A stretch of DNA of 64,000 nt, from NCBI GenBank assembly GCA_037481695.1, contig JBBFLE010000001.1, forward strand, positions 128,989 to 192,988, in the 5' to 3' direction. The translations under genes were made by a program, and so were the position numbers. Positions 1 through 64,000 of the stretch are shown here, piece after piece; the first letter of the stretch is position 1; each line of letters opens with the position of its first letter. A model generated the notes under the pieces. That model searched no databases and had not been told where the DNA came from. It worked only from the letters and a program-made list of their open reading frames with translations. This DNA is from a bacterium. GTDB taxonomy: Bacteria; Desulfobacterota; Desulfocorpusculales; Desulfocorpusculum.

Positions 1-1
1 C

Positions 2-1132
2 TCTAGGCTAAAGCGCGCAGGCCTCATCATACTGGGCAAGACCAATACCCCGGAGTTGGGAATCCTGCCCACCACAGAGCCCAGACTCTTCGGCCCCACC
101 AAAAATCCCTGGGATCCAACCCGAACCCCTGGTGGCTCCAGCGGCGGTTCGGCAGCTGCCGTGGCATCCAGAATGGTGCCCATGGCCCACGGCAATGACG
201 GTGGAGGCTCCATTCGCATCCCAGCATCCTGCTGCGGGCTCTTTGGCCTGAAGCCCACCAGAGCCAGAAACCCCCTGGGCCCCAACTTCGGCGACCTGAT
301 GGGGGGGCTAGTGGTGGAGCACGCCTTGACCCTCTCTGTGAGGGATAGTGCCGCACTTCTGGATGCCACAAGTGGCCCGGATGTGGGGGACCCCTACTGG
401 GCCCCACCCAACCCCAGACCTTTTCTGCATGATGTGGGAGCTGATCCTGGCAGGCTAAAGATCGGATTCACCACAAGAACGCCTGGAGGCCATCTGGTTC
501 ACCCGGACTGCCTGGCAGCAGTCATGGATGCTGCAAGACTCTGTGAGGAGCTGGGACACGTGGTGGAGGAAGCGTCTCCCACACTGGATGCAGAACTCAC
601 CAATGGAGCCTTCATGGTGGTATGGTCCTCAGGGTGCGCTTCCACCCTGGAGGGCATTGCCAGGCTAACCGGCAGGCAGCCATCCCCAGAGCATGTGGAG
701 CCCACCACCTGGAGCCTTTACGAGATAGGAAAGAATCAAAGTGCTGCCAATTACCTCCTGGCAGTCCAGCTTCTCCAGAGCATGTCCAGGAAAGTGGCCC
801 AGTTCTTCCAGAAGTTCGACCTGTGGCTCACTCCCACCCTTTTTGAACCTCCTCTCCCCCTGGGAAGCTTTGAGCCTTCCAAACAGGATCCCCTGCTGGC
901 ACTTCGCAAAGCAGCCCAGTTTGTGCCTTTCACCCCCATCTGCAACATGACCGGTCAACCGGCCATGTCCGTGCCCCTTTACTGGAACGCCCAAGGCCAC
1001 CCCATAGGAACTCACTTCGTGGCCCGCTTCGGCGAGGAATCCACTCTCTTTCGGCTGGGAGCTCAGCTGGAAGCAGCCAGGCCATGGATAAATAAAAGAC
1101 CGCCACTTAGCTTTCCCTCTCCTTGTCCATGA
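2..1132 (+). CDS. Amidase family protein (5' partial, continues upstream of the window)
   Basis: Open frame runs from position 2; contains GKTNTPE and [11 protein letters not shown] amidase-signature motifs; listed ORF 56..1132 starts at an internal TTG. Confidence 0.8.
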
Positions 1133-3389
1133 GGGCGGCCAGCACCCGTTCTGGGGTCATGGGCAATTCCTTCATGCGTACGCCCACCGCATCATATATG
1201 GCATTGGCTATGGCAGGTGCAGTGGGCACGCAACCAGGCTCCCCTATGCCCTTGGCCCCAAATGGGCCGAACTGATCCATGGTTTCAACTATGCAAGTCT
1301 CGATGGGTATGGCGTCCTTGGCTGTCAGGATCTTGTAGTCTCTGAAATTGGGGTTCATGACCTCGCCCTTGTCCAGTATCAGCTGCTCTGTGAGAGCGTA
1401 CCCCAGGCCCATGAGGGCACCACCATAAACCTGCCCTTCCAGGAGCATGGGGTTTATGGCCTTTCCAACATCATGGGCAGCCACGTACTGGAGCACCTTC
1501 ACCTTGCCCGTCTCTCTGTCCACCTTCACTCTGACCCCATGGGCCCCGAAGGTGTAGGTCATGGAGAGATTACCCCTGAAGGTCTTGTCCAGGTTCTCAT
1601 TGGCAGGATCGTAGAAGAACTCAGCCATCAGCATCTGACCCGAAGGGCTGAAGTGCGCCTTACGCAGTAGTTTTCCCAGTTCCAAGCGTTTTTCTGGCTC
1701 ATGGATGCTGAAAACCTCTCTTTCTCGAAGGCCCAGGCCCTCCTGGGGCTCTCCCATCTGGCGCGAGGCTATCTCCAGGATCCTCTCCTTGAGCTTTCTG
1801 GCAGCCCCCAGGGCCGAGTTACAGGCCACAAAGGTGGTGCGGCTGGCATGAGCCCCCACATCCCAAGGGCAGACATCCGTGTCCGTATGGATCACCCTCA
1901 CATCCTCAACCTGTACCCCCAGCTCTTCGGCCACCACCTGTGCTATGACCGTATCTGCACCCTGGCCCATGTCCGTGGCGCCAGTGAAGACATCCACCTT
2001 TCCATAGTCATCCATCTTGATCATGGTGCCGCAACCATCTGACTTGTAGACCCTGGCTCCGCCTCCCACATGTATGAGACAAGCCATCCCAAGCCCCTCG
2101 TCCTTGGCTTTGGGCTTATTCCAACCCAACCTCTCCCGAACCTGCTCGATGCACTCCCTGAGTCCGCAGGTCGTTATCCTGAAATCCTGCGGAGTCGTGT
2201 CCCCTGGCTGGTTGGCGTTGAGAATGCGAAACTCCACCCTGTCGATCCCGGCTACCTCAGCCAGTCTGTCCATGGAGCTCTCGATGGCGAAGGTGGCCTG
2301 GGGATTCCCGTATCCCCTCATGGCCTGGGAATAGGTGTTGTTGGTATAAACACACTTGGCCTCATAGCGCACGTTTGGAACCCTGTAAAGGGAGGAGATG
2401 GGCATCATCATGACCGAAGGAGTCGTTGCTCCCCAGGAGGTGTACGCACCGTTGTCCAGGATCATGGCCACGTCCCTGAAAAGGAGCCTTCCTTCCTCGT
2501 CGCAGCCCTGGGAAATGTTTATGATGGCAGGTTGACGGCCAGAGGTGGCTATGAACTCCTCCTTGCGGTCAAAGAGGATCCGCACGGGCTTCCCGGTGGC
2601 CCTGGCAAGCAGGATTGCAATGTACTCGTACGCATAGGTGTCTAACTTGCTACCGAATGCCCCACCTATACACGCCTTTATGACCCTGACCCTCTTACCC
2701 TTCAATCCCATGGCCTCCAGGGCCTCCATGTAGTCTTTCTGGGCAAGGGATGGGATCTGGGTATTGCTGTACATGGTTAGGTTATGGGAGGCGTCGAACA
2801 TGGCGATACAGCCACTGGTGGCCATGCAGCAATGGGTGACCCAGGTGACCCTGAAGCTGTCCTCCACCACGAAACGTGACCTCTTCCTGCCTTCCTCCAC
2901 GTCCCCCAGATGCATCTTCCAGGGCAGCCGAAGCAGGTTGGTGCGGTGTTCCTCATGCACCAGTGGTGCTCCCTCTGCCATGGCCTCTTCGGGATTGAAC
3001 ACAGCAGGCAGGGCCTCGTACTGCACCTCTATGAGCTCCAGGGCTTCCTCTGCCACATCCGGGTCTATGGCGGCCACCGCAGCCACCTCATCCCTGTAAG
3101 AGCGCACCTTGCCCTTCTTGAGGGGGGTGTTATCCTTGTAAAAACCGAACTTTAATGGGGGTATATCCTCGCCGGTCAGCACGGCCTTCACACCCGGCAG
3201 TCTCTTGGCCTTGGATACATCCACATGGACTATCCTGGCGTGGGGATACCTGCTGTAGAGTATCCTGCCGTGGAGCATGCCCGGGACCTTCACATCATGG
3301 ATGTATAGGGCCTTCCCAGTTGCCTTGTCCACAGCATCCAGCTTGGGGATGGGTTTACCCACGGTGCACAGTTGCTCGGGGTGCATCAC
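1107..3389 (-). CDS. Xanthine dehydrogenase-family molybdopterin-binding (large) subunit, operon 1
   Basis: 760 aa; aldehyde oxidase/xanthine dehydrogenase a/b hammerhead and Mo-cofactor domains; 4-nt overlap with the upstream FeS subunit. Confidence 0.85.
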
Positions 3390-3892
3390 TCACTCCTCCT
3401 GGCTATGGCTTCCACGGGCCTGTTGCTCCACTGTCCGGCTGCAGCCTCTATGGCCCTGAAGATCTGGATGTATCCCGTGCATCGGCAAAGATTCCCTGCC
3501 AGGGCATGGCGAATCTCCTCCTGGGTGGGGCTGGGATTCTCGTCCAAGAGGGCCTTGGCTGACATGATCATCCCTGGGGTGCAAAACCCGCACTGTATTG
3601 CCCCATGCTCCACGAAGGCTTTCTGAAGGGGATGAAGCGTCCCATCCGGGGCTGCTAGCCCCTCTATGGTTAGCACCTCCTTGCCATCCACCTCAACGGC
3701 AAAATACAGACATGAGTTCACCGCCTTGCCGTTCACTATGACTGTGCAGGCCCCGCACTCGCCACTTCCACAACCCTCCTTGGTGCCAGTGAGCCCCAGC
3801 TCCTCTCTCAGCAGGTGCAGCAGGCTCCAGTGATCCTCCACCTCCAGCTCCTGTACCTCACCGTTCAGAAGAAAAGAAATGCGTCTTGCCAT
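3386..3892 (-). CDS. (2Fe-2S)-binding small subunit of molybdenum hydroxylase (CoxS/HcrC-like)
   Basis: CGSGECGACTV and QCGFCTPG...CRCTGY motifs; start taken at MARRISF (ATG 3892) after a GGAGG site; alternative start at 3940. Confidence 0.8.
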   Translation of the reverse strand: MARRISFLLNGEVQELEVEDHWSLLHLLREELGLTGTKEGCGSGECGACTVIVNGKAVNSCLYFAVEVDGKEVLTIEGLAAPDGTLHPLQKAFVEHGAIQCGFCTPGMIMSAKALLDENPSPTQEEIRHALAGNLCRCTGYIQIFRAIEAAAGQWSNRPVEAIARRSE

Positions 3893-3970
3893 CCTGCCTC
3901 CATGACCGGGAAACGCCGCATTGGCAATCACGGCCCCCAACTTCTGGATCCCATGCCTGGGCCCTTGCCA

Positions 3971-4879
3971 TCAACCAAGGGCCTTGATTCTCTCCAGGCA
4001 CCTCATGCCCATTCGCTTGACCAGCACCCTGACCATCTCCCTCCTGTACCAGGCAGCCCCACGCACGCTGTCCCTTACACGGGACTCTTCTGCTGCTATT
4101 TTGCCTGCCTCCTCCAGCACGGCCTCGCTCAGCTCTTTTCCCTCCAAAAAGGCCTCGGCCTGCCAGGCCCTCATGGGTGTGGGAGCCGCCACCCCAAGCC
4201 CTATGCGGGCCTTGGTGCAATGGCGCATCTGCTCATCTAAGCTCAACAGCACTCCTACTCCCAGAAGTGGAAGCTCCATGGCCTCCCGTCTTCCGAACTT
4301 GATATATGCGCTTCCGGTTCGAGGAGGCTGGGGGGGCAGGAGTATCTCGGTCAGGATCTCCCCCCTGTCCAGCACGGTTTGTCCCGGCCCCACAAAGAAG
4401 TGGAGCAATTCCATCTCCCTGGAGCCCTTGGGGCCCTGTATCTTCACCCTGGCATCCAGGGTGACAAGGGGAATGGCCCCGTCCGCAGAAGGCACTGCAT
4501 TGACCAGGTTTCCCCCTATGGTGGCTACATTCCTGATCTGCACCGAGCCTATGTTGGATACAGCATCATGCAGTATGGGATAGCTCCATCGGATGGCCCG
4601 AGAGGTCTCTATCATCCGGTGGGTGACCAAGGCTCCCAAAATGCAATGGCCGTTTCCCCCTTGATTTAGTTCTATGCGGTCCATGGAGGGTATGTGTTTG
4701 AGAGACACCAAATACTCGGGGCGAATCTTTCCCTCCTTGAGCTTCACCAGCAGATCGGTTCCGCCTGCTACGTACCTGGCCTTCTCCCCATACGACTCCA
4801 TGAGGGAAATGGCCTCATCCAGGCTCTTTGGTATCACATAGGAAAATCTCCTCATGCACACCTCCGTAACAGCCCCCAT
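3971..4879 (-). CDS. FAD-binding subunit of molybdenum hydroxylase (CoxM-like), without Cys-rich insertion
   Basis: 302 aa; AGGTDL FAD-binding motif; CO dehydrogenase flavoprotein C-terminal region. Confidence 0.8.
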   Translation of the reverse strand: MGAVTEVCMRRFSYVIPKSLDEAISLMESYGEKARYVAGGTDLLVKLKEGKIRPEYLVSLKHIPSMDRIELNQGGNGHCILGALVTHRMIETSRAIRWSYPILHDAVSNIGSVQIRNVATIGGNLVNAVPSADGAIPLVTLDARVKIQGPKGSREMELLHFFVGPGQTVLDRGEILTEILLPPQPPRTGSAYIKFGRREAMELPLLGVGVLLSLDEQMRHCTKARIGLGVAAPTPMRAWQAEAFLEGKELSEAVLEEAGKIAAEESRVRDSVRGAAWYRREMVRVLVKRMGMRCLERIKALG

Positions 4880-4948
4880 CCAGCGACCTTACCAGTGAGC
4901 AGCTCTTGACAAGCCCGAACCCTTTGGCCCACTTGCCCAGATCTCCCA

Positions 4949-6241
4949 TCAAATGGGCCTGTTGTCGAAGATCCGCTTGGACTTGCGTTCTGACCTTGGC
5001 AAAGAACCGTAATCCACGACCTCCACCGTGGCGCTCACCAGTAGTCTCCTCTTTATCTCACCCTCTATCCTGGTTTTGATCTGCCCCACGTCCGACAAAG
5101 GCAACTCAGGCGCCCTTTCCACCCTTATGGTCATGTAATCCCTTCCGTCTGCCTTCCGCTCCAGGATCACCTGGTACTCGCTTCCTATTTCCGGAACCTC
5201 GGAAAGGATCTGATCTATCTGACCGGGATAGATGTTCACGGCCCTGAATATTATCATGTCGTCGGAACGCCCCAGTATCCTGTCGTGTCTGGGCAGGATG
5301 GACCCGCACTTGCAAAGGCCTGGGACCGCTTTGGTGAGATCCCTGGTGCGATATCGGATCAGGGGTGCCGCTTCCTTGCAAAGTGTTGTGACCACCATCT
5401 CCCCGATCTCCCCTTCTGGAACTGGCTGCAGGGTCATGGGATCCAGGATCTCCAGGATGTAGTAGTCAGCCCAGTAGTGGATTCCTTCATGGCATTGACA
5501 CTCAAGCCCAGTGCCCGGGCCGTAGAGTTCTGTCATGCCCGGAATGTCAAACATCTCCTCAAGCCCCATGAGCTCTGCAATGCGCCTTCTCATGGATTCG
5601 CTGCTTCTCTCGGAGCCGTAGATTAGCTTCCTGAGGGCTATCTTGTCCCTCAGGCCCCTCCTTTGGATTTCCTCTGCCATGAGAAGGGCCATGGAGGCCG
5701 TGCAGCACATGACAGTGGACTGAAGATCCACCAGAAACTCGCATTGCATGTCTATGTTGCCGGGCCCCACCGGGATGGCCATGGCCCCGAAACGCTCGCA
5801 GCCAAGCTGGAAGCCCACCCCCGCAGTCCATATGCCGTAGCCCACAGCGATTTGCACTCTGTCTTCTGGGCTTAGGCCTGCCATCTCATAGCAGCGTGCA
5901 AAGAAGTGGATCCAGTCCTCCAGGTCTTTGCTGGTATAGGCCAGAATCTTGCGCTTCCCGGTGGTGCCTGAGGAGGCGTGGATCCTCACCACCTCCGATA
6001 GGGGCACGCTCAGCAAAGGAAAGGGATAGCCTTCCCTCAAGTCATGGGCCGTGGTGAAAGGCAGCTTGCGGATATCCTCCAGAGTTTGGATATCTTGGGG
6101 CCTTACCCCAGCTCTGTCCAATCTCTCCCTATAGAAGGAGGATCCATTGTAGGCGTGGGCCACAGTCCACTTGAGTCCCTTCAACTGGTGTTCCCTAAGC
6201 TCCTCCTGGCTCCTGAACGTAGGCATGAAACTCTGGGGCAT
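4949..6241 (-). CDS. Phenylacetate-CoA ligase family (PaaK-like aryl-CoA ligase)
   Basis: PaaK/F390-synthetase N-terminus and adenylation motif IHASSGTTGKRK; start placed at MPQSFMPTF (ATG 6241) with GGAGG upstream; the ORF itself extends to 6328. Confidence 0.8.
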   Translation of the reverse strand: MPQSFMPTFRSQEELREHQLKGLKWTVAHAYNGSSFYRERLDRAGVRPQDIQTLEDIRKLPFTTAHDLREGYPFPLLSVPLSEVVRIHASSGTTGKRKILAYTSKDLEDWIHFFARCYEMAGLSPEDRVQIAVGYGIWTAGVGFQLGCERFGAMAIPVGPGNIDMQCEFLVDLQSTVMCCTASMALLMAEEIQRRGLRDKIALRKLIYGSERSSESMRRRIAELMGLEEMFDIPGMTELYGPGTGLECQCHEGIHYWADYYILEILDPMTLQPVPEGEIGEMVVTTLCKEAAPLIRYRTRDLTKAVPGLCKCGSILPRHDRILGRSDDMIIFRAVNIYPGQIDQILSEVPEIGSEYQVILERKADGRDYMTIRVERAPELPLSDVGQIKTRIEGEIKRRLLVSATVEVVDYGSLPRSERKSKRIFDNRPI

Positions 6242-6297
6242 TCCCGCACCCTCCATTGCCGGGCTAGTGAGATTTACCCTTGGCCTGCTGGGTTGGC

Positions 6298-6313
6298 TCT
6301 GTATACAATGTTT
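6298..6313. promoter_or_regulatory. Second copy of the TGTATACAATGT motif in the divergent promoter between the aryl-CoA ligase/Mo-hydroxylase operon 1 and the hydantoinase operon
   Basis: Read directly. Confidence 0.5.
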
Positions 6314-6447
6314 TGATAATATAGGCAAGCCTAAACTGGATGGTCAAGCAGTAGTGGAGCCGGGGCCTTGTACTGGTCAGGGCCTGGAGGTTCAGGTCCT
6401 GCCCTTGGTTTTTTTCAACAGCAAGAGTCTCGGGAAGGAGGTGGATC

Positions 6448-8547
6448 TTGAAAGATGCATCCTACAGGCTGGGATGCGACATAGGCGGGACTTTTACGGA
6501 TTTTGTCCTGGTAAACGACACCACAGGCCAGCTTCATGTTTACAAGTGTCTTACCACCCCACAGGATCCCTCGGACGCAATTGAAACCGGGATCAGGGCC
6601 CTCATGGATTCTGCGCCCGGGTACGTGGGAAACCTTCATGAGGTGGTGCACGGAACCACGCTGGTCATAAACGCCATCTTGGAGCGCAAGGGCGCCAAGA
6701 CAGGCCTTGTGACCACACGGGGCTTCAGGGATGTCCTGGAGTTGGGTAGGGAAGTTCGCTATGACGCTTATGACATATTTGCCGAGTACCCGGCCCCTCT
6801 GGTGCCCAGGCCCCTCAGGATGGAAGTGGATGAGCGCATAAGCAGCTCTGGTAAGGTTTTGAAGCCTTTGAATCCACAAGAAGCACGCCAGGTGCTGCAA
6901 AAGCTCTTGGAAATGAACATAGAGTCCCTGGCAGTTTGTCTCATCAACTCCTTTGAAAACCCTCTCCACGAGAAACAGATCCAGGAAGTGCTCAGGGATC
7001 TCAGTCCTGATCTGCCTCTTTCAGTTTCCTATGAGGTGCTACCCCAGATCAGGGAGTACGAGCGCACCAGCACCACAGTCACCAATGCTTATGTCAAGCC
7101 CATAACAGGTCGTTACCTGGGACGACTAGAGGAAAGGCTAAAGAAACTGGGGATTCCAGGCAGGCTCTACATCATGCTTTCCAGCGGAGGCATCACCTCT
7201 GCCCAGGTGGCCAGGGAATTCCCGGTCAGGATCATAGAGTCGGGTCCCACGGCGGCGGTGATCGCTTCGCAGTTCTACGGAAGGATGTTTGGAATCCGCA
7301 ATCTCTTCTGCTTTGACATGGGCGGCACAACGGCCAAGAGCTGCCTGATACAAGAGGGTGAGGCTGGCTTGGTCTCCACCTTTGAGGTAGGGCGAGTCCA
7401 GCGCTTCAAGAAGGGTAGCGGTCTGCCTATCCAGGTTCCTGTGGTGGACCTCATGGAGATCGGGGCTGGAGGTGGGAGCATAGCCAGAATAAGTCGCCTG
7501 GGCACACTCCAGGTGGGGCCCGAGAGCGCAGGGGCGGATCCAGGCCCAGTCTGCTATGGGCTCGGGGGCAAGGAGCCCACGGTCACGGATGCAGACCTGG
7601 TATTGGGATACCTTAACGCGGATTATTTTCTGGGAGGGACCATGCCTTTGGATCTCCAAGGCGCACAGGAGGCCATCAGGGAGAAGCTGGCCAAGCCCCT
7701 GGGAGTCTCCCTCACCCAAGCAGCGTACGGGATCCATGACCTCATAAACGAGGTCATGGGAGCTGCAGCCAAGACCCACATAGCAGAAAAAGGGGGTAAT
7801 CCCAGGCTGGTGACCATGGTGGCCTTCGGGGGGGCCGGGCCTGTGCATGCCTATGGGTTGGCCAGGAAAATAGGGGCCCCAAAAGTGCTTGTGCCTCTCA
7901 TGCCTGGAGTGGGCTCAGCCCTGGGATTCTTCACCGCCCCCATTGCCTTTGATGTGGCCAGGAGCCACAAGGTGAAATTAGAAGATGCTGATTTCCATGG
8001 CATCGAATCCCTTTTCCTGGAGCTGGAGTCAGAGGCTGCCTCTGCCATAGGAGCCCAGAGGAGCACAGAAGGCATCAGCTTCCAGCGATCCATAGACATG
8101 AGGTTCGTGGGACAGGGCTCAGAGACTAATCTGGGCATAGACAGAAGGCCTTTTTTCCAGTTCTCCCAAGGGGAGATCCGAAAACTCTTCGACGACACCT
8201 ACAGCCTGCTTTACGGTCGCACCTACCCTGAGACACCGGTGGAGATGGTGACCTTCAAGGTAAGGGCCAGACTCCCTGACCGGCCCTTTAACCTTCCACA
8301 CCTGCAACGGGGTCCAGGTGACCTGGAGGCAGCACTCAAGGGTCAAAGAATGGCCTTTTCCATGATCAGAAAGGAGTTCATCCCCTTCAAGGTTTACGAC
8401 CGTTACAGGCTGCCGGCAGGGGCAATCTTGGAAGGTCCTGCAATAATCGAAGAGAAGGAATCCACCATCGTCATGGGCGAGGATGCCAGGGCCAGGGTTG
8501 ACCAGCATGGTTTCGTGTGGATGGAACTGCTTGGGGAGGAATGCTGA
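6448..8547 (+). CDS. Hydantoinase/oxoprolinase family protein, A subunit (HyuA-like)
   Basis: 699 aa; N-terminal GCDIGGTFTDFV motif; TTG start with GGAGG 6 nt upstream. Confidence 0.85.
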   Translation: MKDASYRLGCDIGGTFTDFVLVNDTTGQLHVYKCLTTPQDPSDAIETGIRALMDSAPGYVGNLHEVVHGTTLVINAILERKGAKTGLVTTRGFRDVLELGREVRYDAYDIFAEYPAPLVPRPLRMEVDERISSSGKVLKPLNPQEARQVLQKLLEMNIESLAVCLINSFENPLHEKQIQEVLRDLSPDLPLSVSYEVLPQIREYERTSTTVTNAYVKPITGRYLGRLEERLKKLGIPGRLYIMLSSGGITSAQVAREFPVRIIESGPTAAVIASQFYGRMFGIRNLFCFDMGGTTAKSCLIQEGEAGLVSTFEVGRVQRFKKGSGLPIQVPVVDLMEIGAGGGSIARISRLGTLQVGPESAGADPGPVCYGLGGKEPTVTDADLVLGYLNADYFLGGTMPLDLQGAQEAIREKLAKPLGVSLTQAAYGIHDLINEVMGAAAKTHIAEKGGNPRLVTMVAFGGAGPVHAYGLARKIGAPKVLVPLMPGVGSALGFFTAPIAFDVARSHKVKLEDADFHGIESLFLELESEAASAIGAQRSTEGISFQRSIDMRFVGQGSETNLGIDRRPFFQFSQGEIRKLFDDTYSLLYGRTYPETPVEMVTFKVRARLPDRPFNLPHLQRGPGDLEAALKGQRMAFSMIRKEFIPFKVYDRYRLPAGAILEGPAIIEEKESTIVMGEDARARVDQHGFVWMELLGEEC

Positions 8548-8572
8548 GCAAAGGTGGTCAGGAGAAACAATC

Positions 8573-10306
8573 ATGACAAGAAGCTTTGATCCCATTCACC
8601 TGGAGATCCTGTGGCGGAGGCTGATTTCCATAGTGGATGAAGCCGACGCCTCGGTGGCGCGAACGGCCTTTTCCAGCTTGCTTCGAGACGCACATGACTA
8701 CACCTGCATGTTCACAGACAGCCATGGCCGCGAGCTGGCCCAAGGAACCCTTTGCACCCCTGGGCAGGCAGGGGCCATGGCCCTGGGTGTCAAGAAGATA
8801 GTGCAATCTCTGGATCCTGGAGAGCTGAGCCCTGGGGATGTGTTCATAGTCAATGATCCATGGCTTCTGGCAGGGCATCTCAACGACATCTGCGTGCTCA
8901 GCCCCATATTCAAGGGCAAGAGGCTGGTGGCCTTCACTGCATGCGTTTTTCATCACTCAGACATAGGCGGCCGCATTTCCTCGGACAACCACCAGGTATA
9001 CGAAGAGGGTTTGTTCATCCCCCTGGTGAAACTCTATGACAGGGGCAGGTTAAACAGCTCCGTGATGGAGCTCATACGCTGGAATGTGAGGACCCCGGAT
9101 GAGGTCACGGGAGACATCCGATCACAGGTGGCAGCCAACCATGTGTGTGGGCAAAAGATCCTGGAGATGATGGAAGATGAAGGGCTGGAGAGCCTGGATG
9201 AACTGGCCGAGGAGATCATAAGCAGAACCGAGGGTTCCATGAGGCAGGCCATTTCAAGGGTGCCTGACGGCATATACTCTCACCAGGGGATCATAGAGGG
9301 GGCCGGGAATCGGTCTGACATAACCATCCAGCTCACCGTGAAGGTGGAAGGAAGCCAGGTCCTGGTGGACTTCGCCGGTACATCTCCCCAGGTGGACTGG
9401 GGGGGGAATGTGGTCTACAACTTCACCTACGCGTATGTTTTCATGGCCATCAAGAGCGCATGTGACCCGGACATCCCCATCAACGAAGGTGCCATAAGGC
9501 CTGTGGCTATGACCGCCCCCGAAGGCTCTGTGGTCAACTGTCGCTTCCCGGCCGCAGTGGCTGCCAGGATGCAGGTGGGTCATTTCATGACCGAGATGGT
9601 CTACAGAGCCTTGGCCCCAGCCATTCCAGACAGGATTCTGGCTGGAAGCGGAGGCACACCCGCCCAGACCAACATATTCCACGGCAGGAGGCGCAACGGG
9701 ACCCCCTGGTTGACCATGATCATCAGAGGGGGGGGCATGGGAGCCAGTCTTCTTCGGGATGGTCACCACTGCGCCATATTCCCGGCCAATGGAGCCAACA
9801 CCCCTGTGGAGATCTTCGAGAGCGACACTCCTTTGCTGGTGGAAGCCAGAGAACTTCTCCCCGATTCTGGAGGACCGGGGAAGACCAGGGGAGGGCTGGG
9901 AAGGCGCTTTGTGGTCAGGGTGCCTGATACTGAGGACGGGCCCGAAGGCCAGGTGACCATAGCGGTGCAGGCAGGTCGCTTCCGCTATCCCCCTGAGGGC
10001 CTCTTCGGGGGAAAACCCGGGGCATGCGCCCGATTCTTGATCAATGGTAAGCCAGGAGATCCCAGCGGACTTACCCGTTGCCAAGCCGGAGATGTCATAG
10101 AGTTCCAAAGCGCCGGGGGAGGAGGATTCGGGGACCCTCTGGAGCGGGATCCAGAAGCTGTGCTCAGGGATGTCCAGATGGGGTACGTCACCGTGGAGGG
10201 GGCCAGGAGGGATTACGCAGTGATCATTGATCCCAAAAGCTTGAAGCTGGATCTGGAAGGGACCAAAGAGCTCAGAAATCAGCTCAAGGGCCCGGCCACC
10301 CACTGA
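8573..10306 (+). CDS. Hydantoinase B/oxoprolinase family protein (HyuB-like)
   Basis: Start at MTRSFDPIHLEILWRR after AGGAGA; typical HyuB N-terminus; the long ORF begins earlier, inside the hyuA 3' end. Confidence 0.85.
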   Translation: MTRSFDPIHLEILWRRLISIVDEADASVARTAFSSLLRDAHDYTCMFTDSHGRELAQGTLCTPGQAGAMALGVKKIVQSLDPGELSPGDVFIVNDPWLLAGHLNDICVLSPIFKGKRLVAFTACVFHHSDIGGRISSDNHQVYEEGLFIPLVKLYDRGRLNSSVMELIRWNVRTPDEVTGDIRSQVAANHVCGQKILEMMEDEGLESLDELAEEIISRTEGSMRQAISRVPDGIYSHQGIIEGAGNRSDITIQLTVKVEGSQVLVDFAGTSPQVDWGGNVVYNFTYAYVFMAIKSACDPDIPINEGAIRPVAMTAPEGSVVNCRFPAAVAARMQVGHFMTEMVYRALAPAIPDRILAGSGGTPAQTNIFHGRRRNGTPWLTMIIRGGGMGASLLRDGHHCAIFPANGANTPVEIFESDTPLLVEARELLPDSGGPGKTRGGLGRRFVVRVPDTEDGPEGQVTIAVQAGRFRYPPEGLFGGKPGACARFLINGKPGDPSGLTRCQAGDVIEFQSAGGGGFGDPLERDPEAVLRDVQMGYVTVEGARRDYAVIIDPKSLKLDLEGTKELRNQLKGPATH

Positions 10307-10373
10307 AACCCAGCCAGGCTGGAGCACATTTCCCCCAAATTGTTTTGAGGCCAAGAAAGGAGTCTTCTGGAAA

Positions 10374-11195
10374 ATGATCCTTGTGGACAAGCAGAAATGC
10401 AAGCAGGACAAGATATGTGTGGCTGAGTGCCCCATGGGCATAATCAGAATGGAGCAAGCACAGGAAGGTTACCCCGCCATGGTTCCAGGAGGAGAGAAGG
10501 TTTGTCTTGTATGCGGCCACTGCGTGGCCGTGTGCCCCCATGGGGCCATGACCCATGAACTGGTTCCCCTGGAGGAGTGCCCCCCTTGGAGGCAGCAACT
10601 GGCTCTTGATCTGGACAGGGCCATTCAGTTCCTTCGCTCCAGGAGGTCCGTGAGAGTTTTCAAGGATAAGGAAGTGGAAAAGCAGAAAATAGAAAAACTC
10701 CTGGAAATTGCAGCCCACGCTCCCACGGGTGGAAACACCCAGAGCGTCCAGTGGACGGTTTTCACTGACAGAGAAAAGATCAGAGAGCTGGCCTCCATCA
10801 CAGTGGATTGGATTCGAAAGCTGGTGGAAGGAGGGCCCAAGCCAGGTGTCCCCGCTTACATGCCCCTCATAGTGGCCGGATGGGATGCGGGCAAAGACAC
10901 GGTGCTGCGTGGGGCACCTGTGGTTCTAATAGCATCCTGTCCTCAGGAGAATCCCAATGGAATGGTGGATCTTACTTTGGCGCTTTCTTACCTGGAGCTG
11001 GCGGCTCTCCCCATGGGGCTTGGCACATGCTGGGCCGGTCTAATGCAAAGGGCTCTCATGTTTTGGGAACCCCTCAAGGAGGCTGTGGCTCTGCCCAAAG
11101 GCCACACCAATCACTATCCCATGATGCTGGGCTATCCCAAGTTCAGGTACCACAGGCTTCCCAAGAGAAAGCCTCCTGTGGTCAACTGGAGATGA
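10374..11195 (+). CDS. 4Fe-4S ferredoxin domain fused to nitroreductase family protein
   Basis: Two CxxCxxCxxxCP motifs in the N-terminus followed by a nitroreductase-like domain. Confidence 0.75.
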   Translation: MILVDKQKCKQDKICVAECPMGIIRMEQAQEGYPAMVPGGEKVCLVCGHCVAVCPHGAMTHELVPLEECPPWRQQLALDLDRAIQFLRSRRSVRVFKDKEVEKQKIEKLLEIAAHAPTGGNTQSVQWTVFTDREKIRELASITVDWIRKLVEGGPKPGVPAYMPLIVAGWDAGKDTVLRGAPVVLIASCPQENPNGMVDLTLALSYLELAALPMGLGTCWAGLMQRALMFWEPLKEAVALPKGHTNHYPMMLGYPKFRYHRLPKRKPPVVNWR

Positions 11196-11204
11196 GAACT
11201 GATC

Positions 11205-12719
11205 TCAGTTGGATTTGAAAGGCTCGATTGGCTCCTCTTCACCCCAGCCCCCTCCCAGGGCCTTGTAAAGAGCCACAAGCTGCACGCAGCTATTACGAAC
11301 ACTCTGGATGAGCTCATCCTCGGAGCCGTAAAGAGCCCTTTGGGCCTGAAGCACGTTTAGAAAATCCGTCTGGCCTTCTACATAGAGTTTCAGGGCCAGA
11401 TCAACTGCCTTGCGATTGGCTTCCACCGCTTCTTCAATGGCCCTCCTGTGTTCCTGCTCCCTGGCTGCTGCCACCAGAGCATCCTCCACCTCCTTGAGGG
11501 CCTGAAGCACCGTCTGTCTGTAGGAAATTAGAGTCTGCTCCTGGATGGCTTCCCTTTGCGCTATTTCTGCCCTGACCCGGCCTGTCTCCAACAGCCTCCA
11601 GCTCAGCCCAGGACCGAAGGACCAGATCCGGTTCACCCAGCTGAACCAGTTGGCAGCATCGCTTGCCTGGAAACTCACAGAGCCTGTGATGGTGAACTTG
11701 GGGAAAAGCTCTGCCACAGCCACCCCCACCCTGGCCGTGGCCGCATGGAGCTCTGCCTCTGCCCTGCGGATGTCAGGCCTTCGCCTGAGCAACTCCGAAG
11801 GCACCCCCAGGGGTGCCTGTGGGGGATCTTGGGGTAATCCCCCGGGTTGGGAAAGCTCTTCCAAGAGGGCTCCAGGTTCCTGGCCCAGAAGGAGGCTCAG
11901 AGCATAGATCCTCTGTCTCTCTGAGGCCTTGAGCACCGGGATCTGAGCTTCTGTGGTTGCTGCCTGGGCCCTGGCATTGGCCACATCCAGGGCCCCTGCA
12001 AAACCAGCCTCGAACCTCTTTTTGGTGATCTGCGCTGTATGCAACTGGGCCTCCAGGTTCTTGGCAGCCACCGTGATCCTCTCCTGAACAGCCCTAAGCT
12101 CCCAATACTGCCTGGCCACCTCTGCTGCCAGGCTCACCAGCACATCCCGCCTGTTCTCGATGGCAACCTGGACCTCTGCTCCTGCGGCCTCCAGTCCCCG
12201 ACGGATCCCTCCAAAGAGGTCCAGTTCCCAGGCTGCATCAAAGCCCGCTTCATAGTGATCTGAGATCAGCCCCTCTGTTCGGCCCCCTCCCCCCGGTCCT
12301 GTAGGCACGGTCACAGGAGTGCGGGTTCTCCTGAAATCAACGGAGCCTGCCACCTTGGGCCCAAGGGAACCTGCGGCCGCTGCCCTGAGGGCCCTGGCCT
12401 GAGCTATGCGCGTCTCGGCCACCTTCAGATCCAGGTTTGATTCCACGGCCCGCTCCACAAGGGAACTCAGCAGTGGATCCTGGAAGATTTCCCACCAGCG
12501 GGCCAGCTCTTTCTGGCCCTTTTCCCATGAGGCAGCACCAATAGCCAGGGGGGATGCCTCAATCCACCCCTGGGGAAGGCTCATTTCTGGTTTCTTGAAA
12601 TCAGGACCCACAGCACATCCCTGAATCAGCCAGGAAAAGACCGTTGCCGCTACAATGATCCGTAGAGCCCCAAGCACCCCTCGGGGCCTTCGGGCACATC
12701 TCATGAGCTCAATGGCCAT
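11205..12719 (-). CDS. Efflux transporter outer-membrane lipoprotein, NodT/TolC family
   Basis: Lipobox LIQGC; two repeated outer-membrane efflux domains. Confidence 0.8.
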   Translation of the reverse strand: MAIELMRCARRPRGVLGALRIIVAATVFSWLIQGCAVGPDFKKPEMSLPQGWIEASPLAIGAASWEKGQKELARWWEIFQDPLLSSLVERAVESNLDLKVAETRIAQARALRAAAAGSLGPKVAGSVDFRRTRTPVTVPTGPGGGGRTEGLISDHYEAGFDAAWELDLFGGIRRGLEAAGAEVQVAIENRRDVLVSLAAEVARQYWELRAVQERITVAAKNLEAQLHTAQITKKRFEAGFAGALDVANARAQAATTEAQIPVLKASERQRIYALSLLLGQEPGALLEELSQPGGLPQDPPQAPLGVPSELLRRRPDIRRAEAELHAATARVGVAVAELFPKFTITGSVSFQASDAANWFSWVNRIWSFGPGLSWRLLETGRVRAEIAQREAIQEQTLISYRQTVLQALKEVEDALVAAAREQEHRRAIEEAVEANRKAVDLALKLYVEGQTDFLNVLQAQRALYGSEDELIQSVRNSCVQLVALYKALGGGWGEEEPIEPFKSN

Positions 12720-12726
12720 GTCACCC

Positions 12727-14088
12727 TCACTCGTACCTCAGGGCCTCTATGGGATCCAACCTGGATGCCTTCCAGGCCGGATAGAACCCAAACACAATGC
12801 CCACGCTGGCAGAGACCGCCACAGCAGCCGCCACGGCCTCTGGAGAAGACTCCACGGGCCAGCGAAGCGTAAGCCACACCAGATAAGAGCCTCCCTGTCC
12901 GGCCAGTATGCCGAGGGCTCCGCCCGCCAGACACAACACCACTGCCTCTACCAGAAACTGCTGCAGCACATCCCTGGCCCTTGCCCCCACTGCCATGCGA
13001 AGCCCTATCTCACGGGTTCGCTCGGTCACCGAGACCAGCATTATGTTCATGATCCCCACCCCGCCAACCACAAGCGATATCATGGCCACCCAAAGCAACA
13101 GATTGGTCATCAGGGATGTGGTAGAGGCAAAGGTGCGGGTCACCTCGGTCATGTCCCTGATGTTGAAATCATCCGGCTCCCCTGGCCTTATCCTGTGCCT
13201 TTCCCTGAGCAACGCCTGCACCTGTTCTATGGCAGAGGGGATCTCCTCTGCGCTTTTGGCAGCCACCAGTATCTGATCTATGTTGGCGAAGCGCACTGGC
13301 ATGGGCTGGGCCGCGGCCTGAGCCTCGGACCTTTCCGGATACAGCTGCACGCCCGAAGATGGATAGAGCCTGCTCATGGTGCTGCCCGTGGTACTGCTGG
13401 TGCTCTGGTTGGCGCTCTGGAGGCTGGATCCTGTGACCCTGTACTTGATGGTAGTCCATGGAGCAAGAAGGATGTCGTCTTGGTCCATGCCCATCATGTT
13501 GGCCCCCTTGGAACTCAACACTCCAACCACTCTGAAGGATACGTTCTTTACCCTGATCTCCTTGCCCACGGGCGACTCTCCTCCGAAGAGTTCCCTCACC
13601 AAGGTTTGGCCCAAAAGACAGACCTTGGATCCATTGAGCACATCCCTTTCGGTGAAGGGCTCTCCTTCTGCCAGCTCTGTCCACTCGCGCACATCCAGAA
13701 AGGCTGGGGTTGTACCATACATCACTGCCGGCACCCAGTTGCGGTTTCCGTAAACCACCTGGGTTCGTGCCCTCACCACAGGGGCCACGTTCCTCACTGC
13801 TGGGCAATCCCTGAGTATGGCCTCTGCATCCTCAGCAGTAAGGGTCACCACGCTCCCAGCCCCGAAGCTCACCCCTCCGCTGGCTGCAGTGCCCGGAAAG
13901 ATCAACAAGACATTGGCACCCATGCTGGCTATGGTCCTCTTGATGGCCGATGAGGAGCCGACTCCTATCTCCATCATGGCTATCACAGCCCCCACGCCTA
14001 TGACTATGCCCAAGGTGGTAAGCAGCGCCCTCATGGGATTCCTTCTCAGGGAGCGCAGGGCTGTCTTCACTGTTCTATAGATGGTCAC
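12727..14088 (-). CDS. ABC transporter permease, MacB/FtsX family
   Basis: N-terminal TM helix, large periplasmic domain, C-terminal FtsX-type 3-TM bundle. Confidence 0.8.
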   Translation of the reverse strand: MTIYRTVKTALRSLRRNPMRALLTTLGIVIGVGAVIAMMEIGVGSSSAIKRTIASMGANVLLIFPGTAASGGVSFGAGSVVTLTAEDAEAILRDCPAVRNVAPVVRARTQVVYGNRNWVPAVMYGTTPAFLDVREWTELAEGEPFTERDVLNGSKVCLLGQTLVRELFGGESPVGKEIRVKNVSFRVVGVLSSKGANMMGMDQDDILLAPWTTIKYRVTGSSLQSANQSTSSTTGSTMSRLYPSSGVQLYPERSEAQAAAQPMPVRFANIDQILVAAKSAEEIPSAIEQVQALLRERHRIRPGEPDDFNIRDMTEVTRTFASTTSLMTNLLLWVAMISLVVGGVGIMNIMLVSVTERTREIGLRMAVGARARDVLQQFLVEAVVLCLAGGALGILAGQGGSYLVWLTLRWPVESSPEAVAAAVAVSASVGIVFGFYPAWKASRLDPIEALRYE

Positions 14089-14100
14089 GGCATGCCTCCC

Positions 14101-14835
14101 CTAACTGGATCCATGGAACTCATGAGCCACAGGTGGCTCTTTTTGAATGCGTCCGTCGTGGATGTGAATTATGCGCCTGGCGTGTCCTGCCACATGTGGA
14201 TCGTGGGTCACCAGCACCACCGTGACCCCTTCTTGCCTGTTCAGCTCCTCAAAGAGGCTCAGCACCTCTTCGCTGGTGGCAGAATCCAGATTTCCTGTGG
14301 GCTCATCGGCCAGAAGAAGTGGAGGTCTGTTTACGAGAGCCCGGGCTATGGCCACTCTTTGCTGTTGGCCTCCCGAGAGTTGAGATGGCTCATGATGCAG
14401 TCTCTGTGCCAGCCCCACCCTGGCCAACACCTCCCTGGCCCTCCTCCTGGCCTCGCGCTCCGAGAGCTGACCCGCTGTATATGATAGGGGCATGGCCACA
14501 TTATCCAGGGCGCTGGTGCGGGGAAGAAGATTGAAATTCTGGAACACGAATCCTATTTTTTTGTTCCTCACCATGGCCCTTTGGTCCGCGGTCATACTGG
14601 ATACCTCCTCGCCGTCCAGCCAGTAACGGCCGCTTGTGGGCCTGTCCAGGCAACCAAGGATGTTCATGAGGGTTGTCTTGCCAGAGCCCGAAGCCCCCAT
14701 TATGGCTGCAAACTCCCCCCTGGCCACCTCCAGTGACACATCCCTTAGCACCTGCACTTCCACCTCTCCCATGCGATAGTTCTTGCACACCGATACGAGT
14801 CTGATGAGAGGCCCCCCTTGCTCCTGGCTTTCCAA
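14101..14835 (-). CDS. ABC transporter ATP-binding protein (MacB/LolD-type)
   Basis: Walker A GASGSGKTT, signature LSGGQQQRVAIARAL, Walker B LLLADEPTGNLD. Confidence 0.85.
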   Translation of the reverse strand: MESQEQGGPLIRLVSVCKNYRMGEVEVQVLRDVSLEVARGEFAAIMGASGSGKTTLMNILGCLDRPTSGRYWLDGEEVSSMTADQRAMVRNKKIGFVFQNFNLLPRTSALDNVAMPLSYTAGQLSEREARRRAREVLARVGLAQRLHHEPSQLSGGQQQRVAIARALVNRPPLLLADEPTGNLDSATSEEVLSLFEELNRQEGVTVVLVTHDPHVAGHARRIIHIHDGRIQKEPPVAHEFHGSS

Positions 14836-14849
14836 GTTCTCCCTCCTGC

Positions 14850-16187
14850 TCAGCGCATGCCTCTGCCAGCTCCCGGCGTCACTTGAGGAGTGAAGGGAGT
14901 CACGCTGCCGGCTGCTTGCCTGGGGGCTGCCTGCTGCCCCACCACCACCTCCAGACCCTCCTTGAGGTTTTCTCCCTGAACCTCGGTGCGCAACCCATCA
15001 CTCAGGCCAACCAAGACCCTCAGGGGCTGCAACTTGGAACCATCCCCCACCACCCAGAGAATCCCTTGGTTGGGACCCGATACCTGCACAGGCTTGCCTC
15101 CGGTGTCAGATCCAGCCCTCCTGCTCTCCCTGGATGAGTCTGCTCTGGAGTACTGGCCTGGCTGGGGTCTCCATTTGAGGGCCGAGTTGGGCACCAGCAA
15201 TACGCCCTTTTTCTCCTCCAGATGGAAACTCACATTGGCAGATAGGTAGGGTAAAAGCTTACCGCTGGAGTTGTCCGTCAACACCTCCACGGTGTACGTC
15301 ACCACGTTCTGGGTCATGGAAGCATTCAGACGTATTTTTCCCACCTCTCCCCTGAAGGTCTCTCCGGGAAAAGCATCCACGGTGAAGCTCACAGGCTGCC
15401 CCGGTCTTATCCTGCCTATGTCCGCCTCGTTCACGGCCACCCAAACCTGCATTCGTCTGAGATCCTTGGCTATGAGAAAAAGGCTTGGAGCGTTGAGGCT
15501 GGCCACCACTGTCTGTCCTATGTTCACCCTGCGATCTATTATCACGCCCTTCACAGGTGAACGGATGGTGCAGTAACTTAGGTTTCTCCTGGCCCTCTGT
15601 AAGGTGGCCTCTGCCTGGGCCACCCCGGCCCTGGCCTGGGCTACTGCAGCCTTGCCCACAGCCAGGTTGGCTGCTGCCACCTCATAAGCCGATTGGTAAG
15701 AGTCATAGCTGGCCTGGGAAAGAGCCTCGGATGGCCCCAGCCTCTGAGCTCGCTTCCAATCCCTCTCGGCTTGCTGGAGTTTGGCCTTCAACTGCTCCAG
15801 ATCGGCCTCGGCCTTCTGAAGCGAGGCCCTCGCAGACTGTAGCTGAGCCTCAGCCTGTGCCACCTCGGCTGCATACAGGGAGTCGTCTATGCGGGCCAGG
15901 ACAGTACCCTCCTCCACCAGGGAGCCATAGTCCACGGGCCTGCCAGCAGAGTCTGTCCCGAAAGAGACTATCTGACCAGCCACCTGGGCACCCACGTCCA
16001 CCACCTCCTCTGGTTCCACAGTGCCGGTGGCGCTGATGGTGACCATGATGTCTCCCTTCTCCACCTTGGCTGTCCTGAAGGAGGCCGCATCAGGCTTGGT
16101 CTCCTGACCCCTGAGATATACCCATCCTCCCAAGCCAAGACCAAGGAGGAAAAGCGCTCCCATGCCCATCTTTGTGATTCTTCTCAT
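14850..16187 (-). CDS. Efflux periplasmic adaptor subunit (MacA/HlyD family)
   Basis: Signal-anchor, long Ala/Gln-rich coiled coil, beta-barrel domains; first gene of a MacA-ATPase-permease-OMP operon. Confidence 0.8.
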   Translation of the reverse strand: MRRITKMGMGALFLLGLGLGGWVYLRGQETKPDAASFRTAKVEKGDIMVTISATGTVEPEEVVDVGAQVAGQIVSFGTDSAGRPVDYGSLVEEGTVLARIDDSLYAAEVAQAEAQLQSARASLQKAEADLEQLKAKLQQAERDWKRAQRLGPSEALSQASYDSYQSAYEVAAANLAVGKAAVAQARAGVAQAEATLQRARRNLSYCTIRSPVKGVIIDRRVNIGQTVVASLNAPSLFLIAKDLRRMQVWVAVNEADIGRIRPGQPVSFTVDAFPGETFRGEVGKIRLNASMTQNVVTYTVEVLTDNSSGKLLPYLSANVSFHLEEKKGVLLVPNSALKWRPQPGQYSRADSSRESRRAGSDTGGKPVQVSGPNQGILWVVGDGSKLQPLRVLVGLSDGLRTEVQGENLKEGLEVVVGQQAAPRQAAGSVTPFTPQVTPGAGRGMR

Positions 16188-16424
16188 TGCGAAATCCTCT
16201 TTGGGGCCTCAAAAATCTTCACTTTCTTCCCATAAAGCAAGGGCGATGCCAGAGAACTCCTGAGTTGCAACCTGCTCCTGCCCCCAGAAGGAAGAGCCTT
16301 GGCTCTGAGCCCATACGCAAGGCCCCTTCTCTCCCAGGGCTGGCCTGTTGGAAATCCCTTGAGCAGTCCACCCGCCTCGACAATTTTGGCGCCATTTCGA
16401 CACAAACGTCGAGAGGGAGGTCTC

Positions 16425-17660
16425 TTATCCTGAGTGTCTGGGACTGTCCAGCCTTCCTATGACCAAGAAGGCTGCCATGCCTCCAATCCCCAGGGAGCAG
16501 AAGGCCCAGCCCCAGGTCTCATAGGGGATCTGGCCCTGGGGATTTGTCAGGTCCAGTACGGCTCCGAAGACAAGGGGGGCCACCGCTCCTGCACCAAAGC
16601 CCAGCAGTGAGCGAAGTCCCAGTGCTGCTCCAAGATAAGAGGGTCTCACGCTCTCGGTGAGGGCTGCTGATAGCACCGGAGAGTCCCCGAGGGAGGAAAA
16701 TGCGTACAAGCCTCCCAACGCCATCACCATTGCCAGGGGCAACCCCACGGTCCAGCCAAAGCAAAAGGAACAGGCTGCGCTCACCCCGGCCATGGCCAGC
16801 ATGACCTGCTTTCTACCCAATCTGTCCGAGAGGGCTCCCATGGAAAAGGAGGCCACAAGCCCCATGATGTGAAAAAGCGAGGTCACCCTGGCACCTGAGC
16901 CTGCGGCCGTCATCTCCTCTGCCCCACCAACGGCCAGGCAGGCTGCCAGAAATGCCGGGGTCCAGGACCACATTCCCTGCAATTCCCAGTTGTGAAAAGT
17001 ATAACCCCAAATCAGGAGCATGGCACGCCTGTTGCGTAGAACCTCCCTGGTGAATCTATCTCCTTGCTGGCGGCCGGCAGCCTCAACACTTGTTTTTCTC
17101 AAGGTGAGAAGTGCCATGGCCCAGCCCACCAGAGGACCAGAGCATGTCACCAGAAAAGAAAGTCTGTAACCACCCAGGGGAATCAAAAGACCGCTCAAAG
17201 CCAGCGACAGGGCGTATCCGCAAGAGGTGCTTGCTATGAAGGCCCCCACCGCCATCCCTCTACTGCTGGGGGCGAACTGATCCGCTATGATCATGACCCC
17301 GGTGGTGTAGCTCCCGCCCAGGGCCAGGCCCACGATGGTATAAAGCAATAGCGCAGAGTAAAAACCCCCTGCCAAGATGGCGAAACCCAGGGCGCAGATG
17401 CCTCCAGCAAGGAGAGACAAAAGGTAAACTTTCTTGGGACTCACCCTGTCCGCCAGGCTGGAGCATGCCACAAGCGAGACCGCATAACCGATCTGAAAGC
17501 CGCTGGATACGGCGCCTGCCTGGGCTCCGGACATTCCCCACTCCCTCTGGAGTAGGGGTATGGCTGCAGGGTAGCTCATAAAGACAAGACCGTTGAACAC
17601 GCGCGAGACGCAAATCCCTGCCAGCCAAAGATCAAACCCTGTTCTGTGGCCACCAGCCAT
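16425..17660 (-). CDS. MFS transporter
   Basis: 411 aa, about 12 predicted TM helices, MFS-type loop motifs. Confidence 0.75.
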   Translation of the reverse strand: MAGGHRTGFDLWLAGICVSRVFNGLVFMSYPAAIPLLQREWGMSGAQAGAVSSGFQIGYAVSLVACSSLADRVSPKKVYLLSLLAGGICALGFAILAGGFYSALLLYTIVGLALGGSYTTGVMIIADQFAPSSRGMAVGAFIASTSCGYALSLALSGLLIPLGGYRLSFLVTCSGPLVGWAMALLTLRKTSVEAAGRQQGDRFTREVLRNRRAMLLIWGYTFHNWELQGMWSWTPAFLAACLAVGGAEEMTAAGSGARVTSLFHIMGLVASFSMGALSDRLGRKQVMLAMAGVSAACSFCFGWTVGLPLAMVMALGGLYAFSSLGDSPVLSAALTESVRPSYLGAALGLRSLLGFGAGAVAPLVFGAVLDLTNPQGQIPYETWGWAFCSLGIGGMAAFLVIGRLDSPRHSG

Positions 17661-18001
17661 GGCAGCTTATCCCCCCATGGAAACAGCCCAGGCTTTTGCG
17701 CCTGAGGACTATCGCAGGCTCAAAGCCTATCATGCCAAGGCCAAATTTGCCCAGAGGCAAGCTTCCAAACAGGGCACAGTCAATGATCTTGTGTGGACAA
17801 AAGGAGCCCCCTTAGGAGCTTGGGCCCGGATCCTGGTGGGAGATGAGCTCCTTGGGCATTCATCTGACCCATGCGGGTCCTGAATCATGACCTGAGGGCA
17901 TGTTCTTAGCCTCAGATCCCATGTGCCAGGGGTGTGAGGCCGGCTTCTTCACCCATCCTGGGAAAGACTGCGGCCTGGGCAAGAGCTCCAGCTTCCCGTG
18001 C

Positions 18002-18559
18002 TCATTGGGCTCCCAGCTCCTTGAGCCTGCCTGGCACCCCCCAGGAGATGAGCAGTTCACTGACACATGGAGGCACCATGTGTTGCCATGGCTTCCCCAT
18101 GGCCATGCGCTTTCTCACATCAGTTGCGCTCAGGCCTTTCTGGCTGGGCTCTCTGACCCAAAGGATCTGTGTTCTGAGGCCGAGCGCCTGGAATTTCTCC
18201 AGCTTTCTCCTTCCCCAATCGTCATATATGGTGAGGAAGAAAACAGCATCCAATGGCACATAGTACCTGTAGAGCTGGGGCAGGTTGACGGGAAATGGAA
18301 CCACGGAAAACTCCTCGTGAGAGATACCTGCCTCGGTCAAACTTCTTTTTACAAGCACATAGCGCTCAAAGTACGTAAGGGGGTTGGCCTGCGGTTTGCT
18401 TCTGTTGGGGTCGGCTGGATCATCTCTGGTGAGAAAAGGATCCGGATTTGTTATGCCCACCACCAGATGGCCGCAATGTTTCTTGCCGGTCAGAAGGTAC
18501 CTCAGGTGATCGTTGTGGAGCACCTGAAATCTGCCGTGGATCACACCGATCTCATTCAT
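18002..18559 (-). CDS. Cytidylyl/adenylyltransferase-like nucleotidyltransferase (HxGH class)
   Basis: GVIHGRFQVLHNDH motif (nucleotidyltransferase alpha/beta phosphodiesterase superfamily); start at MNEIGV; overlaps the upstream CDP-alcohol transferase gene by 8 nt. Confidence 0.6.
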   Translation of the reverse strand: MNEIGVIHGRFQVLHNDHLRYLLTGKKHCGHLVVGITNPDPFLTRDDPADPNRSKPQANPLTYFERYVLVKRSLTEAGISHEEFSVVPFPVNLPQLYRYYVPLDAVFFLTIYDDWGRRKLEKFQALGLRTQILWVREPSQKGLSATDVRKRMAMGKPWQHMVPPCVSELLISWGVPGRLKELGAQ

Positions 18560-19205
18560 GGGCCTTATCCTCTGTGCATTGCCTGTAAGCCCGCAATATC
18601 CTCCCAAGCACGAGGCCATTGGTGTGCAGAGCCAGATAGATCATGGCCACAGCCGGCGCCTCGGCCCAAAAGGCACCGGCTAGCCCGCAAAGGGCAATGA
18701 CAGAGTTCCTCGTCCCCTTGCTTGCCAGGGTGGGTTTGCCCATGGAGAGGCCAAGCACCTCGGCCCTGGCCGTGGTGTAGCTTACCAACCCCGTGCCAGC
18801 CAGCGCCATAAATCCCATGGTGAGCCAGGCCCACAGGGGCAGGAAAAGGGAAAGACGGACCAGATACACGGTCAGGCCCATGACAATGGCCCCGTCTGCA
18901 TAACGATCCATGATGGAATCCAAAAATGCCCCTGCCCGGCTCTCCCTTTTTGTCAGCCTGGCATATTGGCCGTCCACCCCATCCAAGACCTGGGAGGTCA
19001 AGGTGAGCACCCCGGCCAGCCAGGCCATCCCCAGTGCAAAGCAAGCCCCTGCTGCCACGCCCAGGAGCGACCCCGCCAGGGTGATCATCCACGGCCTGAC
19101 CCACGGGATGAGCTGGATCCGCTGGGTCAGATGTGAGCTCAGGTGAAGCTTGATCCACCTGAGCACGAAACGGTCCGTGGGCTTTGTCTGCCAGGAGGTG
19201 GTCAT
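18552..19205 (-). CDS. CDP-alcohol phosphatidyltransferase family protein
   Basis: DGVDGQYAR-x8-G-x3-D-x3-D signature; multi-TM. Confidence 0.7.
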   Translation of the reverse strand: MTTSWQTKPTDRFVLRWIKLHLSSHLTQRIQLIPWVRPWMITLAGSLLGVAAGACFALGMAWLAGVLTLTSQVLDGVDGQYARLTKRESRAGAFLDSIMDRYADGAIVMGLTVYLVRLSLFLPLWAWLTMGFMALAGTGLVSYTTARAEVLGLSMGKPTLASKGTRNSVIALCGLAGAFWAEAPAVAMIYLALHTNGLVLGRILRAYRQCTEDKAHE

Positions 19206-19414
19206 CTGGGTCAGGAATCCCTTTTTTTGAGACCGTCTCTAGTTTAGCAATGGGCCTGCTATCCAGCAATGCGTGCCAAGCCAAGAAGGTTTGTGGCTAC
19301 CCAACTCACACTGCTGCCCCCTTTTTATATCCCAACTCTGGCACTTCCTGGCAGGGTGGGTTTGGTGAGGGCTTCATTTCTCTGTACCGGGCATTCAAGG
19401 TTTTTCCCTTTGGC

Positions 19415-19497
19415 TGGTGCCAGGCACCATATCTTGAGAAACTACAATGCTGGTTTAATGATATTGAGATGTTGCATGAGCATTGGTGCCAGGCACC
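19415..19497. repeat. Two identical perfect 15-bp palindromes TGGTGCCAGGCACCA (19415-19429 and 19483-19497), 68 bp apart, in a lower-GC intergenic region
   Basis: Read directly from the sequence. Confidence 0.6.
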
Positions 19498-19528
19498 AGG
19501 TATTTAAAAGGGGTATCGCCCAAACCAA

Positions 19529-20163
19529 ATGTACAAGATAATTACACCGGGTGGGGCTGAGTGGTATCCGCCAAAAGGAAGGTGCTGGAAAAATGTAGAG
19601 GAAGTCTATCTCCAGCTTGTTAGGGAAGGCAGAATGTGGTTTGGCCAAGATGGCATGGGTATACCGAGGGGGAAAGCCTATTTATCAGAGTATCAGGATA
19701 ATGCGGTATGGTCTGGTCATGGTGGACAAACAAGGAAGTGGGTCATAACCAAGAGGCACGGAAGGAGGTAATTGCGCTTTTCGGGGATCCTCACGCACTC
19801 ATGACTTCTAAGCCTGAAAGGCTAATAAAGCGGATAGTCCTTACAGGTTCTGAGAGCAGATCAATCGTCTTCGACTATTTCTCCGGCTGTGGCACTACGG
19901 GCCATGCGTTGATCAACCTCAACCGCCAGGGAGGCGCTATCTGGTCTATGGCGGCCTCAGGCGCGAGGGTCAGCACGTCTTGGTTATCTAGGGCGAAACC
20001 GCGGGCTGGATGGAGGCACTCTACCAGGGCGACCGCGACTTTGTGGCCGAACACAAACTCACTGAAGGCGCGGACTTGATCTACGTCAACGGCGATTCTT
20101 TCATCCCCGGCGCGCGAGCGCTGGAGAGCGTGTTCAAGGCAAAAATGTTTGCGGAGGCTTTAT
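19529..20163 (+). pseudogene. Frameshifted remnant of a type III R-M Mod-like N4/N6 DNA methyltransferase (C-terminal part only)
   Basis: Adjacent ORFs in different frames encode the conserved C-terminal block of PF01555-type methylases (KPERLIKRIV...IVFDYFSGCGTTGHA) and a tail ending at 20163; N-terminal domains absent. Confidence 0.55.
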
Positions 20164-20479
20164 GAGTACGTCCGTAAAAATCCCCATCCCTCACCAGGCC
20201 ATTGCAGACTTTTGCCGCCGTTGGGGTATCGTGGAACTCTCCCTGTTCGGTTCCGTGCTGCGGGAGGATTTTCGACCCGATAGCGACGTGGATGTGCTGG
20301 TTTGCTTTGCGCCAAATGTGTCCTGGGGATTTCAGGAGTGGCTCCAAATGGCCCAGGAACTAGAGCAAATCCTGGGCCGCAAAGTGGACCTAGTGGAACG
20401 CCGCCAGGTCGAACAGAGCAAGAACTACATTCGCCGCAAACACATCCTGGACCATTTGGAGACGGTCTATGTGGCGTGA
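20162..20479 (+). CDS. Nucleotidyltransferase (MNT-type antitoxin)
   Basis: [18 protein letters not shown] (GS-x-D-x-D minimal NTase motif); 105 aa; overlaps the HEPN partner. Confidence 0.8.
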
Positions 20480-20810
20480 CGCAGCTTACCTCCTGGATAT
20501 GCTGATCGCGGCCCGCGATGCCCTAGAGTTCAGCCGCGACCTCACCTGGGAGCAATTTCAAGAGAGTTCCCTGCATCAGCATGCGATTGCCAAAGCCCTG
20601 GAAAATATCGGCGAAGCCGCGCGCAAAATCTCGGCAGAGACTCGCGCTGCACATCCCGAGATCCCGTGGGCGCAGGTCATCGCCCTGCGAAACCGGATTG
20701 CCCATGACTACTTCCACCTGAACCTGGCCGGAATATGGGACATCATCCAGCGCGAAGTTCCTGAGTTGATCGCCTTGATTGAACCGCTTGTGCCGTCGGA
20801 GGAGCCATGA
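20469..20810 (+). CDS. HepT-like HEPN toxin (DUF86)
   Basis: RNRIAHDY R-x4-HxY HEPN motif; 113 aa; 11-nt overlap with MNT. Confidence 0.8.
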
Positions 20811-20899
20811 GAACCACTCCCAATACCAAACGCCGGCTATCCCCACCTGCTCAGGCTAGCAACAACGCCAGTGAGGAATACACCCCCGGCTGGAACACC

Positions 20900-21220
20900 G
20901 GCTCGCTCTCTTGGCCTGGCTCAACAGCCAGCTCGGCTACTCAAGCAACCGCGAACTGCTGGAGGACATGAAGCAGGCCGACGAGGGCTTTGACGCTTCC
21001 GGGCGCAGTCACATCTACCATCGGCTCCTCTCGCGCGGCAGCAAGGTGCGAATCCCCCGAGGACCTGGCGCGTTACGATGACAACATCCGCGCGCACCTG
21101 GCGGCCATCAACGCCCGCCGTAGCCAGCCCATCACCCTGCTCTACTTCCAGTACCTGGCCTTCCTCTACACCGAAATCGTCCTTGCACCTAGATTTCATC
21201 TTTCACCGCCACCCAGCTGA
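20900..21220 (+). pseudogene. Frameshifted fragment of an unidentified gene (two adjacent frames: ...WLNSQLGYSSNRELLEDMKQADEGFDASGRSHIYHRLL... / ...DDNIRAHLAAINARRSQPITLLYFQYLAFLYTEIVL)
   Basis: Short ORFs without start or RBS lying between HepT and the DUF499 gene; family not recognised. Confidence 0.25.
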
Positions 21221-24200
21221 AGCTCTTCCTTTACCTTCTTCAGGATCTTGTTGGCCTCCTTAGCCGCCTCCGGCGGTGGGATTGTCTTTCCGTCTCCCAT
21301 CTCAATGCGAACAAAAAATCGGAACGGCGTATTCGCCTTGGCCTTAAGCTTCAGCAGGTCAGGAATAGCATCGCCCAGTTCCTGGATTTCAGAAGGCTCG
21401 AGCTCAGCACTCGCCATCAACACATTGGAAGGGGGTGGGGGTGGGGGCGGAGGCGGGACATCCAGCGGCACCTTGAGCTTTACAGACTGGGCCCCCGGGA
21501 AGTCGCAGGGCCAAGGACCGGATGCCTGGTCCAGCACGAGGAAGCGCGCCTGGAGAGCAGCCGTGATCACATCCCGAACGGTCTTCCACGGGAGCGTCTT
21601 ACCTGCTTTGACGGACAAGGCCGTAGCAACGGAAAGGGCCGAAGCCACACCATCTTTCCAAGCCGCCGGCAGGTTCTCCGGAAGAATCTCCGCAGCAGCG
21701 ATCACGGCTGGCGGCGGGCAGAGTTTCGACGTGGCGTTCAAGACGCCCGCCGGGATCGGCTCGCCCAGGATACTGGCTGGCCCCGAGAGCAGCCACAGCG
21801 CCCCGCTCTCAACGGCAAGGCCGATGGCCTTCTCCACCACTGCCTGCCCGGCCTTCGGAATCCGCATCGGCTCTTGGTAGCCTTCGCGTTCCACCTGCAC
21901 GACGGTCGAACCGCTGAAGTAACGGGTCACTGCGTCAACCGTGATCTCATCGGCAGACCACAGGCCCGGCAAATGTTTGGGTGCCAGGAGTGCAGGGGAA
22001 ATCTCCCCAAGCTCGGCGGCCTCCGGAAGGACGAGCTCAAGCGCCGGATCGTTCATCGCGTTCTCATCCGGCCTGGACATCCACCACGTCCGCACCGAGC
22101 CGTCGGGCCGGGTCAGCCGAAGCACGAAGGTTCCCCCCTCGCACCCGTTTGCAAGCGTGTCAAGGATGGCGCTGGAGCGAAGCATCTTCGGCAGATGCGG
22201 CAACTGCGCAAAGGCACCCGCCAGGTCCTTGACCCGCCGCGAGGTCTCGCCTGAGCGCCAGAGGTTATAAGGGCCATCGGGGAGAAGAGCCTCGGCCGTG
22301 ATGGCGGTATCCTGCACGCGCGACCGCTTATCGCTCTTGATGATGTTGAAGTGCGGGTCCTCCGTGACGGTGATCTTGAAGGCCTGCACTTCATCCTTCT
22401 CCGAGACAGTCACCACGATGCAATACGCCTGTTTGACCGCTTCGGGAATACGGGCTTTGGCCTTCTCGATGTTGATCTGGAGAGTCTCGGCCCGGGCGGG
22501 ATCGACGTTGCCGTCCTTTTGTTGCTTCTTGATCTCCTCGCGCACCTGCTCCCAGCCCAGGTAGTCGCGGGCCCTGGCCATTGCCAGCTCGAGGCCGTCG
22601 CGTGAGGGCACAAGCAGGATCACCGCGTTCCGGTAAACCCTCGGACGATCCGGCCCTGTTGTCTCGTCGATGAATCGCTTCGCCTCGGGGCTGGGCTTTC
22701 CTGATTCCGAAGCGGCGCCCGGACCCAAGACGGCGTAATGGAACGCGCCGTCATCTTCGATGTCCTTGGGCCGTGCGGGGAGCGTGTGGACACGAGCCCC
22801 CGCCGCGGAAGCGTTGGCCGTGAGAGCCTTAGTCTTGCTGATATCGTCCAGGAGTCTTGCCCGGACGACGTCCTCGGGGATATTCTTGGCGGCGATGGCA
22901 TGCATCTGCGTGAGATTGGGTCGGTTGCCCAGCCGCCACGTTGCGGGCAGTTGGCCTTCGGCCACGGCGGCGTAGAGGTCGTCGAGCCAGTAGCTCTCCT
23001 GCGCCCATCGGGCCAAGCCCTTTTGCAGCTCGATCTTGTCAGGCCTGGTAGAACCCAGAAGAACCAGGAGGTCCCGCGTTCTGGCCGTCTGACCGATAGG
23101 CTGGGAGTGAAGAAACGTCGCCACAACGGCCTGCTCTATCTCCCGGAACTTGAGACCGACCGATTCGTCCTGGATCCGTATCGCTTGGGCGAACTCGCTA
23201 TTCAGGATGCCGGTCCAGGCCTGCTTCTTCCCTTCCCACTCCTCGGTGTCGGCGACGGCGACCATCTCACGCAGCGACTCGGACAAGCCCTCGAAGCCGG
23301 GCGGGGAAAGGAACACAGCGGGCCCGATGAGCGGGCTCATGTCCCATTTTTCGGCTTGCCGGAGCGCCAAGGCGAACGTCCGCAGCACCCCGCGGGTTCG
23401 CTGGAACCGAGCGAGCTGCGTCCACTTGGAGTAAAGCACCTCGGTGAGATCGGGGTGGAATGGATAGCTCTTCAGGAACCGCTCCTCCGCCTCCGCACCC
23501 TGCTTGGCCGTCTGCTCGTCGACCCCCTGGATGCCTTTGAGGGCCGCCACCACGTGCTGGCGGAAAGATTCCCGATCCTTGAGCGACTCCGTCGTGAAGA
23601 ACCGTCGGCGCAGTACTTCGGCGATATCCTCCTTGACCACCGGTTCCACCGCTTCTTCGCGTTGCCGCTGGAAGATGTCATAGAGCTCGGCCTGGATCTC
23701 GCGGCCAAGCGTGTCGCTTTTACGCGGGTCTGTCGCCAGGAGCGACGCCACGAGGCAGCAGCGGTCCACCTTGGCCACGGCCTGCGTCAGGTACTGGAAG
23801 AAATTCACGAGCCGGGACCGCCACTCGGGATCCTGGGCGACCTTCTCGCGGGCGTACATCAAGACCTCGTCGACGAGGATCAAGGTCCCAAGCCCGTCCC
23901 TGGCTGGGAGTTCCAGGAGCTCCGCCAGGAGGTTCTCGGCGGGGGCCGAATCGCGTTCTTCCGCCTTGCCGTCGGCGTGCAGAAGCTTGAGTCCTTCATC
24001 GCCCGCGATCTGGTAGGCCAGGATGCTCCAGGGCTGCTTCAGGGTGCGCACCTTTCCCGCGGGGGAAGCGATTTCCATGCCCTTCTCGACGTCCAGCTTG
24101 TCGAAGCACAGCCCCGCCACGCGGCACTTGGGAGGCTTCTGGCCGATGGCCTGGACAAATTCCGCAACGGACGGAAGATTGGGCAGCTTGTCGGGATCGG

Positions 24201-24510
24201 TAACGAGGTGGCGAAGCGTGATCAGGGTATGGGTCTTGCCGCCCCCATAGGTGAGTTCCAACTGGCGGACGGCCTTGTCGTTCTTCCCGGCCAGCCGCAA
24301 AACCACGTCGCGCACGAGCTGGCGCAGGTTGTAGGTCGGGAAGGTAAGGGCGAAAAACTCCTCGGGCTTCTCGTAGATCGGGCGCTTGCCACGCTGCATC
24401 AGGACCTCGTAGAGGTCGGCGGCGAACATATGAAGCGGGAGTTCGCCGGAGCGCAGGTCCTCTCGCAGATTGACCACCTCGTGCCACGGCTTCCAAGGTA
24501 GCTTGGCCAT
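21196..24510 (-). CDS. DUF499 (BrxC/PglY-like) AAA+ ATPase, with a C-terminal poly-Pro linker plus ~80-aa tail
   Basis: MAKLPWKPWHEVVNLREDLRSGELPLHMFAADLYEV... plus TYGGGKTHTLITL P-loop is the canonical DUF499 N-terminus; start taken at the internal ATG 24510 (the ORF extends to 24606). Confidence 0.8.
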   Translation of the reverse strand: MAKLPWKPWHEVVNLREDLRSGELPLHMFAADLYEVLMQRGKRPIYEKPEEFFALTFPTYNLRQLVRDVVLRLAGKNDKAVRQLELTYGGGKTHTLITLRHLVTDPDKLPNLPSVAEFVQAIGQKPPKCRVAGLCFDKLDVEKGMEIASPAGKVRTLKQPWSILAYQIAGDEGLKLLHADGKAEERDSAPAENLLAELLELPARDGLGTLILVDEVLMYAREKVAQDPEWRSRLVNFFQYLTQAVAKVDRCCLVASLLATDPRKSDTLGREIQAELYDIFQRQREEAVEPVVKEDIAEVLRRRFFTTESLKDRESFRQHVVAALKGIQGVDEQTAKQGAEAEERFLKSYPFHPDLTEVLYSKWTQLARFQRTRGVLRTFALALRQAEKWDMSPLIGPAVFLSPPGFEGLSESLREMVAVADTEEWEGKKQAWTGILNSEFAQAIRIQDESVGLKFREIEQAVVATFLHSQPIGQTARTRDLLVLLGSTRPDKIELQKGLARWAQESYWLDDLYAAVAEGQLPATWRLGNRPNLTQMHAIAAKNIPEDVVRARLLDDISKTKALTANASAAGARVHTLPARPKDIEDDGAFHYAVLGPGAASESGKPSPEAKRFIDETTGPDRPRVYRNAVILLVPSRDGLELAMARARDYLGWEQVREEIKKQQKDGNVDPARAETLQINIEKAKARIPEAVKQAYCIVVTVSEKDEVQAFKITVTEDPHFNIIKSDKRSRVQDTAITAEALLPDGPYNLWRSGETSRRVKDLAGAFAQLPHLPKMLRSSAILDTLANGCEGGTFVLRLTRPDGSVRTWWMSRPDENAMNDPALELVLPEAAELGEISPALLAPKHLPGLWSADEITVDAVTRYFSGSTVVQVEREGYQEPMRIPKAGQAVVEKAIGLAVESGALWLLSGPASILGEPIPAGVLNATSKLCPPPAVIAAAEILPENLPAAWKDGVASALSVATALSVKAGKTLPWKTVRDVITAALQARFLVLDQASGPWPCDFPGAQSVKLKVPLDVPPPPPPPPPSNVLMASAELEPSEIQELGDAIPDLLKLKAKANTPFRFFVRIEMGDGKTIPPPEAAKEANKILKKVKEELQLGGGER
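21431..21457. repeat. G-tract GGGGGTGGGGGTGGGGGCGGAGGCGGG (C-strand encodes P9 in the DUF499 protein); potential G-quadruplex / slippage-prone hexamer repeat
   Basis: Read directly from the sequence. Confidence 0.7.
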
Positions 24511-24511
24511 G

Positions 24512-24889
24512 TCAATCCCCCTCTCGATCCGGTTGATATTCCCGAATGCGGTTGCGCTCGACGATCCAGAGCTTGCCTTTGATATCGTTCTGAGCAAGCC
24601 CTTCAATCAACGTACGGCAGCACGCCCAGAGGTCTTGGTCGGTCGGCTTGTGCGGAAGGCGTAAGACGGCGATGCCGCTGTATTCCCAAGGAGGGAAAAG
24701 GAAGGGATTGCTGAAGTCCAGGTCGAGCGTGACTAGACACCTACCCTCTGCCCGACAGGCGGTGATGAGCACGCGATCGCTGGCGGAGCAGAGGTTTTGC
24801 TGCGGAACGGTGGCGACGTCATGGCCCGCGGATCGGAACAGGCGTGCACCCCGTTCACCCAAGTTCTCATCGAGCTTGAGCTTCATCAT
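24512..24889 (-). CDS. DUF5615 (PIN-like, Mut7-C fold) putative toxin
   Basis: MMKLKLDENLGERGARLFRSAGHDVATV...DLDFS pattern typical of DUF5615; start at internal ATG 24889/24886. Confidence 0.65.
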   Translation of the reverse strand: MMKLKLDENLGERGARLFRSAGHDVATVPQQNLCSASDRVLITACRAEGRCLVTLDLDFSNPFLFPPWEYSGIAVLRLPHKPTDQDLWACCRTLIEGLAQNDIKGKLWIVERNRIREYQPDREGD

Positions 24890-25131
24890 TGATTCGCCGC
24901 CGGCAGCTCGACATATCGTTCGCGCGACATTTCGGCCCCATACGCAATGCAAGCTCGGATGTCGTCGTCGTCGATACCAGGGTAATTCTCGCGGATCTGA
25001 TCGAACGTCCAGCCGCTGGCCAGCAAATCCAAGATCAGCGACACCCAGATTCGGTGTCCCCGAATACAGGGCTTGCCGAAGCAAATATTCGGATCGATGG
25101 AGATGCGCTTCAACAGGTCTTCTCGGTTCAT
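24886..25131 (-). CDS. DUF433 putative antitoxin
   Basis: FGKPCIRGHRIWVSLILDLLASGWTFDQIRENYPGIDDDDIRACIAYGAE matches the DUF433 consensus; 4-nt overlaps on both sides. Confidence 0.7.
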   Translation of the reverse strand: MNREDLLKRISIDPNICFGKPCIRGHRIWVSLILDLLASGWTFDQIRENYPGIDDDDIRACIAYGAEMSRERYVELPAANQ

Positions 25132-28100
25132 GGACGATCCTCCTTGTTTGACGGAGTATCGGTGTCGTCGCCAAAAGTCAAGCCCAGCTGGCGATTTTCC
25201 TTCACCGCGCCCCTGGCCTGGACGTGGTTGCTCAGGGATTCGAGCAGGGAGCGCTCTTCGCTTCCGTGGGGCGAAAGCTCGATGAGCGACTGGAGGAGCC
25301 GCTTGAAAAGTTCTTGCCGGCGCAGTCCGTTGCCGTCGAGGTACTCGTCCACCTTGGCAAGATCGCCGGCCTTCCAGAGATGCATCAGGCGGTGCACGCG
25401 GTCGATGAGAGGGATCGGTTTCCCGGCCGGCGCCTCATAGCCAAGTGAACGTCTCTTACGCTGCGCCCACGTCTTGAGCTTCACCTTGCTCCCGGATTCC
25501 TCGAAAGTAGTAGCCGCGTCCTCGCCGCTTTCTTCCTCTTCTATCTCATCATCATCTTCAAGCGACGAGACGTCGCTTCTACTATAGCCGATGATGTCCC
25601 ACGTGTCGGCCAGCTCCTTGTCGGAGAGGCCACACGAGATCGCGTAGAGGATGCACGCGCCCGCCGGGGCTTCCTCGAGGCCGAAGTCGTGACGATGCAG
25701 AAGGTAGTAGGCGGTTGGATCGTCGAGAGTAGACGCGTCGTCTCGACGCGTATCTTCATGTTCGCTTCCACTCAGCACTCGGCCGACCACGAACTCCACG
25801 ACCATCCGCCGCACGTGGGCGAGGAACTCGCTCACCGTCATCAGGCCCGGCTCATTGGCCTTCTTGACCACGGGGTGCTTGCTGTAGGCCTCGAGCGCCG
25901 GACCCGTTGCCGCCCACACGAAGTCCGGCCCACGGATGCCCGCGTCCCAGAATTCGCGGAGCTTGGCGCGGATATTCCGACGCATCTCTTCCAGAACCTG
26001 GTTGTCCCAGCCGGGCTTCGAAAGTAGAAGCGGCGTCCCGCCGCTTTCATCCACGCGACGAGACGTCGCGTCTACGAACGTAGAAGCGGCGTCCTCGCCG
26101 CTTGAGATTACGCGATGAGACGTCGCGTCTACTCGCTTCTTGCAGACCAGCCAAACGGAGGAGGCGAGAGCAGAAGACGCCTTTGCACGCATCCTGGTGT
26201 TCATCTCCGTCTGGATGGGCCAGCTGCCGTCGACGACGAAACCCGATCGAACGAGTGCCGACACGAGGGCTTCCCATGCATCAGGCTGCTTGTTGGCGAA
26301 AACAACAACCATCTTGCCATCCGGTTTCAGTGCGTTCCTGCACGCCTGAAACGCACGCGCCATTCCCTCCTCATAAACGGCCTTCGACTTGGCCTTGTCG
26401 CCTCCGTGACGACTTGCGTCATCGATGAGTTCCCCGTCGTTTCTCTCGTGATTCCACTTGGGCGAAAGGGGGTCTCGAAATGCCCTGTCCAGGTCCAGAG
26501 AAAGACCGTTCAGCGAGCGCTTCAGCCATAGATAGAAAAAATCCATCAGATCCGAGTACGGAATCGCATCGTAGTAGGGCGGGTCCGTCACCACGGCGTC
26601 GTACTGGCCGGAACTGATCTCGAGGGCAGATCGGTTCTCCGCCACGGGCGCCTCGGCATCCGTCGAAGCGAGTAAAGCATGGTCGATACAGAGCGACACC
26701 CAGTTGAGCTGGGCGCAATACGCCGCGCCGACGACATTGATGACTGCCACCTCGGCGAAGTCCCACGTAATCGGCAAAGCGAAGCGAGTAAAGGTATTCC
26801 CGACAAACTCGCCGGAAATAACCCATCGGCAAGTCGTTGAATTGTAGTCTGCAACCTTGTCGTTGAGTATGGCTAGGTAACCTATGACAGCCTCACGCCA
26901 TTCCGACGGATAGCCAAACCGCAACATCTCAGTTGCCGCCTCCCTCGTCCACTTCACGAACGTCCCCAGCGCCAGAAGCTGGCGGGGGGTGAAGAGATCC
27001 CTCCATCGCGTGAAGCCGTAGCCGTCTACGGAAAAAGCTCGGCTTGCTCCGATTCCTCCCCTGGGAGTCGGCTCCACGGGCAACCCGAACGGAATCTGCG
27101 CGAAGAGGTCGGGCAATGCCTTCTCTGCCTGACCCGCTTTCTCTATTTCCTCTCGCTCCGGCAGCCGGTACTCCTTGCCGTCTTGTCCTTCCACGACCAC
27201 GGCGGTCATGACCGAGCCGAGACGCCCGGCCCGACCCTCCAGTCGAATGTCCTCCATCGTCATGATCGTGCCGCAGCAGGGGCACTTGGCGCCAGAGCGC
27301 GACATCGTTCCCGCCCCGAGGCGCTTGTCGTGCTCGCGGCGCTGCGCTGCGTTCCCGCCTTTTACGGGAACGTTTGTCTCGATTCCAAAGACCACAGTAG
27401 ACGCGACGTCCCGTCGCGTTGGGGCGGCACTGTCTTCCGGCTTGCCCTTGGGATTATTCCGAATGTATTGCCTGACTCGTTCCATTTGAGCAGGGCTTCT
27501 AATAATGTGGTCAAAGGATTCTTTCTGCCATACGGTTCCGCTGCGCCCCAGTTTCCTGTTGATCTCGTGCGCCGTGTAGGACTTCCATGAATGAAGGATC
27601 TCGGACAGTTCATGCCCAGCCAGGGGGGTCACCAAAGCATGGACATGGTTGGGCATCACCACATGTTCATCGAGAAGGTAGCGTTCTCCATCAAAGTGCC
27701 GCAGAGCACTTTCGACAAGTGCCTTGATTTCTGGTTTGGCAAGGATGCATTCGCCGTAACCGGCGTCTAGCCATTCCTGAAAACGTTGGGGAAAAAGTTG
27801 ATAATACTCGCGACGTGTCTTTTCGTCGTGAGGTTCAGGATGTTTCTCCTGCCACGCCTTGCGTTCCTCTTCCCATTGCAGCAACTTCTCTTGAGGCATG
27901 GAATCTGCTAGACGGAAGGTCACGAAATAGGTTGCACCGTCCTGGCGCCAATGGGGAAGGTTGCCGGAAAGGTTGCCAATGGGGGCTTCAGGATCGAAGT
28001 AATGCAGAAGCGCCGTCTCGACGCTTCTCGCACGCGGCGAGGACGCCGCGTCTACTATTACTTGCATCGTGAGGAGCACGCGCTTTTTTTCCTTCTTGCA

Positions 28101-29138
28101 CAGCCAGCGGGTCTTGAGGAGCGGGATCGTCGCGCGGCAGTTCTTGCAGGTCACCGTGCGCGCCCAGAGGTAGGCGACCGTCGGCTTCGCCACCCATCGG
28201 GGATTGCGTTTGTCTGCCAGGTACTCCGCGCTGAACTGGGCATTCAGCCGGTCAATGTCCGGCTTCCCATCTTCCTTGAGGGGAACCAGGCGCGTGGGCT
28301 GCTTCTCGTAAGGTAGACGCGACGTCCCGTCGCATAGAAAGCGGCGGGACGCCACTTCTACCGGCTCGAACTCGGCGTAGGTCGGGTAGAACCTGGCAAG
28401 TTCCCGTCGGGCGCGGTCGAGAACCCACTGGCCCCACGCTCGGACGTGCCAGGCGAGGTCTGCTTCCAAAGGAGACGCGACGTCCCGTTGCATGGCCTGT
28501 TTAAAAAGCGACAAGACGTCGCTTCTACACCGCGGGTGCGCCTTGTAAAAGGCCTTCATGAACTCCTCGTTCTCGAGGATGAAGTCCGGCAGAGGATGGG
28601 TCTTCCCGGCCAGCTTCTGCGGATATTCGAGCGTGCATTTGAGGATGAACCAGGCGACCGGGTTGATGTCCACGGCCGTCACCTCGCACCCGAGGCGCAT
28701 GGCCTCCAGCGGGATCGCACCGCCGCCCGCGAAGGGGTCCAGCACTTTGGGTGGGCGCCCTCCGTAGGCCTTGCGGATCTCCTGCCGGAACCACTCCAGC
28801 AGCTCCTTGTTCTCGGTCTCCCGGCCCCAGTGCAGAATGCCTCCCTCGGTGGCTTCCTTCTCACGCTCGACGACCCGCCCGCCGGGCATCTTCTTGCGCT
28901 CGATCTTTTTCACTACTTTGCCACCGATTTTCTCGCAGAGCTTCTGGCGTGCTTCGGGCGTTCCGGGATCAGGCAGGAGCGTGGCGATGAGGGCGGCCCG
29001 GCACGCGGCCAGCGGCCGCCGCGCTGGCCAGATGTGGAGCGTCGAGATGTGCCCATGCCGCACGTTCTTCTCGTGGACGGAGTCCAGAGAAGCCTGCTTC
29101 AGCGGGAAGGCATGCTCGATCAGGCGAGATTTGTCCAT
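25128..29138 (-). CDS. DUF1156-family N6-adenine DNA methyltransferase (1336 aa) carrying an in-frame Y1/RAYT transposase domain and multiple in-frame REP-derived segments
   Basis: Canonical DUF1156 N-terminus (EHAFPLKQASL...HIWPARRPLAACRAAL); FxGxG motif (VLDPFAGGGAIP); Zn-ribbon KCPCCGT; catalytic DPPYYD motif; AGGA RBS 6 nt before ATG 29138. Confidence 0.85.
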   Translation of the reverse strand: MDKSRLIEHAFPLKQASLDSVHEKNVRHGHISTLHIWPARRPLAACRAALIATLLPDPGTPEARQKLCEKIGGKVVKKIERKKMPGGRVVEREKEATEGGILHWGRETENKELLEWFRQEIRKAYGGRPPKVLDPFAGGGAIPLEAMRLGCEVTAVDINPVAWFILKCTLEYPQKLAGKTHPLPDFILENEEFMKAFYKAHPRCRSDVLSLFKQAMQRDVASPLEADLAWHVRAWGQWVLDRARRELARFYPTYAEFEPVEVASRRFLCDGTSRLPYEKQPTRLVPLKEDGKPDIDRLNAQFSAEYLADKRNPRWVAKPTVAYLWARTVTCKNCRATIPLLKTRWLCKKEKKRVLLTMQVIVDAASSPRARSVETALLHYFDPEAPIGNLSGNLPHWRQDGATYFVTFRLADSMPQEKLLQWEEERKAWQEKHPEPHDEKTRREYYQLFPQRFQEWLDAGYGECILAKPEIKALVESALRHFDGERYLLDEHVVMPNHVHALVTPLAGHELSEILHSWKSYTAHEINRKLGRSGTVWQKESFDHIIRSPAQMERVRQYIRNNPKGKPEDSAAPTRRDVASTVVFGIETNVPVKGGNAAQRREHDKRLGAGTMSRSGAKCPCCGTIMTMEDIRLEGRAGRLGSVMTAVVVEGQDGKEYRLPEREEIEKAGQAEKALPDLFAQIPFGLPVEPTPRGGIGASRAFSVDGYGFTRWRDLFTPRQLLALGTFVKWTREAATEMLRFGYPSEWREAVIGYLAILNDKVADYNSTTCRWVISGEFVGNTFTRFALPITWDFAEVAVINVVGAAYCAQLNWVSLCIDHALLASTDAEAPVAENRSALEISSGQYDAVVTDPPYYDAIPYSDLMDFFYLWLKRSLNGLSLDLDRAFRDPLSPKWNHERNDGELIDDASRHGGDKAKSKAVYEEGMARAFQACRNALKPDGKMVVVFANKQPDAWEALVSALVRSGFVVDGSWPIQTEMNTRMRAKASSALASSVWLVCKKRVDATSHRVISSGEDAASTFVDATSRRVDESGGTPLLLSKPGWDNQVLEEMRRNIRAKLREFWDAGIRGPDFVWAATGPALEAYSKHPVVKKANEPGLMTVSEFLAHVRRMVVEFVVGRVLSGSEHEDTRRDDASTLDDPTAYYLLHRHDFGLEEAPAGACILYAISCGLSDKELADTWDIIGYSRSDVSSLEDDDEIEEEESGEDAATTFEESGSKVKLKTWAQRKRRSLGYEAPAGKPIPLIDRVHRLMHLWKAGDLAKVDEYLDGNGLRRQELFKRLLQSLIELSPHGSEERSLLESLSNHVQARGAVKENRQLGLTFGDDTDTPSNKEDRP
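25509..25583. repeat. REP doublet (REPIN-like) with expanded acidic spacer, in frame in the methyltransferase (encodes SRSDVSSLEDDDEIEEEESGEDAATTF)
   Basis: GTAGTAGCCGCGtccTCGCCGCT ... AGCGACGagaCGTCGCTTCTAC. Confidence 0.6.
25729..25751. repeat. Solo REP hairpin GTAG-ACGCGTCG-tct-CGACGCGT (encodes TRRDDAST)
   Basis: Perfect 8-bp stem preceded by GTAG. Confidence 0.65.
26024..26132. repeat. Two tandem REP doublets (REPINs, 52-53 bp each, period 56 bp): GTAGAAGCGGCG-tcc-CGCCGCTT/spacer/ACGCGA(C/T)G-aga-CGTCGCGTCTAC; in frame, encodes VDATSHRVISSGEDAASTFVDATSRRVDESGG
   Basis: Read directly; the two REPs in each doublet are inverted (GTAG ... CTAC). Confidence 0.75.
27397..27419. repeat. REP hairpin GTAG-ACGCGACG-tcc-CGTCGCGT immediately 3' of the RAYT domain (encodes TRRDVAST)
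   Basis: Read directly; orientation inverted relative to the REP on the other side of the RAYT. Confidence 0.7.
27425..27965 (-). mobile_element. IS200-like Y1 transposase / REP-associated tyrosine transposase (RAYT) domain, embedded in frame in the methyltransferase
   Basis: LPHWRQDGATYFVTFRL..., HuH motif MPNHVHALV, ...GTVWQKESFDHIIRS..., RQYIRNNP (catalytic Tyr region); no own start codon; flanked by inverted REPs at 28005-28055 and 27397-27419. Confidence 0.75.
28005..28055. repeat. Degenerate REP plus REP (CGCGGCG-agga-CGCCGCG-TCTAC) immediately 5' of the RAYT domain (encodes IVDAASSPRARSVETALL)
   Basis: Read directly. Confidence 0.6.
28313..28362. repeat. REP doublet GTAGACGCGACG-tcc-CGTCGCA/tagaa/AGCGGCG-gga-CGCCACTTCTAC in the N-terminal half of the methyltransferase
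   Basis: Read directly. Confidence 0.6.
28471..28528. repeat. Degenerate REP doublet (GGAGACGCGACG-tcc-CGTTGCA ... AGCGAC-aag-ACGTCGCTTCTAC) in the N-terminal half of the methyltransferase
   Basis: Read directly. Confidence 0.5.
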
Positions 29139-29162
29139 GCATCATCCTCGCGTGCCTACTTG

Positions 29163-29663
29163 TTAGGGTCTGCCGTCCACTTCAGACATCCTGATGGCAT
29201 CGTGTCCTATAGGGAACACATATGCTGCCGCGTGCCAATCTCTATTGGGATCGCCGCCCATCAGCAGAAGTACCGGTTCGGGACACCTCATCGCATTATT
29301 GGTGGCAAATGACTTCATTTGTTCATGGTCTATTTCGCTAGGGATAGGGGCGGCCAAAGGATGGTAATGCCACTCGCCAAGGTAATACTGTTTCCGACGC
29401 CAGAGACGGTTCAAGAACGCCTGGAGACCTCGCACGCCGCGGTTGAAAAATACTCTGCCTCGTCTGGAATCTGCCGGAGGTCCAGACACATCGGTTACGA
29501 TAGCCCAATCGTGCTTGTCAGTATAGTAACCAACGAGAATTCCCCCTGTCTCCATATGCCTTGATGCCTTACAGAATGCGATTATCTTGTCCATTGTCAT
29601 TCCTTGCACAGACAGTCCAAACCGCGCATCAGGCGTTCTAAACTCAAGGGTTCTCATGTTCAT
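29163..29663 (-). CDS. cap3: CBASS Cap3-like JAB/JAMM isopeptidase
   Basis: E...HYHPLAAPIPSEID = HxH-x7-S-x2-D JAMM motif; 166 aa; directly downstream of the E1/E2 gene. Confidence 0.75.
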   Translation of the reverse strand: MNMRTLEFRTPDARFGLSVQGMTMDKIIAFCKASRHMETGGILVGYYTDKHDWAIVTDVSGPPADSRRGRVFFNRGVRGLQAFLNRLWRRKQYYLGEWHYHPLAAPIPSEIDHEQMKSFATNNAMRCPEPVLLLMGGDPNRDWHAAAYVFPIGHDAIRMSEVDGRP

Positions 29664-29665
29664 TA

Positions 29666-31555
29666 CTATTGGACCAATTTGATTCCCGGTGGGAACTCAT
29701 CCTTCTGCTCCTGTTCAAACACGCACAATCGAGGAGAACGTGGAGGATTAGTCATCCATGAATCAATGCATTTCACGGCGATGGAACTCAACAACCAGAT
29801 ATCATCCGAGCGAGCGGGAAAGACGGGGTGCCAGCATCCGAGCCCTTCGGGGGGCAACTCGAATCCCTTGTGCTCTTTCAACTCTTTGTCGAGCCACGGG
29901 GTCAGCATGGCCGAGAAATCATGATGGGGGAACCTCTCGCCACATGCCCCGAATAAAAATAACCGTCGGGCTTGAAGACCTGTCGAGATACTCACAAACA
30001 GTTTGTTGCCCTCCCAAGGAAAGGTGCTCAATCGGAAAGCAGCACGGTCATCACCAGTACAGTCGATGACGATAGTGCACTCCGCCATTTTCCGTTGCTC
30101 AACCTCAGTGGTGTTGTGCACGTATCGTCTGACCCCCTCGGCGGTAACGTGAGGAGAGATGCTGTTCAATCGGGCCGCCAACGACTCTGCTTTTGGTGTC
30201 TGTATCTCTTGGATGGAGAGCGTGTGACGACACAAGTTGCCCACTTCAAGGATGTCTCCGTCTACCACAACTATTCTCTGACAGCCTTCGCGAACGAGTA
30301 TCTCAGCCACCGAGGATCCTATAGCCCCAGCGCCAACTATCAGAACCTTGGCACCCGTTAGTGAAGATGATGCTCGGCCTCTTGTCCGTATCTGTTGCTC
30401 CGACCAGTTCCTTGAGATGATCCAGTCAATGCTGCTGCTATCCGAAAGAACGGTACGGGCGTCGTTCATTGCGAAGTTTCCCTCCTTGGGGCGAAAGCCT
30501 TTCACCTTGCCATGTGTAAGCACAGGCAGCTGGAGTGCCTGCCAGTGGTACATCGCGGGTTCGCCCCCAATGGTAGTTGGTATGGGGAAGCCGACAAGTA
30601 GAATGTGCCGTTTGCCGTCACGAAAGTCTCGAGCAAGGTCGAAGAACAGAGGATTGAAGTCAACGCCCTGTTCCTTCATTGCTGCTCGCAGTTCGCCGAA
30701 GGTTGCGGGGGCTTGCCAAGGGTGGATCACCGGTATACGAGGTAGGCGGATCCACATCGCGGAGAGTTTGCGCGCAGTCCCATGCCTTAACAAGGCTCCG
30801 TACTCCACTTCCCGAATGGTTTTTCCTCGTGCATTTGAGAAGGTGGTGACGGCATACCACGCGTTGACGCCATCAGGTTGAACCACGGTGGCAACCCCAC
30901 ATACCTCGACCGTCTCTTCCTGCCAGAACCGAAAGGAGTCCTCGTCTTCGATGAAGCCTAGTGTAGTGTGTGATCGTCGCGGAAAGTCTGGCAATTCGAA
31001 CGGTTCGCCCACCTCGGCTACTCGACCTGCTGCCGCAGCCTCTAACCACTCCTTAGCTCGCATTACGTGCCACCGCAACCGCTCTTCAGGCGAGGTGGGT
31101 TCGATATCGTAGGCCCGCCGCCCCGCGTAGCGCAGCGATGTCCGGACGCATATCTTCCCCTCTCGCCACGGGACATCAGGATTCCCCTCAGCGTTGTGTG
31201 ACTGATGGGGAAATGTGTGTTTGATCCCCCCGTCTTTGGCAGGATACAGTTCAATATCGCCCCATGGATAGTCGTCATCTGCAACGATGAACCACACCGA
31301 CTTGGCAGGAATGAGACCGGCAGGCTTTACCGTCAAACGACATCGCAGCGCCCATTTCTTGAATAGCTCATTCCACACCCAGTCTTCCAACAGTTCGCAG
31401 AAAGGGAGTCCATCCAGCGCTCGTCGTGCTCGCAACAAACTATCTGGTGGTTGGAATTTCATATTGTCAAGCAAAGCGTCCGCCTCCGATGATGGAGACA
31501 TTCTTCCTTGGCGTATACCCACCCGGCTTGTCGGGCGACTCACCGTTACCGTCAT
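29666..31555 (-). CDS. cap2: CBASS Cap2-like E2/E1 fusion (ubiquitin-conjugation-like)
   Basis: C-terminal ThiF/E1 Rossmann KVLIVGAGAIGSSVAEIL...VVVDGDILEVGNLCRH; N-terminal E2-like half; start ambiguous (ATG 31555, 31501 or 31462; the ORF runs to TTG 31591), overlapping the CD-NTase 3' end. Confidence 0.7.
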   Translation of the reverse strand: MTVTVSRPTSRVGIRQGRMSPSSEADALLDNMKFQPPDSLLRARRALDGLPFCELLEDWVWNELFKKWALRCRLTVKPAGLIPAKSVWFIVADDDYPWGDIELYPAKDGGIKHTFPHQSHNAEGNPDVPWREGKICVRTSLRYAGRRAYDIEPTSPEERLRWHVMRAKEWLEAAAAGRVAEVGEPFELPDFPRRSHTTLGFIEDEDSFRFWQEETVEVCGVATVVQPDGVNAWYAVTTFSNARGKTIREVEYGALLRHGTARKLSAMWIRLPRIPVIHPWQAPATFGELRAAMKEQGVDFNPLFFDLARDFRDGKRHILLVGFPIPTTIGGEPAMYHWQALQLPVLTHGKVKGFRPKEGNFAMNDARTVLSDSSSIDWIISRNWSEQQIRTRGRASSSLTGAKVLIVGAGAIGSSVAEILVREGCQRIVVVDGDILEVGNLCRHTLSIQEIQTPKAESLAARLNSISPHVTAEGVRRYVHNTTEVEQRKMAECTIVIDCTGDDRAAFRLSTFPWEGNKLFVSISTGLQARRLFLFGACGERFPHHDFSAMLTPWLDKELKEHKGFELPPEGLGCWHPVFPARSDDIWLLSSIAVKCIDSWMTNPPRSPRLCVFEQEQKDEFPPGIKLVQ

Positions 31556-32603
31556 CCTTCTTTGCCGGTGGGTCCGGGAACCGGTCACCAAAGAGCTGTC
31601 GCCACAGAATCACGCTCTCGTGCAGGTCTTCTTCGTTGTATGCTCGGCGGGCTAACTCGGCTGCCTCCGTGATGTGCTCGTGGAAGGCGACGAAGTCATC
31701 GGGAGACACTCGCCCTAATACATTGTGCTCTGGAACACCATGGTCAGGAACCCTTGGTGTTCGTTTCTGCTCAACATCTGTGCGGTATACGTCGCGAATG
31801 CCTTCGAGGGCTGAGACCACACCAGCGGCGACGGATTGAATACCATCCGCGCAGTTTATGCAGCAAAGGTGCTCTAGGGGATAGCTCTTGGGGTACTTTG
31901 GCTCCCGGCGTTGCGTGGTTCGCCACCATTTCAGGCACTTCACAACGTCGAGGTAGTAGCCATTGCATGCTGCATTCTTTCTTTGCGTTGCTTCAATCTG
32001 AGCCAATGGATGTGTCTTGTGCCATTCCTGTGCTTCTCGGTCAGGAATCCAGAGGGGCTCGTTTCGCCATTGTTCATCCCCCGCCTTCTCCAATATCGCG
32101 CCTAGCGATTTGCCAGACCGCCACGACAGGCTGAGCCTCCAGTCACGAGCTTCTTCCAGTGTTTGGTCGGTTGAGACGCTCGCAGACTTGACGAGCTGTT
32201 TCAGCGCCTCGCTAGGTGCGGATGTCGGCACGAGGTCCAGTTGGACATAAGATAGTTCAATGCCCCACGAGCGGCCTTGCGGCTTGTACTTGCCCTTGTA
32301 GTGCTTCTCCAAGAAGGGCCTGAAGCGTTCCAAGGCCTCACGAGGTGTGATCTTGTTTCGGTCGAGATTCGTTACGATGATAATGTCGACATCGGATTTC
32401 CTCCGGTCTTCGAACGGTCTGATCGCCGTGGAGCGCCTATAGCTGCCCTGAAGGAAGGTCGCCACAACGATGTCCTTCAAATCTTCGTCCTTGAGGAGCC
32501 GGTCCCTGAGTGTGCTGTGCCCGTTCTTACAATCCTGGACTTGGCTCTCCGTGATCCTGATGTTCCTCAAGAAATCGATGAAGTACGATGGTACATTACT
32601 CAT
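31467..32603 (-). CDS. CD-NTase (cGAS/DncV-like nucleotidyltransferase) of a type II CBASS
   Basis: GSYRRSTAIRPFEDRRKSDVDIIIV (GS...[DE]h[DE] NTase active-site motif); 378 aa; C-terminus ...IIGGGRFA; ATGA start/stop overlap with the effector gene. Confidence 0.75.
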   Translation of the reverse strand: MSNVPSYFIDFLRNIRITESQVQDCKNGHSTLRDRLLKDEDLKDIVVATFLQGSYRRSTAIRPFEDRRKSDVDIIIVTNLDRNKITPREALERFRPFLEKHYKGKYKPQGRSWGIELSYVQLDLVPTSAPSEALKQLVKSASVSTDQTLEEARDWRLSLSWRSGKSLGAILEKAGDEQWRNEPLWIPDREAQEWHKTHPLAQIEATQRKNAACNGYYLDVVKCLKWWRTTQRREPKYPKSYPLEHLCCINCADGIQSVAAGVVSALEGIRDVYRTDVEQKRTPRVPDHGVPEHNVLGRVSPDDFVAFHEHITEAAELARRAYNEEDLHESVILWRQLFGDRFPDPPAKKDDGNGESPDKPGGYTPRKNVSIIGGGRFA

Positions 32604-34171
32604 TCCATGTCCCCCTTATGTTTTCCACGCGTTCCAAAACTCGAGCCGCAACTAATAGGGACGCTGATAGACTGATAATATGCAGCACCGCCTGCATCGA
32701 GATCATGCTCGTACAGCACCAGCTTGCCGAGAACGTGCGCCAACCGCCCAAGCAGGAACATTATGCCGTTGGGGGCCGCGAAGAACACGTGCAATACGCC
32801 GCCTTGTCCGCCGCACAACTCCCTGACGGTGGCAACGAGACACTCGGCCAAGAGATGGGCATGAGTTCCATCCTTAACCGATGAGGGGCCTGCAGACGGG
32901 AGGAGGAAGTGAACGATGCTCCCGGCTGTCTTGACGTTCAGTCTCACGTACTTCAAGACGTCCTTCTCGATGTTATGTGTGGCGCTGATTGCAAGGACCG
33001 TATCCGTGGTGTTCGCCGGTTCCAGTTTGATAACGCTCACATCCCATTTCGGGTAGTGTTTCTCGATTTCGGGCGAAACGTGTGCTTTTCTCCATATATG
33101 CCGCCCTGCAAGGCTGTCCTGCACGGGCACGATGTCCACGCCAGATTTTGGGTTCAGCGCCCATCCCGCAATGAATGCGATGCTACCGTGCGTCTGGAGG
33201 CGGATATGGAATGAGCGCGAAGGCTTCACATTCACATCGAGAAAGCGAATCACCGCAGGGGCTATGATCTCATTCCACGTATTGGGTACTCTTGGAAACC
33301 GCCCGTTGAAATGGCGAAGCAGGCAGAGTGTCGCGTCGGTTTCGTCTTCAAGGTTCTCGGCATACCGCCAGAAGCTGCGGATGCCGATCCTTGTGGCATC
33401 AGGCTCTTCAATCGCCCGCCCCGCCCAGAGAGCACATTCGCGGGAGAGTTTTTCAAGGGAATCTCTTGTAAGAACTCTGTCTCCTCTTTCAATTAGTTTT
33501 CGCCCAAGATCATCGTACGGGTTTATGGGGTTGCCCGGCTGGACCGGAACGAGCCCTACCAAACGGAGGCGAAGATTTAGGTCTTCGCCCAATTTTTCCA
33601 ATGTCGGCCCCTGATGCACGCGAACAAGGCGCAGCAAACGCTGCAGTTCCTCGTCTGACCGGAGGCCTAAATGTCTCTTCCACGCCTCACGCACTTTCCC
33701 CATCCTCGACTTAGGGCCGCCTCGAGACAACACATCCCATCGCAGGCTTCCGTCGGTCAGGCTGTGAAATGCGCCCATCTCGTTGTCGGGATGGACCTGC
33801 CACGGTGAAAAGATGTTGAACCGACAGTTACAGCCTTTTGATGCGCATTTGCGTTGCGCGTTCAAAAGTCGTTGCAGAATGGATACTGAGTTGGCGTTCA
33901 CAAACGAGGGATCCATCATGTTTTGCCATGTGAAGGCCCCGTTGCTTTTAACGTGAAACTTGACTTGGTAGAAATCTGCGTGAATGGACTCACCCGCATC
34001 GGAATAGCCGCTATAACGGACCACCACGTCGTCCAGAGATTTTGCCTCATCGCTCTCAATCTCCACGCTTACAACTTTCGTCTTGTCCTCGAGCAGACGG
34101 CATGCCTGCAACCAGAAGAAACGTATCTGATAGTCGTCGCCCTGAAGCCGTGCTGCAACTGCTCTAGCCAT
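32600..34171 (-). CDS. cap4: Cap4-like CBASS effector: N-terminal DUF4297/REase-fold nuclease plus C-terminal SAVED domain
   Basis: Start at MARAVAARLQGDDYQIRFFW (GGAGG upstream; 2-nt gap after the helicase stop); D...QVK nuclease motif; C-terminus ...LHVFFAAPNGIMFLLGRL typical of SAVED. Confidence 0.6.
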   Translation of the reverse strand: MARAVAARLQGDDYQIRFFWLQACRLLEDKTKVVSVEIESDEAKSLDDVVVRYSGYSDAGESIHADFYQVKFHVKSNGAFTWQNMMDPSFVNANSVSILQRLLNAQRKCASKGCNCRFNIFSPWQVHPDNEMGAFHSLTDGSLRWDVLSRGGPKSRMGKVREAWKRHLGLRSDEELQRLLRLVRVHQGPTLEKLGEDLNLRLRLVGLVPVQPGNPINPYDDLGRKLIERGDRVLTRDSLEKLSRECALWAGRAIEEPDATRIGIRSFWRYAENLEDETDATLCLLRHFNGRFPRVPNTWNEIIAPAVIRFLDVNVKPSRSFHIRLQTHGSIAFIAGWALNPKSGVDIVPVQDSLAGRHIWRKAHVSPEIEKHYPKWDVSVIKLEPANTTDTVLAISATHNIEKDVLKYVRLNVKTAGSIVHFLLPSAGPSSVKDGTHAHLLAECLVATVRELCGGQGGVLHVFFAAPNGIMFLLGRLAHVLGKLVLYEHDLDAGGAAYYQSISVPISCGSSFGTRGKHKGDME

Positions 34172-34173
34172 AT

Positions 34174-37100
34174 TCAGCTCTCCTCCGCCTCCATGATCTG
34201 CCTTGCGCTGATCAGAACGCTCCCCTTGGCCCGGGCGAGCAGGCTCCCGAAGGGGTCCTGGACGCGCACGAGGCGTGGGTTCGAGGTGGCGCAGTCGTAG
34301 ACTACGTAGAGCCAGTAGTCCTGCCGCATGTTGCAGGCCCTGGCCCATTCATTGGCGGACACCTCGATGTCGCCGGTGCCGGCCCGGCCCTTGACCTCGA
34401 TGGCGCGTTTCTCGAAAGTAGAAGGGGCGTCCTCGCCGCTTGAAGTTACGCGACGAGACGTCGCGTCTACAGAGCGGATGGAAAGCAGGTCAAAGCCAGG
34501 GTTCTCCGGCAACCCTGCCGCACGCGCCAGCTCCGGAGTATGCACGTCCAGAACCTTCGCTCCTGCGGCTTCCTCGAAGGCCCGGGCGATTCTCATGGCG
34601 GCCAATTCCACGTTGATGTCGTGCTCCTTGATGTCTCTCGGATCAGAGGATGGCACAACCAGGGCGTGCGCGACGAAGGTAATTGGGCCAGGCGCGACCA
34701 GCTCGGGTTCTCGACGCAGCACCGCCAGGGCGTTCGATCTGCGTTGGGCAAGCTGTCTCTGCTGGCGCTTTACTTCCTCCAGCGCATCCATGGCTTTTCG
34801 GTTTCCCTTGCGAGCCTTTTCCGCGTGCCTGGTGCGGGCGGCCGCAAGTTCGGCCTCCCGGAAGTCGAAGCCGCGGCGAAGGAAGCTCTCACGCTCCGGC
34901 AGCGTGTCCAACAACCTCTTTCTGCGCTCCAATGCCATTTGGCGCGCCACTTGTTCCAGGAGAAACGCTTTCGCCTGTTCCTTCATCTTGCCGGCCTCAA
35001 CCGCCAATCGCTGCGCAGCAGGCGGGAGGCCATGACCACCTTTCAAGAGGAGGAGGTGTTCGACCGGGCAGAGCGCCACGTCGGCGTCATCGTACTGCCT
35101 CAGCCCCACCAGCCGGCATTCGAGCGTCTCTTCCTCGGTGAGTTCGGTCAGTTCCGCGTCGGGTTTTCGGATCACCGACAAGAGCGCCATGTGGAAGAGA
35201 TACGGCCTATCGGTCATGGGGTCGACGAAGACGGCGCCCCTTTGGCCTGCGTCCGCGAGGCGTTCGGAAATCAGGGCGCGGAATCGCTCGAAGACGGGCT
35301 CGCCTGGATGAAGCCAGATCACCTCTTTCGGATCTGTAGGTCTGGACACTGTCAGTTTCTCGCGGGACTTCTCCGGATAGAACTCCAGCGCGGACAAGAG
35401 CGGGTCCATCGCCCCCGTTCGCTTGGGGCGCAGGGAGAACACGCCTCCAGGATCCCCCTCGATTTCCAGACCCAAGAGCGGCGCCGCCTGCTCGATGTAC
35501 TGGCGGACGTAGCCCGGCAACAACCGGAAATACACCTCCCGCTCGAGGTTCTCTCGAAGCCGCGGGAGTTGCCTGGCGACATCTCCGCCCGAGCCGTAAA
35601 GGGACCGTTCGCGGGCGGCCAGGGCCTCCAATTGCTCCTTGGTCAGGCGGCCATCCAGTTCACGCGCCACCTCGTCGGGGTCTTCGATGACCGCAAGCTC
35701 CATGTACTTCCTGATGGAAACCCCCTGGAATATCCGCCCGATGCAATCGAAGACCTTGTCAGAGTTTAGCTCCTTCCGAATTTTCTCCATCTTGTCGAGA
35801 AGCGTCTTGAGCACCCGGCCTTCCCGGGTGGACGGCGCCACAAGGTTCAGGATGATGACCGGATCGTGCTTTTGCAGGTAGCGATGGATGCGCCCCATCC
35901 GCTGTTCGAGGCGCGCCGGGTTCCACGGCACGTCGTAGTTGATCATGATCCAGCAGAACTGGAGGTTGATCCCCTCGCCCGCCGCGTCCGTGCATACCAG
36001 AAACCGTGCGCCGCCCTCATGAGACGCCTTGCGGAAGCGCTCCACTTCTTCTTCACGCTGGGTAAAGTGCATGCCGCCGTGGATCTGGGCCACCTGCCCC
36101 GTGTAGCCCATCCCGATGAGGCGCTTGACCAAGAAGTCCAGCGTGTCCCGGTGCTCCGTGAACACGATGAACTTCTCGTCACCGAATTTAGGGTCGGTCA
36201 GGATTTCCCTAAGCTTCTCGAACTTGGACTCCTGGCCTAGGTCGTAGACCTGCCTCGCCAACGCGAGCAACTTTTGGACCTGCTCCCGTTCGGCCAACAG
36301 ATCCGCCAGCGAAGCGGCGACCACCCCCTGGAGCAACTTGTCCTCGGCAAGCTCGTTTTCCTCGCGACCTTCCGCCGGGCTTTCATCATCAGCGGTCTTG
36401 TTATCGAGGACGTCGTCTGTCTCATGGATGCGTTGCTGCAGGGTCACGAGCTGCTCGACGTTCAGTTCGCCGTCCTGCACGGCCTCAATGAGTCCTTCGA
36501 GCTTTTCAATCCGGCGCTCGAAGGATCGCAGGAGCGCCCAAGTTGAGCTGGCCAGCCTCCGCTGGAACACGCCCATGGCCAGCCGCGCTGCCTCCCGGTT
36601 CAGGAGCTTCGCCTTATTGTAGACGAACCGAAGGTAGTCTGTGGTCTCGTCGTATAGGGTCTGTTCGCTGATCGGGCCCTGGGATAGTTCATAGCCGAGC
36701 GTGTCTGAGATCCGCTTCGGGAAAAGAGGCCTGCCGTCGAGGTAGACCATCTCCTCCTTGGTGCGGCGAATGAAATGGCTCGCGCGGTGTTCCGCCGGGA
36801 ACTCGTTGAACGCTTCCGGAGTGGACAGCACGTCGGGTTCAAGGAGCCGCCACAGCGCGTAGTAGGGGTAGTCCTTGCCCATGTGGGGCGTGGCGGTGAG
36901 CAAGAGGAGATGATGGGCGCACCAGCCCAGACTCCATTGATCATCGAGATCGCGCACTCCCGCCAGGGCCTCCGCCAAGCAGTAGCGGTCTGTCTTGCGC
37001 ACCCGCATGTCGTTGCCGCGATCTGCGGACAGTTTGTGTGCCTCGTCAAAGACGACGAGATCGTAGGGGATGACATCGGGTTCCTTGAGGCGGGCAAAGA

Positions 37101-37791
37101 CCCTGGGGCTGGAGAGCGTGTCCAAGCTGACGATGATCCGGTCGCTGTCATCGCCTTTGAACGGGTTGTCGTTACGGGCGTCTGATCCGCTCACGATTCG
37201 GAAGACCAGGTTGAAAAGCGTCGCCAGTTCATGCCGCCAGTTTCCGACTAGCCCCGCCGGGGTGACGATCAGGACTCGACGCAGGAGCCGTCGGGAGAGC
37301 ATCTCGCGGAGGTAGAGCCCGGTCATGATCGTCTTCCCCGCGCCGGCATCGTCGGCCAAGAGGAAGCGGAGCCGGGCTTGCTTGAGCATGTGCTCGTAGA
37401 CGGCGATGCGCTGGTGAGGCAGCGGATCGATGCAGGAGATCTCGGTGGCAAAGGCGGGATTCATGAGGTGGCCGAAGGAAAGCCGTTCACCCTCGGCCAG
37501 CACCTTCACAATCTCGGGCGGGGCGGTGAAGTCCAGTATCGGTGGTGCGCCCCCGTAGGAGTGTTGCTCCGGCTCGGCGACCTTGCTTCGAGTGTCCAGT
37601 TCCGCCTCCAGCTGTCGTAGGCGGGCCCAGCAGATTTTCGATGGCTTGACCTTGCCGTTCTCCCAACGATTTACGGTAGGAAATGATACGCCGACCGCCT
37701 CAGCGAGCGCGACCTGGGTCAGTCCTAAGCGTGCCCGCAAGGCTTTTATCCTGCGAGGGTAATCGTCTCCTGGCGTTGAAGTCATAGCCAT
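34174..37791 (-). CDS. XRE-family HTH fused to SNF2/COG0553 helicase with C-terminal DUF3883-like domain
   Basis: LGLTQVALAEAVGVSFPTVNRWENG HTH; DDAGAGKT (motif I), VVFDEAHKL (II), LLLTATP (III), QRMGRIHRYLQ (VI); C-terminal EVKGRAGTGDIEVSANEW...YWLYVV; start at MAMTST. Confidence 0.8.
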   Translation of the reverse strand: MAMTSTPGDDYPRRIKALRARLGLTQVALAEAVGVSFPTVNRWENGKVKPSKICWARLRQLEAELDTRSKVAEPEQHSYGGAPPILDFTAPPEIVKVLAEGERLSFGHLMNPAFATEISCIDPLPHQRIAVYEHMLKQARLRFLLADDAGAGKTIMTGLYLREMLSRRLLRRVLIVTPAGLVGNWRHELATLFNLVFRIVSGSDARNDNPFKGDDSDRIIVSLDTLSSPRVFARLKEPDVIPYDLVVFDEAHKLSADRGNDMRVRKTDRYCLAEALAGVRDLDDQWSLGWCAHHLLLLTATPHMGKDYPYYALWRLLEPDVLSTPEAFNEFPAEHRASHFIRRTKEEMVYLDGRPLFPKRISDTLGYELSQGPISEQTLYDETTDYLRFVYNKAKLLNREAARLAMGVFQRRLASSTWALLRSFERRIEKLEGLIEAVQDGELNVEQLVTLQQRIHETDDVLDNKTADDESPAEGREENELAEDKLLQGVVAASLADLLAEREQVQKLLALARQVYDLGQESKFEKLREILTDPKFGDEKFIVFTEHRDTLDFLVKRLIGMGYTGQVAQIHGGMHFTQREEEVERFRKASHEGGARFLVCTDAAGEGINLQFCWIMINYDVPWNPARLEQRMGRIHRYLQKHDPVIILNLVAPSTREGRVLKTLLDKMEKIRKELNSDKVFDCIGRIFQGVSIRKYMELAVIEDPDEVARELDGRLTKEQLEALAARERSLYGSGGDVARQLPRLRENLEREVYFRLLPGYVRQYIEQAAPLLGLEIEGDPGGVFSLRPKRTGAMDPLLSALEFYPEKSREKLTVSRPTDPKEVIWLHPGEPVFERFRALISERLADAGQRGAVFVDPMTDRPYLFHMALLSVIRKPDAELTELTEEETLECRLVGLRQYDDADVALCPVEHLLLLKGGHGLPPAAQRLAVEAGKMKEQAKAFLLEQVARQMALERRKRLLDTLPERESFLRRGFDFREAELAAARTRHAEKARKGNRKAMDALEEVKRQQRQLAQRRSNALAVLRREPELVAPGPITFVAHALVVPSSDPRDIKEHDINVELAAMRIARAFEEAAGAKVLDVHTPELARAAGLPENPGFDLLSIRSVDATSRRVTSSGEDAPSTFEKRAIEVKGRAGTGDIEVSANEWARACNMRQDYWLYVVYDCATSNPRLVRVQDPFGSLLARAKGSVLISARQIMEAEES
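34418..34470. repeat. REP doublet (REPIN) in frame in the helicase, between the helicase core and the DUF3883-like domain (encodes SVDATSRRVTSSGEDAPSTF)
   Basis: GTAGAAGGGGCG-tcct-CGCCGCTT/gaagtt/ACGCGACG-aga-CGTCGCGTCTAC; same family as the copies in the methyltransferase. Confidence 0.75.
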
Positions 37792-37823
37792 GGTATTCTC
37801 ATCGCCGAGTGACAATATAAAAA

Positions 37824-37852
37824 ATTATATCATATGCAATAGTGAGTGTCAA
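37824..37852 (-). promoter_or_regulatory. Consensus sigma70 promoter TTGACA-N17-TATAAT driving the helicase/CBASS/MTase/ATPase gene string
   Basis: Minus-strand reading TTGACActcactattgcatatgaTATAAT, about 30 nt upstream of the helicase start; AT-rich with ATATAA/TTATAT inverted repeat. Confidence 0.55.
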
Positions 37853-38149
37853 ACTATCACACGATGGGAGGCATTTGCGCTGTTAAGGTTTTGGGAGGCC
37901 TGGTCAATGCGCGGAGAGGTTTGCACGGCGGGTTGGGGCCGGCAGATGTCACAGCTGGAGGCCCAAAAGCTTTTGCTACAGGCTCACTTTGGCGCTCTGA
38001 GCATTTTCACTCCTGGTTTCAAAAACACCACCCCCCGCTGCTTCTCGATCTGCCTCCCACCTTGCAACAACTACGCTGCCTTGCGTGACTTGGGGCTCCA
38101 AACCAAAGAACGCATTTGCTCCTTACGATTGCTCTCGACCACCCCTACC

Positions 38150-38526
38150 GCTGTCAGCTTTCATGGAAATGACCCACTTTGAGGGATGGTTTTTCACGGA
38201 TATGAGCCACGTGGTTTTCATCTGATTGACCCACCCGTGGGGAGTGGAGAAGTAGTGGGTGGCATGCCCATGGCACATGGGAGAGCCCTTTGTGTCCATA
38301 CCTAAAGCCCCACTTGTTGCTGCTAAATGACTTGGCTTTGAAGGACTTTAGCCTCCAGCAAGCCCAGGACATCTATGATCTCATTGATGAACGAAGCCGA
38401 GCAGGCTCCGTGATGGTGGCCTCCCACCGAGCCCCCCAGGACTGGTACCCGTTTTTTCCCAACCCGGTATTGGCCGAGGGGGTCCTACATCGCGAAAACC
38501 CCCTGGGTCATATGCGTGAAAAGTGA
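38150..38526 (+). pseudogene. istB: Remnant of an IS21-family istB helper ATPase gene (C-terminal part intact, upstream part decayed/frameshifted; no istA)
   Basis: PHLLLLNDLALKDFSLQQAQDIYDLIDERSRAGSVMVASHRAPQDWYPFFPNPVLAEGVLHR aligns to the IstB C-terminal block (LLILDE...LF.LI..RYE.GS.I.TSN....W...F.D...A.A.LDRL.H); upstream LIDPPVGSGE resembles a degraded Walker A. Confidence 0.55.
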
Positions 38527-38542
38527 AAGCTGTATGGCGCTC

Positions 38543-39190
38543 TTAGGGCTTCTCTGGCCTTTGTTGCTTCACGGATAAGGCTCTTTGCTGCTTCTGGTAG
38601 GAATACAATTCCGAATATGAGACAATCGCTCGGCCCCTATATTGCTCATACTCTTTGATGAATGTTTGAGTGTCATCGTATGGACCGGCAATGTATCCCG
38701 GGCGCTTGGAATCAGCAAAGAAATACTTCTTGCCATCTCGTCTGAAGCTGACAAGCCAGTGCAACCGAAACGTACTGCCATTGATCTGAATGGGATCGAA
38801 CTCAATCATCAGATACTTGGGGTCTGTAGTGGGATCAATTCGTCTGAGGGTCTCAACTGCAAACCGTGACAGGTCAATGCAAGCACCAGCCTTACTCTCG
38901 AAGAACTCGGGTGGACTGAAGACTGGAGGCGTATGATTCTTCGCTTTCTGGGTCTCAGAGAGCTTCATTGCTCGTGTCCTGTCATAAGAGAAGTTGGCAG
39001 CAATCCACCCATTGATATCTTCCGGTGTCTTCCACGTCTGTAAAGCCTTCTCATAAGAGTCAGCCACCTTGAACTGCACAGTTGAATCGCGTGGATACTC
39101 CGGCTCATCCGAGGAAAGTGTTGCAGCATGAGAAGCGCTGGCACCACCAGGTAGAATGCAAAAAACTAAGAACATGATCACCTTGTACAT
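38543..39190 (-). CDS. Secreted hypothetical protein, possibly a transglutaminase-like cysteine peptidase
   Basis: Signal peptide MYKVIMFLVFCILPGGASA; GACIDLSRFAVETLRR...HWLV...FAD (Cys-His-Asp arrangement); lower-GC DNA. Confidence 0.35.
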   Translation of the reverse strand: MYKVIMFLVFCILPGGASASHAATLSSDEPEYPRDSTVQFKVADSYEKALQTWKTPEDINGWIAANFSYDRTRAMKLSETQKAKNHTPPVFSPPEFFESKAGACIDLSRFAVETLRRIDPTTDPKYLMIEFDPIQINGSTFRLHWLVSFRRDGKKYFFADSKRPGYIAGPYDDTQTFIKEYEQYRGRAIVSYSELYSYQKQQRALSVKQQRPEKP

Positions 39191-39450
39191 TTGCTTCCTC
39201 GCCTAAGCCGGAACGGTTCAGCTCAGCGCTGAGGGCGCGTGGGGCGCGACATCATCCGCTGGAGCGGCTGGTTATGTGACGCGGGAGCTTCCGCGCTTGA
39301 ACTGCTTTGTTCTTCAAAGGGTGAGCTGGACACAATGGATGTCGGCGCTCCTGAAACAGGATTGTTATTCCGAAGAATTTGTCCTGACGCCCCGGGGCAA
39401 AGACATCTATCCCGGTACTTGGACTCGTGATCTCTGCTTACCCCCAATAC

Positions 39451-39774
39451 TCATTTTGTGGTTATTCGTTTACTCTTGTCCCATATTGTGCCCATCCATC
39501 CGGATATATATCCGTTGTCTCCACATCTGGGACACGCCCAACGGATTGTATTGTATTCATCCTGCAGAATACGCGATAAAATGATCCCCGGACATTTCTT
39601 GTGTCCTGGCCGACGACGACACGAAACAGGATGACGGGTACCTGTTGTGAATTCAATGATACTCCCGAGGTACCTCGCAAGCCTTTCCGCCGGTCCTGGC
39701 AGGTCAGGGGGGAATGATCCGTCATCAGCAAGAAAATGTCGAATATCAGTGACCCAAGTATCTCCCATGTTCAT
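39451..39774 (-). CDS. Hypothetical protein (possible fragment; CxxC...CPRC Zn-binding-like)
   Basis: ORF only; low-GC flank; no recognised family. Confidence 0.2.
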   Translation of the reverse strand: MNMGDTWVTDIRHFLADDGSFPPDLPGPAERLARYLGSIIEFTTGTRHPVSCRRRPGHKKCPGIILSRILQDEYNTIRWACPRCGDNGYISGWMGTIWDKSKRITTK

Positions 39775-40076
39775 TCCTTCTTAGCCGCATAACGCCGGCG
39801 TTCAGCGAACTCGGGATGGGAGCCGCAAGGCCCGAAGGGGCCCAGGTGCAGCCCCTATCCATCCGATGGCTTTTCTTTCTGCAGCAAACAGCTAGCCCCT
39901 GGGAAGCACTTCGCCTTTGAGCGGCGCGTTTACTCGCGGCTCAAAGTGAAGTTGGGCCTCAGGGCTAGCCATGGGCTCCAAGGAGTGATTGGCCAATATA
40001 TTCAACGCGAAGGCCCGCATTTCTTGCAGCCACAAATCCCTTACTGGGGGATGTTATAAAGAGGTCAGCCCCCCAC

Positions 40077-40406
40077 TCAAGAGCACATGCAACATGGAGA
40101 GCATCCATGGTGCGTAATTTGTTTTTTTTCTAGCAGTCTTATGGAACGTGAGACCACCGAAGGAGTTATCTGTAGAACCGTTGCATCACTGACATCTTTT
40201 AGCAGTTGTTTCTTTACGGATAGATAATCAGAAAGGCTCAGACTATGTTCCCTTAGCCTCCTATTGAGGCCGGAGGTAATTTCGGGCACCAAAACAACAC
40301 AAAAAGCCAACTCGTCAGCATTCTTCAGGAAACTTTCCAGTTCCTTGCTGCCAATCTCTTGCACATACCTTTTGGCAAACGATGATGAATCGACTGCAAG
40401 TTTCAT
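40077..40406 (-). pseudogene. PIN-domain (VapC-like) N-terminal fragment
   Basis: MKLAVDSSSFAKRYVQEIGS...VVLVPEITSGLNRR resembles the first half of a PIN domain; C-terminal half missing; AT-rich surroundings. Confidence 0.3.
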
Positions 40407-40904
40407 GGAGTAATCTCACGCTCCTCTAAGATAACCGAGGACAAATCGCGCCCCGGAATTCGAAGGCGGATTCCTGGCTGCTTCCATGCTGGGAGCCCAA
40501 GGGTTTGTCAGAAAATGGAATTACTTCTGCAACCGGCTTTCCGCGCCTGAGAATAATAATCGTCTCTCCACGCTCTACCTCGGTATTGAATCCGAAGTCC
40601 TCTTACGGAAATCTGTGAATGCAACAGTTTTCATTTTTTGCCTCCCTATATGTACAGCTAAGCGTACATGATGGGCAGCAGCTTGCCAAGGTTCAATTTA
40701 TGGCCAAAGTGCTCTTTAGCGGGCGCAGCTTTTTGCACTGCGCTGCATGAGATTGTGGGCTCCTTAGTAGGCAGGTAATGGGCCTTTTATTACCCTGTCC
40801 CCCCTCTGAAGGGGTTGGTACTTTCTTGACAAAGACCCCCTTTTGCCAGCTGGGGGGAGGGATGATGACGCATCTCTTTCCAATGACACCAAGGCCTTGG
40901 AGTT

Positions 40905-42536
40905 TTAGAAGATGCTTGGCTCCTGCCACTCGCCGAACACTTCCCTGAAAACTCCTGTCATCTCGCCCACCGTGGCGTAGGCCTTGCAGCATTCCACCAA
41001 GACTGGCATCACATTTTGGCCGGCCCGGGCCGTAGATTCCAGTTCCTTGAGAAGCCGGGTGACCTCCCTGTTGTGTCTCTCCCTTCTTACTTGTTGGAGG
41101 GCTGCTATCTGTTTCTCGGCCCAGCTCTCGTCATACTCGTGGAGCTCCACTTCCTGTAGGGTGTCCCCCTCCGTGTACTTGTTCACCCCCACCTTGACTA
41201 TCTCTCCTGACTGGATCCCCTTCTCGAACTCATATGCCTGCCTGGCCACCTCCCTTTGGATGTAACCTGTGGCCACTGCCTGGACCATTCCTCCCAGCTC
41301 GTCCACCCGCTTCATCTCTTGGAGGATCTTCTCCTCCATCTGTTTGGTGAGGCTCTCTATGAAATAGGATCCGGCCAGGGGATCCACTGTGTCGCGAAGC
41401 CCCACCTCTTCCATGATAATCTCCAATGTTCTCAAGGAAAGCAGGGCTGCTCTTGCCGTGGGTATGGTGTAGGCCTCGTCATAGGAACAAAGCGCCGTGG
41501 TCTGGGCACCTGAGAGGGCAGCTGCCAGGCCGTAGAATGCCCCTCTAATGATATTGTTCTCGGGCTGCTCCTTGGTCAGACCGGAGCCCCCTCCCCCGAA
41601 GAGACCCCTGAGGAACAGGTTCTTTTTCTCCTTGACATCCCAGCGCTCCCTGAGATTTCTGGCCCAGAGCTTTCTTGCTGCCCTGAACTTGGCCACCTGC
41701 TCCCACAGGTTTCCAAACACGTTAAGATTAAAGGAAAAACGCCCCACGAAATCGTCGGGCCTCAGTCCCCGGTTCACTAGCTCCTGGATGTAGGCATTGG
41801 CAATCTGAAAGGCATAGGCTATTTCCTGCACCGGGGTGGCCCCAGACTCCCTGATGTGATAGCCGCATATGCTTACCGGGTTGCACTGGGGAAGCTCCTT
41901 GGCCGCGTAAGCAATGCAATCCCCCACAAGTCTCACAGCAGGCTCCACAGGAAAGATCCAGGCTCCTCTGCCGATCATTTCCTTGAGTATGTCATTTTGG
42001 GGTGTGGCGCTTATGCGCTCCTTGGCAAAGCCGAACTTCTCCGCCACGGCCTGATACATGGCCAGCATCACCGTGGCTATGGCATTTATGGTAAGGCCCG
42101 TGCCTATGCGGTCCAATTGAATGCCCTGGAAGGCAATCTCGAAATCCCTCAAAGAGTCCACTGCCATTCCCACCCGACCCACTTCGCCCTCTGCCCTTGG
42201 GTCATCGGAATCCAAGCCCATTTGGGTGGGCAGGTCAAAGGCCACGTTCAGGCCTGTCTGCCCTTGTGATATCATCCACTTGAACCTCTGGTTGGTCTCC
42301 TCGGGAGTTCCGAATCCCGTGTACTGGCGTGTGGTCCAAGCACGGCTCCTGTATCCAAGGGGATGTATGCCCCTGGTGAAGGGATACTCGCCAGGATCTC
42401 CCAGGTCCTTCTCGTAATCAAAGCCCACCTCTTCCAGATCTTTAGGACCGTAAACGGGCTTCACCTTTATGCCCGACTGGTAGATCACCTCCTGGATAGC
42501 GTCTTTCGGGTCTCTTATGTATCTTGCCACTCCCAT
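40905..42536 (-). CDS. Acyl-CoA (methylmalonyl-CoA-type) mutase, large substrate-binding subunit without B12 domain
   Basis: 543 aa; ...TRQYTGFGTPEETNQRFKWMISQGQTGLNVAFDLPTQMGLDSD typical of MCM/ICM TIM-barrel domain. Confidence 0.85.
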   Translation of the reverse strand: MGVARYIRDPKDAIQEVIYQSGIKVKPVYGPKDLEEVGFDYEKDLGDPGEYPFTRGIHPLGYRSRAWTTRQYTGFGTPEETNQRFKWMISQGQTGLNVAFDLPTQMGLDSDDPRAEGEVGRVGMAVDSLRDFEIAFQGIQLDRIGTGLTINAIATVMLAMYQAVAEKFGFAKERISATPQNDILKEMIGRGAWIFPVEPAVRLVGDCIAYAAKELPQCNPVSICGYHIRESGATPVQEIAYAFQIANAYIQELVNRGLRPDDFVGRFSFNLNVFGNLWEQVAKFRAARKLWARNLRERWDVKEKKNLFLRGLFGGGGSGLTKEQPENNIIRGAFYGLAAALSGAQTTALCSYDEAYTIPTARAALLSLRTLEIIMEEVGLRDTVDPLAGSYFIESLTKQMEEKILQEMKRVDELGGMVQAVATGYIQREVARQAYEFEKGIQSGEIVKVGVNKYTEGDTLQEVELHEYDESWAEKQIAALQQVRRERHNREVTRLLKELESTARAGQNVMPVLVECCKAYATVGEMTGVFREVFGEWQEPSIF

Positions 42537-42537
42537 C

Positions 42538-42960
42538 TCACGCCTCCCTTCTGGCAGCCACCAGCCTGTTGATCCCTTCGACTATCTCCCTGAAGGGCGT
42601 TCCCCCGGGAAATACACCCTTGACGCCCATCTGGGTCAAGACCGGGATGTCCTTCTTGGGAATCACCCCTCCCACCACCACATCCACATCCTCAAGCCCC
42701 TCTTGTCTTAGCCTCTCCATGAGCTTGCGGCAAATGGGCACATGGGCCCCAGACATTATGGAAAGCCCTATGACATCTACGGACTCCTGCATCGCAGCCC
42801 TCATGATCTGCTCAATGCTTTGGTGAAGTCCTGTGTACACCACTTCCATACCTGCATCCCTGAGAGCCAGTGCCACCACCTTGGCCCCCCGGTCGTGGCC
42901 GTCAAGTCCAGGTTTGGCTATGAGCACCTTTGTCTTTCTCTCCATCACCAGCCTCCCCAC
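42538..42960 (-). CDS. Cobalamin-binding subunit of the split acyl-CoA mutase
   Basis: KVLIAKPGLDGHDRGAKVVALALRDAGMEV (DxHxxG B12-binding motif). Confidence 0.85.
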   Translation of the reverse strand: MGRLVMERKTKVLIAKPGLDGHDRGAKVVALALRDAGMEVVYTGLHQSIEQIMRAAMQESVDVIGLSIMSGAHVPICRKLMERLRQEGLEDVDVVVGGVIPKKDIPVLTQMGVKGVFPGGTPFREIVEGINRLVAARREA

Positions 42961-43078
42961 CCAGGCCTCCCTCTTGGCTCCAGGGACCAGCGCCCAAGGC
43001 GCCCGGCCCTGCTAAGGCCGCGGATTCCTCCCAAAGATTCTGGGTTTAGTCGAGCAAGCCTGGCTGAATCCTTACCTT

Positions 43079-43780
43079 TCAAACAGATATTGCTCCACGC
43101 CTCATCTCCTTGAGCACCACACCCATACCCCTGAGAATATGTTGCCTTACGATCCTCTCCACGGCTTTTTCGTCACCCTTGGCCATGGCTCTCATCATGC
43201 GCTCATGATCCCTCAGGGAAGTGCGGGGCATGGAGCCACGGGACAGAATGACCCTCCTGAAGCGATAAAAATGATCCCTCAGTTCCTGAATCATCTTGTA
43301 AAGCCGCTGGCTCCCGCTTGCCCTGTATAGCCTGTCGTGAAACTCGGTGTTGAGGGAGATGATCTCCTCTACCTGCCCTTTTTCCATTGCCACACGAGAC
43401 TTCTGGATGATTCCCTCCAGTTGGGCCATCAGTTCCTCGTCTTTGCGTCTTGTGGCCAAAACAGCAGCATAGCTCTCCAGGACGCTCCTTATGCCGAAAA
43501 TCTCCTCTATATCTTGGGCCGCGATGCGCCTGACCTCATAGCCACCGTACCTTAGTTTCTCCAGAAGCTCCTCCTGCCTGAGCTTCTGGAGAGCCTCCCT
43601 CACAGGGGTGCGGCTGGCCCCCAGCACAGAGGCCAGTCTCTCCTCCACGAACCTTTCTCCAGCAGGTATCTCCCCCCTGAGGATGCCCCTTCTCAAGGTG
43701 TCGTAAATGGAGTGGCTGAGGCCCCTTTTGCCCTTACGTCTTGAGCTCCTGGCTCTTTGAGCACCTCCCAGGTCATCCAA
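43079..43780 (-). CDS. GntR-family (FadR/FCD subfamily) transcriptional regulator
   Basis: HTH ...IYDTLRRGILRGEIPAGERFVEERLASVLGASRTPVREAL plus FCD C-terminal domain; start uncertain (ORF extends to 43897 but overlaps fixX; TTG 43780 proposed). Confidence 0.6.
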   Translation of the reverse strand: MDDLGGAQRARSSRRKGKRGLSHSIYDTLRRGILRGEIPAGERFVEERLASVLGASRTPVREALQKLRQEELLEKLRYGGYEVRRIAAQDIEEIFGIRSVLESYAAVLATRRKDEELMAQLEGIIQKSRVAMEKGQVEEIISLNTEFHDRLYRASGSQRLYKMIQELRDHFYRFRRVILSRGSMPRTSLRDHERMMRAMAKGDEKAVERIVRQHILRGMGVVLKEMRRGAISV

Positions 43781-44051
43781 ACCTGTACTGGACACCGCGC
43801 CCTCCTTTGGGATAGCTCCAGGAGATGGCTCCCGGCCGGCAGGCCACGAGGCAGGTCCCGCACTCCAGGCAGCCCGCATACTCCACCCGGATTTCATCCT
43901 GCCCGGGCTCGTAACTGTATAGCTCTGCAGGGCAAACCCTCAGACAATATCTGACCTTGCAAACCGACCTGCAAATACGGTTGTCCACAAGGATATGACT
44001 CTTTTCATCCACCTTGAACACATCAAGGGCGAGTTTCTCTTCTGTTTTCAT
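43773..44051 (-). CDS. fixX: FixX-type ferredoxin-like protein
   Basis: 92 aa; CLECGTCLVAC cluster motif; immediately follows fixC. Confidence 0.75.
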   Translation of the reverse strand: MKTEEKLALDVFKVDEKSHILVDNRICRSVCKVRYCLRVCPAELYSYEPGQDEIRVEYAGCLECGTCLVACRPGAISWSYPKGGRGVQYRFG

Positions 44052-44060
44052 GGCGACCTT

Positions 44061-45344
44061 TCAGATTTTTCTCATGTCCCACAGATCCTTGAGCCAGCCT
44101 GAAATGCCAGGGCCATGACTCATGGATCTTTTGATTGTCTTGAGATAGCCTTCCTTCTGCCCAGGACCCACTGCAAAGAGCCCCCCCAGAGCCTCGCAGA
44201 TGAGTTCGGGATACTTAGTATAAAGCCTCTTTTTGGAAAGAAGACTCTCCACTGGGGCGAATCTCTCTAGGTCCTTCATGACAAAACTATTTTTCAGCAT
44301 CTCCAGGTACGAGCCCAGGCAGGAAGCGCTGAAGTCTTTTCGCTGCCAGGCCTGGATCACTGCCTGGGAGGCAAAGTATCCCGAGGCCATGGCCATGTCC
44401 ATGCCCCTGACCGTGAGCCCCATGTTCAGGGAAAAACCAGCTGCATCTCCCACTATCAGATAACCGTCACCCACAAGATCCCTGGGAGGCAGCCTCCTGG
44501 CCTCAGGTATCATGTGGGCCCCGTATTCCACAAGCCTGCCTCCTTCCAGAAGACAGGCTATCTCTTCCCTTGCCTTGAAACTCTCCAGAAGCTCGTGGGG
44601 ACGCACCTCGGTCTGCATCAGGTCCTCCAATCGCAGGACCAGCCCCAGAGAGACGCTGTCAATGTTGGTGTAAAGAAACCCGCCTCCTGCCACACCAGAG
44701 GTGAGCCATCCCACAAAGAGATGTGCCACACCCTGCCCCTCTCCCACCCCAAATCTGGCCTGAATTGCCTCCACCGGAAGCTGGATCACCTCTTTCAGTG
44801 CTGTGGCCGCCTCCTTGGGCAGCGGAGGGGAGTGCATTCCCACCTCCTTGGAAAGCAGCCCCAACACCCCTTCTGCCAGGATCACCACCTTGGCCCGAAT
44901 CTCTTCCCCATCAGAGCGGATTCCCACCACCCGGCCCCCTTCCTTGAGAAGAGAGTCCACTTTCTTCTGCGGCACCACAAAGCCCCCGGCCTGAGCCACC
45001 CTTTCTGAAAGATGAGAGTCCAGGCGGGCCCTAAGAACAGTCTTGCTTTCATATTGGGGCTGCCCCAGTACATCGTGCCTTAGGCTCAAGGTGGAGGATC
45101 CCTGCCTGCCCATTACCGAGATCTTCTCCACCACAACCTTTCTTTCCAGGCAAAGACCCTCCAGTAGCTCGTCCACAAGCCCCCTGAGTGGGCCCAGATA
45201 GAGCCTTCCTCCGCTTAGGTTCTTGCTGCCGGCCACATCTCCCCTCTCCAGCACAAGCACCCCCAGGCCGGCCTTGGAAGCATAATAGGCGGCTGTGAGG
45301 CCAGAAAGACCGGCGCCCACCACCACCAGATCCAGCTCTTCCAT
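44061..45344 (-). CDS. fixC: FixC-type FAD-dependent ETF:quinone oxidoreductase
   Basis: LDLVVVGAGLSGLTAAYYASKAGLGVLVLERG dinucleotide fold; start at MEELDL with GGGGGAGAA RBS. Confidence 0.8.
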   Translation of the reverse strand: MEELDLVVVGAGLSGLTAAYYASKAGLGVLVLERGDVAGSKNLSGGRLYLGPLRGLVDELLEGLCLERKVVVEKISVMGRQGSSTLSLRHDVLGQPQYESKTVLRARLDSHLSERVAQAGGFVVPQKKVDSLLKEGGRVVGIRSDGEEIRAKVVILAEGVLGLLSKEVGMHSPPLPKEAATALKEVIQLPVEAIQARFGVGEGQGVAHLFVGWLTSGVAGGGFLYTNIDSVSLGLVLRLEDLMQTEVRPHELLESFKAREEIACLLEGGRLVEYGAHMIPEARRLPPRDLVGDGYLIVGDAAGFSLNMGLTVRGMDMAMASGYFASQAVIQAWQRKDFSASCLGSYLEMLKNSFVMKDLERFAPVESLLSKKRLYTKYPELICEALGGLFAVGPGQKEGYLKTIKRSMSHGPGISGWLKDLWDMRKI

Positions 45345-45537
45345 GGAATTCTCCCCCAAAAGGCTCTCTGTGCTCTCCTCACAAAAGGCATGCAATTGGA
45401 GCCAGATTCAAAAATGGCCCATACTTCACCAAAAAAACCCTCAACCAGCACCAGCCAAGAGATGAGCTCAGTTCTATCCCTGTCTTTTGCCTTTGCCCAT
45501 GGCCCGGCCAGTTTCCCCCACAAGGCCCTTGAGAGGA

Positions 45538-46512
45538 TCATGCCTCCTTCTTGAGCTCACTTATCAAGGCAGGGAGCAGCTCATGTAAATCCTCCACCAC
45601 TGCGTAATCAGCGTGCTGAAAGATCAAAGCATTGGGATCCCTGTTGACCGCCACCACCACCCTGGAGCTGTCCATGCCCATGATGTGGTGAATGGCACCC
45701 GAGATCCCGAAAGCCATGTACAGGTCCGGGGAGACCGTCTTGCCGCTCTTGCCCACCTGCTGAGAAGCAGGTCTCCAGCCGCTGTCCACCACGGAGCGGC
45801 TGGCCCCCACCGCTCCACCCAAGAGCTGTGCCAGCTCCTCCAGCATTGCAAAACTCTCGGGACCTCCCATGCCCCTTCCCCCTGCCACCACCACGGCAGC
45901 CTCCGTAAGTTCGGGGCCCGAATCGGATTCCTGAACAGCCCCCAGGAGTTCCACAGGCCCTGTGAGCTCCTCAACACTTATTCTTTCTATCTTGGCGCAT
46001 CGGTTGGCCTCCCTCCTGGAAAAGGCCCTGGGCCTCACTGCCAGCAGGTACGGAGGCGGCCCGCTGGACTCCAGTTCCACCAGGAATCTACCACCGTGGA
46101 TGGGTCTTCTGACCAGGAGCCTCCCCCCTTCCTGGAGCTCTAGGCCCGTGACCTCGGAGACCATGCTCACCGAGAGACTCACTGCAAGGCCAGGCATCCA
46201 TTGCATGCTTCTGAAGGTGCAAGGAGCCATCAAGACAAATGGCGACCACTCCCGGCAAAGCCTCTCCAGGGCCTGGATGTAGGGCAAGGCCTCAGGCTGG
46301 GCAGCCCCTTGTGTTTCCAAGACCATGATCACGTCCGGGCTCCCCTGGATCCTTTGGGCCGCCTCAGCAGCCTTGGAGCCTGCCACCAGGGCCACCAGGG
46401 GCCTTGCGCTCTTGTCAGCCAGATCCCTGGCCTTGCCCAACAACTCGTGGACAACAACCCGCTCCACGCCCTCCCAGTGCTCAACCCAAACCCATATGCT
46501 GTCTTTCTCCAT
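45538..46512 (-). CDS. fixB: Electron transfer flavoprotein alpha subunit (FixB/EtfA)
   Basis: C-terminal FAD-binding ...DLYMAFGISGAIHHIMGM... ETF-alpha signature. Confidence 0.85.
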   Translation of the reverse strand: MEKDSIWVWVEHWEGVERVVVHELLGKARDLADKSARPLVALVAGSKAAEAAQRIQGSPDVIMVLETQGAAQPEALPYIQALERLCREWSPFVLMAPCTFRSMQWMPGLAVSLSVSMVSEVTGLELQEGGRLLVRRPIHGGRFLVELESSGPPPYLLAVRPRAFSRREANRCAKIERISVEELTGPVELLGAVQESDSGPELTEAAVVVAGGRGMGGPESFAMLEELAQLLGGAVGASRSVVDSGWRPASQQVGKSGKTVSPDLYMAFGISGAIHHIMGMDSSRVVVAVNRDPNALIFQHADYAVVEDLHELLPALISELKKEA

Positions 46513-46537
46513 GGGATCCTCTCGGTCTCTTTACTGC

Positions 46538-47311
46538 TCAGAGAACCTTGGCCTCCTCTTTTAGAAGCCTTATGAGCTCTTTGGCCTTGGAACTTGCGTC
46601 TTGGCCCTGTACCAGGCGCACCGGAGGTCTGCCTGCAGGCTGTGCAAACCCTCGCAGAACCCATCTGGAGCGCGGGATGCCATCTTCAGCCGGGCTCACC
46701 TTCTCAGGCTGCAGACGCATGCCCTTCATGACCCCCTGGATGGTGGGTACCCTGGGCTCGGCCAGACCCTTTTGGGCCGATACCAAAGCAGGCAGATTGC
46801 AACGCACCTTGTCCCTGGCTCCCCCCAGGTCCCTTATCACCTCAATGGCCTGACCGTCTTGTTGGATTTCCAATGAGAGAGCAGGACCCAAATATGGAAT
46901 GCCCAAGAAACCCGCCACCATGGGGCCCACCTGAGCTGCCTCATCGTCTGTTGCCTTTCTTCCGCACAGGATCAGATCAAATTGTTCCTTGCGAAGAGCC
47001 TGGGCCAGCAACCAGGAGACCTCCATGGCATCCCTCCAGGACAGCTCGGGTCCCTCCAGATGCAAAGCCCTTTCAGCTCCCATGGCCACAGCCTTCCTCA
47101 GGCCCTCCAGGGCAGGCTTGCCTCCGTAGCTAAGGGCCGTGACCGTGGCTGAGTTCATCTTTTCCTTGATTCTCAAGGCCTGCTCCACTGCTATGGCATC
47201 AAAGAAATTTAACTCCCACTTCTCTTCCATGCGAAGCCCCGAGCCGCCTTCCAAGAGCTCTATACGAGCTTCGGCATCCGGAACTGTTTTCACCAGAACA
47301 AATACTCTCAT
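46538..47311 (-). CDS. fixA: Electron transfer flavoprotein beta subunit (FixA/EtfB)
   Basis: MRVFVLVKTVPD... ETF-beta N-terminus; 257 aa. Confidence 0.85.
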   Translation of the reverse strand: MRVFVLVKTVPDAEARIELLEGGSGLRMEEKWELNFFDAIAVEQALRIKEKMNSATVTALSYGGKPALEGLRKAVAMGAERALHLEGPELSWRDAMEVSWLLAQALRKEQFDLILCGRKATDDEAAQVGPMVAGFLGIPYLGPALSLEIQQDGQAIEVIRDLGGARDKVRCNLPALVSAQKGLAEPRVPTIQGVMKGMRLQPEKVSPAEDGIPRSRWVLRGFAQPAGRPPVRLVQGQDASSKAKELIRLLKEEAKVL

Positions 47312-47431
47312 CAGCCCTCTCCGCTACCTCTGGTTTGATTCAGCATCACCCCATGGCTCATTTGCTTTGCCTCTATGTTTCTTCTCTTGCGGCCAGCCCT
47401 TGAAACAGCCCTGGCCTCAGTGAGCGGCTCT

Positions 47432-48580
47432 TCAGAGCTTCCCCAGGATCTGCCTGCCCAGGAAGTCTTTTAAGATCTCGTGGGTACCCCCTCCGTAGAG
47501 CAAGAACCTCGCATCCCTGAAATGCCGCTGGGGAGCATACTCCTGGGCAAAACCGTTGGCTCCGTAGATCCGGGTCACCTCGTCCACCACCTTAAGGCAA
47601 ACCTCTGTGGCGAACATCTTGGCCATGGCCGCTTCGTTTCTGCTGTCCAGGGCTTGATCCATCCTCCATGCAGCATAATGCACCATGAGCCTAGCTGCCT
47701 GGATCTCTGTGGCCATCTCCGCTATCTTGGCTCGTATGAGCTGGTAGGTGCCGATGGGATTACCGAAAGCCACGCGCTTGCGGGCGTACTGAAGCCCCTC
47801 ATGGAAGGCTGCTCTGGATATTCCCAGAGCCATGGCACCGGTCATGGCGCGCACCTCGTTTAGGATCTCCCCCAGATAGACCATGCCCTTTCCCAACTCA
47901 TGTCCCAAGAAATTCTCCCCGGGTATGCGCACCCCGTCGAAGACCAGCTCTCCTGTGATGGTACCCCTGCAACCCAGCTTGTGGATCACCTGGCCTGGAG
48001 AGAAGCCTGGGCTGCCCTTTTCCACCAAGAAGAAGTTCAGCCCTTTCATGCCAGCCCCTGGCTCTGTGGTGGCCAGCACCGTGGCGAAGTCGCATATGGG
48101 CCCGTTGGTTATCCACATCTTGGTGCCCTGAATGACCCAGCCATCGCCTTCTCTGAAGGCCGTGGTGCGTGTAGCAGCCAGATCCGAACCAGACTGATCC
48201 TCGGTGAAACAGATGGTGGCTATCTTCTCACCTCTGATGGCAGGCAAAAGGCAACGCTCCTTTATGCTGGGGCTTCCGAACTTGTAAAGGAAATGGGTTC
48301 CCATGAGCGCGTTCATGATCACCGACTGGGCAAAGCCCACCGAGCCTCTGGTAAGCTCTTCGTAGAATATCATGCAGCTTACCTTGTCTGCGTTCATTCC
48401 CCCCAGCTCCTCTGGGTACCTCAAACCCAGGTATCCAAGCCCGGCGAACTCCTTCCAAAGCTGCCATGGAAACTGGTCTTTCTCGTCTATCTCCTGTGCT
48501 GCTGGAACCACCATCTTGTCCACGGCCTCGGCCACGGCCTTCTGGAAGAACTCCTGCTCTTCGGTGAGTCGGAAGTCCAT
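47432..48580 (-). CDS. Acyl-CoA dehydrogenase
   Basis: ACAD N-terminal, middle and C-terminal domains; start at MDFRLTEEQ after AAGGAGG. Confidence 0.85.
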   Translation of the reverse strand: MDFRLTEEQEFFQKAVAEAVDKMVVPAAQEIDEKDQFPWQLWKEFAGLGYLGLRYPEELGGMNADKVSCMIFYEELTRGSVGFAQSVIMNALMGTHFLYKFGSPSIKERCLLPAIRGEKIATICFTEDQSGSDLAATRTTAFREGDGWVIQGTKMWITNGPICDFATVLATTEPGAGMKGLNFFLVEKGSPGFSPGQVIHKLGCRGTITGELVFDGVRIPGENFLGHELGKGMVYLGEILNEVRAMTGAMALGISRAAFHEGLQYARKRVAFGNPIGTYQLIRAKIAEMATEIQAARLMVHYAAWRMDQALDSRNEAAMAKMFATEVCLKVVDEVTRIYGANGFAQEYAPQRHFRDARFLLYGGGTHEILKDFLGRQILGKL

Positions 48581-48656
48581 TGCTCCTCCTTGACTGTTCA
48601 TGGCGCCCAATCATCCATGCAGCCTCCTTGAGACTGCCTGGCATTGAGCTCCTTTC

Positions 48657-49853
48657 TCAAATCACCCCCATGCTCTTGAGTGCCTGCAACTCCTCACTGG
48701 ACATCCCGAGCCGCTGTCCATAGTAAAGCTCGTTGTGTTCCCCGAATCGGGGTGGGAAGCTGAGCATGCCCTGGTTCTGGCACAAGAACTGGGTACTGTA
48801 AGGCGCAGGCGCCAGCAGGATCTCCACTCCTGTGCGAGGATCCCTGGACCTAAGAAGCCTTTGCTTCACCAGGGGGTCCTCCAGAACCTCCTGGATGGAC
48901 TGGATCTTGGAAACCGGGACCGTTATGCTCTTGAACATCTCTATGACCTCTTGGGTGCCAAGGCCCTTGAAGATCTCAGCCAGACGACGGTTAAGCCTTT
49001 CCACGTCTTTTATCCTGCCCTCGTTTTTCTCGTACGCGGGGTCCTTGAGCCCCTTGAAGGGTTCCAGTTCTGTCATGGATGCCCACTGCCTGTCATTGCC
49101 CACAGCTATGTACACGAATCCATCTCTGGTCTCAAAAACCGAAACCGGAGCAAAGAACTCATGGGTGTTGCCCCTTCTGCTTATGTGGCGGCCGAATGAG
49201 CCGGTGAGCGTTATGGGGACCGTGAGCCAGGACACTGTGCTTTCGAACATGGAGAGATCTATGCGGGAGCCTCTGCCCGTCTGGGCCCTCAGAAACAGGG
49301 CCTTCATTATTAGGCCGTAGCCGTGCTCGCTGGCCCCCATGTCCGGAAGAGGAATGCCCAGCACCTGGGGAAAGCCGTCGGGCTCCCCTGTCAGCTCCAT
49401 GAGCCCTCCCCTGGCCTGCAGGATGGGATCGTAGGCTGCCTCGTTGGAATCTGGCCCGAATCCGGTTACTCCAAACCAGATGATGTCTTCCTTGATGGAG
49501 CGAAGCCTCTGGTAATCTATCCCCAGTTTTGAGTAATTCCTGGGTAGCTGGTTGGTGGCAAAGATGTCTATCTGGAGCTCTCTGATGAGCCTCTCCAGAA
49601 GATCCTGACCTTCCTTTGTGCCCAGGTTCAAAGTTATGGCCTTCTTGCCCGCGTTGATACACAGGTAGTAGGTGTTCATGCGCTCCTCGCCGAGCCTGTT
49701 CTCACCCACCAGCCTGTTGGGATCCCCGTACACCGGGTGTTCCACCCGGATCACTTCAGCACCCTCCATGGCCAGCCTGTAAGTAAGGTAAGGCAAGACC
49801 GTTGCCTGCTCCAGGGATAGCACCTTTATGTTTTCCAGTGTCTCCATGGCCAT
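48657..49853 (-). CDS. Family III CoA-transferase (CaiB/BaiF/BbsEF-like)
   Basis: MAMETLENIKVLSLEQATVLPYLTYRLAMEGAEVIRVEHP...GDPNR; start ATG 49853 after AGGGAG (the long ORF upstream has no RBS). Confidence 0.8.
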   Translation of the reverse strand: MAMETLENIKVLSLEQATVLPYLTYRLAMEGAEVIRVEHPVYGDPNRLVGENRLGEERMNTYYLCINAGKKAITLNLGTKEGQDLLERLIRELQIDIFATNQLPRNYSKLGIDYQRLRSIKEDIIWFGVTGFGPDSNEAAYDPILQARGGLMELTGEPDGFPQVLGIPLPDMGASEHGYGLIMKALFLRAQTGRGSRIDLSMFESTVSWLTVPITLTGSFGRHISRRGNTHEFFAPVSVFETRDGFVYIAVGNDRQWASMTELEPFKGLKDPAYEKNEGRIKDVERLNRRLAEIFKGLGTQEVIEMFKSITVPVSKIQSIQEVLEDPLVKQRLLRSRDPRTGVEILLAPAPYSTQFLCQNQGMLSFPPRFGEHNELYYGQRLGMSSEELQALKSMGVI

Positions 49854-49977
49854 CTCCCTCTTTACGGGTATTTCTCCCCATGAATCATGGGCTCCTTCCC
49901 AAGGAAAAGGACCCCTGACTCCAAGACCCTCCTTCGGCAAAACAGGTGATTCAAGACCCTTGACTATGCACCATTGA

Positions 49978-49990
49978 CTTTGTATACAAT
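49978..49990. promoter_or_regulatory. Palindromic candidate operator TTTGTATACAATG (TTGTATACAA perfect 10-bp palindrome) in the divergent promoter between the CoA-transferase operon and Mo-hydroxylase operon 2
   Basis: Same TGTATACAATGT 12-mer at 6299-6310 and TGTATACAA at 56694-56702, all intergenic. Confidence 0.5.
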
Positions 49991-50117
49991 GTCCGAACGG
50001 CCGGATTATAGGTTGCTCTTGGCACAGTGTCAACGGTCTCCTCTGGCCAAGGAATAGGTTTTTTTTTGAACCAAATGTGAGAGTTTCAGGAACCATGGCA
50101 AAAAATAGGGGGGAATC

Positions 50118-51140
50118 GTGAGGCTTCCCAGATTCAATTACCTTGAACCCAGGGACCTCAAAGAGGCCTTGGAGATGAGGGCTCTGTATGGAGCCCAAAG
50201 CGCTGTGCTGGCAGGTGGTACGGATCTGCTGGTCAGGATGAAGCAACGTTTGATGAAGCCATCCTTCCTCATAAGCCTCAAGAATCTCCGAGAGCTGGAG
50301 GGGATCCGGCTGGAGAACCAGGAGATGGTGATAGGTGCCAGAACCCCCATCAGGGAGGTGGTGAGATCCCCTTTGGTGCAATCCCACTTTCCTGCTCTGA
50401 TGGAAGCAATGCAAGCCGTGGGAGCTTACACCATACAGCACGTGCGAGGTACCATCGGGGGCAATCTCTGTCAGGACACAAGATGCCTTTTCTACAATCA
50501 GTCGGCATTTTGGCGCTCTGGAAGACAGGCCTGTCACAAGGCGGGCGGCAAGATCTGCTATGCCAGGGAGGGCTCGGACAGGTGCAGATCCACAAACCAG
50601 TCAGATGGTGCCACGGCCTTGATGGCATTGCAGGCAAAGGTGGTCCTCAGAAGTACCCAGGGGTTGAGGGTTCTGGGCCTGGAGGAGTTCTTCACCATGA
50701 AGGGCGAGGCCCCTTTGGACTTGGCACCCAACGAGATCCTGACAGAAATCAGGCTCCCTCTGGGCCCCTCCCAGGCAAGTAGTGCTTACGAAAGAATCTC
50801 CTATCGCTCGGCCATCGACTTTCCGGTGGCCTCTGCAGCAGCATGGATACGTAGCCAGAAGAGAACCATAGAGAAAGCTCGCATAGCGGTGGGGTGCATG
50901 GGAAATGCTCCTTTGTTGATTCTGCAGGCAGGAGAACATCTGGAAGGAAGATCTCTGGAAGACAAGCAGGCCCTGGCCAAGGCTGCCCGGGTGGCTATGG
51001 ATCAGGCTTCTGCCTTTGCAGTGGACAACGTGGGCTCCACTGTTGAGTATAGGGTAGAGATGGTCTGTGTGCTGGTGAAAAGAGCACTTGGCAGGGCCTC
51101 GGTCCGCGCTTTGGAGGCCAGCAAGGAGGAGGGTTCATGA
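50118..51140 (+). CDS. FAD-binding subunit of molybdenum hydroxylase with ~40-aa Cys-rich insertion (4-hydroxybenzoyl-CoA reductase HcrB-like)
   Basis: 340 aa versus 302 aa for the paralogue; insertion GGNLCQDTRCLFYNQSAFWRSGRQACHKAGGKICYAREGSDRC after the TIGGNL motif; GTG start. Confidence 0.75.
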   Translation: MRLPRFNYLEPRDLKEALEMRALYGAQSAVLAGGTDLLVRMKQRLMKPSFLISLKNLRELEGIRLENQEMVIGARTPIREVVRSPLVQSHFPALMEAMQAVGAYTIQHVRGTIGGNLCQDTRCLFYNQSAFWRSGRQACHKAGGKICYAREGSDRCRSTNQSDGATALMALQAKVVLRSTQGLRVLGLEEFFTMKGEAPLDLAPNEILTEIRLPLGPSQASSAYERISYRSAIDFPVASAAAWIRSQKRTIEKARIAVGCMGNAPLLILQAGEHLEGRSLEDKQALAKAARVAMDQASAFAVDNVGSTVEYRVEMVCVLVKRALGRASVRALEASKEEGS

Positions 51141-51652
51141 GTCGGGTACCCCTCAAGCTAAGGGTAAATGGTGAAGATATGGAACTACTGGTGGAACCCC
51201 ACTGGACCCTCTTGGAGGTTCTCAGGGAGGAGCTGGATCTCACTGGCACCAAGGAGGGGTGCGGGGAAGGGGTTTGTGGTTCATGTACGGTACTTCTGGA
51301 TGAAAAGCCGGTGAGGGCCTGCCTGACCCTTGCCCTGGAGGCCCAGGGCTCCAGCGTGACCACTGTGGAAGGTCTGGCTGGTGACAATGGCTTGGACCCG
51401 CTGCAGCAGTCTTTCGTGGATCACGGAGCTGTCCAATGCGGGTTTTGTACACCAGGAATGATAATGGCAGCCAAGGCCCTGCTACTGGAGAACCCCTGTC
51501 CCCAAGAGCAAGAGATCAGAAAGGCCATATCTGGAAACATCTGCAGATGCACGGGATATGCCAAAATAGTCAAAGCTATCGCAGCTGCGGCCTCAAGAGT
51601 AGGGCCCTCTTGGGAGAGCCCCCCAGCAGAAACATCTAAGGAGTCAGCATGA
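51137..51652 (+). CDS. (2Fe-2S)-binding subunit, operon 2
   Basis: CGEGVCGSCTV, QCGFCTPG, CRCTGY motifs; 4-nt overlaps on both sides. Confidence 0.85.
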   Translation: MSRVPLKLRVNGEDMELLVEPHWTLLEVLREELDLTGTKEGCGEGVCGSCTVLLDEKPVRACLTLALEAQGSSVTTVEGLAGDNGLDPLQQSFVDHGAVQCGFCTPGMIMAAKALLLENPCPQEQEIRKAISGNICRCTGYAKIVKAIAAAASRVGPSWESPPAETSKESA

Positions 51653-53940
51653 AGGACTATGCCATCATCGGCAAGCCAATGCCCAGGGTGGACACCCCGG
51701 CCAAGGTCACCGGGGAGGCCAAGTACACGGCGGATCTTAAGTTCCCCAGGATGCTGGTGGGCAAGGTGCTTCGAAGCCCTCTGGCCCATGCCAGGATACT
51801 TTCCATAGACGCATCCAGGGCTCTGGCGCTGCCGGGGGTCAAGGCAGTGGTGACAGGCCAGGATACCTTTGGCGAGAAGTGGGGGGTTTTCCGCTACACT
51901 CAGGACCAGTGTTTTCTGCCCATGGACAAGGTGCGCTACTTCGGGGAAGAGGTGGCTGCTGTGGCAGCAGTGGATGAGGACACGGCTCTGGAAGCCCTGG
52001 ATCTGATTCGGGTGGATTATGAAGAGCTTCCTGCCGTGTTTGATCCCCTTGAGGCAGTGGCGCCAGGGGCCCCCCTCATCCATGATAACTTCCCCCAGAA
52101 CATCAACATCCATGTGCGCATAGACGTGGGAGAGGTGGAGAAGGGATTCGCTGCCTCCCACCTGGTAAGGGAAGACACCTTCACTGCAGCCGAGGAGTCT
52201 TATTTCCAGGGAGAACCTTATGCAGTTGTTGCCAGGTTCGATCTGGAGGGGAATCTGGAGATCTGGATGCCCAATGCCGGACCCCACATGAAGGCCAAGC
52301 CTCTGTCCAATGCCCTGAGAATCCCTCTCCACAAGGTGCATGTGCGAAAGATAGCCATAGGCGGAGCATTTGGAGGCCGTTCGGAGATAAGCCCTGCTGA
52401 CTTCATATGTGCTCTTTTGGCCCAAAAGACCAGAAGGCCGGTCAAGATAGTGTACAGCAGGGAAGAAAACACAGTCTGCACCCGCCAAGGCCATTCCATG
52501 ATAGCCACCATCAAGACCGGAGTGGACAGCTCCGGAAGGGTTCTTGCCAGAGAGGTGACCTGTTACATGGACGGTGGGGCCTATAGCAGTACAGGGCCCA
52601 TAGCCACCAGCGTGCCTTTCCTTTGCATGGAACAGGCCTACAAGATGGAAAATGTTCGTTACAATGGCTTTCGCGTGTACACCAACAAGCCCATCCGCGG
52701 AATGATAAGAGTCCATGGAAGGGCCTTTGCGTGCGGAGTTGACACCCAACTGGACATGATAGCAGAGGAGCTGGGCTTGGATCCGGTGGATATCAGGCTT
52801 ATCAATGCCAGAGAGGCAGGAGAATATACCCCTACTCGTTCCTATGTTGCCAGCTGCGCCATGAAAGAGACCATAATTAAGGCAGCCGAGAAGGCCGGTT
52901 GGAAGCACAAAAGAGGAAAGCTTCCCAAGTGGAGGGGAATAGGAATAGGCTGCAACTCAGTGCAAACAGGATTTCCCATGGGCATCAGGGGGGGCTCTCA
53001 GGCCATAATCAAGTTCAACGAGGACGGAGGAGCTACGGTAATATCGGGTGTGGTGGACAATGGTCAGGGTAATGACAACATGCTCGTGCAGATAGCAGCC
53101 GAAGAACTGGGAATCAGGCCTGAGGACATCCAACTGGTCAATGCGGATACAGAGCTTACACCCATTGATCCCGGCGCCTATTCACAGGTCTCCACCTTCA
53201 TCGGGGGTCAGGCAGTTCGCCTTGCGGCCGCCAATGCCAGAGAGAAACTACTGGAGATCGCCTCCGAGATGCTGGAGGCCAGAGTTGAGGATCTGGTGGC
53301 CAGAGACCGAATGATCTTCGTGAAGGGCTCCCCCCAGAAAGGCCTGCCCATTCAGAAGGTCATCCGCACCGGGCTTTCCAAGGGGCGGGTGGTCACAGGA
53401 GAAGGTTCCTACTGGCCCAAGGTGGACCCCAAGAGAGAATGGGTTCAAAACCCCTATGGCCAGATGTGCGAGGCATTTTCATTTGGCACAACCATAGCCG
53501 AAGTGGAAGTGGACCCCGAAACAGGAAAGGTGAAGGTGCTAGATGTGGTGGCAGCCCAAGATGTGGGCTTTGCCTTGAACCCCCTGGTCCTGGAAGGACA
53601 GTTCGAGGGCTCCGTGGCCATGGGGGGGCAGGGGGGAATGCTCACCGAATATCACTTCTGGGACAAAGGGAGGGTCTTGAACCCCACCCAGTTGGAGTAC
53701 AAGGTTCCCATAGCTCAGGACATGCCAAGGATCCACTGCATAATAGTGGAATCCCACGACCCCAAGGGACCTTACGGGGCCAAGGAGGCAGGGATGTCCA
53801 TAGCCATGAGCGCAGCCCAGGCATACAGTGCCGCGGTTTGCAATGCCATTGGAGTCTATTTGAAAGACTATCCCTTGACCCCTGACAAGATCCTAAAGGC
53901 AATCAAGGAAAAGAAAGGCAATGTCAACAATGGGAGCTGA
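51649..53940 (+). CDS. Molybdopterin-binding large subunit, operon 2 (Hcr alpha-like)
   Basis: 763 aa; xanthine dehydrogenase-family Mo-binding domains; paralogue of 1107-3389. Confidence 0.85.
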   Translation: MKDYAIIGKPMPRVDTPAKVTGEAKYTADLKFPRMLVGKVLRSPLAHARILSIDASRALALPGVKAVVTGQDTFGEKWGVFRYTQDQCFLPMDKVRYFGEEVAAVAAVDEDTALEALDLIRVDYEELPAVFDPLEAVAPGAPLIHDNFPQNINIHVRIDVGEVEKGFAASHLVREDTFTAAEESYFQGEPYAVVARFDLEGNLEIWMPNAGPHMKAKPLSNALRIPLHKVHVRKIAIGGAFGGRSEISPADFICALLAQKTRRPVKIVYSREENTVCTRQGHSMIATIKTGVDSSGRVLAREVTCYMDGGAYSSTGPIATSVPFLCMEQAYKMENVRYNGFRVYTNKPIRGMIRVHGRAFACGVDTQLDMIAEELGLDPVDIRLINAREAGEYTPTRSYVASCAMKETIIKAAEKAGWKHKRGKLPKWRGIGIGCNSVQTGFPMGIRGGSQAIIKFNEDGGATVISGVVDNGQGNDNMLVQIAAEELGIRPEDIQLVNADTELTPIDPGAYSQVSTFIGGQAVRLAAANAREKLLEIASEMLEARVEDLVARDRMIFVKGSPQKGLPIQKVIRTGLSKGRVVTGEGSYWPKVDPKREWVQNPYGQMCEAFSFGTTIAEVEVDPETGKVKVLDVVAAQDVGFALNPLVLEGQFEGSVAMGGQGGMLTEYHFWDKGRVLNPTQLEYKVPIAQDMPRIHCIIVESHDPKGPYGAKEAGMSIAMSAAQAYSAAVCNAIGVYLKDYPLTPDKILKAIKEKKGNVNNGS

Positions 53941-54014
53941 CTTCTTAATATCATAAGCTGAGCCTATCTTGGCCTCACAGGCTTTGATCCGCGTGACTCA
54001 TCACACTGCTTAGG

Positions 54015-54036
54015 CTCGGGGAGTTCATCCCCCGAG
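54015..54036. terminator. GC-rich hairpin CTCGGGG-agttcatc-CCCCGAG between convergent operons (possible bidirectional terminator)
   Basis: 7-bp perfect stem; weak T-tract downstream on the plus strand. Confidence 0.3.
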
Positions 54037-54048
54037 CCCCGGCAGTCT

Positions 54049-55347
54049 TTACTCTCCGAACCTTTGGGCCACGTAGTCCAAGGCCTCTTCAATGGCTTGG
54101 GCTGCTTGCTCCAGGTCCTGCTCTGTGTGCCTGTAGCATATATAGGAGTGGTGATGGGGCGCCATGAACACGCCCCTTCTGATGAGCTGGGTGTAAAAAG
54201 CGTTTCGCTTCTCCCTGTGGGTGCCCCTGCTGTCCCTTTCAAAGGTGATGAAAAACATGGGGGCCACCCCCGAGAGTTCCGCCCCCACCGGATATCTGCC
54301 CATGAGTTCCCTTATCCTGCCCAGGAACTTCTCCCCCCTGGCCCAGATCTGCTCCAGGATCTTGTCTCTTTGGAGCACCTCGATGGTCTTTAAGGCAGCC
54401 ACGTACCCGTCGCTATTGGGGAAGAAGGTGGAAGATATAAAGAGCTTCTCTGCGGCAGCCATCATTATCTCTCTGTTGCCAGTGACCACGCTTATGGCGT
54501 AGCCATTGGCCATACCCTTGCCCAGCACAGCCAGATCCGGTTTGACTCCGTAGTATTGCTGGGCGCCCCCCAGAGCCAGTCTGAAGCCCGTGCGCACCTC
54601 GTCAAAGATCAGCACCGAGGAGTACCTGTGGGCCAGATCTCTGACCCCCTCCAAGAAGCCTGGCTTGGGTTCTTGCATCTTCTGATGAAGAGGATGGCCA
54701 AAAGGGGTCATGATGATGGCAGCAGTCTGTGCTCCATGTTCCCCCATAAGTCTCTCCAGGCCATCTAGGTCATTGTAGTGAAACTCATAGACATCTTCGT
54801 ACAGTTTCTGGGGTATCCCCCCCTTCATTTCAACACACCAGTCGTGCCAGCCATGGTATCCGCAGCGCATCACCTTTACTCTACCAGTGAATGCTCTGGC
54901 AATACGAATGGCTGCAGTTGTGGCATCCGAACCGGTTTTCAGAAAGATGCTCAACTCAGAGCAAGGCACTATTTCTGAGAGCTTCTGGGCCAGATCATTC
55001 TGGTACCTTTGGGTCAGGGAAAAGCAAAACCCCTTCTCCCTTATCTGGCGCGCCACTGCCTCATCCACTTCCTCTTCCCTGTAGCCCAGGATGATGGGGC
55101 CGTATCCACAAAGGAAATCTATGTATTCATTGCCGTCCACATCAGTGACCCGGCCTCCCTTGCCGTGATCCAGGAAAATGGGATACTCCCCTGGAATGAA
55201 GTCACCCGGTCTTCTGGCTCCCAAAACACCCCCGGGAACACAACTCTTTGCTTGCTGGAAAAGCTCCATACTCTTGCTAAGATTGAGCTTCTGGGCCTCT
55301 TTCATGGCTGACTCCATAAATTTCATTTGTCTTGGGCCAGGACCCAC
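54049..55347 (-). CDS. Class III aminotransferase (glutamate-1-semialdehyde 2,1-aminomutase-like)
   Basis: ...FLDHGKGGRVTDVDGNEYIDFLCGYGPIILGY... and PLP-lysine region; exact start uncertain (GTG 55347 or ATG 55326/55317). Confidence 0.8.
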   Translation of the reverse strand: MGPGPRQMKFMESAMKEAQKLNLSKSMELFQQAKSCVPGGVLGARRPGDFIPGEYPIFLDHGKGGRVTDVDGNEYIDFLCGYGPIILGYREEEVDEAVARQIREKGFCFSLTQRYQNDLAQKLSEIVPCSELSIFLKTGSDATTAAIRIARAFTGRVKVMRCGYHGWHDWCVEMKGGIPQKLYEDVYEFHYNDLDGLERLMGEHGAQTAAIIMTPFGHPLHQKMQEPKPGFLEGVRDLAHRYSSVLIFDEVRTGFRLALGGAQQYYGVKPDLAVLGKGMANGYAISVVTGNREIMMAAAEKLFISSTFFPNSDGYVAALKTIEVLQRDKILEQIWARGEKFLGRIRELMGRYPVGAELSGVAPMFFITFERDSRGTHREKRNAFYTQLIRRGVFMAPHHHSYICYRHTEQDLEQAAQAIEEALDYVAQRFGE

Positions 55348-55414
55348 CAGGAATAGCTTCGAAGGCCATTCTCAGGGATCCTGGTCCAAAAATAGCTTTT
55401 GTTTTCAGATGAGG

Positions 55415-56560
55415 CTATACCTCCAACATGGATGAAATGGTCTCCCTCAGATGAATCCTGGCCCCCCTCTTTATGAATTCGCCTAGGTATTTTCTGGCAT
55501 CTATACATCCTTCGGGTGCCAGGACTCCTCTTGCCTGTACCTCCCCTGCATGGAGCATCAAGGCCGCTATGGCAGCTGGCAGTCCTGTGCCGGCCGCTGT
55601 CCTCCCAACTATGTCCGCAGTGTATGTGACCTCTTTGCCTTGCCTTTCCCCCTTTACTATCACCTTCATGCCCGAAGCTTGGGGACCTTTCTCCCTGTTT
55701 TCGGGAATCTTGTTCCACATGCGAAGGGTCAGGTCATAGGGCACCACTTTGAGGCCATTTATATCAACAGGCTCTTTGCTCAGAAAGCCGGTTCGGTTCT
55801 GCTCCTTGATGAGCTGGTCCACCCAGGTGGGGATCAGTGCCCCCTTTATGATCACGTTTTTGACACCTGCGATATAGCGTGGAATGGTAAAAGGCTGAGG
55901 ATGTCCCACATAACTTATGAGACACTCCCCCAGTGGCTCCAAGAAGCGCACCGTTTCTTCGCCTGTGCCCCCAGGCACATGAACCAACTTCCCATCCAGA
56001 TATTGGGGCACCTCTCCGGTCACCATGTGAAGACTGTGGTCCCAGGCCGCACCCTGGCCCAAATCCGCTATGCTCACCACCCAATAGAGGTGTATCTCCT
56101 CGACTCTATCCAACTGATCGGCCAGGTACTTGGCAATCATGTTATTGGTGCCAGGATCTGAGCCCATTCCCGTCAGCACGGTGATGCCTGCTTTCTTGGC
56201 AGCCTCGTCTATGTCTGACTGAAAAAGAATTGCCGCAGCCTCGTAGTCGTCGCAGATATCTATGTAACTCACCCTGGCTTCCACAGCAGCCCTGGCCACC
56301 GCCACCGCTGTTTTGTAAAAGGGACCTGCACAGTTAATTACAACATCGGCCTCCCCCATGGCCTTGACTAGGGCCTCGTGATCAAACACATTGATCTTTT
56401 TTAGCTGCGCCTTGGGATTTTCTCTTAGCTTCTCATGCAACCTGGCTGGATCATCGTTGATATCCCCAAGCACAACCATGCTCACCTGATCCTGCTTCAC
56501 AAGGGTCCGGGCAGCCGCCTGGCCCATGTCCCCTGCTCCCCCAAGCACCAATGCTCTCAT
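55415..56560 (-). CDS. Saccharopine dehydrogenase NADP-binding family protein
   Basis: MRALVLGGAGDMGQAAARTL Rossmann N-terminus; 381 aa. Confidence 0.75.
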   Translation of the reverse strand: MRALVLGGAGDMGQAAARTLVKQDQVSMVVLGDINDDPARLHEKLRENPKAQLKKINVFDHEALVKAMGEADVVINCAGPFYKTAVAVARAAVEARVSYIDICDDYEAAAILFQSDIDEAAKKAGITVLTGMGSDPGTNNMIAKYLADQLDRVEEIHLYWVVSIADLGQGAAWDHSLHMVTGEVPQYLDGKLVHVPGGTGEETVRFLEPLGECLISYVGHPQPFTIPRYIAGVKNVIIKGALIPTWVDQLIKEQNRTGFLSKEPVDINGLKVVPYDLTLRMWNKIPENREKGPQASGMKVIVKGERQGKEVTYTADIVGRTAAGTGLPAAIAALMLHAGEVQARGVLAPEGCIDARKYLGEFIKRGARIHLRETISSMLEV

Positions 56561-56692
56561 GTTACCCCCTTGTGTGCTGAATTGCTCAGAGATAGCCAGC
56601 CCTAAGTAAGAGCCCTTTGCTCTCGAGCCAGCCTTTACAACAAGACTCTAGACCCCCGCCCTTGATGGAGGAATCCTCCCCAAGAATGAAAG

Positions 56693-56704
56693 TGTATACA
56701 AACT
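56693..56704. promoter_or_regulatory. Third copy (GTGTATACAAAC) ~130 bp upstream of the saccharopine dehydrogenase/aminotransferase operon
   Basis: Read directly. Confidence 0.4.
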
Positions 56705-57134
56705 CCCGTGAGCGGAATATAACCTGTACAGGGACTCAAGGTCAACAGAAAAGACCCCAGCCGCGGGATCTGAGTTCCAATGCTCATCATTCTCTCCAGG
56801 CTGAATCGGGCTTTAGTGTCACCCTTAGGCTTCTATTTTTGAGAGAACTTCGCTGGATCCCCTGCCCGAGCTTGAATATCAGGATGCTTAGAAAAGGGGA
56901 TTTGAAGGCATGGTCATCAAGCCATCCTTGGCAATGAGACTGGCCAGCCCACCTCACCTGGCAGGCCAGCTCCCCTTGGGTGTCTGAGCCCAGAAATGAT
57001 TTGAGCGGTGCTGGCTAAGCAGAAGGAAAACACCCACTTGCCTGGATCAATACCACGGGTCAAGCATCCCAGTGGCTTGCACCTTTGATTCTGCTCAAAA
57101 ACGTTAAGCCATGGCCCCCTCGCAGAGGAGCTTG

Positions 57135-57911
57135 TCACAAGTAAGGCTTGATCCAGGCCAGCCCTTCCTGCGTGTTTCCCAGGGGTTTGTATTCACAGCC
57201 GATCCAGCCCTGGTACCCCGCAGAGTCTATGGCCTTGAAGAGGTTATGGAAGTTGATCTCTCCTGTGCCAGGCTCATTTCTCCCCGGATTGTCGGCTATC
57301 TGTATGTGGGAGATTCTCCCTATGTTGGCTCTTATGGTCTTGATGAGATTGCCCTCCATGACCTGCATGTGATACACGTCGTACTGAAGGAACAGGTTGG
57401 GATGTCCCACCTCTTGGATGAGATCCAGGGCGTCTGCTGTATGAACCAGATAGAATCCCGGTACATCTTGGCTGTTTAGGGGCTCGATGAGAAGCCGTAT
57501 GTTGTGCTTTTCCAAAGCCTCTGCAGCGAACCTCAAGTTCTGGACCAGGGTTTCCCGAACCTTCTCGGGTGGCTCATGGGCCGGCTTCAATCCCACCAGG
57601 CAGTTGAGCTGCGAACAGCCAAGGGTCAGGGCGTATTCTAAGGCCTTTCCCACTCCATCTTGAAATTCCTTCTCCCTGCCCGGAATGCAGGCTATTCCCC
57701 TTTCTCCATGCTCCCAGTCGCCTGCAGGAAGATTGTGGAGAGCCTGTATGAGTCCACTGCCTTTGAGCTTCTCTGCCAGCATCTGCTTTTCCCAGGGGTA
57801 GGGAAACAGGTATTCCACTGCCTTGAAGCCTGCTTGGGCAGCCTTCTCGAATCTCTCAAGAAATCCGACTTCATTGAAAAGCATGGTTAAGTTGGCACAG
57901 AATCTAGGCAT
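57135..57911 (-). CDS. Hydroxypyruvate isomerase family (xylose isomerase-like TIM barrel)
   Basis: Start MPRFCANLTMLFNE...RFEKAAQAGFKAVEY after GGGAGG; the ORF extends further upstream without an RBS. Confidence 0.7.
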   Translation of the reverse strand: MPRFCANLTMLFNEVGFLERFEKAAQAGFKAVEYLFPYPWEKQMLAEKLKGSGLIQALHNLPAGDWEHGERGIACIPGREKEFQDGVGKALEYALTLGCSQLNCLVGLKPAHEPPEKVRETLVQNLRFAAEALEKHNIRLLIEPLNSQDVPGFYLVHTADALDLIQEVGHPNLFLQYDVYHMQVMEGNLIKTIRANIGRISHIQIADNPGRNEPGTGEINFHNLFKAIDSAGYQGWIGCEYKPLGNTQEGLAWIKPYL

Positions 57912-57951
57912 GAATCCCCTCCCTCCCATGATACCAATGCCTTGGAATCCA

Positions 57952-58713
57952 TCATGAGCCATATCTTTGGGCTATGGCCTTGAAGCCCGAGAGAAGCACG
58001 TTCACATCAAGGCTGCTCATCACAATTCTCAGCCCTCTCCCAAGCCAACGCTCGGTGAGCGGATCTGGTGCATGCATTCCGAATATCTTGCCATGGGCCT
58101 TGGCAGCATCAGCCACCTTGGAGATGGCCTGGTCCAACAGCTCCCCCAGCAGCTCCCCTGGGCATCCCATGGAGATGGCCAAATCATTGGGACCTATGAG
58201 AAGAGCATCCAAGCCCTCCACTGCGGCTATGGAGTCTATTTCCCTTATGGCCTGGGCCGTCTCTATCTGAGCTATGGTGATGATCTGCTCATTGGCCTCG
58301 GCCATGAAATGAACCGTGGATTCCGCTGCAATACTCTTGTATCCGGTGTGGGCGCCCACCCCTCCAAAACCCCTTGAGCCCAAAGGGGCAAACTTGGCCC
58401 AATGAACTAGGCGCCTGGCCTGCTCCACGGACTCCAGCATGGGGACCATCACCCCCGTGGCTCCCAGGTCTAAACATCTGGAAACATATGCTTTGGACAG
58501 CTCCGGAATCCTCACAAAGCAACCCAAGCCCACGCTACGGCCCACCTTGAAGACATTTTCCAGAGTCTCCAGGCTGAAGGGCCCATGTTCCAGATCCAGC
58601 ATTATGAAATCCAGGCCTGCATTGGCTGCCACCAGAGCCACTGCTGGATTCCCCACCATTCGCAACATGGTCCCCACCGCCCTCCCACCTTCCCTGAGCT
58701 TTCTCACTGCCAT
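57952..58713 (-). CDS. HpcH/HpaI-family 2-keto-3-deoxy-acid aldolase
   Basis: 253 aa; ...FIMLDLEHGPF...GATGVMVPMLESVEQA... characteristic of the HpcH/HpaI aldolase/citrate-lyase beta family. Confidence 0.8.
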   Translation of the reverse strand: MAVRKLREGGRAVGTMLRMVGNPAVALVAANAGLDFIMLDLEHGPFSLETLENVFKVGRSVGLGCFVRIPELSKAYVSRCLDLGATGVMVPMLESVEQARRLVHWAKFAPLGSRGFGGVGAHTGYKSIAAESTVHFMAEANEQIITIAQIETAQAIREIDSIAAVEGLDALLIGPNDLAISMGCPGELLGELLDQAISKVADAAKAHGKIFGMHAPDPLTERWLGRGLRIVMSSLDVNVLLSGFKAIAQRYGS

Positions 58714-59134
58714 AGCACTCCCCCTGAGTGTCTTTCTCCTGTCTCATGTTTGATGGGAAAATACATTGCCACCCGATTCCATGGAATTTGAGCAGACATT
58801 GTAGCCCTTTTCCCCCTTGCAGTGGGAGAGCAAACATGAGGCTTGGCCCTCCCTGCTTCAGTTCTTGTGTGATAACCTATCTCGGAGTACGCTCTTTGAG
58901 AAGTTAGGTTTGAGGCGCACCCGTTTCTCTGGACCCTTTGTTGTACCTTGGGGGCAGAAAGGGCCAGAGGTGACTGTGCATTGGAAGGTGAGCATATGGG
59001 GGCAGGGTTATAATTTCTTTGCCAAGCATGAGACTTCAAATGCAGGATCTTGAGGCTCACTTGTGGCCAAAGGTCCAGGCCCTTTTCAAGGCTGGGTAGA
59101 ACCTAGCCCCCTGGGTTCGTGAGAGGAATCTTGT

Positions 59135-60076
59135 ATGCAAGACAAACACCAGTCTTTTTCCTCCATAGAGAATCTCCTGGAGGCTCTGGAGGCCCACCAA
59201 TATGTTACAGACAGAGCCCTGGCCACAGTCATCTATCTGGCATACCACATGAAAAGGCCTCTTTTCCTGGAGGGCGAACCCGGAGTTGGCAAGACAGAGG
59301 TGGCCTTGGTGCTCTCAAGAATACTGAAGGCTCGTCTCATCCGCCTCCAATGTTATGAGGGTCTGGATGCAGCCTCGGCCCTTTACGAGTGGAACTATCC
59401 CAAGCAGTTGCTCAGGATACGCATGGAGGAGCAGTGCCGAAGGAGTCCTGATGAGATAGGACAGGTCATCTACACGGAGCAATACCTCATAAAGAGGCCC
59501 CTTCTGGAAGCCATCCAGAGCGCTGAAAAAAACTCTCCGGTGCTGCTCATAGACGAGTTGGACAGGGCAGATGAGGAGTTCGAGGCTTTTTTGTTGGAGA
59601 TTCTCTCGGATTTCCAAATATCCATCCCGGAAATAGGCACCCTCAAAGCCACCCACCGCCCCATGGTGGTGCTTACATCCAACCGTACCAGGGAAGTGCA
59701 CGAAGCCCTCAAGCGCAGGTGCCTTTACCACTGGATAGAGTATCCCGAGCCTGAGAAAGAGCTGCAGATACTGAGGGCCAGGGCGCCGGCAATAAACCAG
59801 ATCCTGGCAAATCAGGTGGTAGGATTCGTTAAGAGACTCAGGCAGGAGGATTTCATCAAGAAGCCTGGCATCTCAGAGACCCTGGACTGGGTGGAAGCGC
59901 TCGTGAAACTGAATAGAACCGTGTTGGATCCTCTCACAGTGGAGCAAACCTTAGGCTGCCTGCTCAAGTATCGGGAGGATATCCAGAGATTCCGTTCAGG
60001 CCTATGGTCTGACCCCATGGAAAGAGACAGGCTCCTGGGCTGCGAGGATTTCTCTCAAAAGGCCCACATCTCATGA
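59135..60076 (+). CDS. MoxR-type AAA+ ATPase (CoxD/CbbQ-like)
   Basis: Walker A GEPGVGKTEVA, Walker B LLIDELDRA; 313 aa. Confidence 0.8.
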   Translation: MQDKHQSFSSIENLLEALEAHQYVTDRALATVIYLAYHMKRPLFLEGEPGVGKTEVALVLSRILKARLIRLQCYEGLDAASALYEWNYPKQLLRIRMEEQCRRSPDEIGQVIYTEQYLIKRPLLEAIQSAEKNSPVLLIDELDRADEEFEAFLLEILSDFQISIPEIGTLKATHRPMVVLTSNRTREVHEALKRRCLYHWIEYPEPEKELQILRARAPAINQILANQVVGFVKRLRQEDFIKKPGISETLDWVEALVKLNRTVLDPLTVEQTLGCLLKYREDIQRFRSGLWSDPMERDRLLGCEDFSQKAHIS

Positions 60077-60266
60077 GGATCCTCTGTTGTTCAAGGAGGC
60101 TTTGGTGCCCCAGCCCCCAAGCCCCAGGATGTTTGGAGCCATCTGCCCAGAGCTTCTTCTGGGCCCAGCAGGAGAGAAACGGAGCTTTTGTTTTCTGCCA
60201 AAAGCATTTCATTGAGTTGGCCCATGCTTTGATAGAAACAAGGGCCTGCTCTCATGCCTTGGGAAA

Positions 60267-61421
60267 ATGGCCAAGTCAGAGCGAAGACAAATTTCCCACC
60301 AGAAGGATGTTCTTGAAAACCTGGCAGAGTTCTGCCGGCTTCTGCGCTCAGAAGGTATTGGGGTGGAGCTCTCCAGCCTTTTGGCTGCAGCCGAGGGTCT
60401 CCACTGGGTGGATTGGACCGATCCGGAATCCCTGAGATACACCCTTGGAGCCACCTTGACCCATATCAGGGAGGAGCTCTTCAAGTTCCAGGATCTATTT
60501 GAGCTTTTTTGGCTCAAGAGACTCCTGGCACCGGGCAAAGGGGCACCCCAGGCCGGACAAGATGGCGGGGTGGAGGATCTAATAGCTCAAGGCCAAACTC
60601 CAAAGCCAAGCCCAGATCAAGAAGCGGCTGAGCAAAGGCGAACTTCACTGCGCTACAGCCCTCACTCCCTTCAAAGACTCCCGGAACCTGCAATGGGAGG
60701 CTTCCAGATAGGCTCCTCCAGCGTACAGGCCTTGCGCAGGTTCCTGAGAACCCTTGTCTCCAGGCCTTCCAGAAGATGGGAAGCCTGTACCATGGGCTCG
60801 CGTTTTTCCTTCAGACGAACTCTGCGCAAGAGTCTTCAATATGGGGGGGACCTCATCTACCTGCAGCTCGTGGCCCAGCGGGCCAAAAGGCCACGAATAT
60901 TGCTTCTATGCGATGTGAGCGGCTCCATGGAAGAGAATTTCAGGTTGATCCTGGAGTTTGCCGCCTCCCTTGTGAGAATGGAAAGAAGTGCGGAGGTCTT
61001 CTTGTTTTCCACGGACATAGCCAGGGTTACCCTGCAGCTCAGGAGCATGCAACCCGAGGGCTTTGTGTCTCAGCTACCCCAACTCATGCCCCAGTGGGGA
61101 GCCGGCACTCGCATAGGACATTGTCTCAGAAGCCTTAGGCAGAAGATGGGAGCAAGACTGCTGACCCAGAGGCCTGTTTTGGCAATCTACAGTGACGGAT
61201 GGGATCAGGGAGAAATAGAATTGCTCAGAAGGGAGATGGAGTCACTGAAGAGGAAATGCAAAAGCATAATCTGGTTGAACCCCCTTGTGGGCAGCCCAGG
61301 ATATGAACCCACCTGTCAGGGCATGGCAGCAGCCCTTCCTTTCGTGGATCTGTTTCTGCCCCTGAGGCAAGTGGAGGATCTCCTGAGGTTAGGAAAAGAA
61401 GTAAGGAAGTTGGTCAAATAG
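60267..61421 (+). CDS. VWA-domain protein (CoxE-like partner of MoxR)
   Basis: MIDAS motif ILLLCDVSGSM; follows the MoxR gene. Confidence 0.75.
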   Translation: MAKSERRQISHQKDVLENLAEFCRLLRSEGIGVELSSLLAAAEGLHWVDWTDPESLRYTLGATLTHIREELFKFQDLFELFWLKRLLAPGKGAPQAGQDGGVEDLIAQGQTPKPSPDQEAAEQRRTSLRYSPHSLQRLPEPAMGGFQIGSSSVQALRRFLRTLVSRPSRRWEACTMGSRFSFRRTLRKSLQYGGDLIYLQLVAQRAKRPRILLLCDVSGSMEENFRLILEFAASLVRMERSAEVFLFSTDIARVTLQLRSMQPEGFVSQLPQLMPQWGAGTRIGHCLRSLRQKMGARLLTQRPVLAIYSDGWDQGEIELLRREMESLKRKCKSIIWLNPLVGSPGYEPTCQGMAAALPFVDLFLPLRQVEDLLRLGKEVRKLVK

Positions 61422-61506
61422 GGGGGCGGGAAACCAAATGCGGAACCATTTGACATTTACTCCCAAAAGTGGTTCTTTTATAGGCCGCTGATACCAGGCA
61501 AACACC

Positions 61507-61530
61507 AGGGACCTGACCTAGGTCCCTTTT
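61507..61530 (+). terminator. Intrinsic terminator-like hairpin GGGACCT-gacct-AGGTCCC followed by TTTT
   Basis: 7-bp GC-rich stem plus T-run, 85 nt after the VWA stop. Confidence 0.45.
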
Positions 61531-61555
61531 GGGCAATCCACCAGGAGGGGCAGCC

Positions 61556-62713
61556 ATGCAGTACGATCTCACAGATGAGCAGAAAATGCTGCGGGAAATG
61601 GTTCGAAGGTTGGCAAAGGAGAAGATAGAACCTGGGGCGCGGGAGAGGGATGAGAAGGCCGAGTGGGACTGGGGGGTGGTGGATATCCTGAGGGAGAACG
61701 GCCTGATGGGGGTTGACTTTCCAGAAAAATACGGCGGAGGTGGAGCAGGGCTTCTTTCCTTCTGTCTAGTGGTGGAGGAGCTCTCGAGGGTGGAGGCAGC
61801 AACAGGACTCGTGCCTGCAGACCAGGAGCTGGGCACCCTTCCCATATTGCTGGCAGCAAATGAGTCCCAGAAAGCCAAATATCTTCCTAAGCTCTCCACT
61901 GGCGAGCACCTGGCTGCATTCGCCTTGACCGAGTCGGTGGGCGGCTCGGACGTGGCGGGGCTTCGCACCAAGGCCGTCAAGAAGGGCGGCGATTATGTGC
62001 TCAATGGTGTCAAGACCTTTATCACCAACGGGGGAGTGGCCGATGTGGTCACGGTATACGCTCTGACAGATCCTTCCAAAGGAGGTCACAAAGGGGCCAG
62101 CGTTTTTATAGTGGAGAAGGGCACCCCAGGGTTTAAGGTGGGCAAGAAAGAGGACAAGATGGGCATCCGCTGGTCTGATACCAGCGAGCTCATTTTTGAA
62201 GACTGCGTTGTCCCGGCCGAAAACCTGCTGGCAGAAGAAGGGGTAGGCTTTCACATAATGATGAAGACCCTGGACTTCAGCAGACCGGGTGTGGCAGCCC
62301 AGGCCCTGGGCATTGCCCAAGGGGCTCTGGATTATGCTGTAGCCTATGCCAAGGAGAGGGTGGCCTTTGGCCAGCCCATCATAAAATTCCAAGGCATTGC
62401 ATTTAAGCTGGCCGACATGGCCGTGGCAGTGGAGGCCTCCCGCCATGTGCTTTACAAGACGGCTTCCCTGCTCCAGGAACAACCCAAGGACCTCTCAAGG
62501 CTCCCGGCAGAACTCATCCGCATGTCTTCCATAAGCAAGGTGCTCTGTGGGGACACGGCCATGCAGGTCACCACTGACGCAGTTCAGGTTTTGGGTGGAT
62601 ACGGCTACATAAAGGAATATCCTGTGGAGCGCTACATGCGAGATGCCAAGATCACCCAGATCTATGAAGGTACTCAGGAGATCCAGCGCTTGGTGATAGC
62701 CAACACCCTTTGA
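61556..62713 (+). CDS. Acyl-CoA dehydrogenase
   Basis: Start MQYDLTDEQ 8 nt after AGGAGG; ACAD domains; C-terminal ...IYEGTQEIQRLVIA. Confidence 0.85.
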   Translation: MQYDLTDEQKMLREMVRRLAKEKIEPGARERDEKAEWDWGVVDILRENGLMGVDFPEKYGGGGAGLLSFCLVVEELSRVEAATGLVPADQELGTLPILLAANESQKAKYLPKLSTGEHLAAFALTESVGGSDVAGLRTKAVKKGGDYVLNGVKTFITNGGVADVVTVYALTDPSKGGHKGASVFIVEKGTPGFKVGKKEDKMGIRWSDTSELIFEDCVVPAENLLAEEGVGFHIMMKTLDFSRPGVAAQALGIAQGALDYAVAYAKERVAFGQPIIKFQGIAFKLADMAVAVEASRHVLYKTASLLQEQPKDLSRLPAELIRMSSISKVLCGDTAMQVTTDAVQVLGGYGYIKEYPVERYMRDAKITQIYEGTQEIQRLVIANTL

Positions 62714-62781
62714 AGTCAGCCCGGACCAGGCCCAGGGGTGCACGAGTAAGTGACCGAGTTGGTGAATCCTAAGGTGTAGGC

Positions 62782-63534
62782 ATGCGAGAATTGGCAAGCT
62801 TGTTAGAGAAGGCAGCCCGGATGATCCGAAAGGCCAGGTCTGTGGTGGCTTTGACCGGGGCCGGGATCTCAGTGGAAAGCGGGATCCCGGCCTTCCGGGG
62901 AACCCAGGGCCTCTGGGAAAAGTACGATCCCATGCAGTACGCCCACATAGAGGCCCTGAGGGCCCATCCCGAAAGGGTATGGCAGATGCTCAGGGAGTTG
63001 CAAAGCATTGTGGAGAATGCCAGGCCCAATGCAGCCCATCTCAGTCTGGCCAGAATGGAGCAAATGGGCTTTCTCAAGGCCATCATCACCCAGAACATAG
63101 ATCACCTGCACCAGGACGCCGGCAGCAGGTACGTCATAGAGTTCCACGGCAGCGGGCACCGGCTGGCCTGCCTGAGCTGTGGCGAGAAGATGCCCAGACA
63201 CATGGCGGACCTGCGGCACATCCCTCCCAGGTGCATCTGTGGGGGAGTTTTGAAACCCGATGTGGTCTTCTTCGGAGAGCCCATTCCCTGGAGGGCCCTG
63301 ATCCAGGCCCAGGAGGAATCCAAGAATTGTGATGTGATGTTGGTTGTGGGAACCTCGGCAGTGGTGGCCCCTGCCTGCGACATGCCCTACCTGGCCAAGG
63401 AAAAGGGAGCCAAGATCATAGAGATCAACACAGAAGAGACCCCCCTCACCCACTCTGTGTCAGACATCTTTCTGGAAGGCTCTGCAGGAATGCTCCTGCC
63501 AAGATTGGTGGAGATTCTGGCGTCAATGCCCTAG
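62782..63534 (+). CDS. cobB: NAD-dependent protein deacylase (Sir2 family)
   Basis: GAGISVESGIPAFRG, Zn-binding CxxC...CxCGG, ...VVGTSAVV. Confidence 0.85.
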   Translation: MRELASLLEKAARMIRKARSVVALTGAGISVESGIPAFRGTQGLWEKYDPMQYAHIEALRAHPERVWQMLRELQSIVENARPNAAHLSLARMEQMGFLKAIITQNIDHLHQDAGSRYVIEFHGSGHRLACLSCGEKMPRHMADLRHIPPRCICGGVLKPDVVFFGEPIPWRALIQAQEESKNCDVMLVVGTSAVVAPACDMPYLAKEKGAKIIEINTEETPLTHSVSDIFLEGSAGMLLPRLVEILASMP

Positions 63535-63548
63535 CCTCTTTTCAAAGA

Positions 63549-64000
63549 TCACTTTTTTGGATCCGAGGGCTCATTTCCCGAGAGTCTGGGAATGAGCCCA
63601 AGGCTCATGCCCTCTGCCCAAAGAATCGGGATGCCCAAGAAAATTACAGGGAAAATGCATATGGCGTGAAGCACCAAAGCGAAACTCAGGGCACTGTCCT
63701 TATCCACTCCAAAAAAAAGAAGTGCCCCCATGGCCGCAAAATGGAAGGTACCCACAAATCCTGGGGCAGAAGGCACGCTCACACCAAAGCCCAAAGCCAC
63801 CAGCACAAACCAGGCAGTACTCCAAGGAAGATCCAATCTGAAGGTCTCCATGATCAGTATCACGATCAAGGCGCTTAGAACCCACAAGCCAAGAGTCCAA
63901 AAACACACCTCGCTCATGGCCTTAAGCCCACTGGGTAGCCTCAGGCCTTGGGCAAAGGAGAAGACGGCGCTGGCAAGCCTTGAGGCCATCTTGGGCCCTA
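63549..64000 (-). CDS. UPF0104/LPG-synthase-TM-like integral membrane protein (C-terminal part; gene continues past the window end)
   Basis: Hydrophobic; PGFVGTFHFAAMGALLFFGV resembles the PF03706 C-terminal motif. Confidence 0.45.
   Translation of the reverse strand, partial: GPKMASRLASAVFSFAQGLRLPSGLKAMSEVCFWTLGLWVLSALIVILIMETFRLDLPWSTAWFVLVALGFGVSVPSAPGFVGTFHFAAMGALLFFGVDKDSALSFALVLHAICIFPVIFLGIPILWAEGMSLGLIPRLSGNEPSDPKK

Follow-up and report, generated by a model that had tools for sequence, protein, structure and literature searches.

The consensus operator of the FadR subfamily of GntR regulators is an A/T-rich palindrome with TKGT/ACMA boxes, in which GT and AC are usually 3 nt apart, the spacing being 2 nt in the GntR, HpxS, HypR, MdcY, PrpR, and UxuR groups; co-localization and autoregulation are the rule in the FadR/FCD family (Suvorova et al. 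2015, PMC4494728). The site of Bacillus subtilis GntR (BSU40050) is ATACTTGTATACAAGTAT (PMC4494728, S1 file), and for Arthrobacter regulators whose helix is SRTPVREAL the sites are GGTTGTATACAACC (PMC4494728). B. subtilis GntR is an autoregulated repressor of sugar-acid catabolism with gluconate as effector, is encoded in the operon under its control, and binds an 18-bp perfect palindrome. The operators of FadR, DgoR, LldR, and PdhR are likewise palindromic dimer sites with TKGT/ACMA boxes, have 3 nt between GT and AC (TnGTnnnACnA), and belong to systems in which repression is released by a metabolite.

The closest homologue of the regulator described below to have been solved with DNA is Atu1419 of Agrobacterium fabrum (PDB 6Z74, 6ZA0, 6ZA3, 6ZA7, 6ZAB), a GntR repressor of the FCD/VanR group (PMC7797058). 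Atu1419 represses three promoters of a hydroxycinnamate catabolic cluster to which its own gene belongs, through three identical ATGTATACAT palindromes; its Arg45 reads a G whose mutation abolishes binding, and its zinc ligands are Asn137, His141, His192, and His214 (PMC7797058). Its operators overlap the -10 box or fall between -35 and -10, its tetramer loops DNA between palindromes 109-190 bp apart, and its effector is N5,N10-methylene-THF.

For the genes under control, the closest described system is the iaa cluster of Aromatoleum aromaticum, which is also predicted in Desulfatiglans and other sulfate reducers (PMC8360864). The hallmark of its acyl-CoA dehydrogenase IaaF is GGG in place of the catalytic YEG motif (PMC8360864). 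Strict-anaerobe iaa clusters carry a dedicated ETF, and the regulators of the Aromatoleum cluster are named IaaQ and IaaR.

Here, we describe a short palindrome, TGTATACA (full form TTGTATACAA), found in three promoter regions of a 64-kb stretch of DNA, the whole of which we refer to as the window. Comparative sequence analysis indicates that it is probably the operator of a GntR repressor of the FadR/FCD subfamily, which would most probably be the 238-aa protein encoded at 43079-43795. The three putative operators, with handles for the orthologous loci, are as follows:

6299-6308, minus strand: operator site 1, reading TTGTATACAG in that orientation, roughly +4 to +13; kept in L088 and L091, absent in L089.
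49980-49989, minus strand: operator site 2, TTGTATACAA, a perfect 10-bp palindrome at about +10 to +19; kept in L001, L002, L003, L087, and L005.
56692-56701, minus strand: operator site 3, reading TTGTATACAC in that orientation, roughly +9 to +18; kept in L085, L086, and L087.

The 8-mer palindrome has exactly three copies in the window, at 6300, 49981, and 56693. Two of these lie within a 12-mer, TGTATACAATGT on the plus strand, at 6300-6311 and 49981-49992, and a 9-mer, TGTATACAA, shared by these positions has its third location at 56693-56701. The full decamer is present once, at site 2 (49980-49989), where it extends into the imperfect palindrome GACaTTGTATACAAaGTC; its counterparts are CTGTATACAA at site 1 and GTGTATACAA at site 3. 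The boxes conform to the FadR-subfamily consensus, with TTGT-AT-ACAA at site 2, ACAG at site 1, and ACAC at site 3, and the spacing between GT and AC in T-T-G-T-A-T-A-C-A-A is 2 nt (GT-AT-AC). Intergenic DNA makes up 5.9 kb (9%) of the window and, on a hand-curated gene map, contains all three exact TGTATACA copies, with none in the 58 kb of coding DNA; each of the 12 variants in the window that differ at one position falls within a coding sequence or on a start codon. Dinucleotide-preserving shuffles of the window yield on average 0.01 copies for the 12-mer and 0.04 for the 9-mer, and no shuffle reaches the observed counts. A possible fourth site at 59131, TTGTATGCAA, was rejected as a chance match: it overlaps the ATG of a CoxD-like gene, departs from the critical core at one position, and has no conserved counterpart in L085.

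A preliminary description of this DNA had reported the 12-mer and the 9-mer, both of which are present, at coordinates shifted by 1-2 nt (6299-6310, 49979-49990, and 56694-56702). Its statement that all three copies are intergenic is borne out by the gene map, and its figure of 0.25 chance occurrences per 9-mer was a rough estimate that points in the same direction as the shuffles. The proposed GntR/FadR-type operator is supported, as a FadR/FCD-subfamily palindrome located at promoters; its form as an 11-mer, T.GTA.TAC.A with a central N, is not, since the spacing is 2 nt.

The three copies share a position relative to strong promoters. Only four sigma70-type promoters with at least 10/12 consensus matches occur in the whole window, counting both strands; three of them are directly upstream of the motif, and the fourth (37852-37824) belongs to a defence gene. 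The three promoters are:

6318-6347, minus strand: promoter 1, TTGACC-18 nt-TATATT, 10/12, heading the operon for a PaaK-like ligase and a Mo-hydroxylase; on the minus strand the gap to the palindrome is 8 nt, and the site reads ACATTGTATACAG.
50005-50033, minus strand: promoter 2, TTGACA-17 nt-TATAAT, 12/12, heading the operon that runs from a CoA-transferase through the GntR gene to a mutase; gap to the palindrome 14 nt, reading ACATTGTATACAA.
56716-56745, minus strand: promoter 3, TTGACC-18 nt-TATATT, 10/12, heading saccharopine-dehydrogenase-like and class III aminotransferase genes; gap to the palindrome 14 nt, reading AGTTTGTATACAC.

In every case the palindrome follows the -10 box of a minus-strand promoter at a distance of 8-14 nt, a placement that implies repression. 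The positions +4 to +13, +10 to +19, and +9 to +18 are for inferred transcription starts, placed 7 nt past the -10 box. The two TTGACT direct repeats noted previously in the 49.9-kb region were both found (49960-49965 and 49974-49979), and only the distal one (49960-49965) is kept in orthologues. A sigma54 promoter at TGGCAC (50020) was considered and discarded, as no -12 GC element accompanies it and the orthologues do not keep it.

We compared these regions with orthologous operons from Desulfarculaceae/Thermodesulfobacteriota MAGs and from read assemblies, whose regulators are 60-79% identical to that of the window. Site 2 is conserved in all five of the other loci. In a six-way alignment of its intergenic region the mean column identity is 49%, and the invariant columns cluster in TTGACA, TATAAT, and TGTATACA; the promoter 2 hexamers are invariant in all six regions, with the 17-nt spacer between them scrambled. 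The divergent arrangement of Mo-enzyme and CoA-transferase genes is kept in all site-2 orthologues, and synteny of operon 2 extends to L001-L003. At site 3, conserved in 3/3 loci, TTGACC-N16/17-TTATATT and yTGTATACA are kept, and the intervening sequence is variable, with a length of 13-17 nt; fixed boxes with intervening sequence of variable composition and length are the pattern predicted by a discrete protein-binding site. Site 1 is kept in two of three informative loci (L088 and L091), the third (L089) retaining the promoter without the operator. With one mismatch or fewer, TTGTATACAA is found in these relatives only at orthologous promoters, save for one coding copy (L003), and each of the orthologous operons examined has both the regulator gene and the operator.

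The association extends to more distant genomes. Counts were made over 83 loci, including 80 further loci that hold homologues of the regulator, from Desulfobacterota, Clostridia, Bacillales, and Alphaproteobacteria. Within 7 kb of the regulator gene there are 29 copies of TGTATACA upstream and 5 downstream, with an upstream copy in 25 of the 83 loci and a downstream copy in four. In intergenic DNA of the homologue loci, TGTATACA ranks first among 64 palindromes of the same composition, with 18 copies (mean 2.6, maximum 11), a ranking that undercounts because the crude ORF mask used over-extends genes; in whole-locus counts TGTATACA is no outlier, the signal being confined to intergenic and upstream DNA. 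The copies often adjoin TTGACA/-10 boxes, or lie 54-158 nt ahead of the regulator's own start codon. These counts support, independently of the window, the predicted link between the motif and this family of regulators. Among the homologue loci of greater distance, many have the palindrome in a double form, TTGTATAC-N-GTATACAA, whereas the sites in the window are single, and the stoichiometry may therefore differ between the distant homologues and the window. A double palindrome of the kind present in L005 and the distant homologues was sought here too, and the left flank in the window matches at only 4 of 8 positions.

The candidate regulator is encoded within the second of the three operons:

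43079-43795, minus strand: candidate cognate regulator of 238 aa, with a GntR winged helix-turn-helix and an FCD domain; recognition helix SRTPVREAL (with R62) and putative metal ligands N149, H153, H197, and H219.

The Pfam matches are 1.7e-12 for GntR and 1.9e-28 for FCD. As listed, the open reading frame is 272 aa long and overlaps, in a different frame, a FixX-like gene; since the homologues measure 238-240 aa, translation likely begins with the GTG at 43795, which has GGAGG as its ribosome-binding site, and the gene so corrected overlaps the upstream FixX-like gene. The SRTPVREA recognition helix is invariant among 28 homologues of 44-98% identity, R62 aligns with Arg45 of Atu1419, and the Asn/His3 metal site is conserved. 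No other transcription-factor gene was found near the three operons within the window. As previously proposed, the gene is part of the operon that the 49.9-kb promoter drives (40905-49853), so that the regulator would repress itself, autoregulation following if the operon is one transcript.

Atu1419 and the window protein are remote homologues (E = 3e-17 over the N-terminal 145 residues) that share the architecture of a GntR winged helix-turn-helix plus FCD and the helix SRTPVREAL, with N137, H141, H192, and H214 of Atu1419 corresponding to N149, H153, H197, and H219. The 10-bp palindrome of Atu1419 has the same 8-bp core as that of the window and differs in the outer pair, which is A/T there and T/A here. 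The placement is also different, the window operators being downstream of the -10 box, as is the spacing, since the window sites are 6.7-43 kb apart. A search for a second, degenerate palindrome that would permit Atu1419-like looping gave a single 8/10 match, at 6536 in the coding sequence of the hydantoinase, in line with a background expectation of 0.17 per 600 nt. The pathway differs from that controlled by Atu1419, and the effector probably does too.

The operator of B. subtilis GntR, another member of the FadR/FCD subfamily and the one on which the GntR family was founded, holds an identical TTGTATACAA with the same 2-nt spacing, although just 8-10 bp are conserved in the window as against 18 bp in the gnt operator, and its helix reads SRSPVREAL rather than SRTPVREAL. 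The FadR, DgoR, LldR, and PdhR operators resemble the window motif in their boxes and dimer symmetry but not in their spacing. The decamer TTGTATACAA has 127 occurrences in the site table of Suvorova et al. (PMC4494728). Direct literature matches to it are mostly Gateway att sequences.

The three operons headed by the motif are:

1107-6241, minus strand: operon 1, a PaaK-like CoA ligase for aryl acids (430 aa, 4949-6241) and, behind it, three subunits (FAD, 2Fe-2S, and Mo) of an enzyme resembling 4-hydroxybenzoyl-CoA reductase.
40905-49853, minus strand: operon 2 (iaa-like), a family III CoA-transferase, an acyl-CoA dehydrogenase with a GGG motif, ETF beta and alpha, FixC/FixX-like proteins, the GntR regulator, a B12-binding subunit, and an MCM-like mutase.
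54049-56560, minus strand: operon 3, a saccharopine-dehydrogenase-family oxidoreductase and a class III aminotransferase.

What these operons encode, possibly together with two divergent ones, looks like an iaa-like pathway of anaerobic aryl-acid (indoleacetate-type) degradation, resembling the form in which strict anaerobes break down this auxin. The acyl-CoA dehydrogenase at 47432-48610 ends in RFLLYGGGTHEIL (...LYGGGTHEIL), which is the IaaF-type GGG motif, and a second acyl-CoA dehydrogenase (61529-62713) has the canonical IYEGT. Like the iaa cluster, the window has a ligase, a CoA-transferase, a two-subunit B12 mutase, and a GGG acyl-CoA dehydrogenase, and like the clusters of strict anaerobes its operon carries a dedicated ETF; at the family level (Pfam/NCBIfam), an IaaB-like CoA ligase, an IaaL-like family III CoA-transferase, an IaaGH-like B12 mutase, and the ETF are co-located. 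All of the NCBIfam matches are under the equivalog cut-offs, so that the substrate assignment is a predicted one. The two 4-hydroxybenzoyl-CoA-reductase-like Mo enzymes and the saccharopine-dehydrogenase-like and aminotransferase genes were not matched to any of the named iaa genes.

At sites 1 and 2 the intergenic regions also face plus-strand genes, and a further conserved element is present beside site 2:

6448-11195, plus strand: divergent operon at site 1, with hydantoinase A/B-like and nitroreductase-Fer4 genes.
49959-49965: conserved box, read as GTCAAG (minus strand) or cTTGACt (plus strand); kept in 5 of 6 orthologues.
50118-53940, plus strand: divergent operon at site 2, encoding an HcrB/C/A-like Mo enzyme, in a conserved divergent arrangement.

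In five of the six orthologues the box stands exactly 15 nt past the operator of site 2; it could serve as the -35 for a divergent promoter on the plus strand, or as an auxiliary half-site. On the plus strand at site 2, cTTGACt is followed 17 or 19 nt on by TATACA or TACAAT, and an alternative pairing is TTGTAT-18 nt-GATTAT. At site 1, where the minus-strand -35 is TTGACC, the plus strand has a weak TTGGCT (4/6) and, after 18 nt, TAATAT, an arrangement in which the operator would sit in the spacer of the plus-strand promoter. Bidirectional promoters in which a symmetric 7-bp TAnnnTA supplies each strand with a -10 hexamer, and in which both sides have a -35, were reportedly described by Warman et al. 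in 2021. The -10 of promoter 1 forms part of a symmetric TAATATA (6317-6323), which is adjoined by a conserved block, GAGCCAACCC; the TATAATC of site 2 is not symmetric, and site 3 has no symmetric -10 element. All of these plus-strand promoters score 8/12 or less, under the threshold of the scanner. Site 3 has no divergent gene, and neither the conserved GTCAAG box nor the symmetric TAATATA is present there. The divergent operons at sites 1 and 2 are possibly co-regulated from the same operators as their minus-strand neighbors.

If the palindrome is the operator of an FCD-type repressor, a dimer covering roughly +4 to +19 would lie partly within the footprint of RNA polymerase, and would block open-complex formation or promoter escape until a small-molecule effector at the FCD metal site released it. 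FCD/VanR-type relatives bind carboxylates or other small ligands at the metal site. The acyl-CoA class of effectors put forward in the preliminary description finds no support here; given the iaa-like pathway and the ligand types of these relatives, indoleacetate or a pathway acid is at least as likely. The effector is most likely the substrate acid or a pathway intermediate, with the caveat from Atu1419 that effectors of the FCD/VanR group can surprise. A more elaborate version – in which one FCD-type GntR repressor, through a single 10-bp palindrome per intergenic region, controls all five operons of an anaerobic auxin (indoleacetate) regulon in a lineage of uncultured sulfate reducers, with the operators at sites 1 and 2 embedded in overlapping opposed promoters so that one dimer closes both directions, and with release by indoleacetate or (2-aminophenyl)succinate – is speculative, and we consider it doubtful in this full form.

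The assignment of the palindrome to the in-operon regulator has to be weighed against other readings. One is that the palindrome is a genuine operator bound by a regulator from outside the window, either an FCD-type GntR paralogue or a member of an unrelated palindrome-binding family, the in-operon GntR protein having other targets. The recognition helix does not discriminate among paralogues, as SRTPVREA is common to many FCD paralogues, Atu1419, and the Arthrobacter regulators, so that a paralogue might bind in its place or cross-talk with it; at least one paralogue, of 38% identity, is present in a related Desulfarculaceae genome (L029), and the visible portion of this genome is 64 kb only. 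However, a binder from elsewhere fits poorly with the joint presence of regulator gene and operator in all of the orthologous operons, with the preference of the motif across the 83 loci for DNA upstream of the regulator's own operon, with co-localization and autoregulation as the family rule (PMC4494728), and with the finding that none of the three promoters is adjoined by another regulator gene; we therefore judge it improbable. A still lower probability attaches to the proposal that the conserved sequence acts in the promoter or transcript itself, as an initial-transcribed-region element, a hairpin in the 5'-leader RNA, or part of a plus-strand divergent promoter (with TATACA/TACAAT as -10 or TTGTAT as -35). 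The motif is predicted to be transcribed (+4 to +19) and palindromes can form hairpins, but the leaders fold no better than shuffles (z = 0.28, -0.14, and -1.68), the palindrome is unpaired in two of the three, no common structure emerges, and an Rfam search of the window gave no match. Likewise, the divergent operons at sites 1 and 2 need promoters and weak plus-strand hexamers overlap the palindrome, yet site 3 has the motif with no divergent gene and the plus-strand promoters do not exceed 8/12. Moreover, the distance from -10 to motif ranges over 8-17 nt among the sites and their orthologues, as expected of a separate protein site, and other homologue loci place the motif between -35 and -10 or upstream of genes. 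Taken together, these observations leave a role in the promoter or transcript very unlikely.

The three copies might also have arisen by chance, the palindrome and the intergenic DNA around it both being A/T-rich, or might be targets (GTATAC) of a restriction-modification system. Other 8-mer palindromes with the same base composition are likewise found three times in the window, but these sit in coding DNA, and coincidence does not account for counts that no shuffle reaches, for three copies that follow three of the four best promoters, or for conservation in orthologues. A defence island with methyltransferases is nearby, and GTATAC occurs nine times in the window, which is unremarkable and shows no avoidance. 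Neither origin is credible to any appreciable degree, and chance is effectively refuted already by the conservation data. We therefore continue to favor a FadR/FCD-subfamily repressor, with the product of 43079-43795 as its most probable identity.

The design is an ordinary and well precedented one, with an operator core that is that of the founding family member and of a structurally solved relative, and is conceptually not new. A regulon of three, perhaps five, operons with one candidate repressor and an 8-10 bp operator is nevertheless a concrete proposal for a poorly studied pathway of uncultured Desulfarculaceae-like bacteria, and the motif can be used for tracing the regulon genome-wide. 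Putative co-regulation suggests a place in this pathway for genes otherwise unassigned, namely the hydantoinase-like genes and the pair for the saccharopine-dehydrogenase-like protein and the aminotransferase, and the repressor-operator pair is a candidate inducible switch or sensor. Should the more elaborate version with all five operons hold, no regulator and operator would have been defined earlier for the iaa pathway of strict anaerobes, and the pair could be considered as an auxin biosensor. The local value lies in the definition of a putative iaa-like regulon in uncultured relatives of sulfate reducers.

In the acyl-CoA dehydrogenase encoded at 47432-48610 on the minus strand, GGG (…LYGGGTHEIL) stands where the catalytic YEG motif would be expected, a substitution that is the hallmark of IaaF, the decarboxylating benzylmalonyl-CoA dehydrogenase of the anaerobic auxin pathway (PMC8360864). 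The other acyl-CoA dehydrogenase of the window, at 61529-62713, has a canonical IYEGT. The FAD subunits of the two Mo enzymes also differ: that of the divergent enzyme (50118-51140, plus strand) is 340 aa long and includes an insertion of approximately 40 aa within its FAD_binding_5 domain, while its paralogue at 3971-4879 is 302 aa long and is without this insertion. The beta subunit of 4-hydroxybenzoyl-CoA reductase contains an extra Fe-S loop, to which the insertion is presumably similar.

A block of approximately 23 kb (window 17900-40900) separates the mutase gene from the MFS and MacAB-TolC efflux genes. These efflux genes lie directly 3′ of the mutase gene, without the block, in L001-L003, three loci of other genomes carrying homologues of the window genes, and by this comparison of gene order the block is an insertion in the window. 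It encodes an Hma defence system, a complete type II CBASS nested within it (with HmaA on one side and HmaB on the other), and an MNT/HEPN pair:

20162-20810, MNT/HEPN pair
21196-24606, HmaC ATPase
25128-29138, minus strand, HmaB methylase (HmaB/DUF1156)
29163-29663, CBASS JAB
29666-31591, CBASS E1-E2
31467-32603, CBASS cyclase
32600-34348, CBASS SAVED-endonuclease effector
34174-37815, HmaA helicase

The HmaB methylase is 1336 aa long versus approximately 970 aa for the profile, and its residues 488-562 have a Pfam match to an IS200-like Y1 transposase, flanked by two stretches matching the methylase, a layout that may reflect insertion or fusion of a domain. Directly 5′ of the gene for HmaA, which has an HTH_3 domain at its N-terminus, is a 12/12 sigma70 promoter (TTGACA-17-TATAAT; 37824-37852, minus strand), the only other one of consensus grade in the window.

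The GntR gene probably starts at a GTG at 43795 and shares approximately 20 nt (43775-43795) with the 3′ end of the FixX-like ferredoxin gene. The gene calls of L001-L003 show this overlap too. The gene arrangement suggests that the regulator is translationally coupled to the electron-transfer genes.

Exactly 15 nt past the site-2 operator is a GTCAAG box, read in the direction of transcription, which is kept in five of six orthologous regions, including:

window 49959-49965, GTCAAG box
L001 3789-3794, GTCAAG box
L002 3839-3844, GTCAAG box
L003 749-754, GTCAAG box

Sites 1 and 3 of the window lack the box; it may be the -35 of a divergent promoter, or an auxiliary half-site. Near site 1, a degenerate palindrome, ATGTTTACAA (8/10; 6536-6545, plus strand), is located within the hydantoinase A gene, 237 bp from the operator. 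It resembles the degenerate second site that the tetrameric repressor Atu1419 uses for looping, and a single palindrome of this quality is no more than expected by chance.

In L089, an orthologous locus whose ligase is 80% identical, the region 2868-3000 retains the site-1 promoter (TTGACC-18-TATATT) with unrelated sequence at the operator position, and TTGTATACAT is found not there but approximately 100 nt within the divergent hydantoinase gene. In many loci of more distant homologues (40-60% identity), the single 10-mer is replaced by a double palindrome of 15-17 bp, TTGTATAC-N-GTATACAA, as at L005 3883-3899 and in L015, L018, L019, L020, L022, L024, and L025, often positioned between promoter hexamers or just 3′ of them. 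This architecture suggests that repressor binding has a different stoichiometry in those clades, for example two dimers or a tetramer.
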